IMG/VR virus record: IMGVR_UViG_2880412407_000002
Strand: one strand, 5' to 3'
Origin: a virus
Lineage: Duplodnaviria; Heunggongvirae; Uroviricota; Caudoviricetes
Length of the DNA: 64,000 nt
The position numbers and the translations under genes were made by a program. Positions within the stretch are counted from its first letter, which is position 1, and the number at the start of each line of letters is the position of its first letter. The notes under the pieces were generated by a model. That model ran no database searches, was not told the origin of the DNA, and worked only from the letters and a program-made list of their open reading frames with translations. Below are positions 1-64,000 of this stretch, piece by piece.

Positions 1-717
1 GCCGGTACCACTCTGTGGGTTTACAACGGCAAGGGTGATGCTTATGCAAACCCGTTGTCAGACGATGACTGGCAGCGACTGGCTAAGGTGAAGGATCTGA
101 CGCCGGGCGAGATGACGGCAGAACCCTACGATGATAACTACCTGGATGATGAAGACGCGGACTGGACCGCGACCGGGCAGGGGCAGAAGTCTGCAGGAGA
201 TACCAGTTTTACGCTGGCCTGGAAACCGGGAGAAGAAGGTCAGAAAGGGCTTATAGGCTGGTTTGAAAGCGGGGATGTGCGGGCCTATAAAATCCGTTTC
301 CCAAATGGCACGGTGGATGTGTTCCGTGGCTGGGTCAGCAGTATCGGTAAGGCCGTGACGGCGAAAGAAGTGATCACCCGCACGGTGAAAGTGACCAACG
401 TGGGCAAACCTTCTGTAGCGGAAGAACGCAGCAAAATTACGCCGGTCACTGCGATTAAGGTGACGCCGACATCCGGTACGGTGGCAAAAGGGAAAACAAC
501 CACCCTGACGGTTTCTTTTGAGCCGGAAAGTGCAACCGACAAGACGTTCAGAGCGGTTTCCGCCGATCCGTCGAAAGCCACCATTAGTGTGAAAGATATG
601 ACAATTACGGTAAACGGCGTGGCGACAGGTAAGGTGCAGATCCCTGTGGTGAGCGGAAATGGTCAGTTCGCCGCAGTGGCTGAAGTCACCGTTACTGAAG
701 CGGGCGCTGCAGGGTAA
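1..717 (+). CDS. V: Major tail protein V, 5'-truncated by window edge
   Basis: Near-identical to the complete copy at 49549..50301; Ig-like C-terminal region; lambda gene order. Confidence 0.9.
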
Positions 718-730
718 ACGGAGGTCATAC

Positions 731-1153
731 ATGTTTCTGAAAACAGAACAATTTGAATATAACGGTGTGTCCGTCACGCTTTCCGAATTGTCTGCGCTGC
801 AGCGGTTTGATTATATAAAGTTTGTTTCAGACGCAGAACAACAGGAGACAACGAAGCATGATGTCGTGCACATTAACCAGCGATATCTGGAAACGGCATC
901 CCTGCTTGTGGCGATGTCGCTATGGCATTCCCATTCCCTCAAAGGCACTCTGGCCTCTCCGGAGACAGAGATGCAGCAGATCCGCCGTGAAGTGATGCTG
1001 GGATGGCCTGCTGATGCACTGAATCAGGCAACGAACCGGGTGCTTTATCTTTCAGGTATGCTGGATAACCGGCACGATGCCGATCCTGAACCAACCGGGA
1101 AAACAGAAGCGACTGAGCCGGTAACATCAAAAAAGCATTCGAAGGCGAGCTGA
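731..1153 (+). CDS. G: Tail assembly chaperone G
   Basis: MFLKTEQFEYNGVSVTLSELSALQR start; position between V and H. Confidence 0.85.
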   Translation: MFLKTEQFEYNGVSVTLSELSALQRFDYIKFVSDAEQQETTKHDVVHINQRYLETASLLVAMSLWHSHSLKGTLASPETEMQQIRREVMLGWPADALNQATNRVLYLSGMLDNRHDADPEPTGKTEATEPVTSKKHSKAS

Positions 1154-1488
1154 ACTTTGTCCTGAAACTGGCGCGTGAGATGGGGAGAGCCGACTGGCGC
1201 GCCATGCTTGCCGGGATGACATCCACCGAATATGCCGACTGGCGACGTTTTTACTGCACGCATTATTTTCAGGATACCCAGCTGGATATGCATTTTTCCG
1301 GGCTGACGTACGCCGTACTCAGCCTGTTTTTTTGCGATCCGGATATGCATCCGGCGGATTTCAGCCTGTTCGCTCCGGAGGCAGAGGAAGGGCAGGCGGA
1401 GACGCCGGACGAAAATGATGTACTGATGCAGAAGGCGGCGGGCCTCGCCGGTGGAGTCCGTTTCGGGGAGGAGGGAAGGAGGTTGTGA
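731..1488 (+). CDS. T: Tail assembly protein G-T, made by programmed -1 frameshift
   Basis: T frame (1180..1488) is -1 relative to G and overlaps the G 3' end; slippery A_AAA_AAG in the G zero frame. Confidence 0.7.
1129..1135 (+). promoter_or_regulatory. Putative -1 ribosomal slippery heptamer A_AAA_AAG for G-T
   Basis: Codons AAA (1130-1132) and AAG (1133-1135) are in the G frame, just before the G stop. Confidence 0.6.
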
Positions 1489-1531
1489 CAGTTATTGATG
1501 GTATCAGAGGACATTTCAGGAGGTGACCACG

Positions 1532-4176
1532 ATGGCAGGTAATTTTGCCGATCTGACAGCCGTGCTGACACTGGATTCTGCCCGTTTTTCTGAAGAGGCA
1601 GCGCGGGTAAAAAAAGAGCTGGGTGAAACCAGTGCGCTTGCTGATTTGATGTCCGGGAAAGTCAGTCAGTCTTTCAGAAAACAGGCTGATGCTGCTGAGC
1701 AGAGTCTGAGCCGACAGGCGCTGGCTGCACAAAAAGCCGGGATATCAGTCGGACAGTATAAGGCTGCCATGCGCACACTGCCCGCACAGTTCACGGATAT
1801 TGTCACTCAGCTTGCCGGTGGTCAGAATCCCTTCCTTATCATGCTGCAGCAGGGGGGGCAGATCAGCGATTCATTCGGTGGACCGCTCAGCCTGCTTACC
1901 CTGCTGAAGGAGGAACTTCTCGGGATCAGGGATGCCTCTGAATCATCAGAGGAGTCGCTGTCAGATACGGCAAATGCACTGGCTGAAAATGCCCGGAATG
2001 CCGGTGAGCTGGGACGATTTATGTCGGTGGCCCGTGTGGCGGCAGGTGGCGGGGTTGCCGTACTGGCCGCGCTTGCTGCCGCCGCCTGGCAGGCAGAGCA
2101 GGCTGACCGGGCCTTATTGCGTTCACTGACCCTGACCGGAGGGGCTGCTGCCACCACAACGGCAGAATTGTGGAAAATGGCCGGGGTGATCAGCGATGAA
2201 GCCGGTGGTGGTATCAGACAGGCGGCAGAAAATCTGGCCCGTCTGGCAGAAAGCGGGAAATATACCGCCGGGCAGCTACGGATCATGGGGGAAACCTCTC
2301 AGAGATGGCTGCAGACGGTGGGGGACGATGCCGGGAAGGTGGAAAAAGCCTTTGAAGGGATTGCAGCAGATCCGGTGAAGGCGCTGGCCTCCCTGAATCA
2401 GCAGTATAACTTCCTGAGCGTTTCCCAGTTACGCCATATTGATGAGCTTGAGCGCACGAAAGGTAAACAGGCTGCGGTGACGGAGGCGATGTCCCTGTTT
2501 GCGGATGTCATGAATGCACGTCTGGAGCAACTTGATAAAGCGGCCACGCCGGTGGAAAAAATCTGGGACGATGTTAAAACCTGGACTTCTGACGCATGGG
2601 CATGGATAGGTGATCATACACTGGGGGCACTCAGTCTGATCACTGACGTGGTGGCCGGAACCGTTGAACAAGTGAAGCTGCTGCTTGTGCAGGGGATCTG
2701 GCGCTGGCTGAATTTATTCAGTCAGCCTGGGAAACGACAAAGAATGTGCCCGGCGTTGGTGCGTTGTTTGGTGAACTGGCAGAAGAGAACCGCGTATTTA
2801 TTGAGAAAACAAAACGCGATGAACTGGCGCTGAGAAAATCCATTGCGGAACGGGATGCGCGTATACGCCAGGGGGAAATGGGGTACATCAACCGCTCGCG
2901 TGCAACAGGCGTCAGCAAAGGTCCTGGGCAGCAGGAAGCCGTCAGCCGTCTGGCTGAAGAGCTGACAGGTAAAAAGCATACATCACCGAAAACGCGCTCT
3001 GCCGGGGAGAGGGAAGAGGAGCAGGCAAGAGAGGCTCTGCTTGCCCTTGAAGCTGAGCTCAGGACGCTGGAAAAACACAGCGGTGCGAATGAGAAAATCA
3101 GTCGGCAGCGCCGTGATTTATGGAAGGCGGAAAGTCAGTATGCGGTCCTGAAAGAGGCTGCCACGAAACGGCAGTTATCCTGGCAGGAAAAATCCCTGCT
3201 GGCCCATGAGAAAGAGACGCTGGAGTACAAACGCCAGCTGGCTGACCTGGGCGACAAGGTTGAACACCAGAAACGCCTGAATGAGCTGGCACAGCAGGCG
3301 GTGCGGTTTGAAGAGCAGCAGAGCGCGAAGCAGGCCGCCATCAGCGCAAAAGCCCGCGGTCTCACTGACCGTCAGGCGCAGCGGGAGTCTGAAGCGCAGC
3401 GTCTTCGGGACGTGTACGGTGATAATCCGCAGGCGCTGGCCCGGGTCACCGGGGCACTGAAACAGACATGGGCGGATGAAGACATGCTGCGCGGTGACTG
3501 GCTGGCCGGGCTGAAGTCCGGCTGGGGGGAGTGGGCGGAAAGTGCGACGGACAGTTTTTCGCAGGTTAAAAGTGCTGCCACGCAGACCTTTGACGGTATT
3601 GCACAGAATATGGCGGCGATGCTGACCGGTGCAGAGGCAGACTGGCGGGGATTCACCCGTTCGGTGCTGTCCATGATGACAGAAATCCTGCTTAAACAGG
3701 CCATGGTGGGCATTGTCGGGCGTATCGGCAGCGCCATTGGCGGTGCTTTCGGTGGTGGTGCATCTGCTTCCTCGGGGACGGCCATTGAGGCTGCGGCGGC
3801 GAACTTCCATTTCGCGACCGGAGGATTTACGGGGACGGGCGGCAAATATGAGCCTGCGGGGATAGTTCACCGCGGGGAGTTTGTTTTCACGAAAGAGGCA
3901 ACCAGCCGGATAGGTGTGGGGAATCTTTACCGTCTGATGCGCGGCTATGCGGAAGGTGGTTATGTGGGTGGTGCCGGAAGTCCGGCGCAGATGCGGCGGG
4001 CGGAAGGTATTAATTTTAATCAGAACAATCACGTGGTGATTCAGAACGACGGTATCAACGGACAGGCGGGGCCGCAGCTGATGAAGGCGGTGTATGACAT
4101 GGCCCGCAAGGGGGCGCAGGATGAGCTCCGGCTGCAGTTGCGTGATGGCGGTATGTTATCAGGGAGCGGGCGATGA
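1532..4176 (+). pseudogene. H: Tail tape measure protein H, reading frame broken near 2692-2695 (G run)
   Basis: Two overlapping ORFs (1523..2833, 2746..4176); C-terminal half matches lambda H; possible sequencing artefact. Confidence 0.8.
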
Positions 4177-4502
4177 AAACATTTCGCTGGAAAGTGAAGC
4201 CGGATATGGAGGTGAACTCGCAGCCATCGGTGCGTGAAGTGCGTTTTGGTGACGGGTATTCGCAGCGTATGGCGGCGGGGCTGAATGCTGACCTGAAAAC
4301 ATACCGTGTGACGCTTTCCGTGACCCGGGAGGAGGCCCGGCATCTGGAAGCGTTCCTGGCAGAGCACGGTGGCTGGAAGGCGTTTCTGTGGACACCGCCT
4401 TATGCATACCGACAGATAAAGGTGACCTGTGCCGGGTGGTCTGCGCGGGTCGGGATGTTGCGCGTTGAGTTCAGCGCGGAGTTTAAGCAGGTGGTGAACT
4501 GA
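4173..4502 (+). CDS. M: Minor tail protein M
   Basis: 109 aa; start overlaps H stop; lambda order. Confidence 0.85.
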   Translation: MKTFRWKVKPDMEVNSQPSVREVRFGDGYSQRMAAGLNADLKTYRVTLSVTREEARHLEAFLAEHGGWKAFLWTPPYAYRQIKVTCAGWSARVGMLRVEFSAEFKQVVN

Positions 4503-5200
4503 TGCAGGATATTCACGAAGAAAGTCTGAACGAGTCGGTTAAATCAGAGCAGTCACCGCGGGTGGTACTCTGGGAAATCGACCTGACGGCGCAGGGCGGT
4601 GAGCGGTATTTTTTCTGCAATGAGCTGAATGAAAAAGGGGAGCCGGTGACCTGGCAGGGGCGTGAATATCAGGCGTACCCGATTGAGGGCAGCGGCTTTG
4701 AGATGAACGGAAAGGGCAGCAGTGCCCGCCCGTCGCTGACGGTGTCCAATCTGTTCGGTCTTGTCACCGGGATGGCGGAGGATTTGCAGAGCCTGGTGGG
4801 TGCCACGGTGGTCCGCCGCCGGGTGTATGCGCGTTTTCTGGATGCGGTGAACTTTGTGGCAGGCAATCCGGAGGCCGACCCGGAGCAGGAGCTGACTGAC
4901 CGGTGGGTGGTGGAGCAGATGTCAGAGCTGACGGCCATGACGGCCTCGTTTGTGCTGGCCACACCGACGGAGACGGACGGAGCGCTGTTTCCCGGTCGCA
5001 TCATGCTGGCGAACACCTGTATGTGGGATTACCGGGGAGATGAATGCGGGTATAACGGTCCTGCGGTGGCGGATGAGTTCGACAACCCCACCACGGATAT
5101 CCGTAAGGACAGATGCAGCAAGTGCATGCGCGGGTGTGAGATGCGCGGCATGGTGGCTAATTTTGGCGGTTTCCTTTCCATCAATAAACTTTCGCAGTAA
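4502..5200 (+). CDS. L: Minor tail protein L
   Basis: 232 aa; overlaps M stop (ATGA junction). Confidence 0.85.
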   Translation: MQDIHEESLNESVKSEQSPRVVLWEIDLTAQGGERYFFCNELNEKGEPVTWQGREYQAYPIEGSGFEMNGKGSSARPSLTVSNLFGLVTGMAEDLQSLVGATVVRRRVYARFLDAVNFVAGNPEADPEQELTDRWVVEQMSELTAMTASFVLATPTETDGALFPGRIMLANTCMWDYRGDECGYNGPAVADEFDNPTTDIRKDRCSKCMRGCEMRGMVANFGGFLSINKLSQ

Positions 5201-5210
5201 ATCCTGTTTT

Positions 5211-5954
5211 ATGACACAGACTGAATCAGCGATTCTGGTGCATGCCCGGCGGTGTGCGCCTGCGGAGTCGTGCGGCTTCGTGATAGGCACCCCGGAGGGC
5301 GAACGGTACCAGCCCTGCGTGAATATCTCCGCAGAGCCGGAGGCGTATTTTCGTATTGCGCCGGAAGACTGGCTGCAGGCAGAGATGCAGGGGGAGATTG
5401 TGGCGCTGGTTCACAGCCACCCTGGTGGTCTGCCCTGGCTGAGCGAGGCGGACCGGCGGCTGCAGATAAAGAGTGCCCTGCCCTGGTGGCTGGTCTGCCG
5501 GGGGGAAATTCACAAATTCCGCTGTGTGCCGCACCTGACCGGGCGTCGTTTTGAGCACGGGGTGACGGACTGTTACACCCTGTTCCGGGATGCATACCAT
5601 CTGGCGGGGATAACGCTGCCGGATTTTGTGCGTGAGGATGACTGGTGGCGCAACGGTCAGAACCTTTACCTGGACAATATGGCGGCGACTGGTTTTTACA
5701 GGATTTCCCTGCCTTCCGCACAGCCTGGCGATATCCTGCTGTGCTGCTTTGGCGCATCGGTGGCCAATCATGCCGCCATATACTGCGGCAACGGTGAGCT
5801 GCTTCACCATCTGCCTGAACAACTGAGTAAACGGGAGAGGTATTCCGAAAAATGGCAACGACGAACGCATTCAGCCTGGCGTCACCGCCACTGGCACGTA
5901 TCTGCCTTCACGGGGATTTACAACGATTTGGCCGCCGCCTCAGCCTGTATGTGA
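5211..5954 (+). CDS. K: Tail tip assembly protein K
   Basis: MTQTESAILVHARR start; HSHPGG motif typical of JAB/MPN domains; the 4950 ORF start is an upstream extension. Confidence 0.8.
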   Translation: MTQTESAILVHARRCAPAESCGFVIGTPEGERYQPCVNISAEPEAYFRIAPEDWLQAEMQGEIVALVHSHPGGLPWLSEADRRLQIKSALPWWLVCRGEIHKFRCVPHLTGRRFEHGVTDCYTLFRDAYHLAGITLPDFVREDDWWRNGQNLYLDNMAATGFYRISLPSAQPGDILLCCFGASVANHAAIYCGNGELLHHLPEQLSKRERYSEKWQRRTHSAWRHRHWHVSAFTGIYNDLAAASACM

Positions 5955-6532
5955 ACACGGCAGCGGAAGCCATCCGTGCCCTGTCGATGCAGATGCCGGG
6001 ATTCCGCCGTCAGATGAACGAAGGCTGGTACCAGATACGTATTGCCGGTGATGACACGGCACCGGAGGCGGTGTACGCCCGTCTTCACGAACAGCTGGGT
6101 GAGGGAACGGTCATCCACATTGTGCCGCGACTGGCCGGGGCCGGAAAGGGCGGACTGCAGATTGTGCTGGGGGCGGCAGCCATCGTGGGGTCGTTCTTCA
6201 CGGCCGGGGCATCAATGGCGTTATGGGGTTCAGCCCTGGCAGCCGGTGGTTTTTCTGCCACCACGATGCTGTTTTCTCTGGGGGCCAGCATGATTCTGGG
6301 TGGTGTGGCTCAGATGCTGGCCCCGAAGGCTAAAGTACCGGAGTACAAAAGCACGGATAACGGCAGACAGAACACGTACTTTTCCTCGCTGGATAACATG
6401 ATTGCTCAGGGGAACCCGATGCCGGTGCCTTACGGTGAAATGCTGGTTGGTTCACGACGGATATCCCAGGACATCAGCACCCGTGATGAGGGCGGGGGCG
6501 GAAAGGTCGTGGTTATCGGGCGGCAGAGGTAA
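5852..6532 (+). CDS. I: Tail tip assembly protein I (true start uncertain)
   Basis: Matches lambda I pattern ARICLxGDLQRFGRR; overlaps K 3' end. Confidence 0.75.
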   Translation: MATTNAFSLASPPLARICLHGDLQRFGRRLSLYVNTAAEAIRALSMQMPGFRRQMNEGWYQIRIAGDDTAPEAVYARLHEQLGEGTVIHIVPRLAGAGKGGLQIVLGAAAIVGSFFTAGASMALWGSALAAGGFSATTMLFSLGASMILGGVAQMLAPKAKVPEYKSTDNGRQNTYFSSLDNMIAQGNPMPVPYGEMLVGSRRISQDISTRDEGGGGKVVVIGRQR

Positions 6533-6780
6533 AAAGAATAAAAAAATCCCGCAGTGTATGGAGGCTGCGGGAACAGAAAATGAAGATTAACCACAGGGAG
6601 TTTTGTTTTTATTGGCCCGAAAAAACTGTAACGCCCGGGAATGATATCTGCCACGGGGGCGTACAGAAAATGTGAAGAAATTCAGAAATTTTATTCCGTC
6701 ATGACACAGGCACCCTCCGGGGTGCCTGTCGTTTTTGGGGCATAAACAGATTCAGACATCAGACAGGAGAGGGGGACAGA

Positions 6781-9700
6781 GTGGGTAAAGGGGGCGGCAA
6801 GGCGCACACGCCGGTAGAGGCAAAGGACAATCTTAAGTCCACGCAGATGATGAGCGTGATTGACGCCATTGGTGAAGGGCCGATTGAAGGTCCGGTGAAG
6901 GGGCTGCAGAGTATCCTGGTGAACAAAACCCCGCTGACGGACACGGACGGTAATCCTGTGATACATGGTGTGACAGCGGTCTGGCGCGCCGGGGAGCAGG
7001 AGCAGACACCGCCGGAAGGCTTTGAGTCCTCCGGGGCGGAAACCGCACTGGGCGTGGAAGTGACGAAGGCAAAGCCGGTGACGCGCACCATTACGTCCGC
7101 GAACATTGACCGCCTGCGGGTCACCTTCGGGGTGCAGTCACTGTTGGAGACCACCTCAAAGGGCGACCGTAATCACTCTTCTGTCCGACTGCTGATTCAG
7201 TTGCAGCGTAACGGTAACTGGGTGACGGAAAAGGATGTCACCATTAACGGCAAGACCACCTCGCAGTTTCTGGCGTCGGTGATTCTGGGTAATCTGCCGC
7301 CCCGGCCCTTTAACATCCGGATGGTCAGGGAGACGGCGGACAGCACCACGGACCAGCTGCAGAATAAGACGCTCTGGTCGTCATACACCGAAATCATCGA
7401 TGTGAAACAGTGCTACCCGAACACGGCGATTGTGGGGCTGCAGGTGGATGCGGAGCAGTTTGGTGGCCAGCAGATGACGGTGAACTACCATATCCGCGGT
7501 CGCATCATTCAGGTACCGTCAAACTATGACCCGGAAAAACGCACTTACAGCGGTATCTGGGACGGCAGCCTGAAACCGGCATACAGCAATAACCCGGCCT
7601 GGTGCCTGTGGGACATGCTGACCCACCCGCGCTACGGAATGGGAAAACGTCTGGGGGCGGCGGATGTGGACAAGTGGGCGCTGTATGCCATCGGGCAGTA
7701 CTGCGACCAGACGGTCCCGGATGGTTTCGGGGGCACAGAGCCGCGGATGACCTTTAATGCGTACCTGTCACAACAGCGTAAGGCGTGGGACGTTCTCAGT
7801 GATTTCTGCTCGGCGATGCGCTGTATGCCGGTATGGAACGGGCAGACGCTGACGTTTGTGCAGGACCGTCCGTCAGATGTGGTGTGGCCCTACACAAACA
7901 GTGATGTGGTGGCTGACAATGAAGGTGTGGGATTCCGCTACAGTTTCAGCGCCCTGAAGGACCGTCATACTGCGGTGGAGGTGAATTACACCGACCCGCA
8001 TAACGGCTGGCAGACCTCCACGGAACTGGTGGAAGACCCGGAAGCCATACTGCGCTACGGACGCAACCTGCTGAAGATGGATGCGTTCGGCTGCACCAGT
8101 CGCGGTCAGGCCCACCGTGCCGGGCTGTGGGTGATAAAGACCGGACTGCTGGAAACGCAGACGGTGGATTTCACGCTCGGGTCACAGGGGCTGCGTCACA
8201 CACCCGGTGACATTATTGAAATCTGTGATAACGACTATGCCGGGACCATGACCGGCGGACGTGTCCTGTCCATCGATGCCGCCAGCCGCACCCTGACGCT
8301 GGACCGTGAGGTGACACTGCCGGAGACAGGTACATCGGCGGTGAACCTGATTAACGGCAGCGGTAAGCCGGTGAGTGTGGACATCACCGCACACCCCGCG
8401 CCGGACCGGATACAGGTCAGTACCCTGCCTGATGGTGTGGAGACATACGGGGTGTGGGGACTCTCCCTGCCGTCACTGCGCCGTCGCCTGTTCCGCTGTG
8501 TCTCCATCCGGGAAAACACGGACGGCACCTTTGCCATCACGGCGGTGCAGCACGTACCGGAAAAGGAAGCCATCGTGGATAACGGGGCCAGCTTTGAGCC
8601 GCAGTCAGGCACCCTGAACAGCGTCATCCCTCCGGCAGTGCAGCACCTGACGGTGGAGGTGAGCGCAGCTGACGGCCAGTATCTGGCGCAGGCGAAATGG
8701 GACACGCCGCGGGTGGTGAAGGGCGTGCGCTTCAGTCTGCGCCTGACCAGTGGAAGCGGTGAGGACAGCCGTCTGGTGACCACCGCCATCACCGCGGATA
8801 CAGAGCACCGTTTCAGCGGTCTGCCGCCGGGGGAATACACCCTGACGGTCAGGGCGATTAACAGTTATGGCCAGCAGGGGGAACCGGCCACCACCACGTT
8901 CAGGATTAATGCACCTGCGGTACCCGCCACGATTGAGCTGACACCGGGCTATTTTCAGATAACAGCGGTCCCGCGTCTTGCGGTGTATGACCCGACGGTA
9001 CAGTTTGAGTTCTGGTTTTCGGAGACAAAAATCGCAGACACATCTCAGGTGGAAACCTCTGCCCGTTATCTGGGGACCGGCAGTCAGTGGAGTGTATCCG
9101 GCCCGCACATTAAGCCCGGGAAGGATTTCTGGTTTTACGTGCGCAGCGTCAACCTGGTGGGGAAATCTGCTTTTGTGGAAGCCAGTGGCCGGGCCAGCAA
9201 TGATGCAGAAGGGTATCTGGGGCTGTTTCGGGAAAAAATAGGAAAACTGCATCTGGCTCAGGGGCTGTGGGAGCTGATAGATAACAGCCAGCTTGCGGAT
9301 GAGATGGCGGAGATGAAGACCTCCATCACCGAAACCCGCAATGAAATCACACAGACGGTCAGTAAAACGCTGGAGGACCAGAGCGCCATCATACAGCAGA
9401 TACAGCGCGTGCAGAAGGACACAAATGATGACCTTGCTGCACTTTACATGCTGAAGGTACAGAAAACAAAAAATGGCATACCCTATGTTGCCGGTATTGG
9501 AGCGGGGATTGAGGATACTGATGGCCAGCCACTGAGCAACATACTGCTGCTGGCTGACCGTATCGCGATGATAAATCCGGAGAGCGGCAACAGCACGCCG
9601 TTATTTGTGGCGCAGGGGAATCAGCTGTTCATGAACGACGTGTTCCTGAAACGACTGTTTGCGGTGAGCATCACGTCATCCGGCAATCCTCCGGCATTTT

Positions 9701-10257
9701 CCCTGACGCCGGACGGGCGACTGACGGCGAAAAATGCGGATATCAGTGGCAGTGTGAATGCGAACTCAGGGACGCTCAACAACGTCACGATTAATGAGAA
9801 CTGTCAGATTAAGGGGAAACTGTCAGCCAACCAGATTGAAGGCGATATTGTCAAAACGGTCAGCAAGTCTTTCCCCCGCACGAGCACTTATGCCAGTGGC
9901 ACCATCACGGTAAGAATCAGTGATGATCAGAAGTTTGACCGGCAGGTCATGATACCGCCAGTGTTATTCCGCGGTGGTAAGCATGAGAATTTCAACAGTA
10001 ATAACCAACAGTCATACTGGTATTCAACCTGCCGGTTAAGAGTGACCCGCAATGGTCAGGAGATTTTTAATCAGTCCACGACGGATGCTCAGGGCGTATT
10101 TTCCTCAGTTATAGATATGCCTGCCGGACAGGGGACGCTGACACTGACATTCACCGTATCTTCATCAGGAGCGAATAACTGGACACCAACAACCAGTATC
10201 AGCGATCTGCTGGTTGTGGTGATGAAAAAATCCACAGCAGGTATCAGTATCAGCTGA
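6781..10257 (+). CDS. J: Tip attachment / host specificity protein J (GTG start)
   Basis: 1158 aa; lambda J-like N-terminus [23 protein letters not shown]-terminal region diverges from copy B. Confidence 0.9.
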
Positions 10258-10323
10258 ATTTTATAACCCAGAACGGGCGTCAGAAATGACGCCTTTTTTA
10301 TTGCAGAAAAGCGAGAGGTAATT

Positions 10324-10922
10324 ATGCGTAAACTTTATGCCGCCATTTTGTCCGCAGCCATCTGTCTGGCCGTATCCGGCGCGCCTGCATGGGCGTCTGA
10401 GCAGCAGGCCACGCTGAGCGCGGGGTATCTTCATGCCCGGACGAGCGCTCCCGGCAGCGATGATCTTAACGGGATTAACGTGAAATACCGTTATGAGTTT
10501 ACGGACACACTGGGGATGGTGACGTCGTTCAGCTATGCAGGAGACAAGAATCGCCAGATTACCCGTTACAGCGATACCCGCTGGCATGAAGATTCCGTTC
10601 GTAACCGCTGGTTCAGCGTAATGGCGGGGCCGTCTGTGCGCGTGAATGAATGGTTCAGCGCGTATGCGATGGCGGGTGTGGCTTACAGCCGTGTGTCGAC
10701 TTTCTCCGGGATTATCTTCGCGTAACTGACAACAAGGGGAAAACGCACGATGTGCTGACCGGAAGTGATGACGGTCGCCACAGCAACACGTCTCTGGCGT
10801 GGGGAGCTGGCGTGCAGTTTAACCCGACCGAATCCGTGGCCATTGATATTGCTTATGAAGGTTCTGGCAGTGGTGACTGGCGCACTGACGGGTTCATCGT
10901 GGGTGTTGGTTATAAATTCTGA
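10324..10922 (+). pseudogene. lom: Outer membrane protein Lom, frame broken near 10708-10710
   Basis: Two ORFs (10324..10725, 10650..10922) together match the intact 199-aa copy at 59696..60295; GGG here versus GGGG there. Confidence 0.8.
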
Positions 10923-10986
10923 TTAGCCAGGTAACACAGTGTTATGACAGCCCGCCGGTTCAGGCGGGCTTTTTTGTGGGGTGAAT

Positions 10987-12298
10987 ATGGCAGTAAAGAT
11001 TTCAGGTGTACTGAAAGACGGCACAGGAAAACCGGTAGAGAACTGCACCATTCAACTGAAAGCCAGACGGACCAGCAGCACGGTGGTGGTGAACACGGTG
11101 GCCTCTGAAAATCCGGATGAAGCCGGTCGTTACAGCATGGACGTTGAGTACGGTCAGTACAGAGTCATTCTGTTGGTGGAAGGATTCCCGCCGTCACATG
11201 CCGGGACCATCACCGTGTATGAAGATTCTCAACCCGGTACGCTGAATGATTTTCTCGGTGCCATGTCGGAGGATGACGTCCGGCCGGAGGCACTGCGCCG
11301 TTTTGAACTGATGGTGGAAGAGGTGGCGCGTCACGCTGAGGAGGCGAAGAAGAATGCCGGAGAGGCGGAGACGTCAGCAAGGAATGCCGGCATATCAGCC
11401 AGTCAGGCAGAAAAGAGCGCTGCACATGCTGACACTTCAGCAGGATATGCATCGGAGTCAGCCCGGCAGGCGGCAGAAAGTGCAGCCTCAGCAAAGCAGT
11501 CAGAGGAGGCGTCCTCGTCCTCGGCCTCTGAGGCCGCTCAAAAAGCCAGTGAGTCATCACAAAGTGCAGCAGAAGCTGAATTGTCAAGAAAGACGGCAGA
11601 AAGTGCAGCCGGTAATGCAGCCAGGGATGCAACGACCGCAACAGAAAAAGCCCGGGAGTCAGCAGAAAGCGCACAGTCAGCGGAACAAAGCAGGATAGCG
11701 GCGGAAGAAGCCGTAAACAGAATCCCCACCGTGGTGGGACCTCCCGGGCCAAAGGGGAACAGGGGCCCGCGGGTCCTCAGGGCTGAAGGGGGATAAGGGA
11801 GAGCGTGGTGACACCGGCCCTGTCGGGGCAACCGGCGAACGGGGACCGGCAGGTGATGCTGGTCCGGCAGGCCCGCAGGGGCCGAAAGGTGACAGGGGAG
11901 AGCGGGGAGAGACCGGTCTGACGGGAAATGCAGGTCCACAGGGTCCAAAGGGAGATACCGGTGCGGCAGGCCCGGCAGGCCCACAGGGACCGAAAGGAGA
12001 AACAGGTGCGGCTGGCCCGGTGGGGGCAACCGGACCTCAGGGACCGAAGGGCGACCCGGGGGAGACACAAATCCGTTTTCGTCTGGGGCCGGCGAGCATT
12101 ATTGAGACAAACAGCAATGGCTGGTTCCCGGATACAGATGGCGCACTCATCACCGGACTGACCTTTCTTGACCCCAAAGATGCCACACGGGTTCAGGGAC
12201 TGTTTCAGCATTTGCAGGTCAGATTTGGCGACGGGCCGTGGCAGGATGTCAAGGGGCTGGATGAAGTGGGCAGTGATACAGGCAGAACAGGAGAATGA
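10987..12298 (+). pseudogene. stf: Side tail fibre with collagen-like Gly-X-Y repeats, two frame breaks in G runs (about 11754 and 11780-11792)
   Basis: ORFs 10981..11796 and 12020..12298 match the intact copy at 60360..61673. Confidence 0.75.
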
Positions 12299-12299
12299 C

Positions 12300-12569
12300 A
12301 TGAATATACTAAAAAAACTTATGCAGCGTCTGTGCGGTTGCGGAAAGCATGATGACCGTGAACACGGGGAGTTACTTACAGCACAGCTGCGACTGGGGCC
12401 GGCAGACATCCTGGAGTCAGATGAGAATGGCATTATCCCGGAGCAGGACAGGGTAATCACGCAGGTGGTGATACTGGATGCGGATAAAAAGCAGATACAG
12501 TGCGTGGTAAGACCGCTGCAAATCCTGCGTGCTGACGGGACGTGGGAAAATATTGGCGGGATGAAGTAA
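12300..12569 (+). CDS. Conserved 89-aa protein immediately after the tail fibre gene, function unknown
   Basis: MNILKKLMQRLCGCGKHD start; second copy at 61675..61944 and a 3' fragment at 62650..62783. Confidence 0.6.
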   Translation: MNILKKLMQRLCGCGKHDDREHGELLTAQLRLGPADILESDENGIIPEQDRVITQVVILDADKKQIQCVVRPLQILRADGTWENIGGMK

Positions 12570-21859: not shown

Positions 21860-22261
21860 TCACGCCCGGCGGCTTTTTTGTGCCGCCAGCCACCTAGCAA
21901 TGGTTTCTTCCATTGATTTTTTCTTGTCTTTGATTTCTTGAAGCATTTTTTCTTGGTCTTCCTCAGGAAACGCACTAAAAGCTTGGAGCAGTTCGCGTTG
22001 GCGAGGACCAATTTTCATCGTGTCAGGGGTGAAAATTTGCTCACACTCTTCAGGAGGCAATAAAAACCAATGCAATGGATGCCCTGAAACCTCAACCAGT
22101 TTATCCAAACTTGAGGCTTTAGGTGTAGCCTTACCGCTGACCCATTGTTGAACAGTTTGTTGTGTCACACCAATTCTACGGGCAAGCTCAGCCTGGCTCC
22201 ATCCAGTTTCCTGAAGAAGCTTGCTGATTCTGTACATAGATACTTCTAGGGCGCTCATCAT
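21860..22261 (-). CDS. Prophage repressor, XRE-type HTH (DicA/CI-like), no peptidase domain seen
   Basis: N-terminal HTH ISKLLQETGWSQAELARRIGVTQQTVQQW; divergent from cro-like gene. Confidence 0.75.
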   Translation of the reverse strand: MMSALEVSMYRISKLLQETGWSQAELARRIGVTQQTVQQWVSGKATPKASSLDKLVEVSGHPLHWFLLPPEECEQIFTPDTMKIGPRQRELLQAFSAFPEEDQEKMLQEIKDKKKSMEETIARWLAAQKSRRA

Positions 22262-22299
22262 TATTCAATTTTACAGGTAAATACTGTTAAAAGCACCAC

Positions 22300-22334
22300 A
22301 ATAAAAAACTGTTGATTGCATACAGTTTTTTATT
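22300..22334. promoter_or_regulatory. 13-bp inverted repeat in the repressor/cro intergenic region, candidate operator
   Basis: aataaaaaactgt tgattgcat acagttttttatt; shares ACTGT/ACAGT arms with 21264..21300. Confidence 0.45.
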
Positions 22335-22369
22335 GTAGGCTTTGCTTATAGTTTTTAGAGGAGGGCAAA

Positions 22370-22642
22370 ATGCTAGATAGCACTCGCGAAAAAATTAGGC
22401 AGAAATACACTCAGGCTGAAATAGGTCGTTATATGGGGGTCGCTCAACAGACTGTTTGGCAATGGTTTAGCTTTGGCGTTCCCCCAAAGCAGGTAATTCC
22501 GTTATGCCAACTAATGAAGTGGGAAGTTACCCCGCATGAAATCCGCCCAGATATTTATCCTAACCCAACCGACGGTTTACCTGTTGGATGTAAGGTTAAC
22601 ACATCAAATGCGCCGGAGTTGATTCATGAAAATCAAGCATGA
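22370..22642 (+). CDS. Cro/YdaS-like HTH protein
   Basis: 90 aa; EIGRYMGVAQQTVWQWF; divergent from repressor. Confidence 0.6.
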   Translation: MLDSTREKIRQKYTQAEIGRYMGVAQQTVWQWFSFGVPPKQVIPLCQLMKWEVTPHEIRPDIYPNPTDGLPVGCKVNTSNAPELIHENQA

Positions 22643-23051
22643 ACACATCCGCATGGCGATGAATGCCTGGGCGCATCCGGACGGCGAAAAAGTACCGGCT
22701 GCGAAAATTACCAAAGCGTATTTCGAGCTGGGAATGACGTTCCCGGAACTGTATGACGACAGCCATCCGGAAGCCATGGCTCGCAATACTCAGAAAATTT
22801 TCCGCTGGGTGGAGAAAGACACTCCTGATGCGGTTAAAAAAATTCAGGCGTTGTTACCAGCGATCGAAAAAGCGATGCCGCCTCCGCTGGTGGCCCGAAT
22901 GCGCAGCCACAGTTCCGCTTATTTTCGGGAGTTGGTAGAGACGAAGGAACGGCTGGTGAAAGATATTGATGATTTCGTTGCATCAGCGATCGTTCTGTTC
23001 GATCAGATGAATCGTGGTGGCCCGGCAGGAAACACTCTGGCTGTGCATTAA
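22626..23051 (+). CDS. YdaT-like protein
   Basis: 141 aa; follows the cro-like gene as in Rac. Confidence 0.45.
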   Translation: MKIKHEHIRMAMNAWAHPDGEKVPAAKITKAYFELGMTFPELYDDSHPEAMARNTQKIFRWVEKDTPDAVKKIQALLPAIEKAMPPPLVARMRSHSSAYFRELVETKERLVKDIDDFVASAIVLFDQMNRGGPAGNTLAVH

Positions 23052-23064
23052 TTGGGTAATAAAT

Positions 23065-23574
23065 ATGAGTAATGACAAAAAATTGACACTGAGCGTTTAC
23101 GAAAACAGTCCGCACATCTGGCGTGGCGGTTTATCTGATGTGGAGCTGGCAGAGTGGTTGATACATAAAGCTAATGCGCTGCTCTGGCGTTTGTCAGCCA
23201 GAGAACAGCGCAAGGAAACCAGAATAAAGCTGGCTGATGCAGAAGCGTGTGCCGGGCTTATTGAGGATTATACAAATCTTGGTATTTCTTCAGCAGAGAG
23301 TGATCCCATTCAGCCTCTGAGCAGGGAGTCAATCCAGCACGCTGGTTGTATGGCACATCTTGTAACTGCTCGTCAACATGAGGTGGGTATTGGATCACTT
23401 CCGGTGGGATATTCGCTGATTCCAGAGCTGGTTGAAGCAAGAAAATCAGTTCAGAAAAAGAGAGATGACGCACTTCAATTATTGAGAGAGCACTATGGCG
23501 CGATACCAGAATGCGAACAGCATCGATACCCTGAAGGTTATGAATGGATGCAGTCTCTTTTTGAAGTTCGCTAA
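23065..23574 (+). CDS. YdaU-like protein
   Basis: 169 aa from MSNDKKLTLSVYENSPHIWRGG. Confidence 0.45.
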   Translation: MSNDKKLTLSVYENSPHIWRGGLSDVELAEWLIHKANALLWRLSAREQRKETRIKLADAEACAGLIEDYTNLGISSAESDPIQPLSRESIQHAGCMAHLVTARQHEVGIGSLPVGYSLIPELVEARKSVQKKRDDALQLLREHYGAIPECEQHRYPEGYEWMQSLFEVR

Positions 23575-23791
23575 TCAATATGTCGAGACGAAGGTATGTT
23601 TCGGCGCGCAGCCAGGCTCTGTAATCCGGGAGCATTTCGGGGCTGTTACACCAGCGGTTTGTTGCTGCAACATTTAATACATGAGCCTGATAAAGGCTTT
23701 TCAAAAAATACATGTCGAACCTCCTCTGGTTCTGTCGATTGGGAACCACAGATTATATCCGGAGGAAGGTTCGGCACCAGATGAGGTAGCC

Positions 23792-24916
23792 ATGCGTGAT
23801 TACGCAAAAGTTTCTCCGCGATTCTGGCTGGGAGAAACGGGGAGAGAACTTAGAAAGGCGGGTGCAGAAGCGCAAGTTGTTGCTTTTTACCTGATGACAT
23901 CCCCTCACGCAAATATGCTGGGTTTGTATTACCTGCCAGTTTTATACCTTGCTCATGAAACCGGGCTTGGTCTGGAAGGGGCTTCAAAGGGGCTTAAAAG
24001 GGCTGTTGAAGCTGGTTTTTGTAGCTATGACCATGATGCAGAGATGGTCTGGGTCCATGAAATGGCAGCCTGGCAGGTTGGGGAAACGTTGAAGCCTGGC
24101 GATAACCGTTGTGCAGGTGTCAGGAATGAGTATGCATCATTACCTGAAAACGCTTTTCTGTCAGTGTTTTACGACAGATATAAAACGGATTTCCATCTGG
24201 ATGTGAGGCGGAATAATAGCCGAAATTCGGTAAGGGGCTTCGAAGGGGCTTTTAAGGGGCTTCGAAGCCAAGAACAGGAACTGGAGCAGGAGAAAGAACA
24301 GGAACAGGACAAAAACACTATGGTTCATGGCAAAAAAAACACCACGAACCAGGCAGGGGATGTTCAGACCGTCAATCCTGGTCAGCCAGCAGGCACGACA
24401 CCGGAAGCCGATTCAGCGTATGCGCTGAAAGCCGATTCGGGCGCTGTGCAGCAGGTGATGACCGCAGGGTCGGAGCAATCACACCAACTGCAGCAGCCTG
24501 AAGCCGATTCCGCCATTCAGCGGGAAGCCGATCGGGTAGTCCCGGAAAGCACCGGGCAGTCTGTGGGACGAGTGGATTATCCGGATGTGTTCGAACAGGT
24601 CTGGCGGGAATACCCGTTGCGTGCTGGGGCAAACCCGAAGAAATCCGCTTTCAGTGCCTGGAAGGCCAGATTGCGCGAGGGGGTGCCACCAGAGACCATG
24701 CTGGATGGTGTGAGGCGTTACGCGAGATACCTGGCGGCGACCGGGAAAGCGGGAACGGAATTTGTTCAGCGAGCGACGACGTTTTTTGGGCCGGACCGGA
24801 ATTTTGAAAACCCCTGGTTGCTCCCGGTAAGCGGCACGAACAACCAGCGTTGTGTGAATCATATTTCTGAACCGGATACCGAAATTCCGCCGGGATTCAG
24901 GGGTGATGTGGCATGA
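23792..24916 (+). CDS. Replication initiation protein (start uncertain; ORF opens at 23681)
   Basis: GAGG 5 nt before ATG at 23792; immediately precedes the DnaC-like loader. Confidence 0.55.
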   Translation: MRDYAKVSPRFWLGETGRELRKAGAEAQVVAFYLMTSPHANMLGLYYLPVLYLAHETGLGLEGASKGLKRAVEAGFCSYDHDAEMVWVHEMAAWQVGETLKPGDNRCAGVRNEYASLPENAFLSVFYDRYKTDFHLDVRRNNSRNSVRGFEGAFKGLRSQEQELEQEKEQEQDKNTMVHGKKNTTNQAGDVQTVNPGQPAGTTPEADSAYALKADSGAVQQVMTAGSEQSHQLQQPEADSAIQREADRVVPESTGQSVGRVDYPDVFEQVWREYPLRAGANPKKSAFSAWKARLREGVPPETMLDGVRRYARYLAATGKAGTEFVQRATTFFGPDRNFENPWLLPVSGTNNQRCVNHISEPDTEIPPGFRGDVA

Positions 24917-25653
24917 AAAACATTGCGGCAGCCGGGGTTCTTGAACGTATTCGCAGACTTGCACCACAGGCGTCGGTTCCACCGTACCGGACGGTGGAGG
25001 AGTGGCGGGAATGGCAACTTGCTGAAGGACGAAAACGCAGCGAGGAGATTAACCGCCAGAATCACCAGTTGCGGGTGGAAAAAATCCTGAATCGTTCGGG
25101 CATCCAGCCTCTGCACAGCAAATGCTCGTTTGCGAATTATCAGGTGCAGAACGACGGGCAAAAATACGCGCTGAGCCAGGCCAAATCCATAGCTGACGAA
25201 CTGATGACCGGGTGCACGAATTTTGTGTTCAGCGGTAAAACCGGCACCGGGAAAAATCACCTTGCAGCGGCGATGGGTAACCGGCTGATGGCGAAGGGGC
25301 GCAGCGTGATTATCGTCACCGTGTCTGATGTCATGAGCGTGTTGCATGACAGCTACGACAACGGCAAATCCGGGGAAAAATTTTTACAGGAGCTTTGCAG
25401 TGTTGATTTGCTGGTCCTGGATGAAATAGGCGTTCAGCGGGAGACGAAAAACGAGCAGGTGGTATTACACCAGATAATTGATCGCCGGACAGCATCACTG
25501 TGCAGTGTCGGGATGTTAACAAACCTGAATCATGCCGCAATGAGTACACTTCTTGGTGAGAGGATTATGGACCGCATGACCATGAACGGTGGTCGATGGG
25601 TGACGTTTAACTGGGATAGCTGGCGGTCAAACGTTGGACGTCAGGGTATGTGA
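24913..25653 (+). CDS. DnaC-like helicase loader ATPase
   Basis: Walker A FSGKTGTGKNHLAAA, Walker B LLVLDEIG. Confidence 0.85.
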   Translation: MKNIAAAGVLERIRRLAPQASVPPYRTVEEWREWQLAEGRKRSEEINRQNHQLRVEKILNRSGIQPLHSKCSFANYQVQNDGQKYALSQAKSIADELMTGCTNFVFSGKTGTGKNHLAAAMGNRLMAKGRSVIIVTVSDVMSVLHDSYDNGKSGEKFLQELCSVDLLVLDEIGVQRETKNEQVVLHQIIDRRTASLCSVGMLTNLNHAAMSTLLGERIMDRMTMNGGRWVTFNWDSWRSNVGRQGM

Positions 25654-25678
25654 GAATTTTTGACGAGGTAAATTTTCG

Positions 25679-26449
25679 ATGGAAACTGTATTGCATGCAC
25701 TGAAAGCGATGGGAAAAGCCAATTCTGTTGAACTGGCGGCGCGGCTTGATATCAGCCGTGAAGAAGTTCTTAACGAACTGTGGGAACTCAAAAAAAATGG
25801 CGTTGTTGATAAAACGGGTCACACCTGGTTTCTGGCTGGCGAAGGTGAATCCCGGGTAACCGAAGAGCGGCCAGTAAAATCTGAAGCACAGGATATGCTG
25901 ACCGGGGAGGTCGAACAAAAAGTTACCGCAGACATGATGATTGAGTTTATCGGTCAGGATGGGGCTAAAACGTGTGAGGAACTGGCGGGTAAGTTCGGTG
26001 TCAGTACTCGCAAGGTTGCTTCCACGCTGGCGGTGGTAACCGCAACGGGGCGGCTGGCACGCGTTAATCAGAACGGTAAATTTCGTTACTGCATGCCGGG
26101 CGATAATTTACCAGCAGAGCCGAAAGCCGCGCTGGTAACGGAAAGTGATGGTAAGGCCTTTCCTCAGCCAGCAGGTGCTGCGTTACCAGTCCGGGAAGCC
26201 GCAACACAGGAAGAAATTAAAACAGAAACTGTGGCGGACATTGTGCAGCCGTTGCCATCGTTTACCGAAACGCAAGCAGATGAGCTGATTTTTCCGTCCC
26301 TTCGCAGGGCAAACCTGGCGCTGCGCAGGGCGAAAAGTGATGTTCAGAAGTGGGAGCGAGTCTGCGCCGCGCTGCGGGAGCTGAACAAGCACCGGGATAT
26401 TGTTCGACAGATTACTGATTCTTCCCGCCGTGTTGTATCGGAAAAGTGA
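25679..26449 (+). CDS. Hypothetical protein (DUF1627-like)
   Basis: 256 aa ORF. Confidence 0.45.
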
Positions 26450-26464
26450 TTGCCGGAGGCGCTT

Positions 26465-26878
26465 ATGGCAAAAGTATTTACACAGGAAGAGCGGGAAAAA
26501 ATTAAAGGGCAGGTTGTTGAGCTAGTACGCCGGAGTGGGCGCGAGACGTTACGGCAACTGGAAGCCAAGACAGGTGCGACAAGATATCTGATGAGCGTTC
26601 TTGCCAGAGAGCTGGTTGCCAGTGGCGATGTATACAACTCTGGTTACGGGTTATTCCCATCTGAACAGGCTCGTAAGGACTGGCAAAACGCCCGCAAAAA
26701 ACTATCGAGGGCAAAACTGAAGAAACCGGTTGTGGTTGATCCTGACCTTATCTGGTCATTACCAGACGGAGAAATACGCCGCTATGACAGGCAATTGAAC
26801 ATAATTTGTAGTGAGTGCCGTAACAGTGAAGTGATGCAGCGAGTTTTGATATTTTACACAGGAGTAATGATGGAATAG
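26465..26878 (+). CDS. Hypothetical protein
   Basis: 137 aa from MAKVFTQEEREKIKG. Confidence 0.4.
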   Translation: MAKVFTQEEREKIKGQVVELVRRSGRETLRQLEAKTGATRYLMSVLARELVASGDVYNSGYGLFPSEQARKDWQNARKKLSRAKLKKPVVVDPDLIWSLPDGEIRRYDRQLNIICSECRNSEVMQRVLIFYTGVMME

Positions 26879-27229
26879 TGAAAATAACATGAAACCTTTG
26901 GATTCTGGTGTTTCAGTGGATGGGAAAAGAGCAGATACATAGAAAATGAATAGCAATAATTCACAGTCTGGATGTTGTTTGTATGCTTATAAAATGATCC
27001 TAGTATGCATTGCCGGAGTTGAATCAGCTCCAATGAAGAAACTGAGAGGAGTATTTAGAAGATAGCTAAATGGATGTAATTATTAGTATCTAAAAAATAG
27101 TATTTTTGAAATGGGTCTAAGAACACAACAATGTACAAATGAGAAGTTATCTTTTAATATGTTCAAAGACCCATTAGGATTGATATCAGTTATGTTAGCT
27201 AGATTGATAAAGTGATTACATATTTTCTG

Positions 27230-28003
27230 TTATATGCTGAAATGAATAATGCTATTCCAGAGTGCAGCAGAGAAAGTCTCCTGATGATTGAGCTCTGGAA
27301 ATTGTACAATAGAAAAATTACTGTATTTTTCTGTCAAAATATTTCTCAAAACAGATTCCGCTTTGATGGCTTCAGGATATAAAGATGCGGAGTAATCAAG
27401 GCTAAGATTTCCGTTAAGCAAGCATATACTTTTAGTGTGCTTTGATTCTGATATATCATCTTTAATTATCTTGATGATTCTTTCATTCTGCCATAGAAGT
27501 GATGGTGCAGATATATAATAATAGTTAAAGCATGAATTATTTTTTAAGCAATCAAGCACAAAAATAGCACCTAGCGAGTGCCCACATATACCGATTCTGG
27601 AACTGTTCGGAGCAATAGTACTAACCCATGGCATGATCTGAGTTAGTAATAATTCTCGGAAAGACTGGCTTCCTCCACCAGTAAAGTAGATCCATGCTGG
27701 TTTAGAGTTATCAACAATAGCATTTTCACCATCAGGAGTATAATCGTAAGCACGGCGATGAATGCTAAGGTTATTCCAAGATTCATAACCAAGTGTAACT
27801 AACACTGGTGGATTGGGTAGTGCATCAATAACAGGCAGAATATCAGAAATGTAATTGTTGGCACTATTCCCATCAAGTATATAAAGAGTTGCATTATTTT
27901 TTTTAATGTTTTTTGGAGTAAAAATACATATTTTATATTTGGTGTCATGGTTAATTGAGTTAAATATGCGTGTTTGACAATGAATGTCCATATGTTTAGT
28001 CAT
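27230..28003 (-). CDS. Alpha/beta-hydrolase esterase (enterochelin-esterase-like family)
   Basis: 257 aa; nucleophile elbow GHSLG (ICGHSLGAIF); strongly AT-rich gene and flanks. Confidence 0.65.
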   Translation of the reverse strand: MTKHMDIHCQTRIFNSINHDTKYKICIFTPKNIKKNNATLYILDGNSANNYISDILPVIDALPNPPVLVTLGYESWNNLSIHRRAYDYTPDGENAIVDNSKPAWIYFTGGGSQSFRELLLTQIMPWVSTIAPNSSRIGICGHSLGAIFVLDCLKNNSCFNYYYISAPSLLWQNERIIKIIKDDISESKHTKSICLLNGNLSLDYSASLYPEAIKAESVLRNILTEKYSNFSIVQFPELNHQETFSAALWNSIIHFSI

Positions 28004-28607
28004 GCGTTCTCCCCATGAGCATTAAAGGATGCTTAAGATATGCTATGTCACTGATAAAAAATTTGTTGTGTGTGTTTAGTTATTTTATCTACCTCCATTA
28101 TGATTTAAGACTGATATATGTTATCAGCAAAGGTACATCGTTATTATTTTACCTGTCAATACATTTGATATTGATTATCGTTTACATCGCTTGCTTAGGA
28201 AATTGAAGGCAGGTAACTATCATGTCAATGAACTAACCCACAGTCTAACGTACTTCTTTCCCCAATCACCAACAACCAAATTCCTGTTATCACCACTGGG
28301 ATTTTGGCGCAACTTCATGGTGCAGAGGTAAATAGCATCAAGCAAAATCTCTTTTTCCGTTGTTGTCCTTATGGGACGTCTGTCTTTCTGACCGATTTCA
28401 TATTGGCGAGGTAATGGGAAGTTAAGTAGAATAGCTGCGGGTGCTTGAGGCTATCTGCCTCGGGCATGAACACCAACGGCAGATAGAGAAAAGCCCCAGT
28501 TAACATTACGCGTCCTGCAAGACGCTTAACATTAATCTGAGGCTCAATCTATGAACGGCAAATCTAGGTTAGCCTCTTACGTGCCGAAAGGCAAGGAGAA
28601 GCAGGCT

Positions 28608-28763
28608 ATGAAGCAGCAAAAGGCGATGTTAATCGCCCTGATCGTCATCTGTTTAACCGTCATAGTGACGGCACTGGTAACGAGGAAAGACCTCTGCGAG
28701 GTACGAGTCCGAACCGGCCAGACGGAGGTCGCTGTCTTCACAGCTTACGAACCTGAGGAGTAA
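28608..28763 (+). CDS. hokD: Hok/Gef-family type I toxin (HokD/RelF-like); an in-frame upstream start exists at 28551
   Basis: MKQQKAMLIALIVICLTVIVTALVTRKDLCEVRVRTGQTEVAVFTAYEPEE. Confidence 0.8.
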   Translation: MKQQKAMLIALIVICLTVIVTALVTRKDLCEVRVRTGQTEVAVFTAYEPEE

Positions 28764-28930
28764 GAGACCTGGCGGGGGAGAAATCCCTCGCCACCTCTGA
28801 TGAATCAGGCATCCTCAACGCACCCGCACTTAACCCGCTTCGGCGGGTTTTGTTTTTTCCTGGCATTCTGGTTTACAATTCGCACGCCAGCCTGAACAAC
28901 TGGCACCTGCTGCGCCAGCAGAGACAACCG

Positions 28931-29209
28931 ATGGCGCACGATACCAAATTATACAATTCTGATGATTCTGCCGTCTTTGCCAGCAGGCGCGGACGGTGTT
29001 TTCACGCATTCAAATCTGACTGGTACCAGCATCCCCCATGCACTGAAGAACAGGCCGAATGGCTCATTCAGTGTTACCGCAGGCGCGGATGCGAGGTTAA
29101 AAAAGCCCTTAGCCTCGACTACCGTCACTGGATAATCTCCGTCAGGCTCCCTTACTCCGAACAGCCACCGCGTCCGTCCCGCACATTCCAGCAACGGATC
29201 TGGAGGTAA
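28931..29209 (+). CDS. Hypothetical phage protein
   Basis: ORF from internal Met MAHDTKLYNSDD. Confidence 0.35.
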   Translation: MAHDTKLYNSDDSAVFASRRGRCFHAFKSDWYQHPPCTEEQAEWLIQCYRRRGCEVKKALSLDYRHWIISVRLPYSEQPPRPSRTFQQRIWR

Positions 29210-29283
29210 TGTGCGGGTATTACTTCGACCTGTTCTGGTACCGGAACTCGGTCTGGTTATCGTTAAGCCAGGCCGTGAATCCA

Positions 29284-30259
29284 TGCGGGTATTTCATGGC
29301 GGCAGGGTGCTGGTGGAGTCTGAACCGAAAAGCATGCGTAATCTGCCGTCCGGGGTCGTTCCTGCCGTTCGCCAGCCGCTGGCGGAAGATAAATCATTAC
29401 TGCCATTTTTCAGCAATGAGCGTGTGATTCGTGCTGCTGGTGGCGCTGGTGCACTGTCTGACTGGTTATTACGTCACGTTAAATCCTGCCAGTGGCCTCA
29501 TGGTGATTATCATCACAGCGAAACTGTCATACATCGTTACGGTACCGGCGCGATGGTGTTGTGCTGGCACTGCGACAACCAGCTGCGCGACCAGACATCC
29601 GAATCACTTGAGCAACTTGCTCAACAAAACCTGTCAGCATGGATGATTGACGTCATCCGCCACGCAATGAATGGCATACAGGAACGGGAATTATCGCTGG
29701 CTGAATTATCCTGGTGGGCAGTCTGCAATCAGGTGGTGGACGCATTACCTGAGGCAGTATCGCGTCGTTCTCTGGGATTACCGGCGGAAAAAATCCGCTC
29801 CGTATACCGTGAAAGCGACATCATACCGGGAGAACAGACCGCCACCAGCATACTGAAGCAGCGCACAAAAATATTGCGCTACCGCCTCACACCCACCAGC
29901 AACAGAACCCACCACAGGAAAAGACGGTGGTCAGCATTGCCGTTGATCCGGAGTCTCCGGAATCCTTCATGAAACGACCTAAACGTCGCCGCTGGGTAAA
30001 TGAGAAATACACACGCTGGGTAAAGACACAGCCGTGTGCGTGTTGTGGTAAGCCAGCGGACGATCCTCATCATCTGATTGGTCATGGTCAGGGTGGAATG
30101 GGAACAAAATCCCACGATATTTTCACGCTACCGCTGTGTCGGGAGCATCACAACGAGCTTCATGCGGATCCGCTGGCGTTCGAAGAAAAGCATGGTTCCC
30201 AGGTTGATTTAATTTTTCGTTTTCTTGATCACGCTTTTGCAACCGGCGTGCTCGGGTAA
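29284..30259 (+). pseudogene. DUF968 (YdfU-like) protein, apparently split into two frames near 29900-29930
   Basis: ORFs 29211..29972 and 29927..30259; second part has CxxC...HH zinc-binding-like motif; may be two genes. Confidence 0.45.
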
Positions 30260-30271
30260 AAGAGGTTACTG

Positions 30272-30643
30272 ATGCGTATAGAGTTTGTTTTGCCTTACCC
30301 GCCGACGGTGAACACCTACTGGCGACGTCGTGGCAGCACATATTTTGTATCAAAAGCCGGTGAGCGTTATCGCCGGGCTGTGGCGCTTATTGTTCGCCAG
30401 CAGCGGCTGAAATTAAGCCTGTCCGGACGGCTGGCAATAAAAATTATTGCAGAACCACCGGATAAGCGCCGCCGTGACCTGGACAACATTCTGAAAGCAC
30501 CGCTGGATGCGCTGACGCATGCGGAAGTGCTCATTGATGACGAGCAGTTTGATGAAATCAATATTGTGCGCGGTCAGCCTGTGCCAGGTGGACGGCTGGG
30601 CGTGAAGATTTACGAAATCAGAGGTGGTAACGATGGCGCGTGA
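30272..30643 (+). CDS. rusA: Holliday junction resolvase RusA
   Basis: [21 protein letters not shown]...[14 protein letters not shown]. Confidence 0.85.
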
Positions 30644-31004
30644 TATCCAGATGGTTCTTGAGCGATGGGGGGCATGGGCAGCAAATAATCATGAAGATGT
30701 AACATGGCCCTCGATAGCTGCTGGTTTTAAAGGATTAATCCCGACTAAAGTGAAATCACGTCCTCAGTGTTCTGATGATGACGCCATGATAATTTGTGGT
30801 TGTATGGCACGATTAAACAAGAATAATCAGTATTTGCACGATTTGTTGGTGGATTATTACGTAGGTGGAATGACATTTATGGCTCTTGCACGTAAGCATA
30901 GATGTTCTGATGGGCTTATTGGTAAAAGGCTTTATAAAGCGGAAGGTATTATTGAAGGAATGCTTATGGCTCTGAATGTCCGGTTAGATATGGATATGCG
31001 GTAG
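30633..31004 (+). CDS. Late-gene antitermination protein Q-like
   Basis: 123 aa; position after rusA and before the late region. Confidence 0.6.
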
Positions 31005-31155
31005 GGATATATAGTGATGAGGGTTATGTTTTCTATGTTTATAATTAACATGTTTATTTTTTGATGGTCATGTATTGTGGAAGGTAGATAAAATGTTGCC
31101 TGGTGAATTGAAAATATTGATAATCAATCTTCATCATTAAATAAAAGGAGTGCTT

Positions 31156-31974
31156 ATGTGGATTGTGTTAGTACTGTCACTGTCAACTCTCAGTTGGCAT
31201 AAGGTAGTGGCTTTTTCATTGTTGACGGTGTCTGTTGTCCTGGCTGTGCTTAATGATATTATTGATTGGTCGGTGTTATTTTTTGTTGCTACAATCGTTT
31301 TTTTTATTATTTTGAAGTTCAACTGGAAATATAACGCCTGGGCTAAATCTATATATGAAGTTGGCATAGTTTTATCAGCCATAGCATTATCTTTCCATCT
31401 ATGGCCAGGGTTTCACAATCCTGTAGTGCTAAATTCTGTTACTGTTGGCCCTCAGAGTACTCCCTATACAATGTATTTTAATTTTGATAAAGCGCTGGTG
31501 CCATTTTTGTTAGTCCTGTGTACATCTTCTTTGTTTAAAAAAGAAGTAAAATCAGAAGTGTCTTTGTGGAAGTGGGGGGCTCTGTCGCTCTCTGTTCCTC
31601 TTATCCTGTTTTTGGCTGTTTTTTTTGGTGGATTAAAGCCAGAGATTCATTTTCCTGAGTGGTTGCCAGAGTTTATATTGGCTAATTTGTTTTTTGTGTC
31701 TCTGGCAGAGGAATCATTATTTAGAGGGTATATTCAATCACGGCTATCAGAAGTAACGTCTCCATTGGTTGCATTAATTGTGGCGGCTTTGTTGTTTGGT
31801 TTTTATCACTATTCAGGTGGTGCTTTACTTGTATTATTTGCCACGTTATCTGGTGTTGTGTATGGATTGTCATGGATGTGGAGTGGGCGTTTGTGGGTTG
31901 CCACCCTTTTCCATTTTGGTTTGAATCTGTGTCACTTGTTATTCTTTACCTATCCATTTTTAAAACATAATTGA
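31156..31974 (+). CDS. CPBP-family (CAAX protease / Abi) intramembrane metalloprotease
   Basis: Multi-pass membrane protein with EExxxR (AEESLFRGY), FxxxH (FGFYHY) and HFGLN motifs; AT-rich. Confidence 0.75.
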   Translation: MWIVLVLSLSTLSWHKVVAFSLLTVSVVLAVLNDIIDWSVLFFVATIVFFIILKFNWKYNAWAKSIYEVGIVLSAIALSFHLWPGFHNPVVLNSVTVGPQSTPYTMYFNFDKALVPFLLVLCTSSLFKKEVKSEVSLWKWGALSLSVPLILFLAVFFGGLKPEIHFPEWLPEFILANLFFVSLAEESLFRGYIQSRLSEVTSPLVALIVAALLFGFYHYSGGALLVLFATLSGVVYGLSWMWSGRLWVATLFHFGLNLCHLLFFTYPFLKHN

Positions 31975-32260
31975 TTTTTTCTATGGTTTTAAATTTATAA
32001 GACTGAAAAATAGCAGGACGTGACATTTGCATGAAAAATATGCACGGCAAAGCATTTACGTACGTAAAAAATCAGGTATGCTGTTAAGAGTGGTTATTTC
32101 GCCGCATAGCTTGACCCCGCCTCTGAGCGGGTTTTTTGTGCCCGCAAAGTAGCGCAGTGCGTTAAATGTGCTGGTAGTTATTAATACAGGTCTTTCAGCT
32201 TGCTGGCTTTTTCGGCAAGAGTTATTGGTGTGTCACGTTAACCGGAAAGGGTAAAAAGAC

Positions 32261-32458
32261 ATGCTGAAACAGCAGGATATGACAGAAACCGCCAGAGTTG
32301 TGTTTGATGAATTAAGCGTCACCGAACCGGCGACAGTCGGGGAGATTGCGCAGAATACTTACCTTTCACGCGAACGCTGCCAGTTAATACTGACCCAGCT
32401 TGTTATGGTGGGTCTGGCAGACTATCAGTGCGGTTGTTACAGACGCCTTCAGTCCTGA
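32261..32458 (+). CDS. Small putative DNA-binding protein
   Basis: 65 aa; Shine-Dalgarno-like sequence upstream. Confidence 0.4.
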   Translation: MLKQQDMTETARVVFDELSVTEPATVGEIAQNTYLSRERCQLILTQLVMVGLADYQCGCYRRLQS

Positions 32459-32595
32459 AGGCTTTTTTATTTGTGGTAAATGGGCGGCTGGTGGGTGTTA
32501 GCGGCACCTGTCAGTCCTTTGCTTATGTGTTGATGATAATTTACCTTTTGGGGCTATAATTGAACTAACCAATTGCTAATGAAAGTAAAATTATA

Positions 32596-33309
32596 ATGGT
32601 TGTTGTCTGTTCAGTTATCATGGTTTGCTCCCCAATTAATATTTTTCTTGAAAAGGATACGTTGTCACTTAAGCCCGGCTCAGTCGTTCTGGCCACCAAA
32701 TGCATCAGGGCGCTTTTCCTTATGCATTATGGCAAAGTTAAAATTTTCGATATAAACCATTCCATAGTAAGTCAATATCTGGAAATTCAGCATAAGCTGA
32801 CAAGAACTCATCTGACTGACGTTCCGCTTTATCTGTCACTGGAACCCAACAACCCTGCGTTGGCTGAGGCTTTAATTACCAGCCAGAGATTTTCCGGAGA
32901 TACCACGGATATGTTTCTTATGATGGCATGCCTGTCGCTGTTTGAATCAGATGAACGGATATTATTATTTTTAAGTGGATGTTTATCCAGTATAAGTGCC
33001 AAAGTCAGGGCGATAATTCAGACAGATATATCAGCAAGCTGGACGCTTGGTGCGATTGCGTTACGCCTGCATATGAGTGAGAGTTTGTTAAAGATAAAAC
33101 TGAAAAATGAAGGGCACATGTTCAGTCGCTTGTTGCTGGAAGAGCGGATGCGTGTTGCTGTGAATATGTTATGTTCCCGGCATGGATATGGACAGGCTGT
33201 AGCAGAAAAATGCGGTTATTCAAGCTGGTCCTACTTTATTTCTGTATTTCACCGCTATTATGGCTTCCCGCCAGACAGATATGTATCCAGGCAAGGGCTT
33301 GATTATTGA
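32596..33309 (+). CDS. AraC-family transcriptional regulator
   Basis: C-terminal AraC HTH (WTLGAIALRLHMSESLLKIKLK...GYSSWSYFISVFHRYYGFPP); AT-rich. Confidence 0.75.
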   Translation: MVVVCSVIMVCSPINIFLEKDTLSLKPGSVVLATKCIRALFLMHYGKVKIFDINHSIVSQYLEIQHKLTRTHLTDVPLYLSLEPNNPALAEALITSQRFSGDTTDMFLMMACLSLFESDERILLFLSGCLSSISAKVRAIIQTDISASWTLGAIALRLHMSESLLKIKLKNEGHMFSRLLLEERMRVAVNMLCSRHGYGQAVAEKCGYSSWSYFISVFHRYYGFPPDRYVSRQGLDY

Positions 33310-33337
33310 TTTTCATCTGATTATTATTTTTTGACCC

Positions 33338-33413
33338 GGCCCTTTAGCTCAGTGGTGAGAGCGAGCGACTCATAATCGCCAGGTCGCTGGTTCAAATCCA
33401 GCAAGGGCCACCA
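33338..33413 (+). tRNA. ileZ: tRNA with CAU anticodon (ileZ-like tRNA-Ile2 or tRNA-Met)
   Basis: 76 nt cloverleaf folded by hand; anticodon loop cuCAUaa; CCA end. Confidence 0.85.
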
Positions 33414-33420
33414 TCACATA

Positions 33421-33497
33421 CCGCCATTAGCTCATCAGGAAAGAGCGCCAGCCTTCGAAGCTGGCTGCGCGGGGTTCAAGTCCCCGATGGCGGTCCA
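33421..33497 (+). tRNA. argN: tRNA-Arg (anticodon UCG)
   Basis: 77 nt; anticodon loop cuUCGaa; 7-bp acceptor stem; CCA end. Confidence 0.8.
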
Positions 33498-33510
33498 TTA
33501 TCTGCATCAT

Positions 33511-33587
33511 GCGTTGTTAGCTCAGCCGGACAGAGCAATTGCCTTCTAAGCAATCGGTCAGTGGTTCGACTCCACTACAACGCGCCA
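33511..33587 (+). tRNA. argO: tRNA-Arg (anticodon UCU)
   Basis: 77 nt; anticodon loop cuUCUaa; 7-bp acceptor stem; CCA end. Confidence 0.85.
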
Positions 33588-33756
33588 CACTTATTTTCCA
33601 GGCTCGCTTCGGCGGGCCTTTTTTGTATCTGCGCCACGCCCGGCGCATATCAACCACAGAGCCTTTCGGGGGTGAGCTTACGGAGTGGTCAGTGTGACTT
33701 TCTCTGTGGGCAGATCGCTCCCGGGCGTTGGCTCACCCACCCAAAGGAACGTCACG

Positions 33757-34188
33757 ATGTTTGGAATCTTCAAAAAGAAAACCCGCAGAGCGGCAGCGGA
33801 AATTAAAAAGTTTGAGAAACGCGATCTGGCACAGGCGGTGATTAACGCTGCATACCTGGTGGCCTATGCAGATGGTGAATGCGAGGCATCCGAGAAAGCG
33901 AAGATCGAACAGGTCTTACGTAATCAGCCTGCGTTGTCTGCGTTTACCTCGGAAATTAATGCGATTAGCGCAACCATTATCGGTCAGCTGGATACGAACT
34001 TTAAAATTGGTCGTCGTGCGGCGTTACGTGAGATCGAGGATGTGAAACACGATACGCGTGAAGCGGAAGATGTGCTGGATGTGGCGGTGGCCATTGCGGA
34101 GGCAGACGGCGAAATTGAGCCGGAAGAGCGCAAGGTGCTGGAAGAGATTGCCGGTGTTCTGGGTCTTCGTCTGGAGAATCACCTGTGA
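33757..34188 (+). CDS. TerB-like (tellurite-resistance TerB family) protein
   Basis: 143 aa from MFGIFKKKTRRAAAEIKK; acidic C-terminus. Confidence 0.5.
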   Translation: MFGIFKKKTRRAAAEIKKFEKRDLAQAVINAAYLVAYADGECEASEKAKIEQVLRNQPALSAFTSEINAISATIIGQLDTNFKIGRRAALREIEDVKHDTREAEDVLDVAVAIAEADGEIEPEERKVLEEIAGVLGLRLENHL

Positions 34189-34352
34189 CGGTAAAACTGC
34201 GCCTGGCTGTGGCTGCACTCCTGCTGTTTCTGGTGGTGATGGTGGATTTCACCAGCAGAATCATGTCGGTGCTGGCGGATGGGGTGCTGGTCTGCGGCAT
34301 TGTGGTATTGCTGTGGCCGGTGATAAAAAGAAACAGCCTGCATAATGCTTGA
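34185..34352 (+). CDS. Small hydrophobic membrane protein, start overlaps previous stop (GTGA)
   Basis: 55 aa VTVKLRLAVAALLLFLVVMV...; found manually. Confidence 0.35.
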   Translation: MTVKLRLAVAALLLFLVVMVDFTSRIMSVLADGVLVCGIVVLLWPVIKRNSLHNA

Positions 34353-34666
34353 TTTTTTTGTTTGCTGTTTATTAAAAACACTTCTGCATGGTGAATCCCC
34401 CTGTGCGGAGGGGCGATCAGCAACCAGGTATATGGGATAATCGCGGATTCAGGTGCTGATACTGAATTCACCGGGAGGCACCCGGCACCATGCTTTGCCA
34501 CAAAAGTGTTGTTTCTGTTTTTCTCAAACTATCATCGTTATCCCTTTATTTCCGGCTGCGCATGGCGTGGCCTTTTTTTTACGACCAGCCACTGGCAGAT
34601 GGCCATCCTGTAATTTGATTCCGGTTCCGGCTTTTTAACTCTGTTCCTGTACACGGGAGAAATTCG

Positions 34667-36603
34667 ATGTCGATTAAACATTATGATGTTGTCAGGGCGG
34701 CGTCGCCGTCAGACCTTGCGGAAAAGCTGACACACAAACTGAAAGAGGGCTGGCAGCCGTTTGGTAGTCCGGTGGCCATCACGCCTTATACTCTGATGCA
34801 GGCCATTGCGGCGGAAGGTGATGTCACCACACCTGTGTTGGTGAAGCCGTCGGATGGAGAAGGCACAGTAATCAGCGCCACCAGAGACACGGAGTATTAC
34901 TTTGTTGTGGTTCTGGCGGGGCAGTCAAACAGCATGGCATATGGTGAAGGCCTTCCGCTGCCGGAGACATATGACCGTCCGGACCCGCGTATTAAGCAGC
35001 TGGCGCGCCGCAGTACGGTGACACCGGGCGGTGCAGCATGCAAATATAACGACATCATTCCGGCGGACCATTGTCTGCATGATGTGCAGGACATGAGCCG
35101 CCTTAACCATCCGAAAGCGGACCTGTCAAAGGGGCAGTACGGAACCGTGGGGCAAGGGCTGCATATCGCCAAAAATTGCTGCCGTTTATACCGGCGAATG
35201 CGGGCATTCTGCTGGTTCCGTGCTGTCGTGGTGGTTCAGCGTTCACCACCGGAGCCGATGGCACATACAGTGACGCGAGTGGTGCCTCGGAGAATTCAAC
35301 CCGCTGGGGTGTGGACAAGCCGCTGTATAAGGACCTTATCGGTCGAACAAAAGCAGCACTGAAGAAGAACCCGAAAAATGTGCTGTTTGCCGTGGTGTGG
35401 ATGCAGGGGGAATTTGATTTTGGCGGTACGCCGGTAAATCACGCAGCACAGTTTGGTGCGCTGGTTGATAAATTCCGTGCAGACCTGGCGGATATGGCAG
35501 GTCAGTGCGTCGGTGGCTCTGCTGGCGGTGTTCCCTGGATATGTGGAGATACGACGTATTTCTGGAAGCAGAAGAACGAATCCTCGTACCAGACGGTGTA
35601 CGGCAGCTACAAAAACAAAACGGAAAAGAATATCCATTTCGTACCGTTCATGACGGATGAGAACGGGGTGAATGTGCCGACGAACAAACCGGAAGAAGAC
35701 CCGGACATTCCGGGTATCGGATATTACGGTTCGAAATGGCGTGACAGCTCAGCCACCTGGACGTCACAGGACAGGGCGAGCCATTTCAGTTCATGGGCTC
35801 GCCGCGGGATTATTTCCGACCGTCTGGCAACGGCGATTTTGCGCCATGCGGGAAGAGTGGCGCTAAACGCGGGGGCATCATCGACAGTATCAGAGGTGCG
35901 CCCGTCATCGCCTTCCGGTGCAGAAGCCACAGGCGTCACAGCACTGCTCTCTTACCTTGCCAGCGAGTCAGAGGGAAGCCTGAAAGTACAGGGATGGTCA
36001 GCCAGTGGCGGCAGGGCAGAAGTGGTCAGCGATGCGGAGGGAACCGGAGGTAAGGCAGTGAAGCTGACCAAGGAAGCCGGTAAAAGCAGCTGGGTGCTGG
36101 AGTACGCCGCAGGCAACGGTGCGGCTCTGTTACAGAAAGGGGGGCAGATTCGCTGCCGCTTTAAGGTTTCGGGAGCGCTGGCTGCGAACCAGTATGTTAT
36201 GGCGTTTTACTGGCCGGTATCTTCACTGCCACAGGGCGTTGCCCTGACCGGAGACGGGGGGAATAACCTGCTGGCAGCGTTCTACATCCAGACAGATGCA
36301 AAAGACCTGAATGTGATGTACCACAATGCGAAAGTGGCGACAAACAACCTGAAACTGGGAACCTTTGGCGCATTTGATAACGAATGGCATACGCTGGCTT
36401 TCCGCTTTGCCGGGAATAACAGCCTTCAGGTGACGCCGGTTATTGATGGTCAGGTTGGCACACCGTTCACGCTGACGCAGTCACCGGTCAGTGCCTTTGC
36501 GGCGGATAAACTGCATGTGACAGACATTACCAGAGGTGCGACTTACCCGGTACTGATAGACAGCATTGCGGTGGAAGTGAACAGCACAGACACTGCGGCA
36601 TGA
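34667..36603 (+). pseudogene. nanS-p: Prophage sialate O-acetylesterase NanS-p-like, frame broken in A5 run (35171-35175)
   Basis: ORFs 34667..35362 and 35176..36603; SGNH-type VVLAGQSN motif; position after the tRNAs. Confidence 0.65.
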
Positions 36604-36738
36604 TAAAAAAACCGCCAGCGACAGGAATGGACGCTGGCGGTGGTGATACCTATGGAGAAAAAATAAAGGAACGATACTTTCGTACTCTGGTTTTTTAATG
36701 AAAACAGTTCTTATTGTCAACAATAACGGAAAGAAATT

Positions 36739-36918
36739 ATGACATTTCTGAACCAGTTAATGCTGTACTTCTGTACGGTGGTCTGTGTGCTGTATCTCCT
36801 TTCGGGTGGATACCGGGCCATGCGTGACGTCTGGCGCAGACAGATTGACAAAAGGGCCGCTGAGAAAATCAGCGCCAGTCAGTCAGCCGGAAGCAAACCC
36901 GAAGAGCCGCTCATTTAG
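36739..36918 (+). CDS. Small membrane protein (59 aa)
   Basis: MTFLNQLMLYFCTVVCVLYLLSGG; found manually. Confidence 0.35.
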   Translation: MTFLNQLMLYFCTVVCVLYLLSGGYRAMRDVWRRQIDKRAAEKISASQSAGSKPEEPLI

Positions 36919-36958
36919 CGGCAACTTTCTTAATCACATCTTTCGACGAGAAAATCCC

Positions 36959-37231
36959 ATGTCAGAAATTACATCCCTGGTCACTGCTGAAGCAGTGAAG
37001 GAAGTCCTGCGCTCTGAAGAAGTCCGGAGCGCACTGAAACAAAAACTTCGCCATAACCTGGAAGCGCGTCTTGATGCAGAGGTTGATGCCATTCTGGATG
37101 AGCTGCTTGGTGTACAGGCAGAGCCACCGACTGAAGCGGGAGATACCACCGCAGAGAGCGGTGAAGTTCAGCCTGAATCACCGGTCGCCGATGCGACTGA
37201 ACCTCAACCCGAATCGGTCATGATGCTGTAA
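36959..37231 (+). CDS. Small acidic protein upstream of holin
   Basis: 90 aa [21 protein letters not shown]. Confidence 0.45.
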
Positions 37232-37307
37232 CGGGGAGTCAGGGCCATCAGTAAACAGCTGCTGGCCTTTTTCATGTTGTGAGCTTCCGGATAACGGGAG
37301 ACGGGGT

Positions 37308-37523
37308 ATGTACCAGATGGAAAAAATCACAACGGGTGTGTCATACACCACGTCAGCGGTGGGAACGGGATACTGGTTACTGCAGCTGCTGGACAAAGTC
37401 TCTCCGTCCCAGTGGGTGGCGATAGGTGTGCTGGGGAGTCTGCTGTTTGGCCTGCTGACGTATCTGACTAACCTGTATTTCAAAATCAGAGAGGACCGTC
37501 GTAAGGCGGCGCGGGGAGAGTAA
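37308..37523 (+). CDS. S: Pinholin S (phage 21 type) with dual-start motif
   Basis: Two in-frame Met codons three codons apart give 71 and 68 aa; C-terminus [20 protein letters not shown]. Confidence 0.8.
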
Positions 37524-37527
37524 AGCG

Positions 37528-37872
37528 ATGAAGAAAAAATACGAACTGGGTGTTAAAGGGATAAATAATTACCCGGATAAGATTACTGTTACTGTGGCAC
37601 TGGAAATTGGTGGGTATCCGTCACTGTTGTTGCCAAATGTGGCGATTAGTCTTGACCGTACTGAAGGTGCCACGCTGGAGTTTTACGAAGCTGAGGCGAA
37701 AAAGCAGGCGAAGCAGTTTTTCATGGATGTTGCTGCCGGGTTATGTGAAGGGGATGGTCCGTTGCCGGAAAAGCGCCCCATCATTTTAGAGGCGCAGGAT
37801 GTGTTGATAACCTACAGAGGAAAACTACCGGGAATAATTACTGGTTCTCTGAAGACTCCACCGCTGGCCTGA
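37528..37872 (+). CDS. YdfR-like protein between holin and endolysin
   Basis: 114 aa; same position as ydfR in Qin. Confidence 0.45.
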   Translation: MKKKYELGVKGINNYPDKITVTVALEIGGYPSLLLPNVAISLDRTEGATLEFYEAEAKKQAKQFFMDVAAGLCEGDGPLPEKRPIILEAQDVLITYRGKLPGIITGSLKTPPLA

Positions 37873-37922
37873 AGACTTAACATATCCAGGGATTTGAAAT
37901 CGATAAACCCTGATAAATATCC

Positions 37923-38456
37923 ATGAACGCAAAAATCAGATACGGCCTGTCGGCTGCCGTTCTGGCGCTGATTGGTGCAGGGGCGTCTGCGCCTGAAATC
38001 CTCGACCAGTTTCTTGACGAAAAAGAAGGTAACCACACCACGGCATACCGTGATGGTGCGGGGATCTGGACCATCTGCCGCGGTGCCACCCGAGTGGATG
38101 GTAAGCCTGTCGTCCCGGGTATGAAGTTATCGAAGGAAAAGTGCGACCAGGTTAACGCCATTGAACGTGATAAGGCGCTGGAGTGGGTGGAGCGCAATAT
38201 TAAAGTACCGCTGACCGAACCCCAGAAGGCGGGTATCGCGTCATTTTGTCCTTATAACATTGGCCCCGGTAAGTGTTTCCCGTCGACGTTTTACAGACGG
38301 ATTAATGCCGGTGACCGCAGGGGAGCATGCGAGGCGATTCGCTGGTGGATTAAGGACGGTGGCAGAGACTGCCGTATTCGCTCAAACAACTGCTACGGTC
38401 AGGTCTCACGGCGTGACCAGGAGAGCGCGCTGGCGTGCTGGGGAATTGACAGATAA
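37923..38456 (+). CDS. R: Signal-anchor-release (SAR) endolysin, lysozyme family
   Basis: N-terminal weakly hydrophobic segment LSAAVLALIGAGASA followed by E-x9-D-x5-T catalytic spacing. Confidence 0.8.
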   Translation: MNAKIRYGLSAAVLALIGAGASAPEILDQFLDEKEGNHTTAYRDGAGIWTICRGATRVDGKPVVPGMKLSKEKCDQVNAIERDKALEWVERNIKVPLTEPQKAGIASFCPYNIGPGKCFPSTFYRRINAGDRRGACEAIRWWIKDGGRDCRIRSNNCYGQVSRRDQESALACWGIDR

Positions 38457-38754
38457 GCAGAATATTTTGCTGAAAAATGCGATTTGCTCACGCGGACGGA
38501 TAACACGAAATCCTGCGAACTGACAAAAACTAAGTGAATAAAAGTAAAAACCCCGTTTGTTGGCTGCAAGCGGGGTTTTGTGTTTCCTGACTCCGGAAAA
38601 GTCAAAGGAGAAAGTGTGTTTGATTTTAGCAAACTGATTCGGGAGATTCGAGTGATGGCTGAAAAAATATCCACCTGGAAGTTCATCCTTATCTGGCTGG
38701 TGTTTGTGATTATGGCCTCCGGTTATTTCATCGGTCAGATACGCTGGTGGTGAA

Positions 38755-39222
38755 ATGAACCGCGTACTGTGCGTGGTCATCATTGCCCTGCTGGTGGCCT
38801 GTGGTGCGCTTAGTCTGGGGCTGAATCATTACCGCGATAACGCCATTACCTACAAAGCGCAACGCGATAAAAAAGCCAGTGAGCTGAAGCTGGCGAACGT
38901 GACAATTACTGATATGCAGATACGCCAGCGTGATGTCGCTGCACTTGATGCCAGATACTCGAGGGAATTAGCCGATGCGAGAGCTGAAAATGAAACTCTG
39001 CGTGCTGATGTTGCCGCTGGTCGTAAGCGCCTGCGGATCAACGCCACCTGCTCCGGTACCGTGCGTGAAGCCACCGGCACCTCCGGCGTGGATAATGCAA
39101 CCGGCCCCCGACTGGCAGACACCGCTGAACGGGATTATTTCATCCTCAGAGAACGGCTGATGGCAATGCAGAAGCAACTGGAAGGAGCACAGGAATATAT
39201 CCGTACCCAGTGTATACCGTGA
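38755..39222 (+). CDS. Rz: Inner-membrane spanin Rz
   Basis: N-terminal transmembrane segment then coiled-coil; follows endolysin. Confidence 0.8.
38975..39160 (+). CDS. Rz1: Outer-membrane lipoprotein spanin Rz1, embedded in Rz in another frame
   Basis: Lipobox LVVSAC and proline-rich body. Confidence 0.7.
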
Positions 39223-39644
39223 TGTTTTGTTATGAAGGTGTTACTGATAATGTTAAGGCAATTTAACAAAGAGTCAGTTCCGGACTTTATAATGTGCTCA
39301 GTTCATGGCCAAAAACGATTTCTGTGATAAATATTTTGAATATTATTTACAGGTAAATGGAGTGGGCGCATGGATAGAAATATTACAATAGAGTATGAAG
39401 TATATGCCCGTATTGTATGGGCAGAGAAGGCAAAACACGGTAATTCCGTGTGTTGCCATGATACCTGATTGGCAGAATAGTTGTTTGGTTTTGAGTATAT
39501 AGTCAGCGTTTTTTGTTCGGTAATTGCTCTTTCAATTAAAATGCCAGATATGATTTGCTTTTCTTTGTTGTTTAGTTTTTTATTATTGTCTTATTAAGGA
39601 CGGTAAATTCAGGATAGTAGTCTGTAGATAAACGGAGGTTACTT

Positions 39645-39959
39645 ATGCTACATGATCACCTGGCAGAATGTCTGGAGAAAAAAGGACTGTACCGGAGAGC
39701 TGCTGAACGATGGGCAAAAGTGATGGTACAGCTAAGTGATGACCAGAAAAGAAAAGTGGCGGCACAGAAACGAGCAGAGTGTTTGCGTAAGGCGCGCCGG
39801 ACTCCGGTTTCACCGGTGAACCTGACCGAAATAAAACAAGCGGTCAACAGACTACATTCTGAGTTGGGAATGGGATTTGAAGAGCGGCGGGTATTCCGAC
39901 GATATAAAGGGACAGGAGAACAGAATACGTCCGGAAACGCGCGGTCAAAAAAATGCTAA
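39645..39959 (+). CDS. PerC-family (Pch-like) regulator, tentative
   Basis: 104 aa; LEKKGLYRRAAERWAKVM resembles PerC; very AT-rich upstream region. Confidence 0.45.
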   Translation: MLHDHLAECLEKKGLYRRAAERWAKVMVQLSDDQKRKVAAQKRAECLRKARRTPVSPVNLTEIKQAVNRLHSELGMGFEERRVFRRYKGTGEQNTSGNARSKKC

Positions 39960-40040
39960 AAAATATCTGAGAGAGTTATTGCCTGTTACCATAAGAAAAA
40001 GCGACTTTAGTGGTCGCTTTTTGTGTCATATATAAGTCGT

Positions 40041-40265
40041 TTAAGTAAACCTGTCTGAACAGGTGCTCTGGTCGTGTTTGTCTTTGTTGGGTACAAATTG
40101 AGAATATTTTTCATTAATTAATCTTCTTCTGCAGGCTTCAATAACCCACGCTGAAAAATTACCTGAACCTTTCAGGTCAAGAGCGATGTTAATTTGTTCA
40201 ATTATCTGGTTTGGAAATCGGATGTTGCGGGTTGTTGTTCTGCGGGTTCTGTTCTTTGATGACAT
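40041..40265 (-). CDS. Small ribbon-helix-helix-type DNA-binding protein
   Basis: 74 aa; IRFPNQIIEQINIALD...NFSAWVIEACRRRL fits a strand-helix-helix pattern. Confidence 0.45.
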   Translation of the reverse strand: MSSKNRTRRTTTRNIRFPNQIIEQINIALDLKGSGNFSAWVIEACRRRLINEKYSQFVPNKDKHDQSTCSDRFT

Positions 40266-40472
40266 AATGTTGCCCCGTATTCAGTGTTGCTGATTTGTAT
40301 TATCTGAAGTTGCTTTTACGCTAATTTGATGCAGATCAATTAATACGATACCTGCGTAATAATTGATTATTTCTCGTGGTTTGATGGCGTACACACATGT
40401 CGTGATAAACCTCATGTAGATGATAATTATTATCATTTTCGTGGGTCCTTTCCGGCGATCCGACAGGTTACG

Positions 40473-40484
40473 GGGCGGCGACCT
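40473..40484 (+). other. cos: cosN cohesive-end site, lambda type
   Basis: cgacaggttacg|GGGCGGCGACCT cgcgggttttcgctatttatgaaaattttccgg matches the lambda right-end/left-end junction. Confidence 0.8.
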
Positions 40485-40514
40485 CGCGGGTTTTCGCTAT
40501 TTATGAAAATTTTC

Positions 40515-40625
40515 CGGGATCCATGTCCGGTTTCTCTTCAAGTTAACTATATGAAAAATATAAAAACAGGTCTTCTGTGAACCGGACATGCACAAAAAAT
40601 AGATATGTAAACCGGACATGACCGG
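40515..40625 (+). promoter_or_regulatory. cosB-like region with three ccggacatg repeats (one inverted)
   Basis: Repeats at 40522-40530 (inverted), 40582-40590 and 40612-40620, between cosN and the small terminase gene. Confidence 0.6.
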
Positions 40626-40667
40626 TTTTGTTGTGATTGTGAGGTGAGAGTTTTTGCGAGGTGAGGA

Positions 40668-41177
40668 GTGGCTACGCAGACTGAAGTTGCCAGGCATTTA
40701 AGTCTGACCGATCGCCAGCTTCGCAGATTGCAGAAATTGCCGGGTGCCCCGATATCAAATAAGCGAGGGCAACTGGATCTGGATGCCTGGCGCGATTTTT
40801 ACATATCGTATCTGAGGAGAAGTAAAAACGATGTGCCTGATGGCGATAGCGAAGACGACTATGAGGAAAAATTGCTTATTGCCAGATGGGAACTGACAGC
40901 AGAACAGGCTGTTACACAGCAGTTAAAAAATGAGGTGTCAAAAGGAAAACTTATTGACACCGGGTTCTGTATTTTTGCCCTCAGTAAGCTGGCAATGGCG
41001 TTATCCAGTACGCTTGATTCCATCCCTTTATCCATGCAACGACAGTTTCCTGATTTAACACCGCGCCATCTTGACCATCTGAAAACCCTTATTGCTAAGG
41101 GGGCAAATCAGTGTGCGCGGGCGGGGGATAAATTACCGGATTTACTCGATGAATATATCAGAGCAACAACTGAATAA
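40668..41177 (+). CDS. Nu1: Terminase small subunit Nu1-like (GTG start)
   Basis: 169 aa; resembles lambda Nu1 in the FCIFALSKLA...LPLSMQRQFP region. Confidence 0.8.
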   Translation: MATQTEVARHLSLTDRQLRRLQKLPGAPISNKRGQLDLDAWRDFYISYLRRSKNDVPDGDSEDDYEEKLLIARWELTAEQAVTQQLKNEVSKGKLIDTGFCIFALSKLAMALSSTLDSIPLSMQRQFPDLTPRHLDHLKTLIAKGANQCARAGDKLPDLLDEYIRATTE

Positions 41178-43077
41178 TATGATGAGTGCTGTCACAACAG
41201 CATTACAGCCCCTGATAAGGGCATTGCCGGTGACGCCAGTTGAATGGGCTGATCAAAATTATTATCTGCCTAAAGAATCTTCATATGGTGAGGGAGAATG
41301 GAAAACGCTGCCATTCCAGATCGCCATCATGAACAGCATGGGGAATGATCAGATCCGCACTGTTAATCTGATTAAATCTGCCCGTGTTGGCTATACAAAG
41401 ATGTTGCTGGGGGTGGTCGGGTATTTTATTGAGCATAAATCCCGAAACAGTCTGCTTTTTCAGCCCACGGATTCTGCCGCTGAAGATTTTATGAAGTCTC
41501 ACGTGGAGGCGACGATTCGGAACGTGCCATGCCTGAAAGACCTTTCCCCATGGCTGGGGCGTAAACATCGTGACAATACTCTCACGCTGAAACGCTTTTC
41601 ATCGGGCGTCGGTTTCTGGTGCCTGGGCGGTGCAGCCGCCAAAAACTACCGTGAAAAATCCGTGGACGTGGTCTGCTATGACGAACTTTCCTCGTTCGAG
41701 CCGGATGTCGAAAAAGAGGGCTCGCCAACCCTGCTGGGGGATAAGCGTATTGAGGGCTCTGTATGGCCAAAATCCATTCGCGGCTCGACGCCTAAAATCA
41801 AAGGCACCTGCCAGATCGAAAAAGCGGCCAACGAGTCGGCGCATTTTATGCGTTTCTATGTGCCCTGCCCGCACTGTGGGGAGGCGCAGTATCTGAAATT
41901 TGGCGATGAATCCACGCCTTTTGGCCTTAAATGGGAGAAGGACAGCCCCGAAAGCGTTTTCTACCTCTGTGAACATCATGGCTGCGTGATCCATCAGTCT
42001 GAGCTTGACCAGAGTAACGGGCGCTGGATCTGTGAAAACACGGGTATGTGGACCCGTGACGGCCTGACGTTTTTCAGCGCTGCGGGTAATGAAATTCCGC
42101 CGCCGCGCTCCATCACGTTCCATATCTGGACGGCGTACAGTCCGTTCACCACCTGGGTACAGATTGTCTATGACTGGCTGGATGCACTGAAAGATCCCAA
42201 CGGCCTGAAAACCTTTGTGAACACCACGCTGGGCGAGACCTGGGAAGAGGCCGTGGGCGAAAAACTCGATCACCAGGTACTGATGGATAAGGTGGTGCGT
42301 TACACGGCGGCGGTGCCTGCCCGGGTGGTTTATCTGACGGCGGGCATTGACTCGCAGCGAAACCGTTTTGAGATGTATGTCTGGGGATGGGCTCCGGGAG
42401 AGGAAGCCTTTCTGGTGGATAAAATCATCATTATGGGGCGTCCTGATGAGGAAGAGACGCTGTTACGTGTGGATGCGGCGATCAACAAAAAATACCGCCA
42501 TGCGGATGGCACCGAAATGACTATTTCCCGTGTCTGCTGGGACACCGGGGGGATCGATGGTGAAATTGTTTATCAGAGATCAAAAAAACACGGTGTTTTC
42601 CGGGTGCTGCCGGTAAAAGGCGCATCTGTCTATGGCAAGCCGGTGATCACCATGCCAAAAACCCGCAATCAGCGGGGCGTGTATCTGTGTGAAGTGGGAA
42701 CGGACACCGCAAAAGAAATTCTCTATGCCCGTATGAAAGCCGATCCCACGCCTGCGGATGAAGCCACGTCGTATGCCATCCGTTTTCCTGATGATCCGGA
42801 GATTTTTTCGCAGACAGAGGCGCAGCAACTGGTGGCGGAAGAGCTGGTGGAGAAGTGGGAAAAAGGAAAGATGCGTCTGCTGTGGGATAACAAAAAGCGG
42901 CGTAACGAAGCGCTGGACTGCCTGGTGTATGCCTACGCGGCATTACGTGTGTCCGTGCAACGCTGGCAGCTTGATCTGGCTGTACTGGCAAAATCCCGGG
43001 AAGAAGAGACGACCCGGCCAACCCTGAAAGAACTGGCAGCGAAGCTGTCCGGAGGAGTGAATGGTTACAGTCGCTGA
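41149..43077 (+). CDS. A: Terminase large subunit A
   Basis: MNISEQQ...VEWADQNYYLPKES...; extended similarity to lambda gpA including the FRVLPVKGASVYGKP region. Confidence 0.95.
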   Translation: MNISEQQLNNMMSAVTTALQPLIRALPVTPVEWADQNYYLPKESSYGEGEWKTLPFQIAIMNSMGNDQIRTVNLIKSARVGYTKMLLGVVGYFIEHKSRNSLLFQPTDSAAEDFMKSHVEATIRNVPCLKDLSPWLGRKHRDNTLTLKRFSSGVGFWCLGGAAAKNYREKSVDVVCYDELSSFEPDVEKEGSPTLLGDKRIEGSVWPKSIRGSTPKIKGTCQIEKAANESAHFMRFYVPCPHCGEAQYLKFGDESTPFGLKWEKDSPESVFYLCEHHGCVIHQSELDQSNGRWICENTGMWTRDGLTFFSAAGNEIPPPRSITFHIWTAYSPFTTWVQIVYDWLDALKDPNGLKTFVNTTLGETWEEAVGEKLDHQVLMDKVVRYTAAVPARVVYLTAGIDSQRNRFEMYVWGWAPGEEAFLVDKIIIMGRPDEEETLLRVDAAINKKYRHADGTEMTISRVCWDTGGIDGEIVYQRSKKHGVFRVLPVKGASVYGKPVITMPKTRNQRGVYLCEVGTDTAKEILYARMKADPTPADEATSYAIRFPDDPEIFSQTEAQQLVAEELVEKWEKGKMRLLWDNKKRRNEALDCLVYAYAALRVSVQRWQLDLAVLAKSREEETTRPTLKELAAKLSGGVNGYSR

Positions 43078-43267
43078 ACTGCAGGCGCTGCGTCAGGCGC
43101 GCCTTGATTTATTAACCGGTAAACGGGTGGTGTCTGTCCAGAAAGATGGTCGCAGAATTGAATATACGGCGGCTTCTCTGGATGAGCTTAACCGGGCGAT
43201 CAATGATGCGGAGTCGGTACTGGGGACAACCCGGCGTCGCCGTCGTCCGCTGGGAGTGAGGTTATGA
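43061..43267 (+). CDS. W: Head-tail joining protein W
   Basis: 68 aa; LTGKRVVSVQKDGRRIEYTAASL. Confidence 0.85.
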   Translation: MVTVAELQALRQARLDLLTGKRVVSVQKDGRRIEYTAASLDELNRAINDAESVLGTTRRRRRPLGVRL

Positions 43268-44856
43268 AACGAACGCCTGTCCTGATTGATGTGAACGGCG
43301 TTCCGCTTCGTGAGAGTCTCAGCTACAACGGGGGCGGTGCAGGATTTGGCGGGCAAATGGCGGAGTGGTTGCCACCGGCGCAGAGTGCCGATGCGGCCCT
43401 GCTGCCCGCGTTGCGTCTGGGGAATGCCCGGGCAGATGATCTGGTGCGCAATAACGGAATAGCGGCCAATGCGGTGGCACTGCATAAGGATCACATTGTC
43501 GGGCATATGTTTCTTATCAGCTACCGTCCGAACTGGCGCTGGCTGGGGATGCGGGAGACCGCAGCAAAAAGCTTTGTCGATGAGGTGGAGGCGGCCTGGT
43601 CGGAATACGCCGAAGGGATGTCTGGCGAGATCGACGTGGAAGGAAAACGCACGTTCACGGAATTTATCCGTGAAGGTGTGGGCGTTCATGCGTTTAACGG
43701 CGAAATCTTTGTGCAGCCGGTCTGGGATACGGAAACCACGCAGTTATTCCGTACGCGTTTTAAAGCCGTGAGTCCGAAACGGGTGGACACGCCAGGACAC
43801 GGTATGGGGAACCGTTTTCTGCGGGCCGGGGTGGAGGTCGATCGATATGGCCGTGCCGTTGCGTACCATATCTGTGAGGATGATTTTCCTCGCTCCGGGA
43901 GTGGACGATGGGAACGGATCCCGCGTGAACTTCCCACCGGGCGTCCGGCCATGCTGCATATTTTCGAGCCGGTGGAGGACGGGCAGACCCGTGGGGCCAA
44001 CCAGTTTTACAGCGTCATGGAACGGCTGAAGATGCTCGATTCCCTGCAGGCAACACAGCTTCAGTCGGCCATTGTGAAAGCCATGTATGCAGCGACGATT
44101 GAAAGTGACCTTGATACCGAAAAGGCCTTTGAATATATCGCCGGTGCGCCGCAGGGGCAGAAGGATAATCCGCTTATTAATATTCTGGAGAAGTTCTCCA
44201 GCTGGTATGACACGAATAACGTGACGCTGGGTGGTGTCAAAATTCCGCACCTTTTCCCCGGGGATGATCTGAAACTACAGACTGCGCAGGATTCAGACAA
44301 TGGATTTTCGGCGCTTGAACAGGCGCTGCTGCGGTATATCGCCGCCGGTCTTGGCGTTTCCTACGAACAGTTGTCCCGTGATTACTCGAAGGTCAGTTAT
44401 TCAAGTGCCAGGGCCTCTGCCAATGAGTCGTGGCGCTATTTTATGGGGCGGCGAAAATTTATTGCGGCCCGGCTGGCCACGCAGATGTTTTCCTGCTGGC
44501 TGGAAGAGGCACTTCTTCGGGGGATTATCCGTCCGCCACGGGCGCGTTTTGATTTTTATCAGGCGCGATCAGCCTGGTCACGGGCAGAGTGGATTGGTGC
44601 CGGAAGAATGGCCATTGACGGGCTCAAGGAGGTTCAGGAATCGGTGATGCGCATTGAGGCCGGACTGAGCACGTATGAGAAAGAGCTGGCGCTGATGGGC
44701 GAGGATTATCAGGACATTTTCCGCCAGCAGGTCAGGGAATCTGCAGAGCGGCAAAAAGCCGGACTCTCACGTCCGGTGTGGATAGCGCAGGCGTATCAGC
44801 AGCAGATAGCGGAGAGTCGCAGGCCGGAAGAGGAGACAACACCCCGTGAGACGTAA
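43264..44856 (+). CDS. B: Portal protein B
   Basis: 530 aa; lambda order. Confidence 0.9.
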   Translation: MKRTPVLIDVNGVPLRESLSYNGGGAGFGGQMAEWLPPAQSADAALLPALRLGNARADDLVRNNGIAANAVALHKDHIVGHMFLISYRPNWRWLGMRETAAKSFVDEVEAAWSEYAEGMSGEIDVEGKRTFTEFIREGVGVHAFNGEIFVQPVWDTETTQLFRTRFKAVSPKRVDTPGHGMGNRFLRAGVEVDRYGRAVAYHICEDDFPRSGSGRWERIPRELPTGRPAMLHIFEPVEDGQTRGANQFYSVMERLKMLDSLQATQLQSAIVKAMYAATIESDLDTEKAFEYIAGAPQGQKDNPLINILEKFSSWYDTNNVTLGGVKIPHLFPGDDLKLQTAQDSDNGFSALEQALLRYIAAGLGVSYEQLSRDYSKVSYSSARASANESWRYFMGRRKFIAARLATQMFSCWLEEALLRGIIRPPRARFDFYQARSAWSRAEWIGAGRMAIDGLKEVQESVMRIEAGLSTYEKELALMGEDYQDIFRQQVRESAERQKAGLSRPVWIAQAYQQQIAESRRPEEETTPRET

Positions 44857-46351
44857 TCTTTCACACATTATTGCCGCAGCATTCAATGAACCGCTGCTTC
44901 TGGAGCCCGCCTATGCGCGGGTTTTCTTTTGCGCGCTCGGGCGCGAGATGGGGGCAGCAAGTCTTTCGGTACCACAGCAGCAGGTACAGCTTGATGCTCC
45001 CGGAATGCTGGCTGAAACGGACGAGTACATGGCCGGAGGTAAACGACCGGCCCGTGTTTACCGGGTGGTGAACGGTATTGCTGTACTGCCGGTGACCGGC
45101 ACGCTGGTGCACCGGCTGGGGGGTATGCGGTCATTTTCCGGAATGACAGGCTATGACGGCATTGTCGCCTGTCTTCAGCAGGCAATGGCGGATAGCCAGG
45201 TGCGGGGCGTACTGCTGGACATTGACAGTCCGGGCGGGCAGGCCGCCGGCGCGTTTGACTGCGCTGACATGATTTACCGCCTCCGTCAGCAGAAGCCGGT
45301 CTGGGCACTGTGCAATGACACGGCCTGTTCTGCAGCCATGCTGCTGGCGTCGGCCTGCTCCCGACGGCTGGTTACCCAGACATCCCGTATCGGCTCCATT
45401 GGCGTGATGATGAGCCATGTCAGCTATGCCGGTCATCTGGCGCAGGCCGGTGTGGATATCACGCTGATTTACTCAGGGGCGCACAAGGTGGATGGCAATC
45501 AGTTTGAAGCCTTACCGGCAGAGGTTCGCCAGGACATGCAGCAGCGCATTGATGCGGCGCGCCGGATGTTTGCCGAAAAAGTGGCCATGTTTACCGGTCT
45601 GTCTGTTGATGCCGTCACGGGAACAGAGGCCGCCGTTTTTGAAGGTCAGTCCGGGATTGATGCCGGGCTGGCGGATGAATTAGTCAATGCGTCGGATGCC
45701 ATCAGTGTGATGGCCACGGCGCTGAACAGTAATGTCAGAGGAGGCACTATGCCGCAATTAACTGCAACGGAAGCCGCCGCGCAGGAGAACCAGCGAGTGA
45801 TGGGGATCCTGACATGCCAGGAAGCGAAAGGACGTGAACAGCTTGCCACGATGCTGGCAGGACAACAGGGCATGAGCGTTGAACAGGCCCGGGCGATTCT
45901 GGCCGCGGCGGCACCGCAGCAGCCGGTGGCATCCACGCAGAGTGAAGCCGATCGCATTATGGCGTGTGAAGAAGCGAACGGTCGTGAACAACTGGCGGCA
46001 ACGCTGGCGGCGATGCCGGAGATGACGGTGGAAAAAGCCCGCCCGATCCTGGCTGCTTCACCGCAGGCGGATGCCGGACCCTCACTCCGTGATCAGATCA
46101 TGGCACTGGATGAGGCAAAAGGGGCTGAGGCGCAGGCTGAACAGCTGGCTGCCTGCCCGGGAATGACTGTGGAGAGCGCCCGGGCTGTGCTGGCTGCGGG
46201 ATCAGGTAAGGCAGAACCGGTCTCTGCATCCACAACCGCCCTGTTTGAACGCATCATGGCGAACCATTCACCGGCAGCGGTACAGGGTGGCGTGCCACAG
46301 ACGTCAGCAGACGGTGATGCGGACGTGAAAATGCTCATGGCTATGCCATGA
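44846..46351 (+). CDS. C: Prohead protease C (S49-like) with C-terminal scaffold-like region (GTG start)
   Basis: S49 peptidase core; C-terminus has three tandem roughly 50-aa repeats. Confidence 0.85.
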   Translation: MRRNLSHIIAAAFNEPLLLEPAYARVFFCALGREMGAASLSVPQQQVQLDAPGMLAETDEYMAGGKRPARVYRVVNGIAVLPVTGTLVHRLGGMRSFSGMTGYDGIVACLQQAMADSQVRGVLLDIDSPGGQAAGAFDCADMIYRLRQQKPVWALCNDTACSAAMLLASACSRRLVTQTSRIGSIGVMMSHVSYAGHLAQAGVDITLIYSGAHKVDGNQFEALPAEVRQDMQQRIDAARRMFAEKVAMFTGLSVDAVTGTEAAVFEGQSGIDAGLADELVNASDAISVMATALNSNVRGGTMPQLTATEAAAQENQRVMGILTCQEAKGREQLATMLAGQQGMSVEQARAILAAAAPQQPVASTQSEADRIMACEEANGREQLAATLAAMPEMTVEKARPILAASPQADAGPSLRDQIMALDEAKGAEAQAEQLAACPGMTVESARAVLAAGSGKAEPVSASTTALFERIMANHSPAAVQGGVPQTSADGDADVKMLMAMP

Positions 46352-46387
46352 AGTCAGTGCTGACCATCAACAGGAGGTTTTTACAAT

Positions 46388-46714
46388 ATGGTAACGAAAA
46401 CCATCACTGAACAGCGTGCGGAAGTACGTATTTTTGCCGGTAATGATCCGGCTCATACCGCCACAGGCAGCAGCGGGATTTCCTCGGCAACACCGGCACT
46501 GACGCCCCTGATGCTGGATGAAGCCAGCGGGAAACTGGTGGTCTGGGACGGACAGAAAGCCGGTAGTGCGGTTGGCATACTGGTACTGCCGCTTGAAGGC
46601 ACAGAGACGGTACTGACGTATTACAAGTCGGGGACCTTTGCGACGGAGGCAATCCGCTGGCCTGACAGTGTGGATGAACACAAAAAGGCAAATGCCTTTG
46701 CCGGCAGTGCCTGA
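46388..46714 (+). CDS. D: Head decoration protein D
   Basis: 108 aa; NDPAHTATGSSGISSATPALTPLMLD. Confidence 0.9.
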   Translation: MVTKTITEQRAEVRIFAGNDPAHTATGSSGISSATPALTPLMLDEASGKLVVWDGQKAGSAVGILVLPLEGTETVLTYYKSGTFATEAIRWPDSVDEHKKANAFAGSA

Positions 46715-46791
46715 GTCACGCGGCGCTGCCGTAACACGTTATCAGGCCACCGCGGTGGCCTGACTGATTTCTGAATGAAAGGAACTGATTT

Positions 46792-47820
46792 ATGGGATTG
46801 TTTACGACCCGCCAGTTACTCGGTTATACCGAACAAAAAGTGAAATTTCGTGCGCTGTTTCTGGAGCTGTTTTTCCGCCGTACGGTGAATTTCCATACCG
46901 AAGAGGTGATGCTGGACAAAATTACCGGAAAAACGCCGGTGGCGGCCTATGTCTCCCCGGTTGTTGAAGGAAAAGTGCTGCGTCATCGCGGTGGTGAAAC
47001 CCGCGTGTTACGTCCGGGCTACGTCAAGCCGAAACACGAATTTAATTACCAGCAGGCGGTTGAGCGTCTTCCCGGTGAAGATCCGGCTCAACTGAACGAC
47101 CCGGCCTACCGTCGTCTGCGTATCATCACCGATAACCTCAAACAGGAAGAGCATGCCATTGTCCAGGTGGAAGAAATGCAGGCGGTGAATGCCGTGCTGT
47201 ATGGCAAATACACCATGGAAGGGGATCAGTTTGATACTGTCGAGGTGGATTTTGGACGCTCTGAAGGAAATAACATTGAGCAGGCCGACGGTAAAAAATG
47301 GTCTGAGCAGGACCGTGATACGTTTGATCCGACGCATGATATTGACCTCTACTGCGATCAGGCCAGCGGTCTTGTGAATATTGCCATTATGGACGGTACT
47401 GTCTGGCGTCTGCTGAATGGTTTTAAGCTGTTCCGAGAAAAACTGGATACCCGTCGCGGCTCAAATTCACAACTCGAAACGGCAGTGAAAGACCTGGGGG
47501 CGGTGGTGTCTTTCAAAGGGTATTACGGCGATCTGGCCATTGTGGTGGCGAAAACGTCTTATGTGGCAGAGGACGGTACCGAAAAACGTTATCTGCCGGA
47601 GGGCACGCTGGTCCTGGGAAATACGGCTGCAGATGGGATCCGTTGTTACGGTGCCATTCAGGATGCGCAGGCGTTGTCCGAAGGTGTGGTGGCTTCTTCC
47701 CGTTACCCGAAACACTGGCTGACCGTGGGCGATCCGGCCCGTGAATTTACCATGACGCAGTCCGCACCGCTGATGGTGCTGCCGGATCCGGATGAGTTTG
47801 TGGTGGTGCAGGTGAAATAA
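46792..47820 (+). CDS. E: Major capsid protein E
   Basis: 342 aa; RGSNSQLETAVKDLG and TGDPAREFTMTQSAPLM lambda E patterns. Confidence 0.95.
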   Translation: MGLFTTRQLLGYTEQKVKFRALFLELFFRRTVNFHTEEVMLDKITGKTPVAAYVSPVVEGKVLRHRGGETRVLRPGYVKPKHEFNYQQAVERLPGEDPAQLNDPAYRRLRIITDNLKQEEHAIVQVEEMQAVNAVLYGKYTMEGDQFDTVEVDFGRSEGNNIEQADGKKWSEQDRDTFDPTHDIDLYCDQASGLVNIAIMDGTVWRLLNGFKLFREKLDTRRGSNSQLETAVKDLGAVVSFKGYYGDLAIVVAKTSYVAEDGTEKRYLPEGTLVLGNTAADGIRCYGAIQDAQALSEGVVASSRYPKHWLTVGDPAREFTMTQSAPLMVLPDPDEFVVVQVK

Positions 47821-47871
47821 TCCGTGAGCGGAGGCGAAATGCCCCCGTGTCTTTTTTCACAGGGGGCTGAT

Positions 47872-48255
47872 ATGGCAACAAAAGAAGAAAATCAGAAACG
47901 TCTTCGTCAACTGGCTGGCCTGCTGGGGCGCGAGGCGGATATGTCGGGGAGTGCTGCGGATATTGCGCAACGTGTGTCTGAGTGGGAAGAGGAGCTTGCT
48001 GCTTCCCGGGAGGGCATTATGCCTGGTGATGAGAGCGGGCCTGAGCAAAATCACACAGACGATGGTGAGCAGTTGCACAACACTGATGCTACGGATGATG
48101 TTAAAGCGGTCCGTGTGCGGAAATGCCTGCATGTGATGGGGTATTGCCCGGAGACAGGCCGTCCCGTTGAACTGACGTACCGGGGCATGCGTGTTCTGGT
48201 GCCATCACCACTGGCGACAGCCATGATACAGCACGGAACGGCTGAGCATGCGTGA
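47872..48255 (+). CDS. FI: DNA packaging protein FI
   Basis: 127 aa from MATKEENQKRL. Confidence 0.75.
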   Translation: MATKEENQKRLRQLAGLLGREADMSGSAADIAQRVSEWEEELAASREGIMPGDESGPEQNHTDDGEQLHNTDATDDVKAVRVRKCLHVMGYCPETGRPVELTYRGMRVLVPSPLATAMIQHGTAEHA

Positions 48256-48601
48256 TTTTCAGAATGCCTTTGATGCTGCCCTTGCCGGGGTGGACAGCAC
48301 GATTGTTGAAGTGATGGGGCTCTGTGCGCAGTTCACCTCGGGGGCACAGTGTGGCAGCGAAGTTCAGGGGGTTTTTGACGATCCGGAGTCGCTGGGGTTT
48401 GCCGGTAGCGGGGTCCGTATTGAAGGAAGCTGCCCGTCATTATTTGTACGGACGGATACGGTTCGTGCTGTGCGGCGTGGTGACACGCTGACCATTAATG
48501 GTGAGACATTCTGGGTGGATCGTCTTTCTCCGGATGACGGGGGCAGTTGTTATCTCTGGCTCAACCGTGGGCAACCACCGGCAGTTAACCGGCGACGATA
48601 A
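48248..48601 (+). CDS. FII: Head-tail connector protein FII
   Basis: RRGDTLTINGETFWVDRLSPDDGGSCYLWL. Confidence 0.9.
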   Translation: MRDFQNAFDAALAGVDSTIVEVMGLCAQFTSGAQCGSEVQGVFDDPESLGFAGSGVRIEGSCPSLFVRTDTVRAVRRGDTLTINGETFWVDRLSPDDGGSCYLWLNRGQPPAVNRRR

Positions 48602-48615
48602 ACGCAGGGTGAATT

Positions 48616-49149
48616 ATGGCGATAAAAGGGCTTGATCAGGCGATTGAAAATCTGAGCCGGGTTCGTAAAAACGCCATTCCGGCGGCTTCAGCAATGGCCA
48701 TTAACCGCGTGGCCACAACGGCGATTAATCAGTCTTCGTCACAGGTTGCCCGGGAGACCAGGGTGAGCCGGAAACTGGTAAAGGAACGGTCCAGACTGAA
48801 ACGGGCCACGGTCAGAAATCCGAATGCCAGAATTATCGTTAACCGCGGTGATCTCCCGGTGATTAAGCTGGGGATCAGGATGCCGGGGCGTCGTCCGGAC
48901 AGCATACTCAAAGCCGGTCAGCATCGTTATCAGCGGGCATTTATTCAGCGATTAAAAAATGGTCGCTGGCATGTCATGCAGCGTGTGGCCGGGAAAAACC
49001 GTTACCCCATTGATGTGGTGAAAATCCCGATGGCGGCCCCACTGAAACAGGCGTTTGATGAAAACGTTGACCGTATCCGGCGTGAACTCCTGCCCGGAGA
49101 ACTGGCATATGCGCTGAAACAACAACTGAGGATTGCGATAAAACGATGA
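48616..49149 (+). CDS. Z: Tail completion protein Z
   Basis: 177 aa; lambda order. Confidence 0.85.
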   Translation: MAIKGLDQAIENLSRVRKNAIPAASAMAINRVATTAINQSSSQVARETRVSRKLVKERSRLKRATVRNPNARIIVNRGDLPVIKLGIRMPGRRPDSILKAGQHRYQRAFIQRLKNGRWHVMQRVAGKNRYPIDVVKIPMAAPLKQAFDENVDRIRRELLPGELAYALKQQLRIAIKR

Positions 49150-49541
49150 AACATACTGATATCCGTGCTGCAGTGCTGGATGCACTGGAGCTGCATGAAC
49201 ACGGGGCGACGCTGTTTGATGGTCGCCCCGTTGTTTTTGACGAAGAGGATTTTCCCGCGGTCGCGGTTTATCTGACGGATGCAGAGTATACCGGTGAAGA
49301 GCTGGATGCGGATACCTGGCGGGCCACACTGCATATTGAAGTTTTCCTGCCTGCTCAGGTGCCGGATTCAGAGCTGGATTCGTGGATGGAGTCCCGGATT
49401 TATCCGGCGATGTCCGCGATCCCTGCACTGGCAGGGATGATTACCACGATGGTTCAGCAGGGCTATGACTATCGTCGTGATGACGATATGGCGTTATGGA
49501 GCTCTGCAGATTTGACTTATTCCATTACATACGAGATGTGA
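49146..49541 (+). CDS. U: Tail terminator protein U
   Basis: 131 aa; lambda order. Confidence 0.85.
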
Positions 49542-49548
49542 GGACGAT

Positions 49549-50301
49549 ATGCCAACACCAAATCCCCTGGCGCCGGTAAAAGGTGCCGGTACCACTCTGT
49601 GGGTTTACACCGGCAAGGGTGATGCTTATGCAAACCCGTTGTCAGATGATGACTGGCAGCGACTGGCTAAGGTGAAGGATCTGACGCCGGGCGAGATGAC
49701 GGCAGAATCCTACGATGATAACTACCTGGATGATGAAGACGCGGACTGGAGCGCGACCGGGCAGGGACAGAAATCTGCAGGTGATACCAGTTTTACACTG
49801 GCCTGGAAACCGGGAGAAGAAGGTCAGAAAGGGCTTATAGGCTGGTTTGAAAGCGGGGATGTGCGGGCCTATAAAATCCGTTTTCCGAATGGCACGGTGG
49901 ATGTGTTTCGTGGCTGGATCAGCAGTATCGGTAAGGCAGTGACGGCGAAAGAAGTGATCACCCGAACAGTGAAAGTGACCAACGTGGGCAAACCTTCCGT
50001 GGCGGAAGAACGCAGCGAAATTACGCCGGCCACTGCAATTAAGGTGACACCGACATCCGGTACCGTGGAAAAAGGAAAAACAACCACCCTGACTGTTTCT
50101 TTTGAGCCGGAAAGTGCAACCGACAAGACGTTCAGAGCGGTTTCCGCCGATCCGTCAACGGGAACCATTGCTGTGAAAGATATGGTGATCACTGTGACGG
50201 GGGTTAAGGCTGGAAAAGTGAGTATCCCCGTGATTTCCGGTAATGGTCAGTTTGCCACGGTAGCTGAAGTCACCGTTACTGAAGCGGGCGCTGCAGGGTA
50301 A
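49549..50301 (+). CDS. V: Major tail protein V
   Basis: 250 aa; Ig-like C-terminus. Confidence 0.95.
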
Positions 50302-50314
50302 ACGGAGGTCATAC

Positions 50315-50746
50315 ATGTTTCTGAAAACAGAACAATTTGAATATAACGGTGTGTCTGTCACGCTTTCCGAATTGTCTGCGCTGCAGCGTATTGAGCATCT
50401 TGCCCTCCTGAAACGGCGTGCAGAACAGGCAGAATCCAGCGGCAACCTGCAGGTAAGCGTGGAAGATCTCGTCAGAACCGGCGCGTTTCTGGTGGCGATG
50501 TCCCTGTGGCATAACCATCCGCAGAAAACGGGGTCACCGTCAATGAATGAGGCCGTGATGCAGATTGAGCAGGAAGTCCTGACCACCTGGCCTGCTGATG
50601 CCATTGCCCGGGCGGAAGATGTGGTGTTGCGTCTGTCCGGGATGAGCGGGCCTGTTCATGTGGATACGGATATTACCGAAGTGGCGAAAAATAACGCGCT
50701 GACTGATGATGATTTTTCTGCGGGAAAGTCTTCGACGGCGAGCTGA
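50315..50746 (+). CDS. G: Tail assembly chaperone G
   Basis: 143 aa. Confidence 0.85.
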   Translation: MFLKTEQFEYNGVSVTLSELSALQRIEHLALLKRRAEQAESSGNLQVSVEDLVRTGAFLVAMSLWHNHPQKTGSPSMNEAVMQIEQEVLTTWPADAIARAEDVVLRLSGMSGPVHVDTDITEVAKNNALTDDDFSAGKSSTAS

Positions 50747-51186
50747 ATTTTGCCCTCAGACTGGCGCGTGAGATGGGGAGGCCTGACTGGCGCGCCATGC
50801 TTGCCGGGATGACATCCACCGAATATGCCGACTGGCGACATTTTTACCGCACGCATTATTTTCACGATACCCAACTGGATATGCATTTTTCCGGGCTGAC
50901 GTACGCTGTACTCAGCCTGTTTTTTTGCGATCCGGATATGCATCCCTCTGATTTCAGTCTGCTTGTCCCCCGGCATGAGGAAGAGCAGGTGGAGAGGCCG
51001 GATGAGGACAAAATGCTGATGCAGAAAGCGGCAGGACTTGCCGGAGGCGTCCGGTTCGGTGGGGACGGAGGGCGCGATATTTTATCGTCTGCGGATGTGG
51101 CGGATGTCATGGTGGATGATGCCGCATTAATGATGGCTTCAGCGGGGATTTCCGGAGGTGTGAGATATGTCCCAGCCGGTTGGTGA
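50315..51186 (+). CDS. T: Tail assembly protein G-T via -1 frameshift
   Basis: T frame 50773..51186 is -1 relative to G; slippery G_GGA_AAG in the G frame. Confidence 0.75.
50722..50728 (+). promoter_or_regulatory. Slippery heptamer G_GGA_AAG for G-T (lambda-type)
   Basis: Codons GGA (50723-50725) and AAG (50726-50728) in the G frame. Confidence 0.7.
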
Positions 51187-53745
51187 TCTTGTTATTGACC
51201 TTAGTCTGGATGCGGTCCGTTTCGATGAGCAGATGAGCCGGGTAAGGCGTCATTTTTCAGGTCTGGATACCGACGCCAGAAAAACCGCCAGTGCTGTTGA
51301 ACAGGGCCTGAGCCGCCAGGCGCTGGCTGCACAAAAAGCCGGGATTTCCGTCGGGCAGTATAAAGCGGCCATGCGAACCCTGCCCGCACAGTTTACGGAT
51401 ATCGCCACGCAGCTTGCCGGTGGTCAGAATCCCTGGCTGATCCTGCTGCAACAGGGCGGTCAGGTGAAGGACTCCTTCGGCGGGATGATCCCCATGTTCA
51501 GGGGGCTTGCCGGTGCGATCACCCTGCCGATGGTCGGGGTCACCTCGCTGGCGGTGGCGACAGGTGCGCTGGCGTACGCCTGGTACCAGGGGGATTCCAC
51601 GCTTTCAGCGTTTAATAAAACCCTGGTTCTTTCCGGTAATCAGTCCGGACTGACTGCCGATCGCATGCTGACGCTCTCCAGAGCCGGACAGGCCGCAGGG
51701 CTGACGTTTAACCAGGCGAGTGAGTCACTGGCAGCCCTGGTGAATGCCGGTGTGCGTGGTGGTGAACAGTTTGATGCCATCAACCAGAGTGTCGCGCGTT
51801 TTGCTTCTGCATCCGGTGTGGAGGTGGACAAGGTTGCAGAGGCTTTCGGAAAACTGACCACCGACCCTACGTCGGGGCTGATTGCGATGGCGCGCCAGTT
51901 CCGTAACGTGACGGCAGAGCAGATTGCGTATGTTGCGCAGCTGCAGCGTTCCGGTGATGAGGCCGGGGCCTTACAGGCGGCGAACGATATCGCCACGAAA
52001 GGCTTTGATGAGCAGACCCGTCGCCTGAAAGAAAACATGGGGACACTGGAGACCTGGGCGGATAAAACCGGGAAGGCATTCAAATCGATGTGGGATGCCA
52101 TTCTGGATATCGGTCGTCCTGAGTCCTCAGCGGATATGCTCGCCAGTGCACAGAAGGCATTTGATGAGGCGGATAAAAATGGCAGTGGTACCAGAGCCGG
52201 AGCCAGCGCCGGGGAAAAACCGCCTCTTTTCGTGCGAACCTTCAGGGTGCATGGAATGACCGGGAAAATGCCCGTCTGGGGCTGGCAGCGGCCACGCTGC
52301 AGTCGGATATGGAAAAAGCCGGTGAACTGGCCGCCAGGGACCGGGCCGAACGGGACGCATCACAGCTGAAGTATACCGGAGAGGCGCAGAAGGCGTATGA
52401 GCGTCTGCTGACGCCGCTGGAGAAATATACCGCCCGTCAGGAAGAACTGAATAAGGCCCTGAAAGACGGGAAAATCCTGCAGGCGGATTACAACACGCTG
52501 ATGGCGGCGGCGAAAAAGGATTATGAATCGACGCTGAAAAAGCCGAAGTCGTCAGGAGTCAAAGTGTCAGCCGGTGAGCGTCAGGAAGACCAGGCGCATG
52601 CTGCCCTGCTGGCGCTTGAAACCGAGCTCCGGACGCTGGAAAAACACAGCGGTGCGAATGAGAAAATCAGCCAGCAGCGTCGCGATTTATGGAAAGCGGA
52701 AAATCAGTATGCGGTCCTGAAAGAGGCAGCCACGAAACGGCAGTTATCTGAGCAGGAAAAATCCCTGCTGACCCATGAGAAAGAGACGCTGGAGTACAAA
52801 CGCCAGCTGGCTGAGCTGGGAGACAAAGTTGAACACCAGAAACGGCTGAATGAGCTGGCACAGCAGGCTGCGCGGTTTGAGCAGCAGCAGGGCGCGAAGC
52901 AGGCGGCAATCAGTGCCCAGGCGCGGGGCCTCACCGACCGTCAGGCGCAGCGGGAGTCGGAAGAGCAGCGCCTTCGTGACGTGTACGGTGATAATCCGGA
53001 TGCGCTGGCGAAGGCCACATCGGCACTGAAGAACACCTGGTCTGCGGAGGAGCAGCTTCGTGGAAGCTGGATGGCCGGTCTGAAGTCCGGCTGGGGCGAG
53101 TGGGCAGAAAGTGCGACGGACAGTTTTTCGCAGGTTAAAAGCGTGGCCACGCAGACCTTTGACGGTATTGCACAGAATATGGCAGCGATGCTGACCGGCA
53201 GCGAACAGAACTGGCGTGGTTTCACCCGTTCTGTGCTCTCCATGCTGACAGAGATTTTTCTGAAGCAGGCGATGGTGGGGATAGTCGGGAGTATCGGCAG
53301 CGCCATTGGCGGTGCTTTCGGTGGTGGTGCGTCTGCCTCCACGGGGACGGCCATTCAGGCTGCGGCGGCGAACTTCCATTTCGCGACCGGGGGATTTACG
53401 GGGACGGGGGGTAAATATGAACCTGCGGGAATTGTTCATCGCGGGGAGTTTGTCTTCACGAAGGAAGCAACCAGCCGGATTGGCGTCGGCAACCTGTACC
53501 GCCTGATGCGGGGCTATGCGGAAGGTGGTTATGTGGGCGGTGCCGGAAGTTCGGCGCAGATGCGGCGGACGGAAGGCATTAATTTTAATCAGAACAATCA
53601 CGTGGTGATTCAGAACGACGGCACCAACGGACAGGCGGGGCCGCAGCTGATGAAGGCGGTGTATGACATGGCCCGCAAGGGGGCGCAGGATGAGATTCAG
53701 GCGCAGATGCGTGATGGCGGCGTCTTTTCCGGAGGCAGGCGATGA
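51167..53745 (+). pseudogene. H: Tail tape measure protein H, frame broken in A5 run (52175-52179)
   Basis: ORFs 51167..52369 and 52309..53745; adding one A restores a continuous frame (DK-KWQWYQSRSQ). Confidence 0.85.
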
Positions 53746-54071
53746 AAACATTTCGCTGGAAAGTGAAGCCGGATATGGAGGTGAACTCGCAGCCATCGGT
53801 GCGTGAAGTGCGTTTTGGTGACGGGTACTCACAGCGTATGGCGGCAGGGCTGAATGCTGACCTGAAAACATACCGTGTGACGCTTTCCGTGACCCGGGAG
53901 GAGGCCCGGCATCTGGAAGCGTTCCTGGCAGAGCACGGAGGCTGGAAGGCATTTTTGTGGAAGCCACCCTATGCATACCGGCAGATAAAGGTGACCTGTG
54001 CCGGGTGGTCTGCGCGGGTCGGGATGTTGCGCGTTGAGTTCAGCGCGGAGTTTAAGCAGGTGGTGAACTGA
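53742..54071 (+). CDS. M: Minor tail protein M
   Basis: 109 aa; near-identical to copy A. Confidence 0.85.
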   Translation: MKTFRWKVKPDMEVNSQPSVREVRFGDGYSQRMAAGLNADLKTYRVTLSVTREEARHLEAFLAEHGGWKAFLWKPPYAYRQIKVTCAGWSARVGMLRVEFSAEFKQVVN

Positions 54072-54769
54072 TGCAGGATATTCACGAAGAAAGTCTGAAC
54101 GAGTCGGTTAAATCAGAGCAGTCACCGCGGGTGGTACTCTGGGAAATCGACCTGACGGTACAGGGTGGTGAGCGGTATTTTTTCTGTAATGAGCTGAATG
54201 AAAAAGGGGAGGCGGTCACCTGGCAGGGGCGGAAGTACCAGGCATACCCGATTGACGGCAGTGGCTTTGAGATGAACGGGAAGGGCAGCAGTGCCCGCCC
54301 GTCGCAGACGGTGTCGAATCTGTTTGGTCTGGTCACCGGGATGGCGGAGGACCTGCAGAGCCTGGTGGGGGCCACGGTGGTCCGCCGCCGGGTGTATGCC
54401 CGTTTTCTGGATGCGGTGAATTTTGTGGCGGGCAATCCGGAAGCGGACCCGGAGCAGGAGCTGAGCGACCGCTGGATGGTGGAGCAGATGTCAGAGCTGA
54501 CGGCCATGACAGCCTCGTTTGTGCTGGCAACACCGACGGAGACGGACGGAGCGCTGTTTCCCGGTCGCATTATGCTGGCGAATACCTGTATGTGGACCTA
54601 CCGCTCTGATGAGTGTGGTTACACGGGCGGGGCTGTGGCGGATGAGTTCGATAAACCCACCACCGATATCCGTAAGGACAGATGCAGCAAGTGCATGCGC
54701 GGGTGTGAGATGCGCGGCATGGTGGCTAATTTTGGCGGTTTCCTTTCCATTAATAAACTTTCGCAGTAA
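54071..54769 (+). CDS. L: Minor tail protein L
   Basis: 232 aa. Confidence 0.85.
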   Translation: MQDIHEESLNESVKSEQSPRVVLWEIDLTVQGGERYFFCNELNEKGEAVTWQGRKYQAYPIDGSGFEMNGKGSSARPSQTVSNLFGLVTGMAEDLQSLVGATVVRRRVYARFLDAVNFVAGNPEADPEQELSDRWMVEQMSELTAMTASFVLATPTETDGALFPGRIMLANTCMWTYRSDECGYTGGAVADEFDKPTTDIRKDRCSKCMRGCEMRGMVANFGGFLSINKLSQ

Positions 54770-54774
54770 ATCCA

Positions 54775-55518
54775 ATGACACAGACAGAATCAGCGATTCT
54801 GGCGCATGCCCGGCGGTGTGTGCCTGCGGAGTCGTGCGGCTTCGTGGTGAGAACGCCGGAGGGGGAGCGGTATATCCCTTGTGTGAATATCTCTGCAGAG
54901 CCGGAGGCGTATTTTCGTATTGCACCGGAAGACTGGCTGCGGGCAGAGATGCAGGGGGAGATTGTGGCACTGGTCCACAGTCATCCCGGTGGTCTGCCCT
55001 GGCTGAGCGAGGCCGACCGGCGGCTGCAGATAAAAAGTGCACTGTCCTGGTGGCTGGTCTGCCGGGGGGAAATTCATAAATTCCGCTGTGTGCCACATCT
55101 GACAGGACGGCGCTTTGAGCACGGGGTGACGGACTGTTACACGCTGTTCCGGGATGCCTACCATCTGGCGGGAATTGATATGCCGGATTTTGAGCGTGAG
55201 GATGACTGGTGGCGCAACGGTCAGAACCTTTACCTGGACAATATGGCGGTCACCGGCTTTTACCGGGTGCCCCTGTCCTCTGCACAGGCGGGCGATATCC
55301 TGCTGTGCTGCTTTGGCGCATCGGTGGCCAATCATGCCGCCATTTACTGCGGCAACGGTGAACTGCTTCACCATCTGCCTGAACAACTGAGTAAACGGGA
55401 GAGGTATACCGACAAATGGCAGCGACGCACACACTCCCTCTGGCGTCACCGGGCATGGCGCGCATCTGCCTTTACGGGGATTTGCAACGATTTGGCCGCC
55501 GCATCGACCTTCGTGTGA
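54775..55518 (+). CDS. K: Tail tip assembly protein K
   Basis: 247 aa. Confidence 0.85.
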   Translation: MTQTESAILAHARRCVPAESCGFVVRTPEGERYIPCVNISAEPEAYFRIAPEDWLRAEMQGEIVALVHSHPGGLPWLSEADRRLQIKSALSWWLVCRGEIHKFRCVPHLTGRRFEHGVTDCYTLFRDAYHLAGIDMPDFEREDDWWRNGQNLYLDNMAVTGFYRVPLSSAQAGDILLCCFGASVANHAAIYCGNGELLHHLPEQLSKRERYTDKWQRRTHSLWRHRAWRASAFTGICNDLAAASTFV

Positions 55519-56087
55519 AAACGGGGGCTGAAGCCATCCGCGCACTGGCCACACAGCTCCCGGTGTTTCGTCAGAAACTGAGCGACGGCTGGTATCAGGT
55601 ACGGATTGCCGGGCGGGACGTCAGCACGTCCGGGTTAACGGCGCAGTTACATGAGACTCTGCCTGATGGCGCTGTGATTCATATTGTTCCCAGAGTCGCC
55701 GGGGCCAAGTCAGGTGGCGTATTCCAGATTGTCCTGGGGGCTGCCGCCATTGCCGGATCATTCTTTACCGCCGGAGCCACCCTTGCAGCATGGGGGGCAG
55801 CCATTGGGGCCGGTGGTATGACCGGCATCCTGTTTTCTCTCGGTGCCAGTATGGTGCTCGGTGGTGTGGCGCAGATGCTGGCACCGAAAGCCAGAACTCC
55901 CCGTACACAGACAACGGATAACGGCAAACAGAACACCTATTTCTCCTCACTGGATAACATGGTTGCCCAGGGCAATGTTCTGCCGGTTCTGTACGGTGAA
56001 ATGCGCGTGGGGTCACGCGTGGTTTCTCAGGAGATCAGCACGGCAGACGAAGGGGATGGTGGTCAGGTTGTGGTGATTGGTCGCTGA
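55416..56087 (+). CDS. I: Tail tip assembly protein I
   Basis: 223 aa; MAATHTLPLASPGMARICLYGDLQRFGRR. Confidence 0.85.
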   Translation: MAATHTLPLASPGMARICLYGDLQRFGRRIDLRVKTGAEAIRALATQLPVFRQKLSDGWYQVRIAGRDVSTSGLTAQLHETLPDGAVIHIVPRVAGAKSGGVFQIVLGAAAIAGSFFTAGATLAAWGAAIGAGGMTGILFSLGASMVLGGVAQMLAPKARTPRTQTTDNGKQNTYFSSLDNMVAQGNVLPVLYGEMRVGSRVVSQEISTADEGDGGQVVVIGR

Positions 56088-56147
56088 TGCAAAATGTTTT
56101 ATGTGAAACCGCCTCCGGGCGGTTTTATCGTTTATGGAGCATGACGA

Positions 56148-59100
56148 ATGGGTAAAGGCAGCAGTAAGGGGCATACCCCGCGCGAAGCGAAGGACAACCT
56201 GAAGTCCACGCAGCTGCTGAGTGTGATCGATGCTATCAGCGAAGGGCCGGTTGAAGGTCCGGTGGATGGATTAAAAAGCGTGCTGCTGAACAGTACGCCG
56301 GTGCTGGACAGTGAGGGGAATACCAATATATCCGGCGTCACGGTGGTGTTCCGGGCCGGTGAGCAGGAGCAGACACCGCCGGAGGGATTTGAATCCTCCG
56401 GCTCCGAGACGGTGCTCGGTACAGAAGTGAAATATGACACGCCGATCACCAGGACCATCACGTCGGCAAACATTGACCGTCTGCGTTTTACTTTCGGCGT
56501 GCAGGCACTGGTGGAAACCACCTCAAAGGGGGACAGGAATCCATCGGAAGTCCGCCTGCTGGTTCAGATACAACGTAACGGTGGCTGGGTGACGGAAAAA
56601 GACATCACCATTAAGGGTAAAACCACTTCACAGTATCTGGCCTCGGTGGTGGTGGATAACCTGCCGCCGCGCCCGTTCAGTATCCGGATGCGCAGGATGA
56701 CGCCGGACAGCACCACAGACCAGCTGCAGAACAAAACGCTCTGGTCGTCATACACCGAAATCATCGATGTGAAACAGTGCTACCCGAACACGGCACTGGT
56801 CGGCGTGCAGGTGGACTCGGAGCAGTTCGGCAGCCAGCAGGTGAGCCGTAATTATCATCTGCGCGGGCGCATTCTGCAGGTGCCGTCGAACTATAACCCG
56901 CAGACGCGACAATACAGCGGTATCTGGGACGGAACGTTAAAACCGGCATACAGCAACAACATGGCCTGGTGTCTGTGGGATATGCTGACCCACCCGCGCT
57001 ACGGCATGGGGAAACGTCTTGGTGCGGCAGATGTGGATAAATGGGCGCTGTATGTCATCGGCCAGTACTGCGACCAGTCAGTGCCGGACGGTTTTGGCGG
57101 CACGGAGCCGCGCATCACCTGTAATGCGTACCTGACCACACAGCGTAAGGCGTGGGATGTGCTCAGTGATTTCTGCTCGGCGATGCGCTGTATGCCGGTA
57201 TGGAACGGGCAGACGCTGACGTTCGTGCAGGACCGGCCGTCGGATAAGGTGTGGACCTATAACCGCAGTAATGTGGTGATGCCGGATGATGGCGCGCCGT
57301 TCCGCTACAGCTTCAGCGCCCTGAAGGACCGCCATAATGCCGTTGAGGTGAACTGGATTGACCCGGATAACGGCTGGGAGACGGCGACAGAGCTTGTGGA
57401 GGACTCGCAGGCCATTGCCCGTTACGGTCGTAATGTTACGAAGATGGATGCCTTTGGCTGTACCAGCCGGGGGCAGGCACACCGCGCCGGGCTGTGGCTG
57501 ATTAAAACGGAGCTGCTGGAGACGCAGACCGTGGATTTCAGCGTCGGCGCAGAAGGGCTTCGCCATGTACCGGGCGATGTTATTGAAATCTGCGATGATG
57601 ACTATGCCGGTATCAGCACCGGTGGTCGTGTGCTGGCGGTGAACAGCCAGACCCGGACGCTGACGCTCGACCGTGAAATCACGCTGCCATCCTCCGGTAC
57701 CACGCTGATAAGCCTGGTTGACGGAAGTGGCAATCCGGTCAGCGTGGAGGTCCAGTCCGTCACCGACGGCGTGAAGGTAAAAGTGAGCCGTGTTCCTGGC
57801 GGCGTTGCCGGATACAGCGTATGGGGGCTGAAGCTGCCGACGCTGCGCCAGCGCCTGTTCCGCTGCGTGAGTATCCGTGAGAACGACGACGGCACGTATG
57901 CCATCACCGCCGTGCAGCATGTACCGGAAAAAGAAGCCATCGTGGATAACGGGGCGCACTTTGACGGCGACCAGAGCGGCACGGTTGAATGGTGTCACGC
58001 CGCCAGCAGTGCAGCACCTGACTGCCGAAGTCACCGCAGACAGCGGGGAATACCAGGTGCTGGCGCGCTGGGACACGCCGAAGGTGGTGAAGGGCGTGAG
58101 CTTCCTGCTTCGCCTGACCGTGGCAGCGGACGACGGCAGTGAGCGGCTGGTCAGCACGGCCAGGACGACGGAAACCACATACCGCTTCAGGCAACTGGCG
58201 CTGGGGCGTTACACGCTGACGGTCCGGGCGGTAAATGCGTGGGGACAGCAGGGCGATCCGGCATCGGTATCGTTCCGGATTGCCGCACCGGCAGCGCCGT
58301 CGCGGATTGAGCTGACGCCGGGCTATTTTCAGATAACTGCCACGCCGCATCTTGCGGTTTATGATCCGACGGTACAGTTTGAGTTCTGGTTCTCGGAAAC
58401 GCGGATTACCGATATCAGGCAGGTTGAAACCACAGCCCGCTATCTTGGCACGGCGCTGTACTGGATAGCCGCCAGTATCAATATCAAACCGGGCCATGAT
58501 TATTATTTTTACATCCGCAGTGTGAACACCGTTGGCAAATCGGCATTCGTGGAGGCTGTTGGCCAGCCGAGTGATGATGCATCCGGCTATCTGGATTTTT
58601 TCAAAGGCGAGATAGGGAAAACCCATCTGGCTCAGGAGCTGTGGACGCAGATTGATAACGGTCAGCTTGCGCCTGACCTGGCTGAAATCAGGACGTCCAT
58701 TACGGATGTCAGCAATGAAATCACGCAGACCGTCAATAAGAAACTGGAAGACCAGAGTGCAGCGATCCAGCAGATACAGAAGGTTCAGGTTGATACAAAT
58801 AATAACCTGAACAGCATGTGGGCTGTGAAGCTGCAGCAGATGCAGGACGGACGCCTTTATATCGCGGGTATTGGTGCCGGTATTGAGAATGCTCCTGACG
58901 GAATGCAGAGTCAGGTGCTGCTGGCGGCGGACAGGATTGCGATGATTAATCCTGCGAATGGCAACACAAAGCCGATGTTTGTTGGGCAGGGCGATCAGAT
59001 ATTCATGAACGAAGTGTTCCTGAAATATCTGACGGCTCCCACCATTACCAGCGGCGGTAATCCTCCGGCATTTTCCCTGACACCGGACGGGCGGCTGACG

Positions 59101-59628
59101 GCGAAAAATGCCGATATCAGCGGTAACGTGAATGCAAACTCCGGGACGCTCAACAACGTCACGATTAACGAGAACTGCCGGGTTCTGGGAAAACTGTCCG
59201 CGAACCAGATTGAAGGCGATCTCGTTAAAACAGTGGGCAAAGCTTTCCCCCGGGACTCCCGTGCACCGGAACGGTGGCCATCAGGGACCATTACCGTCAG
59301 GATTTATGACGATCAGCCGTTTGACCGGCAGATTGTTATTCCGGCGGTGGCATTCAGCGGCGCTAAACATGAGAGAGAGCATACTGATATTTACTCCTCA
59401 TGCCGTCTGATAGTGCGGAAAAACGGTGCTGAAATTTATAACCGTACCGCGCTGGATAATACGCTGATTTACAGTGGCGTTATTGATATGCCTGCCGGTC
59501 ACGGTCACATGACGCTGGAGTTTTCGGTGTCAGCATGGCTGGTAAATAACTGGTATCCCACAGCAAGTATCAGCGATTTGCTGGTTGTGGTGATGAAGAA
59601 AGCCACCGCAGGCATCAGTATCAGCTGA
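56148..59628 (+). pseudogene. J: Host specificity protein J, frame broken by an apparent single-base insertion near 57985
   Basis: ORFs 56148..58142 and 57877..59628; acggtTgaatggtgtcacg, removing one T restores the frame. Confidence 0.85.
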
Positions 59629-59695
59629 ATTTTATAACCCATATACGGGCGCCAGAAATGGCGCCTTTTTTATTGCAGAAAAGCGAGAGGTAATT

Positions 59696-60295
59696 ATGCG
59701 TAAAGTTTGTGCAGCCATTTTGTCCGCAGCCATTTGTCTGGCCGTATCCGGTGCGCCTGCATGGGCGTCTGAACATCAGTCCACGCTGAGCGCGGGGTAT
59801 CTTCATGTCTCGACGAACGCTCCTGGCAGCGATGAACTGAACGGGATTAACGTGAAATACCGTTATGAGTTTACGGACACACTGGGGCTGGTGACGTCAT
59901 TCAGCTATGCAGGAGACAGGAATCGCCAGCTTACCCGTTACAGCGATACCCGCTGGCATGAAGATTCCGTTCGTAACCGCTGGTTCAGCGTAATGGCGGG
60001 GCCGTCTGTGCGCGTGAATGAATGGTTCAGCGCGTATGCGATGGCGGGTGTGGCTTACAGCCGTGTGTCGACTTTCTCCGGGGATTATCTCCGCGTAACT
60101 GACAACAAGGGGAAAACGCACGACGTGCTGACCGGAAGTGATGACGGTCGCCACAGCAACACGTCTCTGGCGTGGGGAGCTGGCGTGCAGTTTAACCCGA
60201 CCGAATCCGTGGCCATTGATGTCGCTTATGAAGGCTCCGGCAGTGGCGACTGGCGCACTGACGGTTTCATCGTGGGTGTCGGTTATAAGTTCTGA
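59696..60295 (+). CDS. lom: Outer membrane protein Lom (OmpX/Ail family), with signal peptide
   Basis: 199 aa; signal peptide and C-terminal GVGYKF. Confidence 0.85.
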
Positions 60296-60359
60296 TTAGC
60301 CAGGTAACACAGAGTTATGACAGCCCGCCGGTTCTGGTGGGCGTTTTTGTGGGGTGAAT

Positions 60360-61673
60360 ATGGCAGTAAAGATTTCAGGTGTACTGAAAGACGGCACAGG
60401 AAAACCGGTAGAGAACTGCACCATTCAACTGAAAGCCAGACGGACCAGCAGCACGGTGGTGGTGAACACGGTGGCCTCTGAAAATCCGGATGAAGCCGGT
60501 CGTTACAGCATGGACGTTGAGTACGGTCAGTACAGCGTCATTCTGTTGGTGGAAGGATTCCCGCCGTCACATGCCGGGACCATCACCGTGTATGAAGATT
60601 CTCAACCCGGTACGCTGAATGATTTTCTCGGTGCCATGTCGGAGGATGACGTCCGGCCGGAGGCACTGCGCCGTTTTGAACTGATGGTGGAAGAGGTGGC
60701 GCGTCACGCTGAGGAGGCGAAGAAGAATGCCGGAGAGGCGGAGACGTCCGCGAGGAATGCCGGCATATCAGCCAGTCAGGCAGAAGAGAACGCTGCAAAT
60801 GCTGACACTTCAGCAGGGGATGCATCGGAGTCAGCCCGGCAGGCGGCAGAAAGTGCAGCCGCTGCAAAGCAGTCAGAGGAGGCGTCCTCGTCCTCGGCCT
60901 CTGCGGCCGCTCAAAAAGCCAGTGAGTCATCACAAAGTGCAGCAGAAGCTGAATTGTCAAGAAAGACGGCAGAAAGTGCAGCCGGTAATGCAGCCAGGGA
61001 TGCAACGACCGCAACAGAAAAAGCCCGGGAGTCAGCAGAAAGCGCACAGTCAGCGGAACAAAGCAGGATAGCGGCGGAAGAGGCCGTAAACCGAATCCCC
61101 ACCGTGGTGGGACCTCCCGGGCCAAAGGGGGAACAGGGGCCCGCGGGTCCTCAGGGGCCGAAGGGTGATAAGGGAGAGCGCGGTGACACCGGCCCTGTCG
61201 GGGCAACCGGCGAACGGGGACCGGCAGGTGATGCTGGTCCGGCAGGCCCGCAGGGGCCGAAAGGTGACAGGGGAGAGCGGGGAGAGACCGGTCTGACGGG
61301 AAATGCAGGTCCACAGGGTCCAAAGGGAGATACCGGTGCGGCAGGCCCGGCAGGCCCACAGGGACCGAAAGGAGAAACAGGTGCGGCTGGCCCGGTGGGG
61401 GCAACCGGACCTCAGGGACCGAAGGGCGACCCGGGGGAGACACAAATCCGTTTTCGTCTGGGGCCGGCGAGCATTATTGAGACAAACAGCAATGGCTGGT
61501 TCCCGGGTACAGATGGTGCGCTCATCACCGGACTGACCTTTCTTGACCCCAAAGATGCCACACAGGTTCAGGGGCTGTTTCAGCATTTGCAGGTCAGGTT
61601 TGGTGACGGGCCGTGGCAGGATGTTAAGGGGCTGAATGAAGTGGGCAGTGATACAGGCAGAACAGGAGAATGA
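60360..61673 (+). CDS. stf: Side tail fibre with collagen-like Gly-X-Y repeats
   Basis: About 110 residues of GPxG-type triplets ([16 protein letters not shown]...). Confidence 0.8.
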   Translation: MAVKISGVLKDGTGKPVENCTIQLKARRTSSTVVVNTVASENPDEAGRYSMDVEYGQYSVILLVEGFPPSHAGTITVYEDSQPGTLNDFLGAMSEDDVRPEALRRFELMVEEVARHAEEAKKNAGEAETSARNAGISASQAEENAANADTSAGDASESARQAAESAAAAKQSEEASSSSASAAAQKASESSQSAAEAELSRKTAESAAGNAARDATTATEKARESAESAQSAEQSRIAAEEAVNRIPTVVGPPGPKGEQGPAGPQGPKGDKGERGDTGPVGATGERGPAGDAGPAGPQGPKGDRGERGETGLTGNAGPQGPKGDTGAAGPAGPQGPKGETGAAGPVGATGPQGPKGDPGETQIRFRLGPASIIETNSNGWFPGTDGALITGLTFLDPKDATQVQGLFQHLQVRFGDGPWQDVKGLNEVGSDTGRTGE

Positions 61674-61674
61674 C

Positions 61675-61944
61675 ATGAATATACTAAAAAAACTTATGCA
61701 GCGTCTGTGTGGTTGCGGAAAGCATGATGGCCGTGAACACGTGCAGTCGCTTACAGCACAACTGCGACTGGGGCCGGCAGACATCCTGGAGTCCGATGAG
61801 AATGGTATTATTCCGGAGCAGGACAGGGTAATCACACAGGTGGTGATACTGGATGCAGATAAAAAGCAGATACAGTGTGTGGTAAGACCGCTGCAAATCC
61901 TGCGTGCTGACGGGACGTGGGAAAATATTGGCGGGATGAAATAG
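61675..61944 (+). CDS. Conserved 89-aa protein after the tail fibre gene (second copy)
   Basis: Same protein as 12300..12569 with a few substitutions. Confidence 0.6.
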   Translation: MNILKKLMQRLCGCGKHDGREHVQSLTAQLRLGPADILESDENGIIPEQDRVITQVVILDADKKQIQCVVRPLQILRADGTWENIGGMK

Positions 61945-61957
61945 CCGACGGGTTCAC

Positions 61958-61986
61958 AAAAAACCGGAGGCCGGCTCCGGTTTTTG
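61958..61986 (+). terminator. Rho-independent terminator
   Basis: aaaaaaCCGGAGgccggCTCCGGttttt. Confidence 0.7.
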
Positions 61987-62165
61987 TTGTCATGTATGGG
62001 GGATGTTTGTTATTAGAGTGTGAAGTAATAAACATGTTAATACGATGGAGTGAAGGATGCCTTTAAGGAGCAGGGGAGTGTCCATCTTGTTCCCTGGAGG
62101 GGGAATCATAAATTCTGATTGCGACCGAGGCATGGAACACTACTGTAGTTCAGGGAAGTAGGGCG

Positions 62166-62708
62166 ATGAAGCTCATTCTTGCGACGCGTAATTATTATCT
62201 GGAATATGGTTTGCGTTTGTTACTGAAAGGATGCCGTGTAATTCTGGCTCAAGAATTTTTTATGCCGGAAAATCGCAGGGTTATTCTGGATAGTAAAGAA
62301 TCCTGGTTAATAATCTGTGATAGTCAGTTGGGCCATTTAATGCGCAGCATGTTTCAGGGACGCCGTTTTATTCAGCTGGCTCTGGAAGCGTTGAAAGGGG
62401 GACATGATATACATAATGCTGTGCGTAACAGATTGTGGACCTGGAACAAAAAAGCACGGGCACTGACGATGTCAGAGATGGTGGTGATGTTTGGATATAT
62501 CTACCGTCAGTTGCGTCCGTCCCATCTCGCCAGTGAGATGAGGGTAAACATAAAAACAGTTAACACTTTCCTGTATTCAGGGCTGGCGAAAAATGGGCTC
62601 AAAAGAAGTAGTGTAAGGTTGCTGGCAATTTCTGAGAACAAGCGAATAGGGCATTATTCCGGAGCAGGACAGGGTAATCACGCAGGTGGTGATACTGGGT
62701 GCGGATAA
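62166..62708 (+). CDS. LuxR-family regulator with GadE-like architecture; 3' end runs into a fragment of the tail-fibre-adjacent ORF
   Basis: C-terminal HTH LTMSEMVVMFGYIYRQLRPSHLASEMRVNIKTVNTFLYSGLAKNGL; N-terminal roughly 110-aa domain. Confidence 0.5.
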   Translation: MKLILATRNYYLEYGLRLLLKGCRVILAQEFFMPENRRVILDSKESWLIICDSQLGHLMRSMFQGRRFIQLALEALKGGHDIHNAVRNRLWTWNKKARALTMSEMVVMFGYIYRQLRPSHLASEMRVNIKTVNTFLYSGLAKNGLKRSSVRLLAISENKRIGHYSGAGQGNHAGGDTGCG

Positions 62709-62783
62709 AAAGCCGATACAGTGCGTGGTGAGGCCGCTGCAAATTCGGTGTGCTGATGGGACGAGGGAAAAATTTGTGGATGA
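62650..62783 (+). repeat. Third, truncated copy of the 3' end of the 89-aa ORF (recombination scar)
   Basis: Aligns to 12426..12569 and 61801..61944; translates to GIIPEQDRVITQVVILGADKKPIQCVVRPLQI. Confidence 0.7.
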
Positions 62784-62837
62784 CATTTGTTGTGGACCTT
62801 TAAGTCTGGAGTTCAAATTAAAACAGGGAGCTTTATT

Positions 62838-63419
62838 ATGCCATTAACCTCAGATATTAATTCATCTTCGTTCCATCTTGGAATGGAGGTTCTTCGTGCT
62901 CAAGTTGCAGCCACTGGGCGTGGAGAATTTACAATGGGTGGTGAAACTGTCAGAATTGAATATAGTCCAACAGATGGGCGCTTTCTGGCCAGCGATGGCA
63001 CTGGGGGATTATTTACTGAATTATTGCTTTTAGGGTTCAATAATGGGCCTCAAGCTCTTGGCGAGAGAATGTTAAGTATTCTTTCAGGATCAGATGCAGG
63101 TGAAACACAATCGCAAGTGACTCCTCAGGATAAAATATATCAATGTAAGTTTTCTGTTAATACAGAGAGCCTCCAGTGTCCCTCTGATGCAACTCGATGC
63201 CCAATTATACTGGAAACACCAGAAGAAGGGGTATTTGTCAAAAATTCAGATAGTTCAGCAGTATGCACTTTATTTGATGTTGATGCACTTTCTCGCGTGG
63301 TTAATGACGGTTCAGTTCACCCTCTGACACGAGCTCCAATAACCCCATCAATGATTGTTAAACCAGAAGAGTGTAAATATGACCCTGCAAGGGGAAGCTT
63401 TATTATAAAAGATAGTTAA
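62838..63419 (+). CDS. Putative type III effector, NleG-like (U-box-type C-terminus), tentative
   Basis: 193 aa, AT-rich, in the effector locus after tail fibre genes; family assignment from recall only. Confidence 0.45.
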   Translation: MPLTSDINSSSFHLGMEVLRAQVAATGRGEFTMGGETVRIEYSPTDGRFLASDGTGGLFTELLLLGFNNGPQALGERMLSILSGSDAGETQSQVTPQDKIYQCKFSVNTESLQCPSDATRCPIILETPEEGVFVKNSDSSAVCTLFDVDALSRVVNDGSVHPLTRAPITPSMIVKPEECKYDPARGSFIIKDS

Positions 63420-63619
63420 GATGTTTCAAATGAAACAATATTAACTTCCGATAATTTATATAAAAACACCACAGGCATTCGGGGCCTGTGGTTGGTAAAA
63501 CAATATAATACGCGAGTTATTTTTCATGAGCTGGAGAGAAAACAATCAAGGTAAGTGGTATTATTTCACAAAATACCGGGCACTTTCTGGTGCCGCATCG
63601 TTCAGAGCTTCGGTGTATA

Positions 63620-64000: not shown

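Follow-up and report, generated by a model that had tools for sequence, protein, structure and literature searches.

Different slippery heptamers at the homologous predicted G-T frameshift codon of two tandem lambdoid prophages

The tail genes G and T of phage lambda are reportedly expressed through a -1 programmed ribosomal frameshift that yields G and G-T, which is said to have been described by Levin, Hendrix & Casjens in 1993 and by Xu, Hendrix & Duda in 2004, 2013 and 2014. In lambda the 0 frame is kept by ~96% of ribosomes and the shift takes ~4%; excess GT lowers phage yield and the GT level depends on thiolation of U34 of tRNA-Lys (Maynard et al. 2012, PMC3296357). Tail assembly requires a G:GT ratio of ~30:1 (Atkins et al. 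2016, PMC5009743). When 64 heptamers were measured in one E. coli reporter, V_VVA_AAG emerged as the best class (Sharma et al. 2014, PMC4066793). For tail chaperone genes PRFect gives several motifs that are non-canonical, and heptamer diversity among tail-chaperone shift sites is already established. The haloarchaeal viruses HCTV-1, -2 and -5 infect archaea, and their g-t sites are unrelated in sequence to those described below; two of the three have another last base.

We analysed a single stretch of DNA of 64,000 nt, referred to here as the window, which holds two tandem lambdoid prophages of Shiga-toxin-type E. coli. It is 99.96% identical to positions 2,002,774-2,066,773 of NZ_CP027435.1, an O121:H19-type Shiga-toxin-producing E. 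coli. Strain 2014C-3599 served as the sister strain for comparison, and the PGAP annotation tables were taken from it. We refer to the V-G-T-H modules of the two separate prophages as copy A and copy B. Both have the order V-G-T-H in the PGAP annotation of the sister strain, with the major tail gene V on one side of G and T and the tape measure gene H on the other. The layout of the window is as follows.

1 to ~14,900: tail end of prophage A, with V, G, T, H, M, L, K, I, J, Lom, a tail fibre gene and the effector gene espK
15,201-16,220: integrase at the start of prophage B, followed by early and lysis genes, terminase, head genes and the second tail module
1-717, plus strand: 3' part of V, the major tail protein of prophage A, annotated by PGAP as 'phage tail protein' in the sister strain and homologous to V of copy B
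49549-50301, plus strand: V, the major tail protein of prophage B, from the ORF and PGAP
1532-4176, plus strand: H, the tape measure gene of copy A, an intact 2646-nt CDS in the sister strain
51167-53745, plus strand: H, the tape measure gene of copy B, an intact 2580-nt CDS in the sister strain

Type III effector genes stand at the prophage ends, as is usual for lambdoid prophages of Shiga-toxin-producing E. coli (espK, 13028-14389; nleG, ~62845-63426). Prophage B also carries three tRNA genes, for Ile, Arg and Arg (33343-33592), and tRNA-Lys is absent among them.

In both copies a G gene is followed, in the -1 frame, by a T part. Both G proteins matched PF06894 above the curated Pfam cut-off, and the T domain was found complete in each. 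The features at the two junctions are listed here.

731-1153, plus strand: G, tail assembly chaperone of copy A, 140 aa (PF06894 Phage_TAC_2, lambda gpG, E 1.4e-34; gpG in PGAP)
50315-50746, plus strand: G, tail assembly chaperone of copy B, 143 aa (PF06894, E 5.9e-50; gpG in PGAP)
1129-1135, plus strand: slippery heptamer A_AAA_AAG of copy A, codons tcA AAA AAG (Ser-Lys-Lys)
50722-50728, plus strand: slippery heptamer G_GGA_AAG of copy B, codons gcG GGA AAG (Ala-Gly-Lys), as in lambda
1135-1488, plus strand: T part in the -1 frame of copy A, 117 aa (PF06223 Phage_tail_T, E 1.4e-12, profile positions 1-73 of 73)
50728-51186, plus strand: T part in the -1 frame of copy B, 152 aa (PF06223, E 3.7e-14, full profile matched)

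An earlier note on this DNA, made from the sequence alone, had read the site near the end of G in copy B as the lambda-type G_GGA_AAG and had placed A_AAA_AAG at the corresponding point of copy A. Both readings hold. Lambda has the same heptamer as copy B at this position, and the two heptamers of the window align column for column, each with its end exactly five codons before the G stop. The note was also right that both are in the zero frame for a -1 shift into T. In each copy the first base of the heptamer is a third codon position, which gives the X_XXY_YYZ phase of tandem -1 slippage, and PF06223 lies in the -1 frame. The predicted GT fusions would be 252 aa long in copy A and 290 aa in copy B.

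In copy A the -1 frame first opens at 1117, and in copy B at 50713, which confines a productive shift to overlaps of 34 and 31 nt. Exactly one in-phase XXXYYYZ is present in each. AAAAAAG occurs 19 times and GGGAAAG 10 times on the two strands of the window, close to the shuffled expectation and equal to ~2.3e-4 per position per strand. At this frequency a match in the right phase within ~11 codon positions would be expected in ~0.25% of loci, and both loci have one, at the homologous codon. Two other copies lie within H of copy A, AAAAAAG at 1610 and GGGAAAG at 1655 (offsets 78 and 123 from the ATG at 1532); they were rejected as slip sites because their phase is XXX_YYY_Z, which is not that of slippage. 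The heptamer is followed by C in copy A and by U in copy B. Two peptides of copy A belong to the predicted fusion: the tryptic peptide AFEGELNFVLK, which is encoded in the -1 frame only and upstream of the annotated T start (its copy B counterpart is VFDGELNFALR), and the Glu-C junction peptide ATEPVTSKKAFE.

With lambda both copies share the Pfam families of G and T, the V-G-T-H order and the place of the predicted shift, five codons ahead of the end of G. The heptamer of copy B is identical to that of lambda, and copy A would have the same A-site event, with A_AAG and tRNA-Lys. Copy A differs from lambda in its P-site codon, which is AAA (Lys) rather than GGA (Gly), and in a T that lacks the last ~35 residues. 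In its heptamer copy A resembles dnaX and the IS911/IS3-family sites, which also use A_AAA_AAG and where both slipping tRNAs are the single tRNA-Lys. However, sites of the dnaX and IS3 type owe their tens of percent to a Shine-Dalgarno-like element upstream, a strong hairpin or pseudoknot downstream, or both, whereas copy A has no Shine-Dalgarno-like motif and only a moderate putative structure 8 nt downstream. The shift level of copy A is expected from this comparison to be lambda-like, a few percent at most.

A third type is found in phages of the phi80/LLS/mEp043 type, which have homologous G and T genes, a homologous shift codon and the same A_AAG core. They differ in using the non-canonical G_GAA_AAG, in which the P-site step from GAA to GGA needs a G.U middle pair and which usually has CC on its 3' side. 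The GenBank record PQ299149 of phage LLS holds a joined CDS and the annotation 'minus-one programmed translational frameshift site GGAAAAG', and a full-text search for published mention of G_GAA_AAG as a shift site returned unrelated matches only. An analogue with the copy A heptamer is the pair ECs1801/ECs1802 of Sakai prophage Sp9, a tail chaperone of an E. coli O157 prophage with an in-phase A_AAA_AAG near the stop and a -1 extension; its cluster, 'A_AAA_AAG_25', is listed as a tail assembly chaperone for which a true -1 shift is safely inferred (Sharma et al. 2014, PMC4066793). At the Sp9 site (locus L196, 25002-25681) the heptamer ends directly before the ECs_1801 stop, and the -1 frame runs into the separately annotated ECs_1802. 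We considered whether ECs1801 is the same gene as G of copy A and rejected this: ECs1801 belongs to PF06222 Phage_TAC_1 (E 2.3e-61) and gave no significant BLASTP match to either G, and the G proteins of the window match PF06894 only and not PF06222.

We then compared 82 related loci: 80 prophage-derived IMG/VR loci retrieved by searching with the T part, to which an E. coli chromosome and phage VT1-Sakai were added. A single in-phase heptamer was present at the homologous codon in all 82. It is G_GGA_AAG in all 49 B-type loci, as in lambda itself, and A_AAA_AAG in all 33 A-type loci, although the latter are closely related to one another and their conservation is weak on its own. The heptamer type follows the C-terminal sequence of G without exception in the 82 loci, with ...EPVTSKKHSKAS accompanying A_AAA_AAG and ...FSAGKSSTAS accompanying G_GGA_AAG.

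More distant relatives were collected by a scan of one genome per species and a second IMG/VR scan. These came from Enterobacter, Citrobacter, Pluralibacter and phi80-like phages, with T 55-60% identical. We found G_GAA_AAG at the homologous codon in 12 of 12 genome loci and in 79 of 80 IMG/VR loci; the sole exception among the 92 is L151, with G_GGA_AAA. These loci (L099-L110 and L116-L195) have CC 3' of the heptamer in nearly all cases. In the G_GAA_AAG relatives the preceding Thr codon uses all four third bases, while the first G of the heptamer, itself at a four-fold degenerate position, is invariant. An invariant base amid free synonymous variation is good evidence that selection acts on the site's nucleotide sequence. 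What is invariant across the family is A_AAG, the A-site lysine slip, and the P-site codon varies between GGA, AAA and GAA.

The stretch between the G stop and the annotated ATG of T was also informative. Among 68 distinct sequences the entropies of the -1 frame are 0.05, 0.22 and 0.59 at codon positions 1, 2 and 3. Variation dominated by the third position indicates that this stretch is translated in the T frame, and hence that it is entered from the heptamer. The -1 frame of copy A lacks a start codon from 1117 to 1180. These patterns suggest that T is translated as an extension of G and not from a start of its own.

The A-type G body is common. Among 5,426 complete E. coli genomes, 642 have it at an identity of at least 95%, in as many as five copies each, and the A-type allele is 99.8% identical to that of phage VT1-Sakai. 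Mitomycin C induction yielded ASU11, an A-type phage whose T is the short form. Lambda sequence was also met in assemblies labelled Neobacillus, Pseudomonas, Kitasatospora, Shewanella, Enterococcus and others (L085-L098, L111-L113); the contigs are often of low coverage and ~48.4 kb long, and they are almost certainly contamination with lambda control or ladder DNA.

The earlier note had concluded that the recoding signal was swapped while the shift was preserved. The heptamers do differ at the homologous codon, as it said, but the difference can be narrowed to the P-site half (A_AA versus G_GG) and arrived together with the G body. The A_AAG core is common to both copies, and to the phi80-type G_GAA_AAG as well. 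Copy A and copy B are 97% identical in the initial 75 nt of G; identity is 46% in the G body as far as heptamer base 3 and 91% from AAAG through the conserved part of T. Thus the three differing bases of the heptamer end the diverged G-body module, and the four shared bases begin the conserved module.

Other loci combine these modules differently. The A-type G body occurs with the short T and an HA-like H start in at least 10 loci, and with the long T and an HB-like H start in 18 loci. Locus L032 (1483-1601) is a natural recombinant in which a B-type G body with GGGAAAG is joined to an A-like T start (TTCGAAGGCGAGCTGAACTTTGTCCTGAAA), which puts a crossover only a few bases from the slip site. 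Together, the occurrence of A-type G with both forms of T and H and the junction in L032 indicate that the heptamer moves as part of the G body and that its recombination is independent of T and H. This supports the view that the heptamer change came with a whole diverged G-body module by recombination and not by local mutation of the signal. We also considered that the type of G might be tied to the type of H N-terminus, as in chaperone-substrate co-variation, and rejected this because A-type G is found with both H types.

Published measurements allow the two heptamers to be compared directly. In the E. coli reporter of Sharma et al. 2014 (PMC4066793, Table S3), AAAAAAG gave a -1 shift of 0.291% with no stimulator, 4.255% with the IS911 stimulator and 39.0% with the IS3 pseudoknot, and GGGAAAG gave 0.277%, 3.801% and 43.0%, all within one artificial context. 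Both heptamers of the window belong to the V_VVA_AAG class. The simplest reading of this equal efficiency is that exchange of one for the other is close to neutral. The 3' context can alter shift efficiency several-fold (PMC4066793; PMC5009743), C is more shift-prone than U after A_AAA_AAG (Atkins et al. 2016, PMC5009743), and CC is given in the literature as the most shift-prone 3' context for this heptamer. We consider that the swap is probably near-neutral, and a modest difference could come from the 3' neighbour, C in copy A and U in copy B.

We looked for stimulatory elements on both sides of the heptamer. No Shine-Dalgarno-like motif was present 6-17 nt upstream in either copy; positions 1109-1128 of copy A read gcgactgagccggtaacatc, with no GGAG, GAGG or AGGA. 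For the gpG cluster no Shine-Dalgarno motif is listed (Table S8) and no excess structural stability was reported (Sharma et al. 2014, PMC4066793). Downstream, a putative stem-loop was found at the same place in both copies.

1144-1212, plus strand: putative downstream stem-loop of copy A, with an outer stem (1144-1150 with 1206-1212) and an inner GC stem (1169-1178 with 1195-1204)
50737-50805, plus strand: the same putative stem-loop in copy B, from the folding score (z = -2.1) and the alignment

It would begin 8 nt after the heptamer and consist of an outer 6-bp stem and an inner GC-rich stem, with a folding z of ~-2.1 in both copies. In the alignment of 68 distinct sequences 99% of the cells are paired; only one double change was seen, from A-U to G-C, which corresponds to a single clade split, and the stems lie over invariant LAREMGRPDWRAM codons. 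All three heptamer classes share the putative stem-loop.

T of copy A ends ~35 residues before T of copy B or lambda. It keeps the first motif, 'AAGLAGGVRFG', lacks the second, 'GGVRY', and is followed by a 43-nt non-coding gap and then H. PGAP labels it a pseudogene, 'incomplete, missing C-terminus'. The short T nevertheless has a complete Pfam T domain, T of the phi80 type is no longer than it, and VT1-Sakai and ASU11 carry this form as well; it accompanies the HA-like H start. G and T are listed as separate CDS in the VT1-Sakai, CP-1639, ASU11 and Stx2 phage records. We found no slippage mark for the A-type allele of lambda-family G in published papers or public records, and the accessible literature yielded neither protein nor reporter data showing that the A-type site shifts. 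On the evidence set out above, -1 slippage at A_AAA_AAG probably makes a normal G-T fusion.

The window assembly contains errors in homopolymer runs. H is split into two overlapping ORFs in both copies, by a 1-nt homopolymer deletion near ~2691 in copy A (G5 to G4 relative to the sister strain) and near ~52174 in copy B (A6 to A5). The split genes are most likely a long-read assembly error and not pseudogenes or a second frameshift; the reading as biology, with a second frameshift pair in H, was rejected since the single-base homopolymer deletions are absent from the sister strain. Seven further single-base length differences from the sister strain were seen at 10707 (in Lom), 11753 and 11779 (in the tail fibre gene), 29866, 35170 and 46709 (in early and head genes) and 57985. 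In six of these the window lacks one base of a short homopolymer run, and at 57985 it has an extra T; the seven probably create further false frameshifts in the assembly. Despite such errors elsewhere, both slippery heptamers are identical to those of the sister strain, and the A6 run of the copy A heptamer is also found in VT1-Sakai and in 33 of 33 A-type loci.

Our preferred explanation, which as a whole we hold to be highly probable, is that both copies make a G-T fusion by lambda-type -1 slippage and that the heptamers are interchangeable through module exchange. T would have no translation start of its own in either copy. A few percent of the ribosomes on G would slip back one base at the heptamer and produce the G-T fusion beside the far more abundant G. 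The A-site event would be common to both, with the single E. coli tRNA-Lys moving from AAG to AAA. The P-site would differ, with tRNA-Lys moving from AAA to AAA in copy A and tRNA-Gly from GGA to GGG in copy B. A similar G:GT ratio would be expected in both copies because both heptamers are in the top efficiency class, V_VVA_AAG. The difference between them would exist because the heptamer lies at the 3' edge of a variable G-body module that is exchanged independently of T and H. The sequences, their phase, uniqueness and conservation, the coding signal of the -1 frame and the modular exchange are results of this analysis, the lambda mechanism and the heptamer efficiencies come from published work, and we infer that copy A shifts, at a lambda-like rate. 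Several points count against this explanation: the A-type loci are close relatives of one another, the reporter comparison comes from a single artificial context, the native 3' neighbours differ, and, if T of copy A were defective, as the PGAP label has it, selection on the shift could be relaxed, although its Pfam domain is complete and T of the phi80 type is as short.

That label also bears on a different account, in which AAAAAAG in copy A is incidental and T is either a decaying pseudogene or starts itself at the ATG at 1180, with no programmed shift. Beside the annotation 'incomplete; missing C-terminus', the separate G and T CDS in the GenBank entries of VT1-Sakai, CP-1639 and ASU11 agree with it, but separate annotation is normal also for lambda-type copies with a proven shift. 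It is hard to reconcile with the protein-level constraint in the -1 frame upstream of ATG 1180, with the complete Pfam T domain of copy A, or with the lack of any Shine-Dalgarno-like motif beyond GAG before 1180. The heptamer is unique in the overlap and stands at the exact lambda position, and the allele is kept at an identity of at least 95% in 642 genomes and in an inducible phage. We regard this account as very unlikely. We consider it extremely unlikely that slippage of RNA polymerase along the A6 run is the main source of the copy A fusion. An extra A would give the same fusion, since an A7 mRNA is predicted from the sequence to encode the same Ser-Lys-Lys-Ala-Phe junction and GT protein, and copy B, with A3 only, could not use such a route. 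Efficient slippage by bacterial RNA polymerase is, however, documented for runs of 9 A or T, and six is short (Atkins et al. 2016, PMC5009743); ribosomal shifting at A_AAA_AAG is proven for dnaX and IS elements (PMC4066793; PMC5009743), and the homologous G_GGA_AAG and G_GAA_AAG sites have no long run yet occupy the same codon.

A further alternative accepts the shift in both copies and holds that the heptamer change is functional, giving a different G:GT ratio or a different dependence on tRNA-Lys modification, so that tail assembly is tuned differently. On A_AAA_AAG the P- and A-site tRNAs would both be the mnm5s2U-modified tRNA-Lys, and thiolation alters the lambda GT level (PMC3296357). 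The 3' neighbours also differ, C versus U, with 3' C the more shift-prone for A_AAA_AAG (PMC5009743), and T of copy A is 35 aa shorter. Against this, the two heptamers were <15% apart at three stimulator strengths in identical reporter contexts (PMC4066793), and A-type G occurs with either form of T and either type of H, which speaks against a co-adapted set. We think such tuning unlikely. A related and more specific proposal, that the G:GT ratio and tail yield of A-type prophages are more sensitive to host sulfur supply or tRNA modification and, jointly, that the downstream stem-loop is an unrecognised stimulator that sets the few-percent level, seems to us quite unlikely. If true, the sensitivity would concern A-type (VT1-Sakai-like) prophages in ~12% of E. 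coli genomes.

The preferred explanation, lambda-type slippage at both heptamers, carries little mechanistic weight, being another conserved tail-chaperone frameshift at a slip site whose function in E. coli was established before. Its value for annotation is greater, as public records including RefSeq/PGAP split G and T of a widespread prophage type and PGAP flags T as a pseudogene. The case also shows the slip site as a recombination boundary between a variable G body and a conserved T domain, and prophages of one genome can thus have interchangeable, equally efficient signals.

Follow-up and report, generated by a model that had tools for sequence, protein, structure and literature searches.

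A prophage slot between a DUF977 gene and a hok locus was found to hold an AT-rich accessory island with a single gene, whose 257-aa leaderless product is, judging by sequence profiles and a structural model, a genuine but distant member of the IroE family, placed in the lid-less IroE/PfeE/BES branch and not with Fes/IroD. With a probability of roughly 0.55, we favor the reading that the island is a moron expressed in the lysogen, and that its product is a cytoplasmic, lid-less IroE-type esterase that would hydrolyse catecholate siderophore esters. IroE homologs are generally said to be missing from Escherichia coli lineages that do not carry iroA (for example PMC7403778). This leaderless IroE-like prophage gene is nevertheless present in about 9% of the complete genomes of the species, among them the EHEC reference Sakai and most of the principal non-O157 STEC serogroups. 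Should enterobactin indeed be hydrolysed by this enzyme in the cytoplasm, the prophage would confer a change in the iron acquisition or the catechol pool of important pathogens, and may affect the activation of, or the resistance to, siderophore-drug conjugates and siderophore microcins. It would also be the first siderophore esterase described on a phage, as far as could be found; our literature search retrieved no paper on WP_000160651 or ECs1077, nor on phage-encoded siderophore esterases.

The AT-rich island and its flanking genes

The DNA stretch analysed here, hereafter the window, comprises 64,000 nt and is collinear over positions 6703-48833 with E. coli strain 2014C-4423 at 99.1-99.9% identity, which rules out an exact identity of the two. 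A first-pass annotation, made by reading the sequence alone, had described an AT-rich block extending over 26880-28560, between replication-region genes and hok. The block and its location were confirmed, whereas its right end had been drawn too generously (Table 1). The GC content is 0.341 over 26880-28360 but 0.513 and 0.528 over the adjoining 2 kb on either side, and 400-nt windows over ~26800-28400 range from 0.31 to 0.37 with values of 0.49-0.57 on both sides; a block of ~1.5 kb stands out, with 34% GC where the flanks have 51-53%. When other phages and divergent alleles are compared, the left border falls at ~26842-26857 and the right one at ~28256-28391: similarity to the DUF977/LygF genes of other phages stops at ~26841-26856 of the window, similarity to their hok loci starts at ~28361-28417, and two divergent alleles align without interruption over 26400-28256, the alignment resuming from 28391. 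No terminal inverted or direct repeats were detected at the island ends; therefore, the island is not a transposon or MITE. Its deviant composition and its presence or absence between genes shared with related phages are those of a moron.

Replication-type genes (DUF1627, DnaC-like ATPase) lie upstream of the DUF977 gene, which in some records bears other labels such as LygF, Ren-like or 'phage exclusion protein'. On the opposite side, the Rfam sok model RF01794 matches 28439-28613 with 107 bits, and a mok-like ORF (hok/mok) spans 28551-28763. In the Rfam scan of the island, sok alone exceeded the threshold, the remaining matches being sub-threshold noise.

Table 1. Positions of the island, its flanking loci, and the coding and regulatory features of the esterase gene within the window.
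Feature	Position	Strand	Basis
AT-rich accessory island (moron), DUF977-to-hok slot of a lambdoid/Rac-like prophage	26857..28391	.	GC content; phage and allele comparison
Left flank: DUF977 gene	26450..26878	+	Pfam PF06163, E = 4e-27
Right flank: hok/mok/sok type I toxin-antitoxin locus	28439..28763	+	Rfam sok RF01794; hokD annotation
Leaderless IroE-family serine esterase, 257 aa (ECs1077 homolog; WP_000160651.1)	27230..28003	-	ORF and homology
Ser143, predicted nucleophile in G-H-S-L-G (IroE Ser189)	27575..27577	-	Alignment to 2gzr, constant offset 40
His240, predicted general base (IroE His287)	27284..27286	-	Alignment and model
Arg84 in RAYDYTP (IroE Arg130)	27752..27754	-	Invariant column in the family and IroE-only alignments; kept in all alleles
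Asp44 in LDGN (IroE Asp90)	27872..27874	-	Invariant column in the family and IroE-only alignments; kept in all alleles
Codon 140 of the esterase	27584..27586	-	TGT (Cys) in the window; TGG (Trp) in all other alleles examined
Shine-Dalgarno GGAG, 5 nt before ATG	28009..28012	-	Sequence reading; same in divergent allele
Predicted sigma-70 promoter (ATAACA, 16-nt spacer, CATAAT)	28097..28124	-	Consensus scan, 9/12 matches
Fur-box-like sequence GATATTGATTATCGTTTAC	28167..28185	.	Matches 15/19 of the consensus; 164-182 nt before the start codon
Terminator-like hairpin (27110-27175) followed by U-run	27092..27175	-	55-120 nt beyond stop codon

Family assignment and predicted fold

As previously noticed, the island carries one gene for a 257-aa protein, with an intact ORF containing ICGHSLGA, and thus the GHSLG nucleophile elbow. 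Its GC3 of 0.279 differs from the 0.48-0.61 of the neighboring phage genes, and an in-frame TAA located 6 codons upstream of the ATG excludes a longer N-terminus. The counterpart in E. coli O157:H7 Sakai is ECs1077, within prophage Sp4. RefSeq labels the protein only as 'alpha/beta hydrolase', since the curated HMM libraries give no assignment: the match to Pfam PF00756 'Putative esterase' covers residues 81-161 only and misses the threshold (15.2 bits vs a cutoff of 22, E = 0.018), the NCBIfam search returned no family, and the search of PADLOC-DB v2 returned no model even at E <= 1. The protein does match PHROG 8493 (E = 6e-184), the function of which is unknown.

Conversely, pairwise, profile and structural comparisons converge on the siderophore esterases. 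By phmmer against the PDB, the best match is IroE (2gzr; E = 2.8e-24 over residues 8-253, 26-30% identity), followed by BES, PfeE and fungal siderophore esterases; by hhalign, an IroE-only profile is matched with 99.87% probability (E = 1e-31, 248 columns). The AF2 model (pLDDT 80.4, pTM 0.86) was compared with the PDB by Foldseek, and the best 30 matches were all siderophore esterases with TM of 0.70-0.82, headed by IroE (0.79-0.82) and with PfeE reaching 0.81; beyond them, E-values worsen by ~4 orders of magnitude and the matches are generic esterases, with Fes at 1e-9. The protein, of 257 aa in total, is without a Fes-type N-terminal lid domain. The enterochelin-esterase-like affiliation suggested in the first-pass annotation was therefore upheld by the IroE profile, though not by Pfam, and can be narrowed within this alpha/beta-hydrolase superfamily to the IroE/PfeE/BES branch.

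Intermediates and a possible donor were sought by a word-indexed search and by exhaustive HMMER over 1.84 billion representatives, and no protein between ~83% and ~38% identity to the esterase was found among 15 billion proteins. The nearest relative outside prophages is encoded in a catecholate siderophore cluster, together with EntE/B/A-type genes, two TonB-dependent receptors and a FecCD-type importer, a setting that lends indirect support to hydrolysis of siderophore esters.

Catalytic residues and divergent motifs

Ser143 is invariant in the family alignment as well as in all alleles, and in the model it sits between strand 137-142 and helix 144-154; His240 falls in the loop that links strand 229-234 to helix 242-256. 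Both residues, like Asp44 and Arg84, align with their IroE counterparts at a constant offset and do not vary within the family, and no full-length allele has lost any of the four. Arg130 and Asp90 of IroE, the counterparts of Arg84 and Asp44, reportedly form an atypical oxyanion hole, with Arg130 in the oxyanion-hole role (attributed to Larsen et al. 2006). A Ser-His-acid triad had been anticipated for this protein; the serine and the histidine are in place, whereas the near-invariant Glu of the LMEG motif of IroE homologs is replaced by Asn197 (Ser197 in the 89% allele), and no acid occupies the canonical post-beta7 position; a conserved acid elsewhere, Asp204, may contact His240. Absence of a triad had been put forward as grounds for rejecting the esterase assignment, an argument that does not hold because IroE itself works by a Ser189/His287 dyad (PMC10515146, PMC7034887).

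The surroundings of these residues have diverged. The GYQTxLPFD loop of IroE, beside Arg84, reads GYESWNNLS in the prophage protein, the HG that follows the catalytic His in IroE homologs is HQ, and of the positions at which IroE homologs do not vary, roughly half are altered. Given these changes and the 26-30% identity, substrate specificity may differ from that of IroE. The window's own copy bears a further atypical change, W140C, close to the nucleophile elbow and present only in this copy among the alleles examined; the Trp140 column is invariant in the IroE-only alignment and at least 90% conserved in the family alignment.

Predicted localisation

The lack of a signal peptide, already pointed out, was corroborated: no 12-residue stretch within the first 45 aa has a mean Kyte-Doolittle value above 0.0, and hence there is no hydrophobic segment. 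Among 245 relatives, 184 have an anchor or signal (extension with KD >= 2), and so do almost all of the 40 that score best. Columns 1-73 of the IroE profile have no counterpart in the esterase, which is devoid of both the IroE anchor and the invariant N-terminal motif PLGPNIADKGS..YHF. Since the anchor is missing, a cytoplasmic location is predicted; and since anchored forms make up almost the whole of those 40 top scorers, the protein looks, from sequence comparison, like an IroE-type enzyme that has lost its anchor and not like a BesA-type one.

Predicted expression signals

Both hexamers of the predicted promoter are kept in the 89% allele; the number of promoter-like sequences in the region does not exceed that of shuffled sequences. 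The terminator-like hairpin is an inverted repeat with 16-nt arms, 88% complementary, which folds at -27.9 kcal/mol (z = -2.55 vs shuffles).

A Fur-box-like sequence in the upstream region is suggestive only of a possible iron control of the esterase. When the upstream region was simulated with a first-order Markov model, 1.4% of the simulations contained a site of at least 15/19 (P ~0.014), and three sites in the 64-kb window, this one included, reach at least 15/19 to the Fur consensus; in the divergent allele the site scores 14/19. The site does not overlie the promoter but is placed ~43 nt before the predicted -35, which argues against such control. AT-rich DNA readily yields Fur-like matches.

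Distribution and allelic variation

Out of 5,426 complete genomes of E. coli, 470 were found to contain the esterase gene. It stands alone in the same slot in every copy examined, and this also holds where the identity of the neighboring phage genes falls to 72-92%. Three allele groups were recognized, with dN/dS of 0.17-0.25 at dS of up to 0.32, values that indicate long-term purifying selection. Carriers are enriched for the EHEC/STEC serogroups O157, O26, O103, O111, O121 and O145, and also include pig, fish and other non-STEC isolates.

That this is no standard lambdoid cargo, as had been stated, agrees with its frequency: the esterase occupies ~7% of the slots of DUF977-bearing prophages in E. 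coli, and none of 50,697 deposited phage genomes has a DNA match to the gene. The apparent 'phage' relatives recovered by tblastn in deposited phage genomes were just canonical iroE in mislabelled bacterial records. IMG/VR contained the same protein only, in E. coli-derived contigs, and no IroE-like viral structure was found in BFVD. The DUF977-hok slot itself is a variable hotspot, in which other prophages and phages share DUF977 and hok and differ in their cargo.

Proposed function and alternative explanations

In our preferred reading, the island would behave as a self-contained unit consisting of a single AT-rich gene of foreign origin that brings along a ribosome binding site, a predicted promoter and a predicted terminator. 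As the gene runs antisense to the early-right operon, its expression probably belongs to the lysogenic state and not to the lytic cycle. The product would be catalytically competent: Ser143 would attack the ester carbonyl with His240 as general base, while Arg84 and Asp44 would stand in for IroE Arg130 and Asp90. The likeliest substrates would be the serine-ester (trilactone) bonds of catecholate siderophores, enterobactin being the obvious candidate in E. coli, and the outcome would be either an extra release of iron beside Fes or the conversion of apo-enterobactin into linear DHBS oligomers, with a presumed benefit to the lysogen. E. coli has its own cytoplasmic enterobactin esterase, Fes, which places the added value of a further one in doubt, and the lack of siderophore-related genes beside the esterase also counts against a siderophore role. 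In Salmonella, the linear enterobactin products of IroE and Fes are exported by MacAB and protect against peroxide (PMC7403778).

A more far-reaching form of this proposal, which we consider unlikely, is that the phage moves a periplasmic-type IroE esterase into the lysogen cytoplasm and thereby rewires the enterobactin economy of the host. Freshly made apo-enterobactin might be intercepted and turned into linear DHBS oligomers, altering the siderophore species exported, with possible effects on MacAB-dependent protection against oxidative stress, on siderocalin evasion and on the denial of cyclic enterobactin to competitors; or a faster cytoplasmic release of iron might lead Fur to shut down the TonB-dependent receptors on which rival phages and colicins rely. 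Either version would amount to a siderophore-based lysogenic conversion or superinfection exclusion, and the idea is retained because anti-phage systems fill the same slot in other prophages.

The content of the slot also bears on a possible though doubtful alternative, in which the IroE-fold esterase would serve in conflicts of phages with the host or with one another (as defence, counter-defence or superinfection exclusion), either on a non-siderophore ester or indirectly through siderophore hydrolysis, for instance when a faster release of iron leads to Fur repression of the TonB-dependent receptors used by competing phages and colicins. In phage Tritos the slot holds a reverse-strand AT-rich FRG-domain gene matching the PADLOC candidate system PDC-S15 (E = 1e-98), and further occupants include the IteA/IteS anti-phage system, QueH and a Dcm methyltransferase; the exclusion-related labels of the neighboring DUF977 gene and the departure of the pocket-lining motifs from those of IroE fit this explanation as well. 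Slot position by itself is weak evidence, however, since ordinary small phage ORFs are housed there too. The absence of any PADLOC match speaks against a conflict role, as does the fact that the close structural relatives are all siderophore esterases, and we know of no defence system that has this fold as a single-gene effector.

An improbable explanation, in our judgement, is that the gene is a passenger that now does little or nothing. It would have been acquired horizontally, would probably be silenced on account of its AT-richness, and would owe its persistence to hitch-hiking with a successful prophage module while slowly decaying, the window's allele being already impaired by W140C. Insertions of IS1203, IS3 and IS481 in the gene in O26:H11, pig and fish isolates, together with one frameshifted copy, argue against function in some lineages, the Cys at an otherwise invariant Trp makes the same point for the window, and the identity of at least 99% among 457 of the 470 copies fits a recent spread by linkage; frameshifted genes are also seen in the surrounding prophage of some strains. 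Such decay is difficult to reconcile with the purifying selection described above, with the four catalytic-site residues being whole in all full-length alleles, with gene coverage of at least 80% in 466 of the 470 genomes, and with an upstream regulatory region that is 98% identical in the 91% allele, exceeding the coding region. Far less probable still is an exported virulence factor, whether an effector of type III secretion or an enzyme set free by phage lysis to act on siderophores of the host or of competitors outside the cell. Enrichment in EHEC/STEC serogroups, an AT-richness shared with many prophage-borne effectors, and the presence of pchA and sodC in Sakai prophage Sp4 would agree with it. 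Nevertheless, in the model the core fold already begins at residue 8 with its first beta-strand, leaving no room for the usual disordered secretion signal of 20-30 residues, and the gene lies in the early region and not in the effector loci past the tail-fibre genes, which together make a type III effector unlikely; the pig, fish and non-STEC carriers also weigh against export, and the orientation against lytic transcription leaves the esterase uncoupled from lysis.

Comparison with known esterases

IroE of the iroBCDEN cluster (PDB 2gzr/2gzs) is the closest known protein by sequence, profile and structure, sharing with the prophage protein a lid-less alpha/beta-hydrolase fold, a similar core length, and the RAYDYTP and SAPSL motifs. 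The first ~45-70 residues of IroE, comprising the hydrophobic anchor and the N-terminal motif, are missing from the prophage protein, and IroE is periplasmic (PMC7403778) whereas the esterase is predicted to be cytoplasmic. Furthermore, IroE is encoded within a siderophore cluster, while the island gene is accompanied by neither iroB/C/D/N nor any other siderophore linkage. Deprived of the anchor, the N-terminal motif and Glu, and this linkage, the protein is not IroE proper, that is, an iroBCDEN ortholog.

BesA/BES, the bacillibactin/enterobactin esterase of Bacillus (PDB 2qm0), has the same lid-less fold (E = 2e-12, Foldseek TM 0.72-0.74) and, like other leaderless relatives and the prophage protein, displays the GHSLG elbow with no long N-terminal extension. 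BesA is cytoplasmic and constitutes a precedent for this fold in that compartment; it is nonetheless further from the esterase than the anchored IroE-type proteins are, and its gene has an iron-regulated chromosomal context. PfeE, the ferric-enterobactin esterase of Pseudomonas aeruginosa (PDB 6gi0-6gi5), also has the same fold (TM 0.76-0.81, E = 8e-10), but it is periplasmic, belongs to the pfeA uptake locus and resembles the esterase in sequence over residues 38-177 only.

Fes and IroD share the superfamily and the predicted compartment, and the catalytic domain of Fes is matched in structure (Foldseek E ~1e-9, TM ~0.65). Both are much more distant, being absent from the phmmer list and having an additional N-terminal lid domain (target of ~385 aa vs 257), and Fes catalysis relies on a Ser-His-Glu triad (PMC10515146). 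By alignment and model, the prophage protein has neither that lid nor that triad and is not of the Fes/IroD type.

Lastly, the NanS-p sialate O-acetylesterases of Stx/lambdoid prophages are likewise accessory esterase cargo of EHEC lambdoid prophages, and offer a conceptual precedent for a prophage esterase that alters lysogen metabolism. They differ in their unrelated SASA/PF03629 fold, their carbohydrate substrates, and their location in the late region, beside the lysis genes and co-transcribed with them. The 'esterase' mentioned in a preprint on Pas sRNA is NanS-p, and hence not the island gene. The window's prophage also carries a NanS-p-type gene (SASA family).

The IroE-like esterase

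According to sequence, profile and structural comparisons, the 257-aa product of the AT-rich island (WP_000160651.1) is very probably a folded serine esterase of the lid-less IroE branch, kept under selection and staying in the cytoplasm. Curated libraries were nearly silent on this protein, since Pfam returned only PF00756 ("Putative esterase") below threshold (15.2 bits, cutoff 22), NCBIfam gave no family, PADLOC gave no match, and the full-length PHROGs match (family 8493) is to a family of unknown function; thus, its RefSeq name is merely "alpha/beta hydrolase". A phmmer search of all PDB chains placed IroE (2gzr) at the top (E = 2.8e-24, residues 8-253), followed by BES (2e-12), PfeE (8e-10), fungal siderophore esterases and a Shewanella "IroE-like" hydrolase, and a profile built from 28 canonical IroE-type proteins matched with 99.87% probability (E = 1e-31, 248 columns). 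Further, an AlphaFold2 model obtained from a 32-sequence alignment (mean pLDDT 80.4, pTM 0.86) was compared with the PDB by Foldseek; its 30 best matches were all siderophore esterases (IroE TM 0.79-0.82; PfeE up to 0.81), and E-values fall by about four orders of magnitude from siderophore to generic esterases, with Fes at about 1e-9. The resemblance to enterochelin esterases proposed in the first-pass annotation is therefore upheld by phmmer, the IroE profile and Foldseek; Pfam by itself would have left the protein unassigned.

In the phmmer alignment, where the 2gzr chain and IroE numbering differ by a constant 40, residues D44, R84, S143 and H240 correspond to Asp90, Arg130, Ser189 and His287 of IroE; these columns are invariant or nearly so in family alignments, and every full-length allele has all four residues. 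S143 (in ICGHSLGA, residues 139-146) follows strand 137-142 and precedes helix 144-154, while H240 lies in a loop ahead of the last helix, which in the predicted model are the canonical positions. Larsen and colleagues reportedly described in 2006 an IroE oxyanion hole formed by Arg130, which Asp90 anchors. The nearly invariant Glu of LMEG in IroE homologs is replaced by Asn197 (Ser197 in one allele). IroE itself uses an atypical Ser189/His287 dyad instead of a triad (PMC10515146; PMC7034887), so that lack of a triad, taken earlier as grounds against an esterase, is not applicable to IroE-type enzymes.

The window copy carries Cys at residue 140, immediately before G-H-S, whereas codon 140 is TGG (Trp) in all other copies compared (12 IMG/VR major-allele copies, ECs1077 of O157:H7 Sakai, and the alleles 91% and 89% identical to the window copy), and Trp is invariant at this position in the IroE-only alignment. 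The 2-kb stretch of the window is matched exactly by O121:H19 genomes and by IS-disrupted copies from O26:H11 and two animal isolates (pig and fish). From these comparisons, the Cys140 copy may represent a lineage-specific partial loss of function.

Identity to IroE is only 26-30%, and the protein begins at the point corresponding to the first part of the IroE core. The 45-70 N-terminal residues of IroE have no counterpart, so that neither the hydrophobic anchor nor the invariant PLGPNIADKGS..YHF motif is present. A longer N-terminus is excluded by an in-frame TAA six codons 5' of the ATG, and the maximum Kyte-Doolittle mean over the first 45 aa is 0.0 (12-residue windows). Among 245 full-length relatives, 184 are extended at the N-terminus by a segment containing a hydrophobic stretch, nearly all of the 40 best-scoring included; the 23 without a leader are for the most part more remote or resemble mis-called starts. 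The protein thus resembles an IroE-type enzyme whose anchor has been lost. IroE is periplasmic, prefers iron-free substrates and makes a single cut yielding the linear trimer, whereas Fes is cytoplasmic (PMC7403778), which supports the earlier view of a cytoplasmic-type enzyme without signal peptide. Roughly half of the positions that do not vary among IroE homologs differ in this protein, including the GYQTxLPFD loop next to Arg84, and specificity is therefore not transferable from IroE.

Organization of the island

The AT-rich block beside hok, with its 257-aa GHSLG-bearing gene, was recovered as first described: GC falls to 0.31-0.37 between about 26800 and 28400 and is 0.49-0.57 on either side (400-nt windows), averaging 0.341 over 26880-28360 compared with 0.513 and 0.528 in the adjoining 2-kb stretches, and third-position GC is 0.279 in the esterase gene against 0.48-0.61 in five adjacent phage genes. 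DUF1627 and DnaC-like ATPase genes precede the DUF977 gene. Matches to the DUF977/LygF genes of other phages end at about 26841-26856, and those to their hok loci begin at about 28361-28417; no terminal repeats bounding the island were found. The island of the divergent (89%) allele is alignable as far as 28256 and does not share 28256-28391 (about 135 nt, from the conserved esterase upstream region to the hok locus), where RefSeq places a truncated pseudogene fragment (about 28265-28348); this segment is probably a recombination scar at the right edge.

Features of the esterase island and its surroundings (window coordinates)
Feature	Position	Strand	Details
DUF977 gene, left neighbour	26450-26878		Pfam E = 4e-27
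Hairpin then U-run, downstream of esterase	27110-27175		z = -2.55, folds better than shuffles
Esterase ORF	27230-28003	-	257 aa, intact
Codon 140	27584-27586	-	TGT (Cys)
Predicted esterase promoter	28124-28097	-	ATAACA, 16-nt spacer, CATAAT
Fur-box-like site	28167-28185		15/19 to consensus
Terminator-like hairpin	28364-28378	+	
sok of hok/mok/sok locus, right neighbour	28439-28613		Rfam, 107 bits; hokD annotation
isrK-like match (Hfq-binding sRNA), just 3' of hok	28772-28853	+	Rfam sub-threshold: 27 bits vs gathering score 50, E = 0.003
DUF968 gene	29211-30259	+	two overlapping ORFs, 29211-29972 and 29927-30259
CPBP/Rce1-like intramembrane protease	31150-31974	+	274 aa, PF02517 E = 1e-19
Best Fur-box match of the window	40422-40440		GATAATTATTATCATTTTC, 17/19

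The esterase gene opposes the early-right operon and has its own Shine-Dalgarno sequence (GGAG, 5 nt ahead of the start codon), predicted promoter and downstream hairpin, an anatomy typical of a moron, from which we infer expression in the lysogen. The 260 nt 5' of the ATG, including the Shine-Dalgarno sequence and predicted promoter, are well conserved across alleles. When the upstream region was simulated with a first-order Markov model, only 1.4% of the simulations attained the Fur-box-like score; the site is one of three with at least 15/19 in the 64-kb window, and the rare allele scores 14/19. It lies 5' of the predicted -35 instead of overlapping it, so we take it as a hint only. The best Fur-box match, mapped onto an annotated genome, falls between a YlcI/YnfO-like gene and the terminase small-subunit gene. 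In two IMG/VR loci with the 91% allele (L019 and L020), the 253 nt upstream are 98-99% identical to the window, the coding sequence about 91% and the downstream spacer about 78%, a pattern indicating either recombination breaking at the start codon or a regulatory region more constrained than the protein. The isrK-like match runs up to a strong terminator-like hairpin (28832-28849), where it stops. In a near-identical genome, the DUF968 gene and a replication-initiator-like gene are annotated as frameshifted, which, with the split DUF968 gene, indicates that the window prophage is probably defective, although the esterase ORF is intact.

Distribution of the esterase gene

The gene is present in 470 of 5,426 complete E. 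coli genomes, almost always in single copy (457 at least 99% identical and 13 at 90-95%), with carriers among O157:H7, O26, O103, O111, O121 and O145 strains as well as pig and fish isolates. ECs1077, in the lambda-like prophage Sp4 of Sakai, is annotated "hypothetical protein" and its product is identical to the window protein at 256/257 residues. None of the deposited phage genomes searched has the gene, IMG/VR holds only the same protein (89-100% identity), and BFVD has no viral structure of IroE-like type. Among 15 billion proteins, none showed identity between about 83% and about 38%; the next relatives are anchored IroE-type proteins, and the best of them with known surroundings (P0020) is part of a catecholate cluster that also has EntE/B/A-type genes, a FecCD-type importer and two TonB-dependent receptors. 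Three allele groups (100%, 91% and 89%) were distinguished, and DUF977 and hok flank every copy examined, even where DUF977 identity drops to 72-92%. The only "plasmid" match, in PLSDB (NZ_CP124741.1, O157:H7 EDL933, 286,775 bp; 30059-30829, 99.6% identity), looks like a mis-assigned chromosomal contig of 287 kb with prophage genes rather than a plasmid-borne copy.

Slot cargo and proposed role

DUF977 genes were located at 6,670 sites, distributed over 4,139 genomes; hence the esterase occupies about 7% of these slots, in agreement with its initial description as non-standard lambdoid cargo. Sampled slots (L002 1077-2411, L027 4141-7392, L028, L030, L031 and others) have varied contents. Phage Tritos (L002) has an AT-rich FRG-domain gene on the reverse strand, which matches the PADLOC candidate system PDC-S15. 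Elsewhere the slot holds the IteA/IteS anti-phage system, QueH (in some cases next to a TehB-family gene), a Dcm methyltransferase together with an O-methyltransferase, or series of small phage ORFs. In L030 (4124-6103) it holds two uncharacterised ~320-aa genes, which may form a two-gene system not yet recognised. The slot is thus a variable accessory hotspot where conflict genes are common.

We favor, with a probability of roughly 0.55, a moron expressed from the lysogen whose product would cleave ester linkages in catecholate siderophores, for example enterobactin. This would lead to iron release on top of Fes-type activity or to linear DHBS oligomers, compounds of a kind that Salmonella exports through MacAB and that protect it from peroxide (PMC7403778). 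The company of conflict genes in the hotspot would suit a conflict-related role with another or indirect target, but nothing in the protein itself points to defence, and we consider this role unlikely. Copies disrupted by IS1203, IS3 or IS481, and one by a frameshift (L025), occur in the collection; allele pairs give dN/dS of 0.17-0.25 with dS up to 0.32, indicating purifying selection, and a largely functionless passenger appears somewhat less probable still. An exported effector is very unlikely.

The protein is a new, divergent and relocated representative of an enzyme family already known, with an unusual carrier; the system as such is not of a new kind. The literature searched contained no mention of WP_000160651.1, of the Sakai tag ECs1077 or of siderophore esterases encoded by phages. 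The gene is widely distributed among major pathogens and has remained unstudied in the reference EHEC genome.

A second AT-rich block (about 30900-32000) lies directly 3' of the Q antiterminator gene and carries the CPBP/Rce1-like protease gene, whose product has no PADLOC match; its Sakai Sp4 equivalent is ECs1085 ("CAAX protease"), and a 14/19 Fur-box-like sequence is located just 5' of it, at 31113.

Follow-up and report, generated by a model that had tools for sequence, protein, structure and literature searches.

The region between the late antiterminator gene Q and the tRNA array of the prophage studied here raises the question of whether its three genes, coding for a CPBP intramembrane protease, a small putative DNA-binding protein and an AraC-type regulator, form one functional cassette, and what each of them might do. 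In the first-pass annotation they were described as an AT-rich, paired module in an unrecognised arrangement, which could serve in immunity or abortive infection or act as a regulatory moron on host virulence or acid-resistance genes. The window is the whole 64,000-nt stretch of DNA that was analysed.

Layout of the Q-to-tRNA region

Three ORFs were found between the Q gene and the tRNA array, all on the plus strand and at the positions where the CPBP, small and AraC genes had been called. Their slot, between Q (30624-31004) and ileZ-argN-argO (33338-33587), was also confirmed. The elements of the region are:

30624-31004 (RefSeq start ~30633), plus strand: Q antiterminator gene, Q21 family (PF06530, E=4.9e-52)
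31005-31155, plus strand: Q-CPBP spacer, very AT-rich (GC 0.28), with an AAGGAG ribosome binding site before the CPBP ATG
31156-31974 (alternative start 31150), plus strand: gene for a CPBP (Rce1-like) intramembrane glutamic protease, 272 aa, ~8 TM helices
32055-32096, plus strand: predicted late promoter PR' with a Q-allele-specific upstream element, from sequence comparison
32116-32137, plus strand: predicted tR' intrinsic terminator, hairpin CCCGC-CUCUGA-GCGGG followed by six T
32261-32458, plus strand: 65-aa putative winged-helix gene, the first ORF after the predicted tR'
32445-32468, plus strand: second intrinsic terminator, overlapping the small-gene stop codon
32533-32560, plus strand: predicted sigma-70-like promoter of psrA, with a perfect TATAAT at 32555-32560
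32596-33309, plus strand: psrA, AraC/XylS regulator resembling YdeO/GadX, 237 aa, with HTH_18 and HTH_AraC domains
33338-33587, plus strand: phage tRNA array ileZ (CAT), argN (TCG), argO (TCT)

Downstream of the tRNA array, genes for TerB, DUF3927 and a SASA esterase follow in this order, and no stx was found 3' of the tRNA genes of this prophage in the 64,000-nt window, in agreement with the earlier description. The cluster as a whole is indeed AT-rich. Its GC content is 0.401, compared to 0.519 over the whole window, and values this low occur in only 2.6% of windows of equal size. The composition is uneven, however, with values of 0.38 for the CPBP gene, 0.28 for the spacer that precedes it and 0.42 for the AraC gene, but 0.505 for the small ORF. 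An Rfam search of positions 30500-34000 (E<=1) identified three tRNAs only, besides one below-threshold match to a plastid RNA family, which is antisense and overlies one of the tRNAs. Two apparent 1-bp homopolymer frameshifts were observed in the window prophage, at positions 29867 and 35171, both outside the CPBP and small genes.

The cassette is a known part of lambda-like prophages

With the Sp4 prophage of E. coli O157:H7 Sakai, the cassette DNA shares 99% identity over ECs1084-ECs1087 and ileZ-argN-argO. Between the window and the chromosome of E. coli strain 2014C-3599 the identity is 99.9%, and in O121:H19 genomes the cassette was found at 100% identity. Of 5,426 complete E. coli genomes, 539 (about a tenth) contain 80% or more of the cassette. 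In the same set of genomes, the CPBP gene was identified in 573 (578 places, 1-2 per genome), a gene of the psr family, to which the AraC gene belongs, in 725 (1,323 places) and the small-gene block in 2,152 (40%; 4,649 places). Among the listed genomes, carriers of the CPBP gene are mostly of Shiga-toxin or attaching-effacing serotypes. The arrangement, which had not been recognised, is that of the O157 Sakai reference genome and recurs in these 539 genomes, and therefore represents a widespread, annotated prophage moron. The region is an already annotated and known piece of a lambda-like prophage, and its arrangement is not new.

The AraC gene is psrA

The AraC protein contains a C-terminal double HTH (HTH_18, E=5.7e-9; HTH_AraC, E=1.2e-8) and is 100% identical to the full-length ECs1087 ORF of Sakai, which was named psrA by the Tree laboratory (PMC13502914). 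Judged by this identity, the AraC gene is psrA, encoding the known regulator of acid resistance and type III secretion. PsrA acts on gadE and yhiF: it raises the expression of GadE and YhiF and thereby represses LEE type III secretion (reviewed in PMC10877973 and PMC8565820). The earlier suggestion of a regulatory moron that acts on host virulence or acid-resistance genes was therefore borne out for this gene, by its identity to ECs1087 and the published gadE/yhiF and LEE targets. The protein is also 91% identical to the copy in OI-57 of EDL933, presumed to be PsrB, which fits the published PsrA-PsrB identity of 90% (PMC8565820). PsrB binds the gadE and hdeA promoters and increases acid resistance (PMC10877973).

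The position just upstream of the ileZ/arg tRNA genes is shared with PsrA (ECs1087, Sp4) and PsrB (z2104, OI-57) of O157:H7. As at the published psr loci, where a pch (PerC) gene and effector genes lie on the same prophage, a PerC/Pch-family gene and an NleG effector gene are carried by this prophage. Compared to PsrA there is no difference at the protein level, and the host here has a non-O157 E. coli background. PatE is another prophage-encoded AraC-like regulator grouped with PsrA and PsrB. The locus tag given for psrA is inconsistent, being z1789/OI-50 in two reviews and ecs1087/Sp4 in PMC13502914. No AraC gene was found after Q in the OI-50-type prophage of resequenced EDL933, nor in Sakai Sp9 or Sp10.

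The best NCBIfam matches of the AraC protein are YdeO (E=9e-30, with an alignment that spans residues 1-229) and GadX (E=4e-25), which are chromosomal activators of GAD acid resistance; this likeness fits with the action of PsrA on gadE. Both matches are below cut-off, that to YdeO reaching 104 bits against an equivalog cut-off of 348 bits. Since both matches fall far short of equivalog level, the protein belongs to a paralogous phage-borne family and is neither YdeO nor GadX.

The predicted promoter in front of psrA matches 10 of 12 consensus positions and is conserved in four psr-family loci, in one of which the small gene is absent. Because psrA appears to have its own conserved promoter, it would be expressed in the lysogen, and upon prophage induction psrA and the tRNAs would also be read from PR'.

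A late promoter and terminator are predicted downstream of the CPBP gene

The Q protein is 99% identical to Sakai ECs1084 and matched the Q21 entries 6P18 and 6JNX in the PDB (E=7e-8). The Q21-type late cassette, which comprises a Q gene, PR' with a Q-binding element, a sigma-dependent pause and tR', is resembled in that a Q21-family Q is present and a promoter-like block is followed by an intrinsic terminator before the late genes. The candidate PR' is, however, not located directly after Q but 1.05 kb downstream of it, beyond the CPBP gene. It consists of the upstream element TTTACGTACGTAAA at 32055-32068, a -10-like hexamer TATGCT at 32077-32082 and the conserved initial transcribed block GTTAAGAGTGGTTA at 32083-32096, and the predicted -35 and -10 hexamers each match the consensus in 4 of 6 positions. 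The block TTTACGTACGTAAA-N16-TATGNT-G(T/A)TAAGAGTG was identified 3' of the CPBP gene in three prophages with Q proteins that are 80-100% identical. In this sequence comparison the upstream element is common to the three loci, whereas it is different in two loci where Q is only 47-49% identical, and the entire block is missing behind a Q82-type Q. In EH2201, phiP27, the Stx2k phage, OkiPb01712 and A34 the tR' hairpin is retained, with changed bases in both its loop and its stem.

From these comparisons, the late promoter and terminator (~32055-32137) are likely placed downstream of the CPBP gene, which would then stand between Q and its own promoter. In this respect the locus would differ from the Q21-type late cassette, as an 819-bp coding gene is found between Q and the predicted promoter. 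In phiP27, the slot that is taken by the CPBP gene here is occupied by a GIY-YIG nuclease gene, and in Stx2_EH2201 the promoter block follows Q directly with no intervening gene. In one Q82-type lineage a strong terminator separates Q from CPBP, so the position of the CPBP gene relative to PR' is not universal.

The small gene is the predicted first late gene

Equivalents of the small gene are ECs1086, L23 of phiP27 and ECs1779. The small ORF is a real gene, since it has an omega of 0.10-0.28 compared with four orthologues and its product matches PHROG 331 (E=2e-36); this product is a putative HTH protein. Its match to Pfam TrmB (E=0.006) reaches 16.8 bits and is below the cut-off of 25.6, and the AF2 single-sequence model has three helices and a pLDDT of 57. 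The phiP27 orthologue is named a TrmB family regulator in RefSeq. The gene is frameshifted in Sakai Sp4 and intact in the window, and it is kept in 55 phage records, inducible Stx2 phages among them.

The phiP27 L23, ECs1779 and PHROG 331 proteins, which are encoded upstream of stx2 in Stx2a/c/d/e/k phages, are 92-98% identical to the small protein, and in Stx2 phages the gene likewise occupies the slot right after the late terminator. The difference is that here it is followed by psrA and not by a DNA methylase gene, and that the prophage is without stx. A late leader, made up of the predicted PR', its Q-specific element and tR', would precede the small gene, and the second terminator would close this unit. 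The gene would be expressed only when Q permits readthrough by RNA polymerase.

The CPBP gene encodes a conserved membrane protein with intact motifs

The CPBP gene is the equivalent of Sakai ECs1085. The presence of all three catalytic motifs was upheld by the profile search, in which the protein matched the Rce1-like Pfam family PF02517 with 70.6 bits (E=1.4e-19) against a cut-off of 22.4. The motifs EESLFR (residue 185), FGFYH (214) and HFGLN (253) correspond to EExxxR (E185-E186-R190), FxxxH (F214-H218) and HxxxN/D (H253-N257), and across 42 homologues they are either invariant or conserved to 90% or more. Together with the ~8-helix membrane fold, the Pfam match and these motifs resemble the CPBP/Rce1 family. 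An omega of 0.12 compared with a prophage copy of 62% identity indicates purifying selection.

The AF2 model (pLDDT 95.2, pTM 0.92) was compared with the PDB by Foldseek, and the best match is S. aureus SpdC (LyrA; 6U0O_A), with a probability of 0.99 and a TM of 0.47-0.51 over 230 columns, but only 14% identity. In a sequence search of the PDB no match to the CPBP protein was found, and all scores against NCBIfam equivalogs are far below cut-off. Enterobacter, Dickeya and Hafnia have chromosomal homologues of ~50% identity, which lie in housekeeping contexts. The protein is a phage-borne copy of an uncharacterised chromosomal family of Enterobacterales with a conserved PGFHN...NFDKALVPF loop, and the gene would have been captured from this single-copy family. 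A tblastn search of 50,697 phage records returned two weak Listeria matches only, and the gene is thus not documented in any isolated phage. A literature search for ECs1085, ECs1086 and ECs1087 gave mention of psrA only and no experimental report on ECs1085.

Bacteriocin-immunity proteins are among the members of the CPBP family. The proposed immunity or abortive-infection module did not emerge from the searches: PADLOC gave zero families for all three proteins at E<=0.01, and a bacteriocin-like gene was found neither in the window nor in eight homologue loci. The locus thereby differs from those of known CPBP proteins, with no bacteriocin, sortase-like sorting-signal or ABC-permease partner adjacent to the gene. 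The CPBP gene might be read with the early/Q transcript or from a weak promoter of its own, and its product would most likely serve in lysogenic conversion or in exclusion, with the host envelope as its site of action.

The three genes assort independently

When the locus was compared across lambdoid prophages, the genes were found in separate combinations. The CPBP gene follows Q without the AraC gene in OkiPb01712, in Shigella flexneri and in Logan contigs with a PF03589 Q. The AraC gene is found without CPBP in EDL933 OI-57, EH031, A34 and the Stx2k phage, and psr-family genes lie just upstream of the tRNAs behind four Q types, mostly without CPBP. In phiP27, Stx2_EH2201 and Sp9 the small gene is followed by a methylase gene and not by the AraC gene; it is part of a leader block that many Stx2 phages and 40% of E. 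coli genomes carry. The pairing into a three-gene module was not sustained by this comparison, and a functional tie between CPBP and the AraC gene was rejected on the same distribution. The locus consists of three stacked, independently inherited modules in a Q-to-tRNA cargo zone and is not one functional cassette.

Alternative explanations

That the protease and two dedicated regulators nevertheless act as one module, in superinfection exclusion, bacteriocin immunity or abortive infection, is suggested by the adjacency and common orientation of the genes in low-GC DNA, by the immunity proteins in the CPBP family and by the overlap in distribution, as 539 of the 573 genomes with the CPBP gene also have at least 80% of the cassette. 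We attribute this overlap to a single prophage lineage that is almost clonal (99% identity or more), inside which functional coupling may exist. The genes are divided by two intrinsic terminators and a separate conserved promoter, CPBP copies of 55-62% identity keep the slot after Q without the AraC gene, and most psr copies are without CPBP. With the empty PADLOC result, the lack of a bacteriocin-like neighbour at any locus examined and the host targets already published for the AraC protein, a single module is highly improbable. The opposite view, that the CPBP and small genes are decaying, functionless cargo of a defective prophage, would account for the frameshift in Sp4 and for the two frameshifts elsewhere in the window prophage. 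Both genes are intact in the window, though, with omega well below 1, the catalytic residues of CPBP are invariant and the small gene is retained in the 55 phage records, some of them inducible Stx2 phages, which makes decay very unlikely. For the CPBP protein alone it is quite possible, if short of probable, that it is an envelope lysogenic-conversion factor, either as an active glutamic protease, which might give immunity to a membrane-targeting toxin or exclude incoming phages, or as a partner through which an enzyme or sensor of the host envelope is modulated, by analogy to SpdC and SagB. Intact and invariant motifs, strong purifying selection, recurrence beside Q in at least four diverged prophage lineages and the full-length fold match to SpdC of the SagB-SpdC complex are in favour of such a role. 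It is weakened by the missing partner gene, none being conserved at any locus, by the unrelated contexts of the chromosomal homologues, by the absence of the gene from deposited phage genomes and by the empty literature search.

The remaining alternatives concern the late switch. PR' could be located in the Q-CPBP spacer, so that CPBP would be the first late gene and 32055-32137 would be, for example, an sRNA gene or the promoter of the small gene. This agrees with the canonical cassette, in which PR' directly follows Q (bioRxiv 10.1101/651190), with the weak sigma-70-like sites in the spacer and with the terminator that precedes CPBP in a Q82-type lineage. However, no terminator was found in the spacer (31005-31155), and it is poorly conserved compared to the equivalent spacer of a prophage with an 80% identical Q; on these grounds the placement was rejected. 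As the upstream half of the 32055-32137 block varies with the Q allele and the conserved block directly follows Q in Stx2_EH2201, it is considered quite unlikely. A joint reading, in which CPBP is an accessory of the Q module and/or the 65-aa gene tunes late or toxin expression, appears unlikely. CPBP would then be an active protease between Q and PR', whose early deployment changes the envelope in the service of exclusion, immunity to toxins or the timing of lysis, and the 65-aa gene would come first among the late genes in many Stx2 phages, ahead of stx2. By far the most probable reading is that an Sp4-type lambdoid prophage of LEE-positive E. coli has its psrA locus here, made up of three independently inherited modules.

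Implications

The locus has for decades been part of the reference sequence of O157 Sakai, and as originally framed the finding matters little. Its regulator is a characterised link that joins prophages, acid resistance and type III secretion. The Q-to-tRNA zone can be divided into the slots between Q and PR', between the leader gene and the tRNAs, and after the tRNAs (the stx site), and this map helps the reading of both Stx and non-Stx prophages. Judging from their sequences, one of these slots holds, in about one in ten complete E. coli genomes, a common membrane protease gene that looks catalytically intact, and many Stx2 phages have a small, putatively DNA-binding gene between stx2 and the late promoter.

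Gene content of the region between Q and the tRNA genes

The first-pass annotation described a three-gene, AT-rich cluster without stx between the Q antiterminator gene and the tRNA genes ileZ-argN-argO, and this was confirmed by ORF, profile and GC data. The following features were identified in and around this cassette (31005-33310):

30624-31004, Q antiterminator gene, 126 aa, upstream of the cluster (Pfam PF06530, E=4.9e-52)
31156-31974, plus strand, CPBP gene (Rce1-like intramembrane protease), 272 aa, from the ORF list; alternative GTG start at 31150
32261-32458, plus strand, small gene, 65 aa, from the ORF list
32596-33309, plus strand, AraC regulator gene (psrA), 237 aa, from the ORF list; AraC-type HTH domains
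33338-33587, three tRNA genes (anticodons CAT, TCG and TCT), downstream of the cluster

Q is a member of the Q21 family. No stx was found after the tRNAs, where TerB, DUF3927 and a SASA-family esterase are encoded instead. The cassette has a GC content of 0.401 (window, 0.519), and a value as low as this occurs in just 2.6% of segments of the same length. The low value is due to the Q-CPBP spacer (0.28), the CPBP gene (0.38) and the AraC gene (0.42), but the small gene, with 0.505, is not AT-rich.

Another stretch of strongly AT-rich DNA (GC 0.30-0.36) was observed at 27000-28300. Within it, between the replication genes and hokD, lies an alpha/beta hydrolase gene (about 27230-28003, minus strand), which looks like another cargo gene. 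A RelE/RelB toxin-antitoxin pair (21354-21832, minus strand) adjoins the prophage repressor gene. At 1-16215 two prophages are arranged in tandem: directly next to the integrase gene of the Sp4-like prophage (about 15196-16215, minus strand) are espK, an effector gene (about 13023-14384, minus strand), and the tail module of another lambdoid prophage.

Identity and spread of the locus

The locus is real, but it is already annotated and widespread, and its regulator is the known PsrA. In prophage Sp4 of O157:H7 Sakai the gene order is identical (ECs1084 (Q), ECs1085, ECs1086, ECs1087, ileZ, argN, argO), and the alignment with the window shows 99% identity across 2.6 kb. ECs1085 is annotated there as a CAAX amino terminal protease and ECs1087 as AraC family; the RefSeq names of the three products are CPBP family intramembrane glutamic endopeptidase, hypothetical protein and helix-turn-helix domain-containing protein. 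By megablast, at least 80% of the cassette was present in 539 of 5,426 complete E. coli genomes, 529 of these at an identity of at least 99% (100% in O121:H19 strains, 99.9% in O26:H11 and others). The arrangement, which the first-pass annotation did not recognise, is thus not new, as shown by the annotated Sakai counterpart and by these genomes.

E. coli 2014C-3599 is 99.9% identical to the entire window. Compared with this near-identical strain, two A-runs of the window are each shortened by a 1-bp deletion. The deletion at 29867 splits a DUF968 gene into ORFs 29211-29972 and 29927-30259, and that at 35171 splits a SASA/NanS-p-like esterase gene into ORFs 34667-35362 and 35176-36603. Either the two genes are true pseudogenes or the frameshifts stem from sequencing errors in the homopolymers.

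The AraC regulator is PsrA

Over its full length, the ECs1087 reading frame encodes the same protein as the window AraC gene (100% identity). In 2026, the group responsible for the description of the Psr regulators referred to ecs1087 as psrA (PMC13502914). PsrA raises GadE and YhiF, by which type III secretion is repressed, and PsrB, a paralogue with 90% identity to it, increases acid resistance and binds to the promoters of gadE and hdeA (reviewed in PMC10877973, PMC8565820). Of the roles proposed for the cluster, that of a regulatory moron is therefore correct for the AraC gene. The best NCBIfam matches, YdeO (full length, E=9e-30) and GadX, are both below cut-off and fit a regulator acting on the GAD system.

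According to the same reviews (PMC10877973, PMC8565820), psr genes are confined to prophages, alongside effector loci and Pch regulators. This association is also present here, as the window prophage has a PerC/Pch gene (about 39647-39961) between the lysis and terminase genes and an NleG-family type III effector gene (62840-63420) after the tail fibre genes.

A second O157 copy was found in the EDL933 OI-57 region, and its 91% identity to the window protein fits PsrB. Most O157 genomes have two psr-family places by megablast, the Sp4-type copy (seen in Sakai) and the OI-57 copy (EDL933). The reviews place psrA at z1789 in OI-50 (PMC10877973, PMC8565820), but no AraC gene was found after Q in the OI-50-type prophage of resequenced EDL933 (1630000-1679000), which carries nleL, espN and espK. 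The published locus therefore conflicts with the content of this prophage.

In the phage phiSTEC1575-Stx2k (4479-6802), the tRNAs and stx2k are immediately preceded by an AraC gene of the psr family (89% identical), which would place a Psr-type regulator and Shiga toxin on one late transcript.

The three genes are inherited independently

Distribution of the three genes in 5,426 complete E. coli genomes (megablast)
CPBP gene: 573 genomes, 578 places (1-2 per genome)
psr-family gene: 725 genomes, 1,323 places
Small-gene block: 2,152 genomes, 4,649 places (up to 7 per genome)

A paired protease-regulator module is not supported, since the distributions are very different and the genes also occur in other combinations. 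CPBP without an AraC gene was found in a bovine E. coli prophage (Q 80% and CPBP 62% identical, a methylase remnant, tRNA-Arg/Gly), in a Shigella flexneri prophage (Q 82%, CPBP 59%, then tRNAs, TerB and lysis genes) and in two assembled contigs with a Q of another family (PF03589), CPBP (55%) and then a holin. Conversely, psr genes without CPBP are located just 5' of the tRNAs behind a DUF1133-type antiterminator (EDL933 OI-57 and strain EH031), behind a Q82-type Q (strain A34, which also lacks the small gene) and in the Stx2k-converting phage. In phiP27, Stx2_EH2201 and Sakai Sp9 a DNA methylase gene takes the place of psr after the small gene. Because the genes assort separately, a single, almost clonal prophage lineage is the best explanation for the frequent co-occurrence of CPBP and psrA.

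The CPBP protease and the small protein

The family assignment of CPBP was upheld by the profile search (Pfam Rce1-like/CPBP, 70.6 bits compared to a threshold of 22.4), and its catalytic motifs are EESLFR at residue 185, FGFYH at 214 and HFGLN at 253. An AlphaFold model built from 42 homologues was confident (pLDDT 95.2), with S. aureus SpdC from the SagB-SpdC complex as best solved-structure match (probability 0.99, TM 0.47-0.51). Full-length homologues, about 50% identical, occur throughout Enterobacterales. Enterobacter, Dickeya and Hafnia have one such chromosomal gene, with unrelated housekeeping genes as neighbours, and the Salmonella homologue lies inside an island. The phage copy thus looks like a captured host gene; tblastn found it in none of 50,697 deposited phage records, apart from two weak Listeria hits.

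An immunity module had also been proposed. PADLOC matched none of the three proteins to a known defence system, no bacteriocin-like neighbour was present in any locus examined, and neither ECs1085 nor ECs1086 was mentioned in the papers of the library searched. A putative envelope-level role of CPBP in lysogenic conversion or exclusion is our best guess, held with low confidence.

Both CPBP (omega = 0.12 against the 62% identical copy) and the small gene (omega = 0.10-0.28) are under purifying selection. The small ORF exists, but its HTH label is putative: the TrmB profile match is sub-threshold (E=0.006) and the single-sequence structure model is poor (pLDDT 57). The gene was found in 55 phage records, among them those of Stx2a, 2c, 2d, 2e and 2k phages, SfV, a cdt phage and phages of Citrobacter, Klebsiella and Hafnia. 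In the Sakai reference strain it is probably inactive, since ECs1086 (Sp4, L002 23344-23583) has a 1-bp deletion compared to the window, and the frameshift alters the C-terminus of the 65-aa protein.

A putative late promoter downstream of CPBP

The small gene is bracketed by two intrinsic terminators, the first of which is preceded by a conserved block:

32055-32068, upstream part of the block, TTTACGTACGTAAA, just 5' of terminator 1
32077-32082, TATGCT, 16 bases beyond TTTACGTACGTAAA
32083-32096, GTTAAGAGTGGTTA, directly after TATGCT
32116-32137, terminator 1, CCCGC-loop-GCGGG and six T, 5' of the small gene
32445-32468, terminator 2, GCCUUCA-loop-UGAAGGC and six T, at the 3' end of the small gene

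CPBP is likewise followed by the block at 32055-32096 in both diverged prophages with an 80-82% identical Q. Stx2_EH2201 and phiP27, whose Q is of the same family but 47-49% identical, kept TATNNT-GTTAAGAGTGGTTA and the terminator, and the upstream part is swapped for other repeat-like sequences. In Stx2_EH2201 the block directly follows Q, and in phiP27 a GIY-YIG nuclease gene occupies the position equivalent to CPBP. Behind a Q82-type Q, homology begins at the terminator only. The Q-CPBP spacer is poorly conserved and contains no terminator.

In a textbook Q cassette (bioRxiv 10.1101/651190), Q is followed by PR' with the Q-binding element, a pause site, the terminator and then the late genes. 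From this order, the Q21-family Q and the conservation of the block, we infer that PR' and its terminator tR' lie at about 32055-32137, which would place CPBP between Q and its promoter. The candidate PR' hexamers are weak. Such a placement is not universal, since the PF03589-Q lineage has a strong terminator ahead of CPBP. The predicted psrA promoter, which contains a perfect TATAAT (32555-32560), is conserved in four paralogue loci. If the PR' placement is right, psrA would be expressed from its own predicted promoter in the lysogen and would receive additional read-through from PR' upon induction.

Short constitutive RNAs have been described for other PR'-tR' units (PMC7547250). The 32055-32137 unit had no Rfam match. 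If it is placed correctly, the lysogen would make a constitutive PR'-tR' RNA of about 45-50 nt, predicted to fall into one class with StxS, an RNA known from other Q types, and the small gene would be the first Q-dependent gene.

Follow-up and report, generated by a model that had tools for sequence, protein, structure and literature searches.

An Stx-phage-type late-region scaffold without stx, carrying three tRNAs, a TerB/DUF3927 pair and nanS-p in a probable lambdoid prophage

The late region analyzed here (positions 33,338 to 36,603 of a 64,000-nucleotide stretch of viral DNA, IMG/VR record IMGVR_UViG_2880412407_000002, the whole stretch being called the window hereafter) has the gene order of the Stx-phage scaffold and a TerB/DUF3927 cassette in the position of stx. 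The antiterminator gene Q is followed by an AT-rich regulator island, the ileZ, argN, and argO tRNA genes, a terminator, a leader, the TerB and DUF3927 genes, an STnc100 sRNA gene, nanS-p, the lysis genes, and the structural genes. The region very probably represents the start of the late operon in a lambdoid prophage that appears complete, carries effectors, and lacks stx, its host being an Escherichia coli O121:H19-type strain (attaching/effacing pathotype). Compared with annotated O121:H19 chromosomes in RefSeq, the window shows one difference, a 1-nt gap; the prophage extends from the integrase at ~15.2 kb to the tail fibres at ~61.9 kb, and NleG, PerC, and EspK are encoded near it. The stxA and stxB genes that Stx-converting lambdoid phages carry were not found, the best tblastn match of Stx2A/B anywhere in the window having an E-value of 0.5, in agreement with the earlier note, which had described the locus as stx-free. 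Lambdoid prophages of the non-Stx type that carry phage tRNAs and nanS-p are documented and abundant in EHEC and EPEC genomes, and the TerB/DUF3927 pair is already annotated in RefSeq and phage records. The architecture is thus known, and what is new is confined to a conserved RNA leader, so far unannotated, preceding the TerB gene.

Borders and content of the stx slot

The features of the late region are as follows.
30624..31004, + strand: late antiterminator Q (Phage_antitermQ family; Pfam PF06530, E 4.9e-52; RefSeq 'antiterminator Q family protein'), marking the late-operon start
31150..33309, + strand: AT-rich island between Q and the tRNAs, GC 0.34-0.44 (composition profile; Pfam and NCBIfam scans)
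31150-31974, + strand: CPBP/Rce1-like intramembrane protease of the island (Pfam/NCBIfam scans)
32261-32458, + strand: 65-aa ORF of the island
32596-33309, + strand: YdeO/GadX-like AraC-family regulator of the island, probably of the Psr family (Pfam/NCBIfam scans; Psr literature)
33338..33413, + strand: tRNA-Ile2 (anticodon CAT), ileZ type (ARAGORN; Rfam tRNA 72.5 bits; 76/76 identical to ileZ of Stx2a_1447)
33421..33497, + strand: tRNA-Arg (TCG), argN type (ARAGORN; Rfam 58 bits; 73/77 identical to argN of Stx2a_1447)
33511..33587, + strand: tRNA-Arg (TCT), argO type (ARAGORN; Rfam 67.3 bits; 74/77 identical to argO of Stx2a_1447)
33600..33647, + strand: intrinsic-terminator-like hairpin with T-run (33600-33626) and small hairpin (33630-33647), left border of the cargo slot (terminator scan, alignments)
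33653..33756, + strand: conserved structured TerB leader of ~105 nt with two predicted mutually exclusive folds (comparative fold analysis)
33757..34188, + strand: TerB-family protein of TciA type, 143 aa (Pfam TerB E 2.9e-16; PDB 2JXU E 4.4e-8)
34185..34352, + strand: DUF3927/TciB-type membrane protein, 55 aa, two hydrophobic helices (Pfam DUF3927 E 4.3e-17)
34357..34580, + strand: STnc100-family sRNA gene (Rfam match 34357-34529) and terminator-like T8 hairpin (34554-34580), right border of the slot
34667..36603, + strand: nanS-p, phage sialate O-acetylesterase (DUF1737, SASA, and DUF6645; Pfam, PDB), frameshifted
37308..39222, + strand: lysis cassette, continuing the late operon (ORF list; identical locus annotated in RefSeq; 96% identity with Stx2a phages as far as 38551)
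37308-37523, + strand: class II holin
listed after the class II holin, + strand: YdfR-family protein of the lysis cassette
37923-38456, + strand: lysozyme
38755-39222, + strand: Rz-type spanin

The tRNA triplet, the TerB-like gene, and the small membrane ORF had all been proposed in the earlier note, and each is borne out by the tRNA calls and profile matches above. In the whole 64-kb window, ARAGORN calls three tRNAs and no others, and the ileZ-argN-argO triplet lies downstream of Q; the CAT tRNA is labelled 'Met' by ARAGORN and tRNA-Ile by RefSeq.

In Stx2a/2c-converting phages (e.g., Stx2a_1447, AP012536, 933W type), the corresponding order is Q, ileZ-argN-argO, stx2AB, STnc100/EcOnc27, nanS-p, and S, R, and Rz. 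These phages align to the window with 95-96% identity over the tRNAs and the next 48 bp (33335-33635), show no alignment over 33636-34367, and resume with a 49-bp piece (34368-34416) and then with nanS-p through the lysis genes (34674-38551). The counterpart interval of Stx2a_1447 (6305-7673) contains stx2A and stx2B; since the same flanks enclose stx2AB there, the TerB and DUF3927 genes are in the stx position, as the earlier note had suggested in speaking of an alternative cargo. The window and the Stx2a/2c phages have in common the tRNA triplet (ileZ 100%), the post-tRNA terminator with its small hairpin, the post-cargo sRNA family, and nanS-p with the lysis genes (96% identical). Unlike these phages, the window has TerB and DUF3927 genes with a ~105-nt structured leader instead of stxAB, and its lysis cassette lacks the antirepressor insert; compared with the Stx2a phage, it carries another Q allele, and its AT-rich CPBP/AraC island replaces other genes, including a DNA methylase. 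In the phage collection, Stx phages match the flanks of the TerB region only, the TerB cassette and stx never occur together in the slot, and the cassette is present only in Evi, JLK-2012, and PPyecE_EH1910.

The slot can thereby be defined more sharply by the position of the cassette (~730 bp comprising leader, TerB, and DUF3927), with the conserved post-tRNA terminator as its left border and the STnc100 gene as its right border, a bounded definition useful for interpreting stx gain and loss in assemblies. The left-border hairpins are common to Stx2a phages, JLK-2012 (which has different tRNAs), and TerB-carrying Klebsiella and E. coli phages. The STnc100 match (Rfam RF02076; 104.7 bits, gathering threshold 47; model positions 1-206) lies directly downstream of the cargo, and the same family follows stx2B in Stx2a_1447 (7662-7877) and tciB in JLK-2012; the window homologue corresponds to the Hfq-binding sRNA EcOnc27/sRNA103, described just downstream of stx2B. 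The earlier note had overlooked this gene, the nanS-p frameshift, and the TerB leader; its description is further corrected in that the 314 bp separating the membrane ORF from nanS-p contain the STnc100 gene, and that a 2.3-kb AT-rich island, described as foreign, separates Q from the tRNAs.

The identity of nanS-p, likewise proposed in the earlier note, is upheld by its DUF1737, SASA esterase, and C-terminal lectin-like domains and by matches to NanS-p (PDB 6YP6, E 2e-139) and NanS (3PT5, E 5e-71), but the gene is not a single ORF here. A 1-nt deletion at 35171, leaving an A5 instead of an A6 homopolymer, divides it into two ORFs (34667-35362 and 35176-36603). The deletion was mapped against the intact 645-aa gene of NZ_CP027435 and breaks the esterase domain; an intact frame of ~645 aa is absent from the window. 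The A5 variant was found in no other locus compared, and this nanS-p copy is either a pseudogene or the product of a homopolymer sequencing error. The frameshifted gene is followed by the holin-endolysin-spanin cassette, as in the Stx-phage scaffold.

Two other accounts of the scaffold bear on its history. That the prophage is a former Stx phage which lost stx by deletion or replacement, rather than a lineage in which TerB/DUF3927 has always been the own cargo, appears quite improbable. The flanks do correspond to those of Stx2a/2c phages nearly base for base, with ileZ identical at 76/76 positions, the post-tRNA terminator kept, and 96% identity from nanS-p through the lysis genes, and the Shine-Dalgarno contexts are alike (CCAAAGGAAC vs CAAAAGGAAC); however, tblastn with Stx2A/B reveals no stx remnant in the window, neither the early region nor the Q allele aligns with the Stx2a phage, Klebsiella phages also carry the TerB cassette in the same Q-to-lysis slot, and the cassette is too widespread for a single loss event (789 genomes, up to 10 copies per genome). 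In mosaic lambdoid phages, moreover, the direction of exchange is unreadable from one locus. It is hardly credible that the three tRNAs are left over from a chromosomal tRNA integration site and are not phage genes, even though a recent survey of prophage sRNAs took tRNA matches near such loci as integration hot spots: they sit between Q and the lysis genes, ~18 kb into the prophage and distant from the integrase end, they are identical or nearly identical to ileZ, argN, and argO of sequenced Stx phage genomes, and in 972 kb of related viral contigs every tRNA except one is directly upstream of TerB.

The TerB/DUF3927 module and its relatives

The TerB domain (PF05099) scores 60.2 bits against a cut-off of 24.4 over residues 26-138, and the protein is 97% identical to TciA of phage JLK-2012 and 42-51% identical to TciA of phage P1. 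The DUF3927 gene follows at once, its GTG start overlapping the TerB stop codon (GTGA). An ORF of 50-67 aa abuts TerB in 14 of 16 sampled phage lineages, the window counted, and a DUF3927 match was obtained for eight of the 10 scanned TerB partners in addition to the window's own. The cassette is present in 789 of 5426 complete E. coli genomes, with a median of four and up to 10 copies per genome (4-10 copies in EHEC genomes), which places TerB and DUF3927 among the most frequent uncharacterised cargos in prophages of pathogenic E. coli; virulent phages keep the pair, too. The exact order seen in the window is the commonest layout among 80 related IMG/VR loci (26 loci), and tRNAs lie less than 1.5 kb upstream in 59 of these 80 (58 of the 79 evaluable). 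TerB relatives occur in 131 phage records, among them those of N4-like phages and of virulent jumbo phages of Erwinia (~70% identity); a search with a five-sequence TerB alignment returned mostly close E. coli relatives, distant lineages lying beyond its reach. A general embedding of TerB in tRNA clusters was considered and dropped as a rule. It holds for six of the 16 sampled lineages (this window, JLK-2012, P1, an Erwinia jumbo phage, Klebsiella phage 5 LV-2017, and Pseudomonas phage nickie), and the N4-like, Vibrio, Pantoea, Paracoccus, and some Pseudomonas phages carry TerB without tRNA clusters.

The closest described arrangement is that of phage JLK-2012 (JQ347801, from O55:H7 DEC5E), in which three tRNAs are followed by tciA, tciB, STnc100, yjhS/nanS-p, and lysis genes, with a leader identical to that of the window; Evi and PPyecE_EH1910 are arranged similarly. 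JLK-2012 differs from the window in its tRNAs (annotated as Asn, Thr, and Gly), another Q, the lack of the AT-rich island, and a nanS-p that is ~77% identical at the DNA level. The earlier note had called for a comparison of 33588-34660 with Stx phage genomes, in which the flanks align and 33636-34367 does not, and had named alignment to a known non-Stx prophage with a characterised gene as an outcome that would speak against its reading. The locus does align to known non-Stx (pro)phages with annotated genes (tciA/tciB in JLK-2012), but these genes are not characterised ones; the reading of the cassette as stx-slot cargo is therefore correct but not new.

The names tciA and tciB originate from phage P1 and rest on homology only. 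In P1, as in the window, a TerB-family tciA immediately precedes a DUF3927-type tciB, and phage tRNAs, including tRNA-Ile(CAT), flank the genes. Unlike the window, P1 has a third small gene, tciC, and its genes belong to the C1-controlled (early) ban operon; in the window, the STnc100 gene begins no more than 5 nt after DUF3927 and no ORF lies between them. P1 tciA, tciB, and tciC were non-essential in a CRISPRi screen, and no copy of the conserved leader was found ahead of P1 tciA. TerB of the terZABCDE operon (Klebsiella, PDB 2JXU) belongs to the same Pfam family and matches over nearly its full length, albeit with weak similarity (36.7 bits). In contrast to the ter operon, the partner of TerB in the window is a 55-aa membrane peptide and not TerC, and neither the window nor its identical counterpart with RefSeq annotation encodes a TerC, TerD, TerE, TerA, or TerZ neighbour.

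Late expression and proposed function

Candidate pR' sites resembling the sigma70 consensus are located at 31065-31137, downstream of Q, whereas a scan limited to that consensus found no such site on the + strand at 33328-33756; a promoter outside the sigma70 consensus could exist upstream of TerB. Terminator-like hairpins are located at 32116, 32445, 33600, 34554, and 36906. By analogy with Stx phages and lambda, Q-modified RNA polymerase starting at pR' would read through these approximately five intrinsic terminators, and we infer that the cassette may be transcribed only late, in a Q-dependent manner from the candidate pR'. Like stx2, it would then be made mainly after induction, together with tRNAs decoding AUA, AGA, and CGA; nanS-p and stx have been reported to be co-induced in Stx phages. 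The 2.3-kb AT-rich island that separates Q from the tRNAs counts against this model. Across 41 prophage genes, AUA, AGA, AGG, and CGA are used 6.1, 6.1, 4.6, and 5.0 times per 1000 codons, respectively. AUA and AGA/AGG are commoner in this prophage than is typical of E. coli K-12.

We tentatively propose that TerB and DUF3927 form an inner-membrane module that acts in lytic growth by buffering or monitoring the envelope or ion state of infected cells, and not a trait of the lysogen only. TerB would be helical and cytoplasmic, with acidic DG motifs and an N-terminus that is hydrophobic and polybasic, and DUF3927 would be its translationally coupled two-helix partner at the inner membrane. Virulent N4-like and jumbo phages retain the pair, as does the early ban operon of P1.

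A conserved leader RNA preceding TerB

The interval between the left-border hairpins and the TerB start codon is predicted to adopt two alternative folds. Fold A is a long hairpin with helices P1 (GAGCC/GGCUC) and P2 that leaves the Shine-Dalgarno sequence free, whereas fold B pairs CCUUUCGGGGGUGAGC with GGCUCACCCACCCAAAGG and buries it. The leader precedes the TerB gene in all 165 instances among the loci examined, accompanies TerB genes that are 41-99% identical, and occurs in a wide span of phages, from lambdoid ones through Klebsiella and Actinobacillus phages to Erwinia/Salmonella jumbo phages. Its orientation is fixed, and an ATG lies 18 nt after the leader motif in 149 of 153 instances. 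Pairing is retained in 96.4% of cells for fold A and 93.8% for fold B, compared with 29-62% in slid controls. In four divergent leader versions, the energies of the two folds differ by ~1-4 kcal/mol, and the Shine-Dalgarno sequence is invariably covered in one of the two. Covariation links column 16 to each of its alternative partners, and the P1 helix changes from G-C to A-U in the antirepressor type, a pattern drawn from few independent lineages in an alignment fitted to the model. Weaker relatives of the leader precede antirepressor-like genes elsewhere in the late region, and the leader is absent upstream of stx2A. Rfam searches returned no relevant match (E<=10 on 33588-33790 and E<=0.1 on 29000-41000; terminator-like noise only), and a literature search with the sequence string found no paper.

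It is possible, and we put it forward as a tentative reading, that the leader represents an undescribed cis-regulatory RNA family functioning as a bistable translational gate, which travels with phage accessory cassettes: with TerB/TciB in the phage groups named above and, in a diverged form, before antirepressor-like genes in Stx phages. As the structure comparison suggests, the 5' strand of the leader would pair with an internal segment in the open fold, and in the closed fold the invariant CCUUU would pair with the Shine-Dalgarno sequence and thereby gate TerB translation. Alternative mRNA structures reportedly control translation initiation of lambda cIII (work ascribed to Altuvia and colleagues, 1989). 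That system reportedly resembles the TerB leader in having two mutually exclusive folds, one of which occludes the ribosome-binding site, and has no sequence relationship to it. If the leader is indeed a bistable gate, TerB/TciB would represent an ancient lytic-cycle membrane function and not a 'tellurite resistance' gene.

Both proposals have a competitor. The leader might be no RNA switch at all but a DNA boundary or linker for homologous exchange of moron cassettes, or a processing hairpin of the RNase III type, for which a long hairpin of ~30 bp would be suited. Leader types do not track TerB clades: a type-1 leader accompanies a 45%-identical TerB (locus L139) and a type-2 leader a 91%-identical one (L176 and L207), which points to recombination at or near the leader, and the weaker relatives before antirepressor-like genes fit the same picture. 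We nevertheless consider this account doubtful, given the fixed orientation and start-codon distance, the compensatory changes that keep the pairing in both folds, and the near-equal stability of folds of which one always covers the Shine-Dalgarno sequence. For the proteins, the competing view is a lysogenic-conversion trait (superinfection exclusion, anti-phage activity, or colicin resistance) instead of a lytic-cycle function. The literature links the ter operon to phage inhibition and colicin resistance and describes late-region morons as often having their own promoters; TerB domains occur in the anti-phage systems Shango, Bunzi, and Dionysus, for which membrane surveillance has been proposed, so that a role in defence or exclusion within the lysogen is just as conceivable, and EHEC genomes retain their multiple cassette copies. 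This view is rather unlikely in light of the terminator directly upstream of TerB, with no sigma70-like promoter between the two, and of the strictly virulent phages that keep the same pair, in which a benefit to the lysogen is impossible. Furthermore, a PADLOC scan of TerB, DUF3927, and the three island proteins gave no meaningful defence-model match (best E 0.0035, to an unrelated 35-residue stretch; Dionysus is newer than the PADLOC copy and lay outside the scan), and the locus encodes no helicase, ATPase, or pore-toxin partners of the kind found in TerB-type defence systems.

Two further interpretations of the leader were rejected. An RNA thermometer is not supported since the predicted accessibility of the Shine-Dalgarno sequence barely shifts between 25 and 42 C, and an extension of TerB into the leader from the in-frame GTG at 33685 is incompatible with the stop codons that type-2 leaders have in that region. 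In O104:H4 and many commensal strains, an 84.5% match to 33638-33843 corresponds to a degraded remnant beside IS elements.

Cassette in the stx slot and its borders

The three-tRNA array that the earlier note had read from the sequence is confirmed by ARAGORN at the same coordinates and by the Rfam tRNA model, which scores all three genes at 58-72 bits; they are the only tRNA genes that ARAGORN finds in the whole window. The TerB-like gene, small ORF, and nanS-p described downstream agree with the Pfam and PDB matches, and no stx gene was found in the window, as the earlier note had stated for this region.

Features between the tRNA array and the end of nanS-p (window coordinates; Stx2a_1447, AP012536, is the Stx2a-converting phage used for comparison)
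33338-33413, tRNA with anticodon CAT (ARAGORN); 76/76 identical to ileZ of Stx2a_1447
33421-33497, tRNA-Arg (TCG) (ARAGORN); 73/77 identical to argN of Stx2a_1447
33511-33587, tRNA-Arg (TCT) (ARAGORN); 74/77 identical to argO of Stx2a_1447
33600-33647, left slot border, together with the argO trailer before it: terminator hairpin with T-run (33600-33626), then small hairpin (33630-33647)
33653-33756, plus strand, conserved leader of ~105 nt directly before the TerB start; unannotated
33757-34188, TerB-family protein, 143 aa; Pfam E 2.9e-16, PDB TerB 2JXU E 4.4e-8
34185-34352, DUF3927 protein, 55 aa; GTG start overlaps the TerB stop
34357-34580, plus strand, STnc100-family sRNA gene and terminator-like hairpin; Rfam hit 34357-34529, 104.7 bits against a gathering score of 47
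34667-36603, nanS-p with DUF1737, SASA, and DUF6645 domains; PDB NanS-p 6YP6 E 2e-139

Homology to Stx2a_1447 covers 33335-33635, a 49-bp island at 34368-34416, and 34674-38551, and the stx2A and stx2B genes of that phage correspond to the interval between its first two homology blocks with the window. In a base-level alignment, the left-border block is kept in phage JLK-2012 (JQ347801, from the O55:H7 strain DEC5E) despite its different tRNAs, and the Shine-Dalgarno contexts of stx2A and TerB are alike. The STnc100 gene fills the gap between DUF3927 and nanS-p, and its 5' end forms the right border of the slot; members of the same family directly follow stx2B in Stx2a_1447 and tciB in JLK-2012, and the window is matched exactly by both published STnc_100 qPCR primers. 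The Hfq-binding sRNA EcOnc27/sRNA103, which overlaps STnc100, has been described just downstream of stx2B. Judged from these base-level junction alignments to the two phages, the slot is a cassette position bounded by a conserved terminator on the left and a conserved sRNA gene on the right, and the reading of the TerB region as alternative cargo in the stx slot is supported. The region 33300-36650 is matched by 384 phage records, at least 223 of which are named as Stx phages, none covering more than 69% of the query.

In PPompW prophages (e.g., LC567822), the first 85 nt after argO are 95% identical to window positions 33588-33672, beyond which the IS110-family element ISEc20 is annotated; the slot may have been broken by the IS in these prophages. 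Just after the nanS-p stop, the minus strand at 36603-36680 resembles Esr41 below the threshold (28 bits against a gathering score of 102, E 0.06); this match overlaps a terminator-like hairpin and probably reflects only terminator resemblance.

The nanS-p gene is split into two ORFs in the window by an A5 instead of an A6 run at 35171, which breaks the esterase domain; the gene is intact in NZ_CP027435, and sister O121 assemblies have A6. The A5 run occurs in no other examined locus, and the sister assembly 2015C-3107 has another homopolymer change, at the equivalent of 36256; therefore an assembly error accounts for the 1-nt deletion just as well as a real pseudogene.

The architecture has been described before and is very frequent. 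JLK-2012 annotates tciA and tciB, the phage P1 names for the TerB-type and DUF3927-type genes, between three tRNAs and yjhS, phages Evi and PPyecE_EH1910 also carry TerB/DUF3927 genes, and nanS-p is well documented in non-Stx prophages. The 721-bp cassette, comprising leader, TerB, and DUF3927, is present at 80% coverage or more in 789 out of 5426 complete E. coli genomes, mostly of EHEC/EPEC serotypes; carrying genomes hold it in 4 places at the median and in 10 at most. In 26 of 80 IMG/VR loci that encode close relatives of TerB, the arrangement is exactly that of the window, which makes it the commonest; variants differ in their tRNA set. Upstream tRNAs lie within 1.5 kb in 59 of these 80 loci (58 of the 79 evaluable), compared with one tRNA elsewhere in 972 kb. 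What remains of interest is the leader RNA and the part played by this highly abundant pair of phage genes.

The TerB/DUF3927 pair across phages

Relatives of TerB were identified in 131 phage records, including virulent Erwinia jumbo phages (~70% identity), P1-like phage-plasmids, and N4-like, Vibrio, Pseudomonas, Pantoea, and Paracoccus phages. The gene is immediately followed by an ORF of 50-67 aa in 14 out of 16 sampled lineages, the window counted, and DUF3927 matches eight of the ten scanned partners as well as the window's own copy. By this distribution the pair is an old, conserved unit, and since it persists in strictly virulent phages, it should have a function in lytic growth. The TerB N-terminus is invariant, hydrophobic, and polybasic (MFGxFKKK), and the protein has two ADG-type acidic motifs; the DUF3927 sequence suggests a hairpin of two helices whose ends are basic. 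We infer that the two proteins form a membrane-associated complex, as predicted from these features. TerB domains in host defence systems have been proposed to be amphitropic and to survey the membrane; PADLOC models gave no match to TerB/DUF3927. The tci names in P1 were given by homology, and the P1 genes were non-essential in a CRISPRi screen.

The pair lies within ~1 kb of phage tRNA genes in six of the 16 sampled lineages, namely the window, P1, Erwinia phage ChrisDB, Klebsiella phage 5 LV-2017, Pseudomonas phage nickie, and JLK-2012; this linkage is absent in the other ten. Three detected tRNA genes flank tciABC in the P1 locus, and in the Erwinia jumbo phage the pair is inside a tRNA cluster. 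Vibrio phage vB_VpaP-MS02 (~77 kb, locus L015:36-3426) has a ter-like cluster of TerD, TerD, a hypothetical gene, TerC/Alx, and TerB, with a 64-aa ORF after it; among the sampled phages, only here does TerB have classical ter-operon neighbours.

The TerB leader

The leader is far better conserved than the gene it precedes, with ~84% of positions identical where the TerB proteins share 43% identity. A pattern derived from it recovered at least 120 IMG/VR stretches, and all 165 leader instances in the examined loci precede a TerB gene (153 intact and 12 frameshifted). For 149 of the 153 intact genes, the motif is followed 18 nt later by the start codon. The TerB genes behind the leader are 41-99% identical and come from phages ranging from lambdoid to Erwinia and Salmonella jumbo phages, and leader types are reassorted among TerB clades. 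The leader has no annotation in 29 phage records and no match in Rfam, and a sequence-string search did not find it in the searchable literature.

Leader copies outside the window
L008:2896-3003, Klebsiella phage 5 LV-2017 locus
L013:2896-3003, a further locus
L006:1401-1503, Erwinia phage ChrisDB locus
L003:12401-12512, diverged relative in Stx2a_1447 (covariance model R1)
L041:15699-15813, L049:6067-6180, and others, diverged relatives (model R1)

Two mutually exclusive folds are predicted for this RNA. In fold A, a variable distal hairpin lies within stem P1 (GAGCC/GGCUC) and stem P2 (10 bp), and the Shine-Dalgarno sequence stays free; in fold B, the same 5' strand, CCUUUCRGGGGUGAGC, is paired instead to GGCUCACCCRCYNAAAGG, which hides the Shine-Dalgarno sequence. 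Fold A would depend on the internal segment UCGCUCCCGG, and fold B on CCUUU. In an alignment fitted to the model and representing few independent lineages, 96.4% of cells pair in fold A versus 30-59% in shifted-pairing controls, five pairs changing on both sides, and 93.8% pair in fold B versus 29-62% in controls; column 16 covaries with both alternative partners (A-U, G-C, and G-U in fold A; nine A-U versus eight G-C in fold B). The predicted folds differ by ~1-4 kcal/mol in four divergent versions, the minimum-energy structure being fold B in three of them and fold A in the type found in the window, and predicted Shine-Dalgarno accessibility is unchanged with temperature. We read the leader as a candidate for a bistable gate on translation that serves phage accessory cassettes.

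The covariance model also detects diverged relatives (31-43 bits) just upstream of antirepressor-like genes, both in the Stx2a_1447 late region and in several IMG/VR prophages; in these relatives P1 is compensatorily changed to GAACC/GGUUC. In Stx2a-type prophages they are flanked by the lysozyme and spanin genes and precede two kinds of antirepressor-like ORFs, of 189 and 231 aa; the window has no copy of this diverged type. A degraded copy, made up of the leader and ~90 nt from the start of TerB at 84.5% identity, occurs in E. coli O104:H4 FDAARGOS_349 (L101:3516-3735) and many commensals. It lies outside any prophage, surrounded by remnants of IS21 and IS200/IS605, and is annotated in RefSeq as a partial DUF3927 pseudogene.

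Prophage setting and proposed late expression

The region is identical to E. coli O121:H19 chromosomes except for one 1-nt gap, and their RefSeq annotation describes a full lambdoid prophage from the integrase (window ~15.2 kb) to the tail fibres (~61.9 kb). Its left part contains, in order, integrase, repressor/cro region, replication genes, RusA, Q, an AT-rich island, and the tRNAs; TerB, DUF3927, SASA esterase, holin, lysozyme, spanin, a PerC-family regulator, terminase, head and tail genes, and tail fibres follow on the right.

31150-33309, plus strand, AT-rich island of 2.3 kb between Q and the tRNAs; GC 0.34-0.44

The island carries genes for an intramembrane protease of the CPBP/Rce1 type, a 65-aa protein, and an AraC regulator resembling YdeO/GadX. 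Psr regulators are described in the literature as prophage-borne and linked to effectors and Pch/PerC; likened by description, the island regulator fits this profile.

Alongside the directly observed gene order, junctions, families, and conservation, we propose a late co-expression model drawn from lambda and Stx-phage regulation. By this analogy, polymerase modified by Q would start at pR', for which 31065-31137 offers candidate promoters, and read through the terminator-like hairpins at 32116, 32445, 33600, 34554, and 36906, and the tRNAs, TerB/DUF3927, STnc100, nanS-p, and lysis genes would be co-expressed after induction. No sigma70-like site was found between the terminator and TerB. The tRNAs decode AUA, AGA, and CGA; their frequencies per 1000 codons in 41 prophage genes are 6.1 for AUA and 6.1 for AGA, with 4.6 for AGG, the AGA and AGG values being ~2-4 times those of K-12. 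More tentatively, and with low confidence for both steps, the leader might time or limit TerB translation, and TerB/DUF3927 might act at the inner membrane of the infected cell.

The window contains two tandem lambdoid prophages, at 1-14900 (tail module only) and 15196-63500 (complete). The espK gene (~13.3-14.4 kb) is in the tail end of the prophage ahead of the complete one. The complete prophage carries relBE, hokD, and dicB in its early region, and its PerC/Pch-family regulator is encoded at 39645-39959; beyond this prophage, at ~62.8 kb, is an NleG effector gene.

Follow-up and report, generated by a model that had tools for sequence, protein, structure and literature searches.

Organization of the Region Between the Lysis Genes and cos

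The 64,000-nt stretch of DNA analysed here (the window) contains, between a phage lysis cassette and a lambda-type cos site, an interval of 1,241 bases (39230-40470) that was found to be 100% identical to chromosomes of Shiga-toxin-producing E. coli (STEC) O121:H19, e.g., NZ_CP022407.1. On the upstream side, the lysis cassette comprises genes for a class II holin (37308-37523), a YdfR-family protein (37528-37872), a lysozyme (37923-38456), and the Rz i-spanin (38755-39222, + strand; Pfam Phage_lysis, E 6.9e-49; PHROG 13, Rz-like spanin; "lysis protein" in RefSeq), with Rz1 (38975-39160) embedded within Rz. The Rz gene is the last of the cassette and marks the left edge of a cargo slot, in which we found an AT-rich non-coding region (39223-39644, + strand) presumed to supply the promoter and 5′ leader of the gene that follows, a 104-aa gene of the Pfam PerC family (pch; 39645-39959, + strand), a hairpin between an A-run and a T-run that was identified by RNA folding (39996-40022, both strands), and a 74-aa gene of the Pfam DUF3950 (YlcI/YnfO) family on the opposite strand (40041-40265, − strand). 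The right boundary is formed by a gene for a Nu1-type small terminase subunit (40668-41177, + strand; Pfam Phage_Nu1, E 1e-18; PHROG 57/1790), and the large terminase gene is likewise found downstream of the interval. An earlier note, made from the letters alone, had placed both ORFs in a segment between the lysis cassette and cos, and this layout was borne out in all its features and positions.

The right part of the interval is about 88% identical to the right ends of lambda and phage 434, up to the last base, and the right end of the genome in both phage records aligns to window position 40472. This alignment allowed us to place cosQ (GGGTCCT) at 40443-40449 on the + strand, where it is aligned to the cosQ annotated in phage 434 (OL657226), and a 12-nt cohesive end of cosN, GGGCGGCGACCT, at 40473-40484 on the + strand, which was read from the sequence and which we take to be the lambda cohesive end. 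A lambda-type cos therefore lies at the junction with Nu1. A 51-aa ORF next to cosQ (40281-40436, − strand; phrog_9395) is listed as hypothetical in some GenBank records. Relative to 434, however, its reading frame is broken by a 7-nt indel, so that it probably does not represent a gene.

Between Rz and the DUF3950 gene, related phages were found to carry different cargo: bor in 434 and DLP12; cspI, gnsB, ydfO, and others in Qin; and kilA in Stx phage 2851, where the prophage studied here has pch. This is a well-known location for the morons of lambdoid phages. The bor moron of lambda occupies the same slot between Rz and cos as pch, and both are accessory genes that benefit the lysogen rather than the phage. 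They differ in that bor encodes an outer-membrane lipoprotein and lies on the opposite strand, whereas pch encodes a cytoplasmic regulator and lies on the strand of the late operon. The interval is thus the ordinary cargo (moron) slot of a complete lambdoid prophage, reaching from Rz/Rz1 to cos, and pch and the DUF3950 gene occupy it independently of each other in this O121:H19 prophage.

The rest of the window consists of the same prophage and the decayed tail region of a neighbouring prophage. This second, decaying prophage is represented by its tail region at about 1-15000, where several tail genes are frameshifted, and the effector gene espK (~13022-14383, − strand) comes after it. The immunity region of the main prophage has an annotation for a toxin-antitoxin pair of the relB/relE type (~21352-21830, − strand), meaning that this prophage has a complete toxin-antitoxin system elsewhere. 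The same prophage also carries the sok antisense RNA with hokD (28439-28613, + strand), a tRNA cluster (Ile, Arg, Arg; 33338-33584, + strand) downstream of the Q antiterminator region, and a match to the STnc100 sRNA family (34357-34529, + strand). A further effector gene, nleG, is found past the tail fibre genes of the main prophage (~62839-63420, + strand), so that espK and nleG are both located at prophage ends.

The 104-aa Gene Encodes a Group 1 PerC Homologue

The 104-aa protein matched the Pfam PerC family (PF06069) with 148.8 bits (cut-off 22.6; E 5.4e-44) over positions 1-89 of the 90-position model. A PerC-like N-terminus had been suggested for this protein in the earlier note; the similarity to PerC was clearly recovered in the database search, whereas its restriction to the N-terminus did not stand, as the Pfam match spans residues 1-89 of 104. 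For comparison at closer range, PchA (ECs_1091) of O157:H7 Sakai was taken from prophage Sp4, where pchA is annotated, and 103 of the 104 residues were found to be identical, with L at position 6 here and V at position 6 in PchA. A tblastn comparison with plasmid pMAR7 (NC_010862) gave 47.1% identity over residues 2-88 (E 1e-17) to PerC of perABC, the matching gene being the one after perA and perB. In the databases, the exact 104-aa sequence bears the UniRef name "PchABC family transcriptional regulator," and its RefSeq entry (WP_001302717.1) is named "PerC family transcriptional regulator." The full-model Pfam match, together with the two comparisons, supported the proposal that the gene is PerC-like, and its length of 104 aa, its near-identity to PchA, and its location on a lambdoid prophage between Rz and cos place it among the group 1 PerC homologues of the PchA/B/C type.

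The similarity to the pch loci of EHEC O157:H7 goes beyond the coding sequence. PchA, of the PchA/PchB/PchC group, shares with the window gene the length of 104 aa, the AT-rich upstream region, and the downstream terminator, and it is likewise carried on a lambdoid prophage adjoining lysis genes. In Sakai pchA, both non-coding flanks, that is, the AT-rich upstream region and the downstream hairpin, are kept, except that an indel of some 40 bp affects a T-rich tract upstream. The two loci differ in the host serotype (O121:H19 for the window gene, O157:H7 for PchA/PchB/PchC) and in arrangement. In Sakai Sp4 (locus L005, 22131-26400), the lysis genes and pchA form an inverted block, opposite in direction to the late operon, that borders on IS629, whereas the window keeps an intact order of Rz, pch, ylcI, and cos. 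An ISEc8 element was also observed to interrupt the region before the terminase genes in Sp4, and the DUF3950 gene is absent there. PerC of the EPEC EAF plasmid pMAR7 belongs to the same Pfam family as the window protein; unlike the prophage-borne pch, however, it is plasmid-borne and 89 aa long, and its gene comes third in an operon, after perA and perB.

Non-coding Signals Around pch

The very AT-rich character that had been noticed upstream of the 104-aa ORF was confirmed. The 422 bp from the Rz stop to the pch start (39223-39644) have a GC content of 34.1%, compared with 51.8% for the whole window, a value as low as this being reached in only 1.4% of 422-bp windows, and the region is conserved together with pchA. 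A promoter scan of this region returned a single sigma-70-like match (TTGCCA-17-AATAGT, 39453-39481, + strand; 9/12), which carries no statistical weight because 4.2 matches were expected in shuffles; upstream of the DUF3950 gene, on its own strand, the scan returned no promoter-like match. A Shine-Dalgarno sequence, GGAGG, was read from the sequence at 39634-39638 (+ strand), 6 nt upstream of the pch ATG, and it is partly paired in predicted local folds. An Rfam scan of 39000-40800 with E values up to 1 returned no match to an RNA family for the AT-rich region. When the high-affinity H-NS motif TCGATAAATT was searched for with at most two mismatches, two weak matches were found in the interval, and so the AT-rich region shows no local enrichment of this motif. 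The small ORFs within the region, all of 38 aa or fewer, were rejected as genes, since none of them was supported.

The hairpin at 39996-40022 was predicted to fold with −14.7 kcal/mol on the + strand (z −3.8) and with −12.3 kcal/mol on the − strand (z −3.5), and 0 of 200 shuffles folded as well. Located between the convergent pch and DUF3950 genes, it is probably a bidirectional intrinsic terminator. No convincing plus-strand terminator was found in the stretch between Rz and pch, and the latter gene reads in the direction of the phage late operon.

Predicted Role of pch in LEE Activation

Full ler and espA expression, as well as adherence, requires the group 1 genes pchA, pchB, and pchC. Previous work showed that Pch turns on the LEE1 promoter only when this promoter is silenced by H-NS, StpA, and Hha, and that Pch lowers the H-NS occupancy at LEE1 and binds low-GC DNA; PerC has also been reported to activate the LEE1 promoter, and perC of EPEC is dispensable for LEE expression, whereas pch of EHEC is essential (PMC4764244). 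By its near-identity to PchA of O157:H7, the pch product of the window would be expected to bind AT-rich DNA at the LEE1 (ler) promoter and to displace the silencing complex of H-NS, StpA, and Hha, and Ler, once switched on by Pch, would lead to production of the type III secretion system and its effectors. The presence of the type III effector genes nleG and espK in the window points indirectly to a LEE-positive host. STEC of serotype O121:H19 are eae-positive.

Control of pch itself may involve the small RNA DicF. In pchA mRNA, an intramolecular structure over the ribosome-binding site prevents translation, and DicF lifts this block under low oxygen (PMC7769764, PMC7873438); NtrC and sigma-S act upstream of pchA (PMC10714755). 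A DicF gene was identified in the same prophage at 19631-19682 on the − strand (Rfam RF00039, 77 bits, E 2.9e-15), just upstream of dicB, and the prophage thus carries the regulatory RNA and its target together, so that DicF of this prophage may activate translation of its own pch. Comparison of the pch leader with DicF by RNAduplex, an ungapped helix search, and base-pair probabilities yielded only helices of 7-9 bp, and the folding and duplex scans of the leader gave no clear hairpin between the Shine-Dalgarno sequence and an anti-Shine-Dalgarno sequence and no long DicF pairing site, so that the site described in the literature was not recovered. As our own folds did not reproduce it, the DicF step proposed for this pch is based on the published papers and on the near-identity to pchA.

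Since pch lies on the late-operon strand and is preceded by no convincing terminator after Rz, late transcription following prophage induction should enter the gene. Induction of the prophage would then also transcribe pch by read-through, which agrees with the reported SOS effect. The pch cassette brings along both an AT-rich regulatory region and a terminator, and it behaves as a moron. We infer LEE activation, H-NS counter-silencing, DicF control, and late read-through for this locus from homology or from the literature.

The contribution of this particular copy should be considered against the background of the others. A pch gene was detected in 672 of 5,426 complete E. coli genomes. The median copy number is three, and the O121:H19 strain has four near-identical copies. 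The presence of four such copies, the unequal effects of individual pch genes, as reported for some O157:H7 copies (PMC6265319), and the lack of a strong promoter match upstream would fit a redundant or silent paralogue that exerts little control over the LEE and is kept as a passenger of the prophage. We regard this as unlikely, because the ORF, the Shine-Dalgarno sequence, the upstream region, and the terminator are all intact and almost identical to those of the functional Sakai pchA locus, and because 686 of the 687 matching records have a copy at an identity of at least 99%. An active, LEE1-activating regulator is the preferred reading of pch.

The DUF3950 Gene and Its Relatives

The 74-aa protein encoded on the opposite strand matched Pfam DUF3950 (PF13132) with 63.8 bits (cut-off 25; E 1.3e-17) as well as PHROG 949, and its RefSeq entry is WP_001300236.1, a YlcI/YnfO family protein. 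In 434, in lambda, in DLP12 (ylcI), and in Qin (ynfO), a homologue likewise separates the cargo slot from the packaging genes and is oriented in the same way. The lambda homologue is an ORF at 48145-48303 on the − strand of J02459.1, which is 89% identical over residues 1-53 and bears no annotation in that record. Stx phages such as 2851 have a DUF3950 gene in this location and orientation as well, next to a different packaging module, made up of an HNH endonuclease gene and terS. YlcI, YnfO, and the lambda protein are members of the same Pfam family as the window protein and show five differing positions in the first 50 residues, and their genes are likewise flanked by the cargo slot on one side and the small terminase gene on the other, with the same orientation. 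What they do not share with the window protein is the C-terminal tail. The first ~50 residues are nearly invariant, whereas the tails are unrelated between prophages, which indicates that the recombination junction of the cargo slot lies inside the 3′ end of the DUF3950 gene. The neighbours differ as well: the copies in K-12 and lambda are followed by DUF1398 and/or bor, whereas the window copy faces the convergent pch.

A search for diverse homologues identified 204 related clusters among 1.84 billion cluster representatives. Diverged homologues with about 50-57% identity were observed in Rouxiella and Tatumella, alone between housekeeping genes and with no evident prophage (locus L047, 3749-4180; loci L050-L054, ~4000-4153). 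Some genome hits came from contigs of about 3.5 or 48.4 kb labelled as Kitasatospora, Cohnella, Pseudomonas, Pedobacter, Streptomyces, and others (among loci L014-L055), which carry an 89%-identical DUF3950 sequence and look like leftover phage lambda control DNA; such hits from unrelated taxa were left out of the distribution. A tblastn match in Pasteurella phage Pmp7 was also discarded as a chance match, as it lies on the strand opposite to the sole gene annotated at that place. A literature search returned no paper addressing the role of YlcI/YnfO.

The DUF3950 Protein Is Probably a Small Ribbon-Helix-Helix Protein

The alignment of diverse DUF3950 proteins revealed a motif T-T-K-N-I-R-F-P, followed by a helix and then by N-F-S-A-W-V-I-E-A-C-R. 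In the AF2 monomer model of the 74-aa protein (core pLDDT ~84, mean 66.8), the N-terminus is extended and two helices span residues 19-32 and 34-55; the strand of a ribbon-helix-helix (RHH) fold would be expected only in a dimer. A PDB search with the diverse profile at E values up to 10 returned only two chains, both of them RHH proteins in the expected register, namely 9kkd of the CopG family (E 0.26) and CdbA (E 0.4), and both matches are below significance. With hhalign, N-I-R-F-P of DUF3950 fell in register with N-L-R-W-P of Arc (P 0.024), for which the Arc sequence was checked against the PDB. PDB sequence searches with single proteins and with a profile of close homologues gave no match, Foldseek with the 74-aa model against the PDB gave nothing significant, and none of 40 DUF3950 family members matched the Pfam RHH families. 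The DUF3950 proteins thus differ from the Arc/Mnt/CopG repressors in showing no significant sequence or structure match to them and no Pfam RHH match. The 74-aa protein is nevertheless probably a small dimeric RHH DNA-binding protein, as suggested by the predicted topology, the two sub-threshold RHH matches, and the register with Arc, all tests being below significance; the RHH-like character assigned to it from the letters alone is therefore probably right. By extension, DUF3950 could be an Arc-like RHH repressor that controls the neighbouring cargo (bor, DUF1398, perhaps pch) or that insulates the lysogen-expressed cargo from the late operon, an idea that we put forward as speculative and rather improbable.

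The earlier note had left two readings for this gene, an orphan antitoxin or a small regulator. It was right that no partner toxin lies beside the gene, whose downstream side is taken up by the terminator and the convergently oriented pch. A gene for a DUF1398 protein (ydfO/ybcV) does lie 40-60 bp downstream on the same strand in several Escherichia and Shigella prophages, including Qin, and in E. albertii (loci L010, L011, L012, L013, and L028, ~4001-4700; locus L009, 4757-5458), and this two-gene arrangement is absent from the window. The 74-aa gene might accordingly be an orphan type II antitoxin whose partner, DUF1398, was lost when the pch cassette was inserted. Besides this close spacing on one strand, such a history would fit the weak PHROG match of the protein to a HicB-like antitoxin (E 0.0099) and the divergence of its C-terminal tail exactly where the cargo differs. 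The search for a lost toxin in related prophages, however, yielded DUF1398 as the sole candidate, and this protein had no match in PADLOC to a toxin or defence system and no toxin literature was found for it; the 74-aa protein itself had only a spurious PADLOC match (MTase_II, E 0.0026). Moreover, lambda, 434, and DLP12 have an opposite-strand gene between the two genes or lack them, phage 2851 has no annotated DUF1398 beside its DUF3950 gene, the gene is solitary between housekeeping genes in Tatumella and Rouxiella, and purifying selection acts on the RHH core in the absence of any partner. As a rule, the DUF3950 gene stands alone or is paired with DUF1398, for which no toxin role is known, and we consider the orphan antitoxin highly improbable. 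A stand-alone small DNA-binding protein, and hence the small regulator, is the better reading of DUF3950.

The pattern of substitutions indicated that the DUF3950 ORF is maintained as a coding sequence. In the first 50 codons of five homologues, the variable columns are distributed over the three codon positions as 9/4/22, and the comparison with 434 alone showed 22 nucleotide differences, 16 of them at third positions, with five amino-acid changes. Because the substitutions fall mostly at third codon positions, the 74-aa ORF is, judged from sequence comparison, a real protein-coding gene under purifying selection. In phage 2851, conservation is restricted to the coding part and the flank is not conserved; as the gene is conserved there despite a different packaging module, the selected unit is the protein and not the cos DNA. 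That no protein is made and that the ORF is conserved only through the packaging constraint on cos DNA (cosQ and its flanks), as its position within 210 bp of cosN and its absence from the annotation of the classical lambda record J02459 might suggest, is scarcely credible in view of the concentration of variable columns at third codon positions, the conservation of the coding part alone, at about 91%, in Stx phages beside an HNH endonuclease gene rather than a lambda cos, and the retention of the protein motif by distant homologues outside prophages.

Implications

The slot between Rz and cos is best read as carrying two independent cargo genes, a LEE1-activating group 1 regulator, pch, and a DUF3950 gene for an RHH-like protein, a reading to which we assign a probability of about 0.9. 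RefSeq already carries annotations for both genes, and the pch family has been studied in depth, so that the locus is a known and ordinary one. The Pch proteins are prophage-borne master activators of LEE type III secretion in enterohaemorrhagic E. coli, which is textbook knowledge, and the presence and copy number of pch matter for the virulence of non-O157 STEC such as O121:H19. The one remaining curiosity of the locus is the conservation of DUF3950 beside cos in lambda-like phages, and lambda itself, in which the gene is unannotated, is among the phages that keep it at the boundary between cargo and packaging genes. If DUF3950 did act as a repressor of the neighbouring cargo, it would represent a phage-encoded switch directly beside a master virulence regulator.
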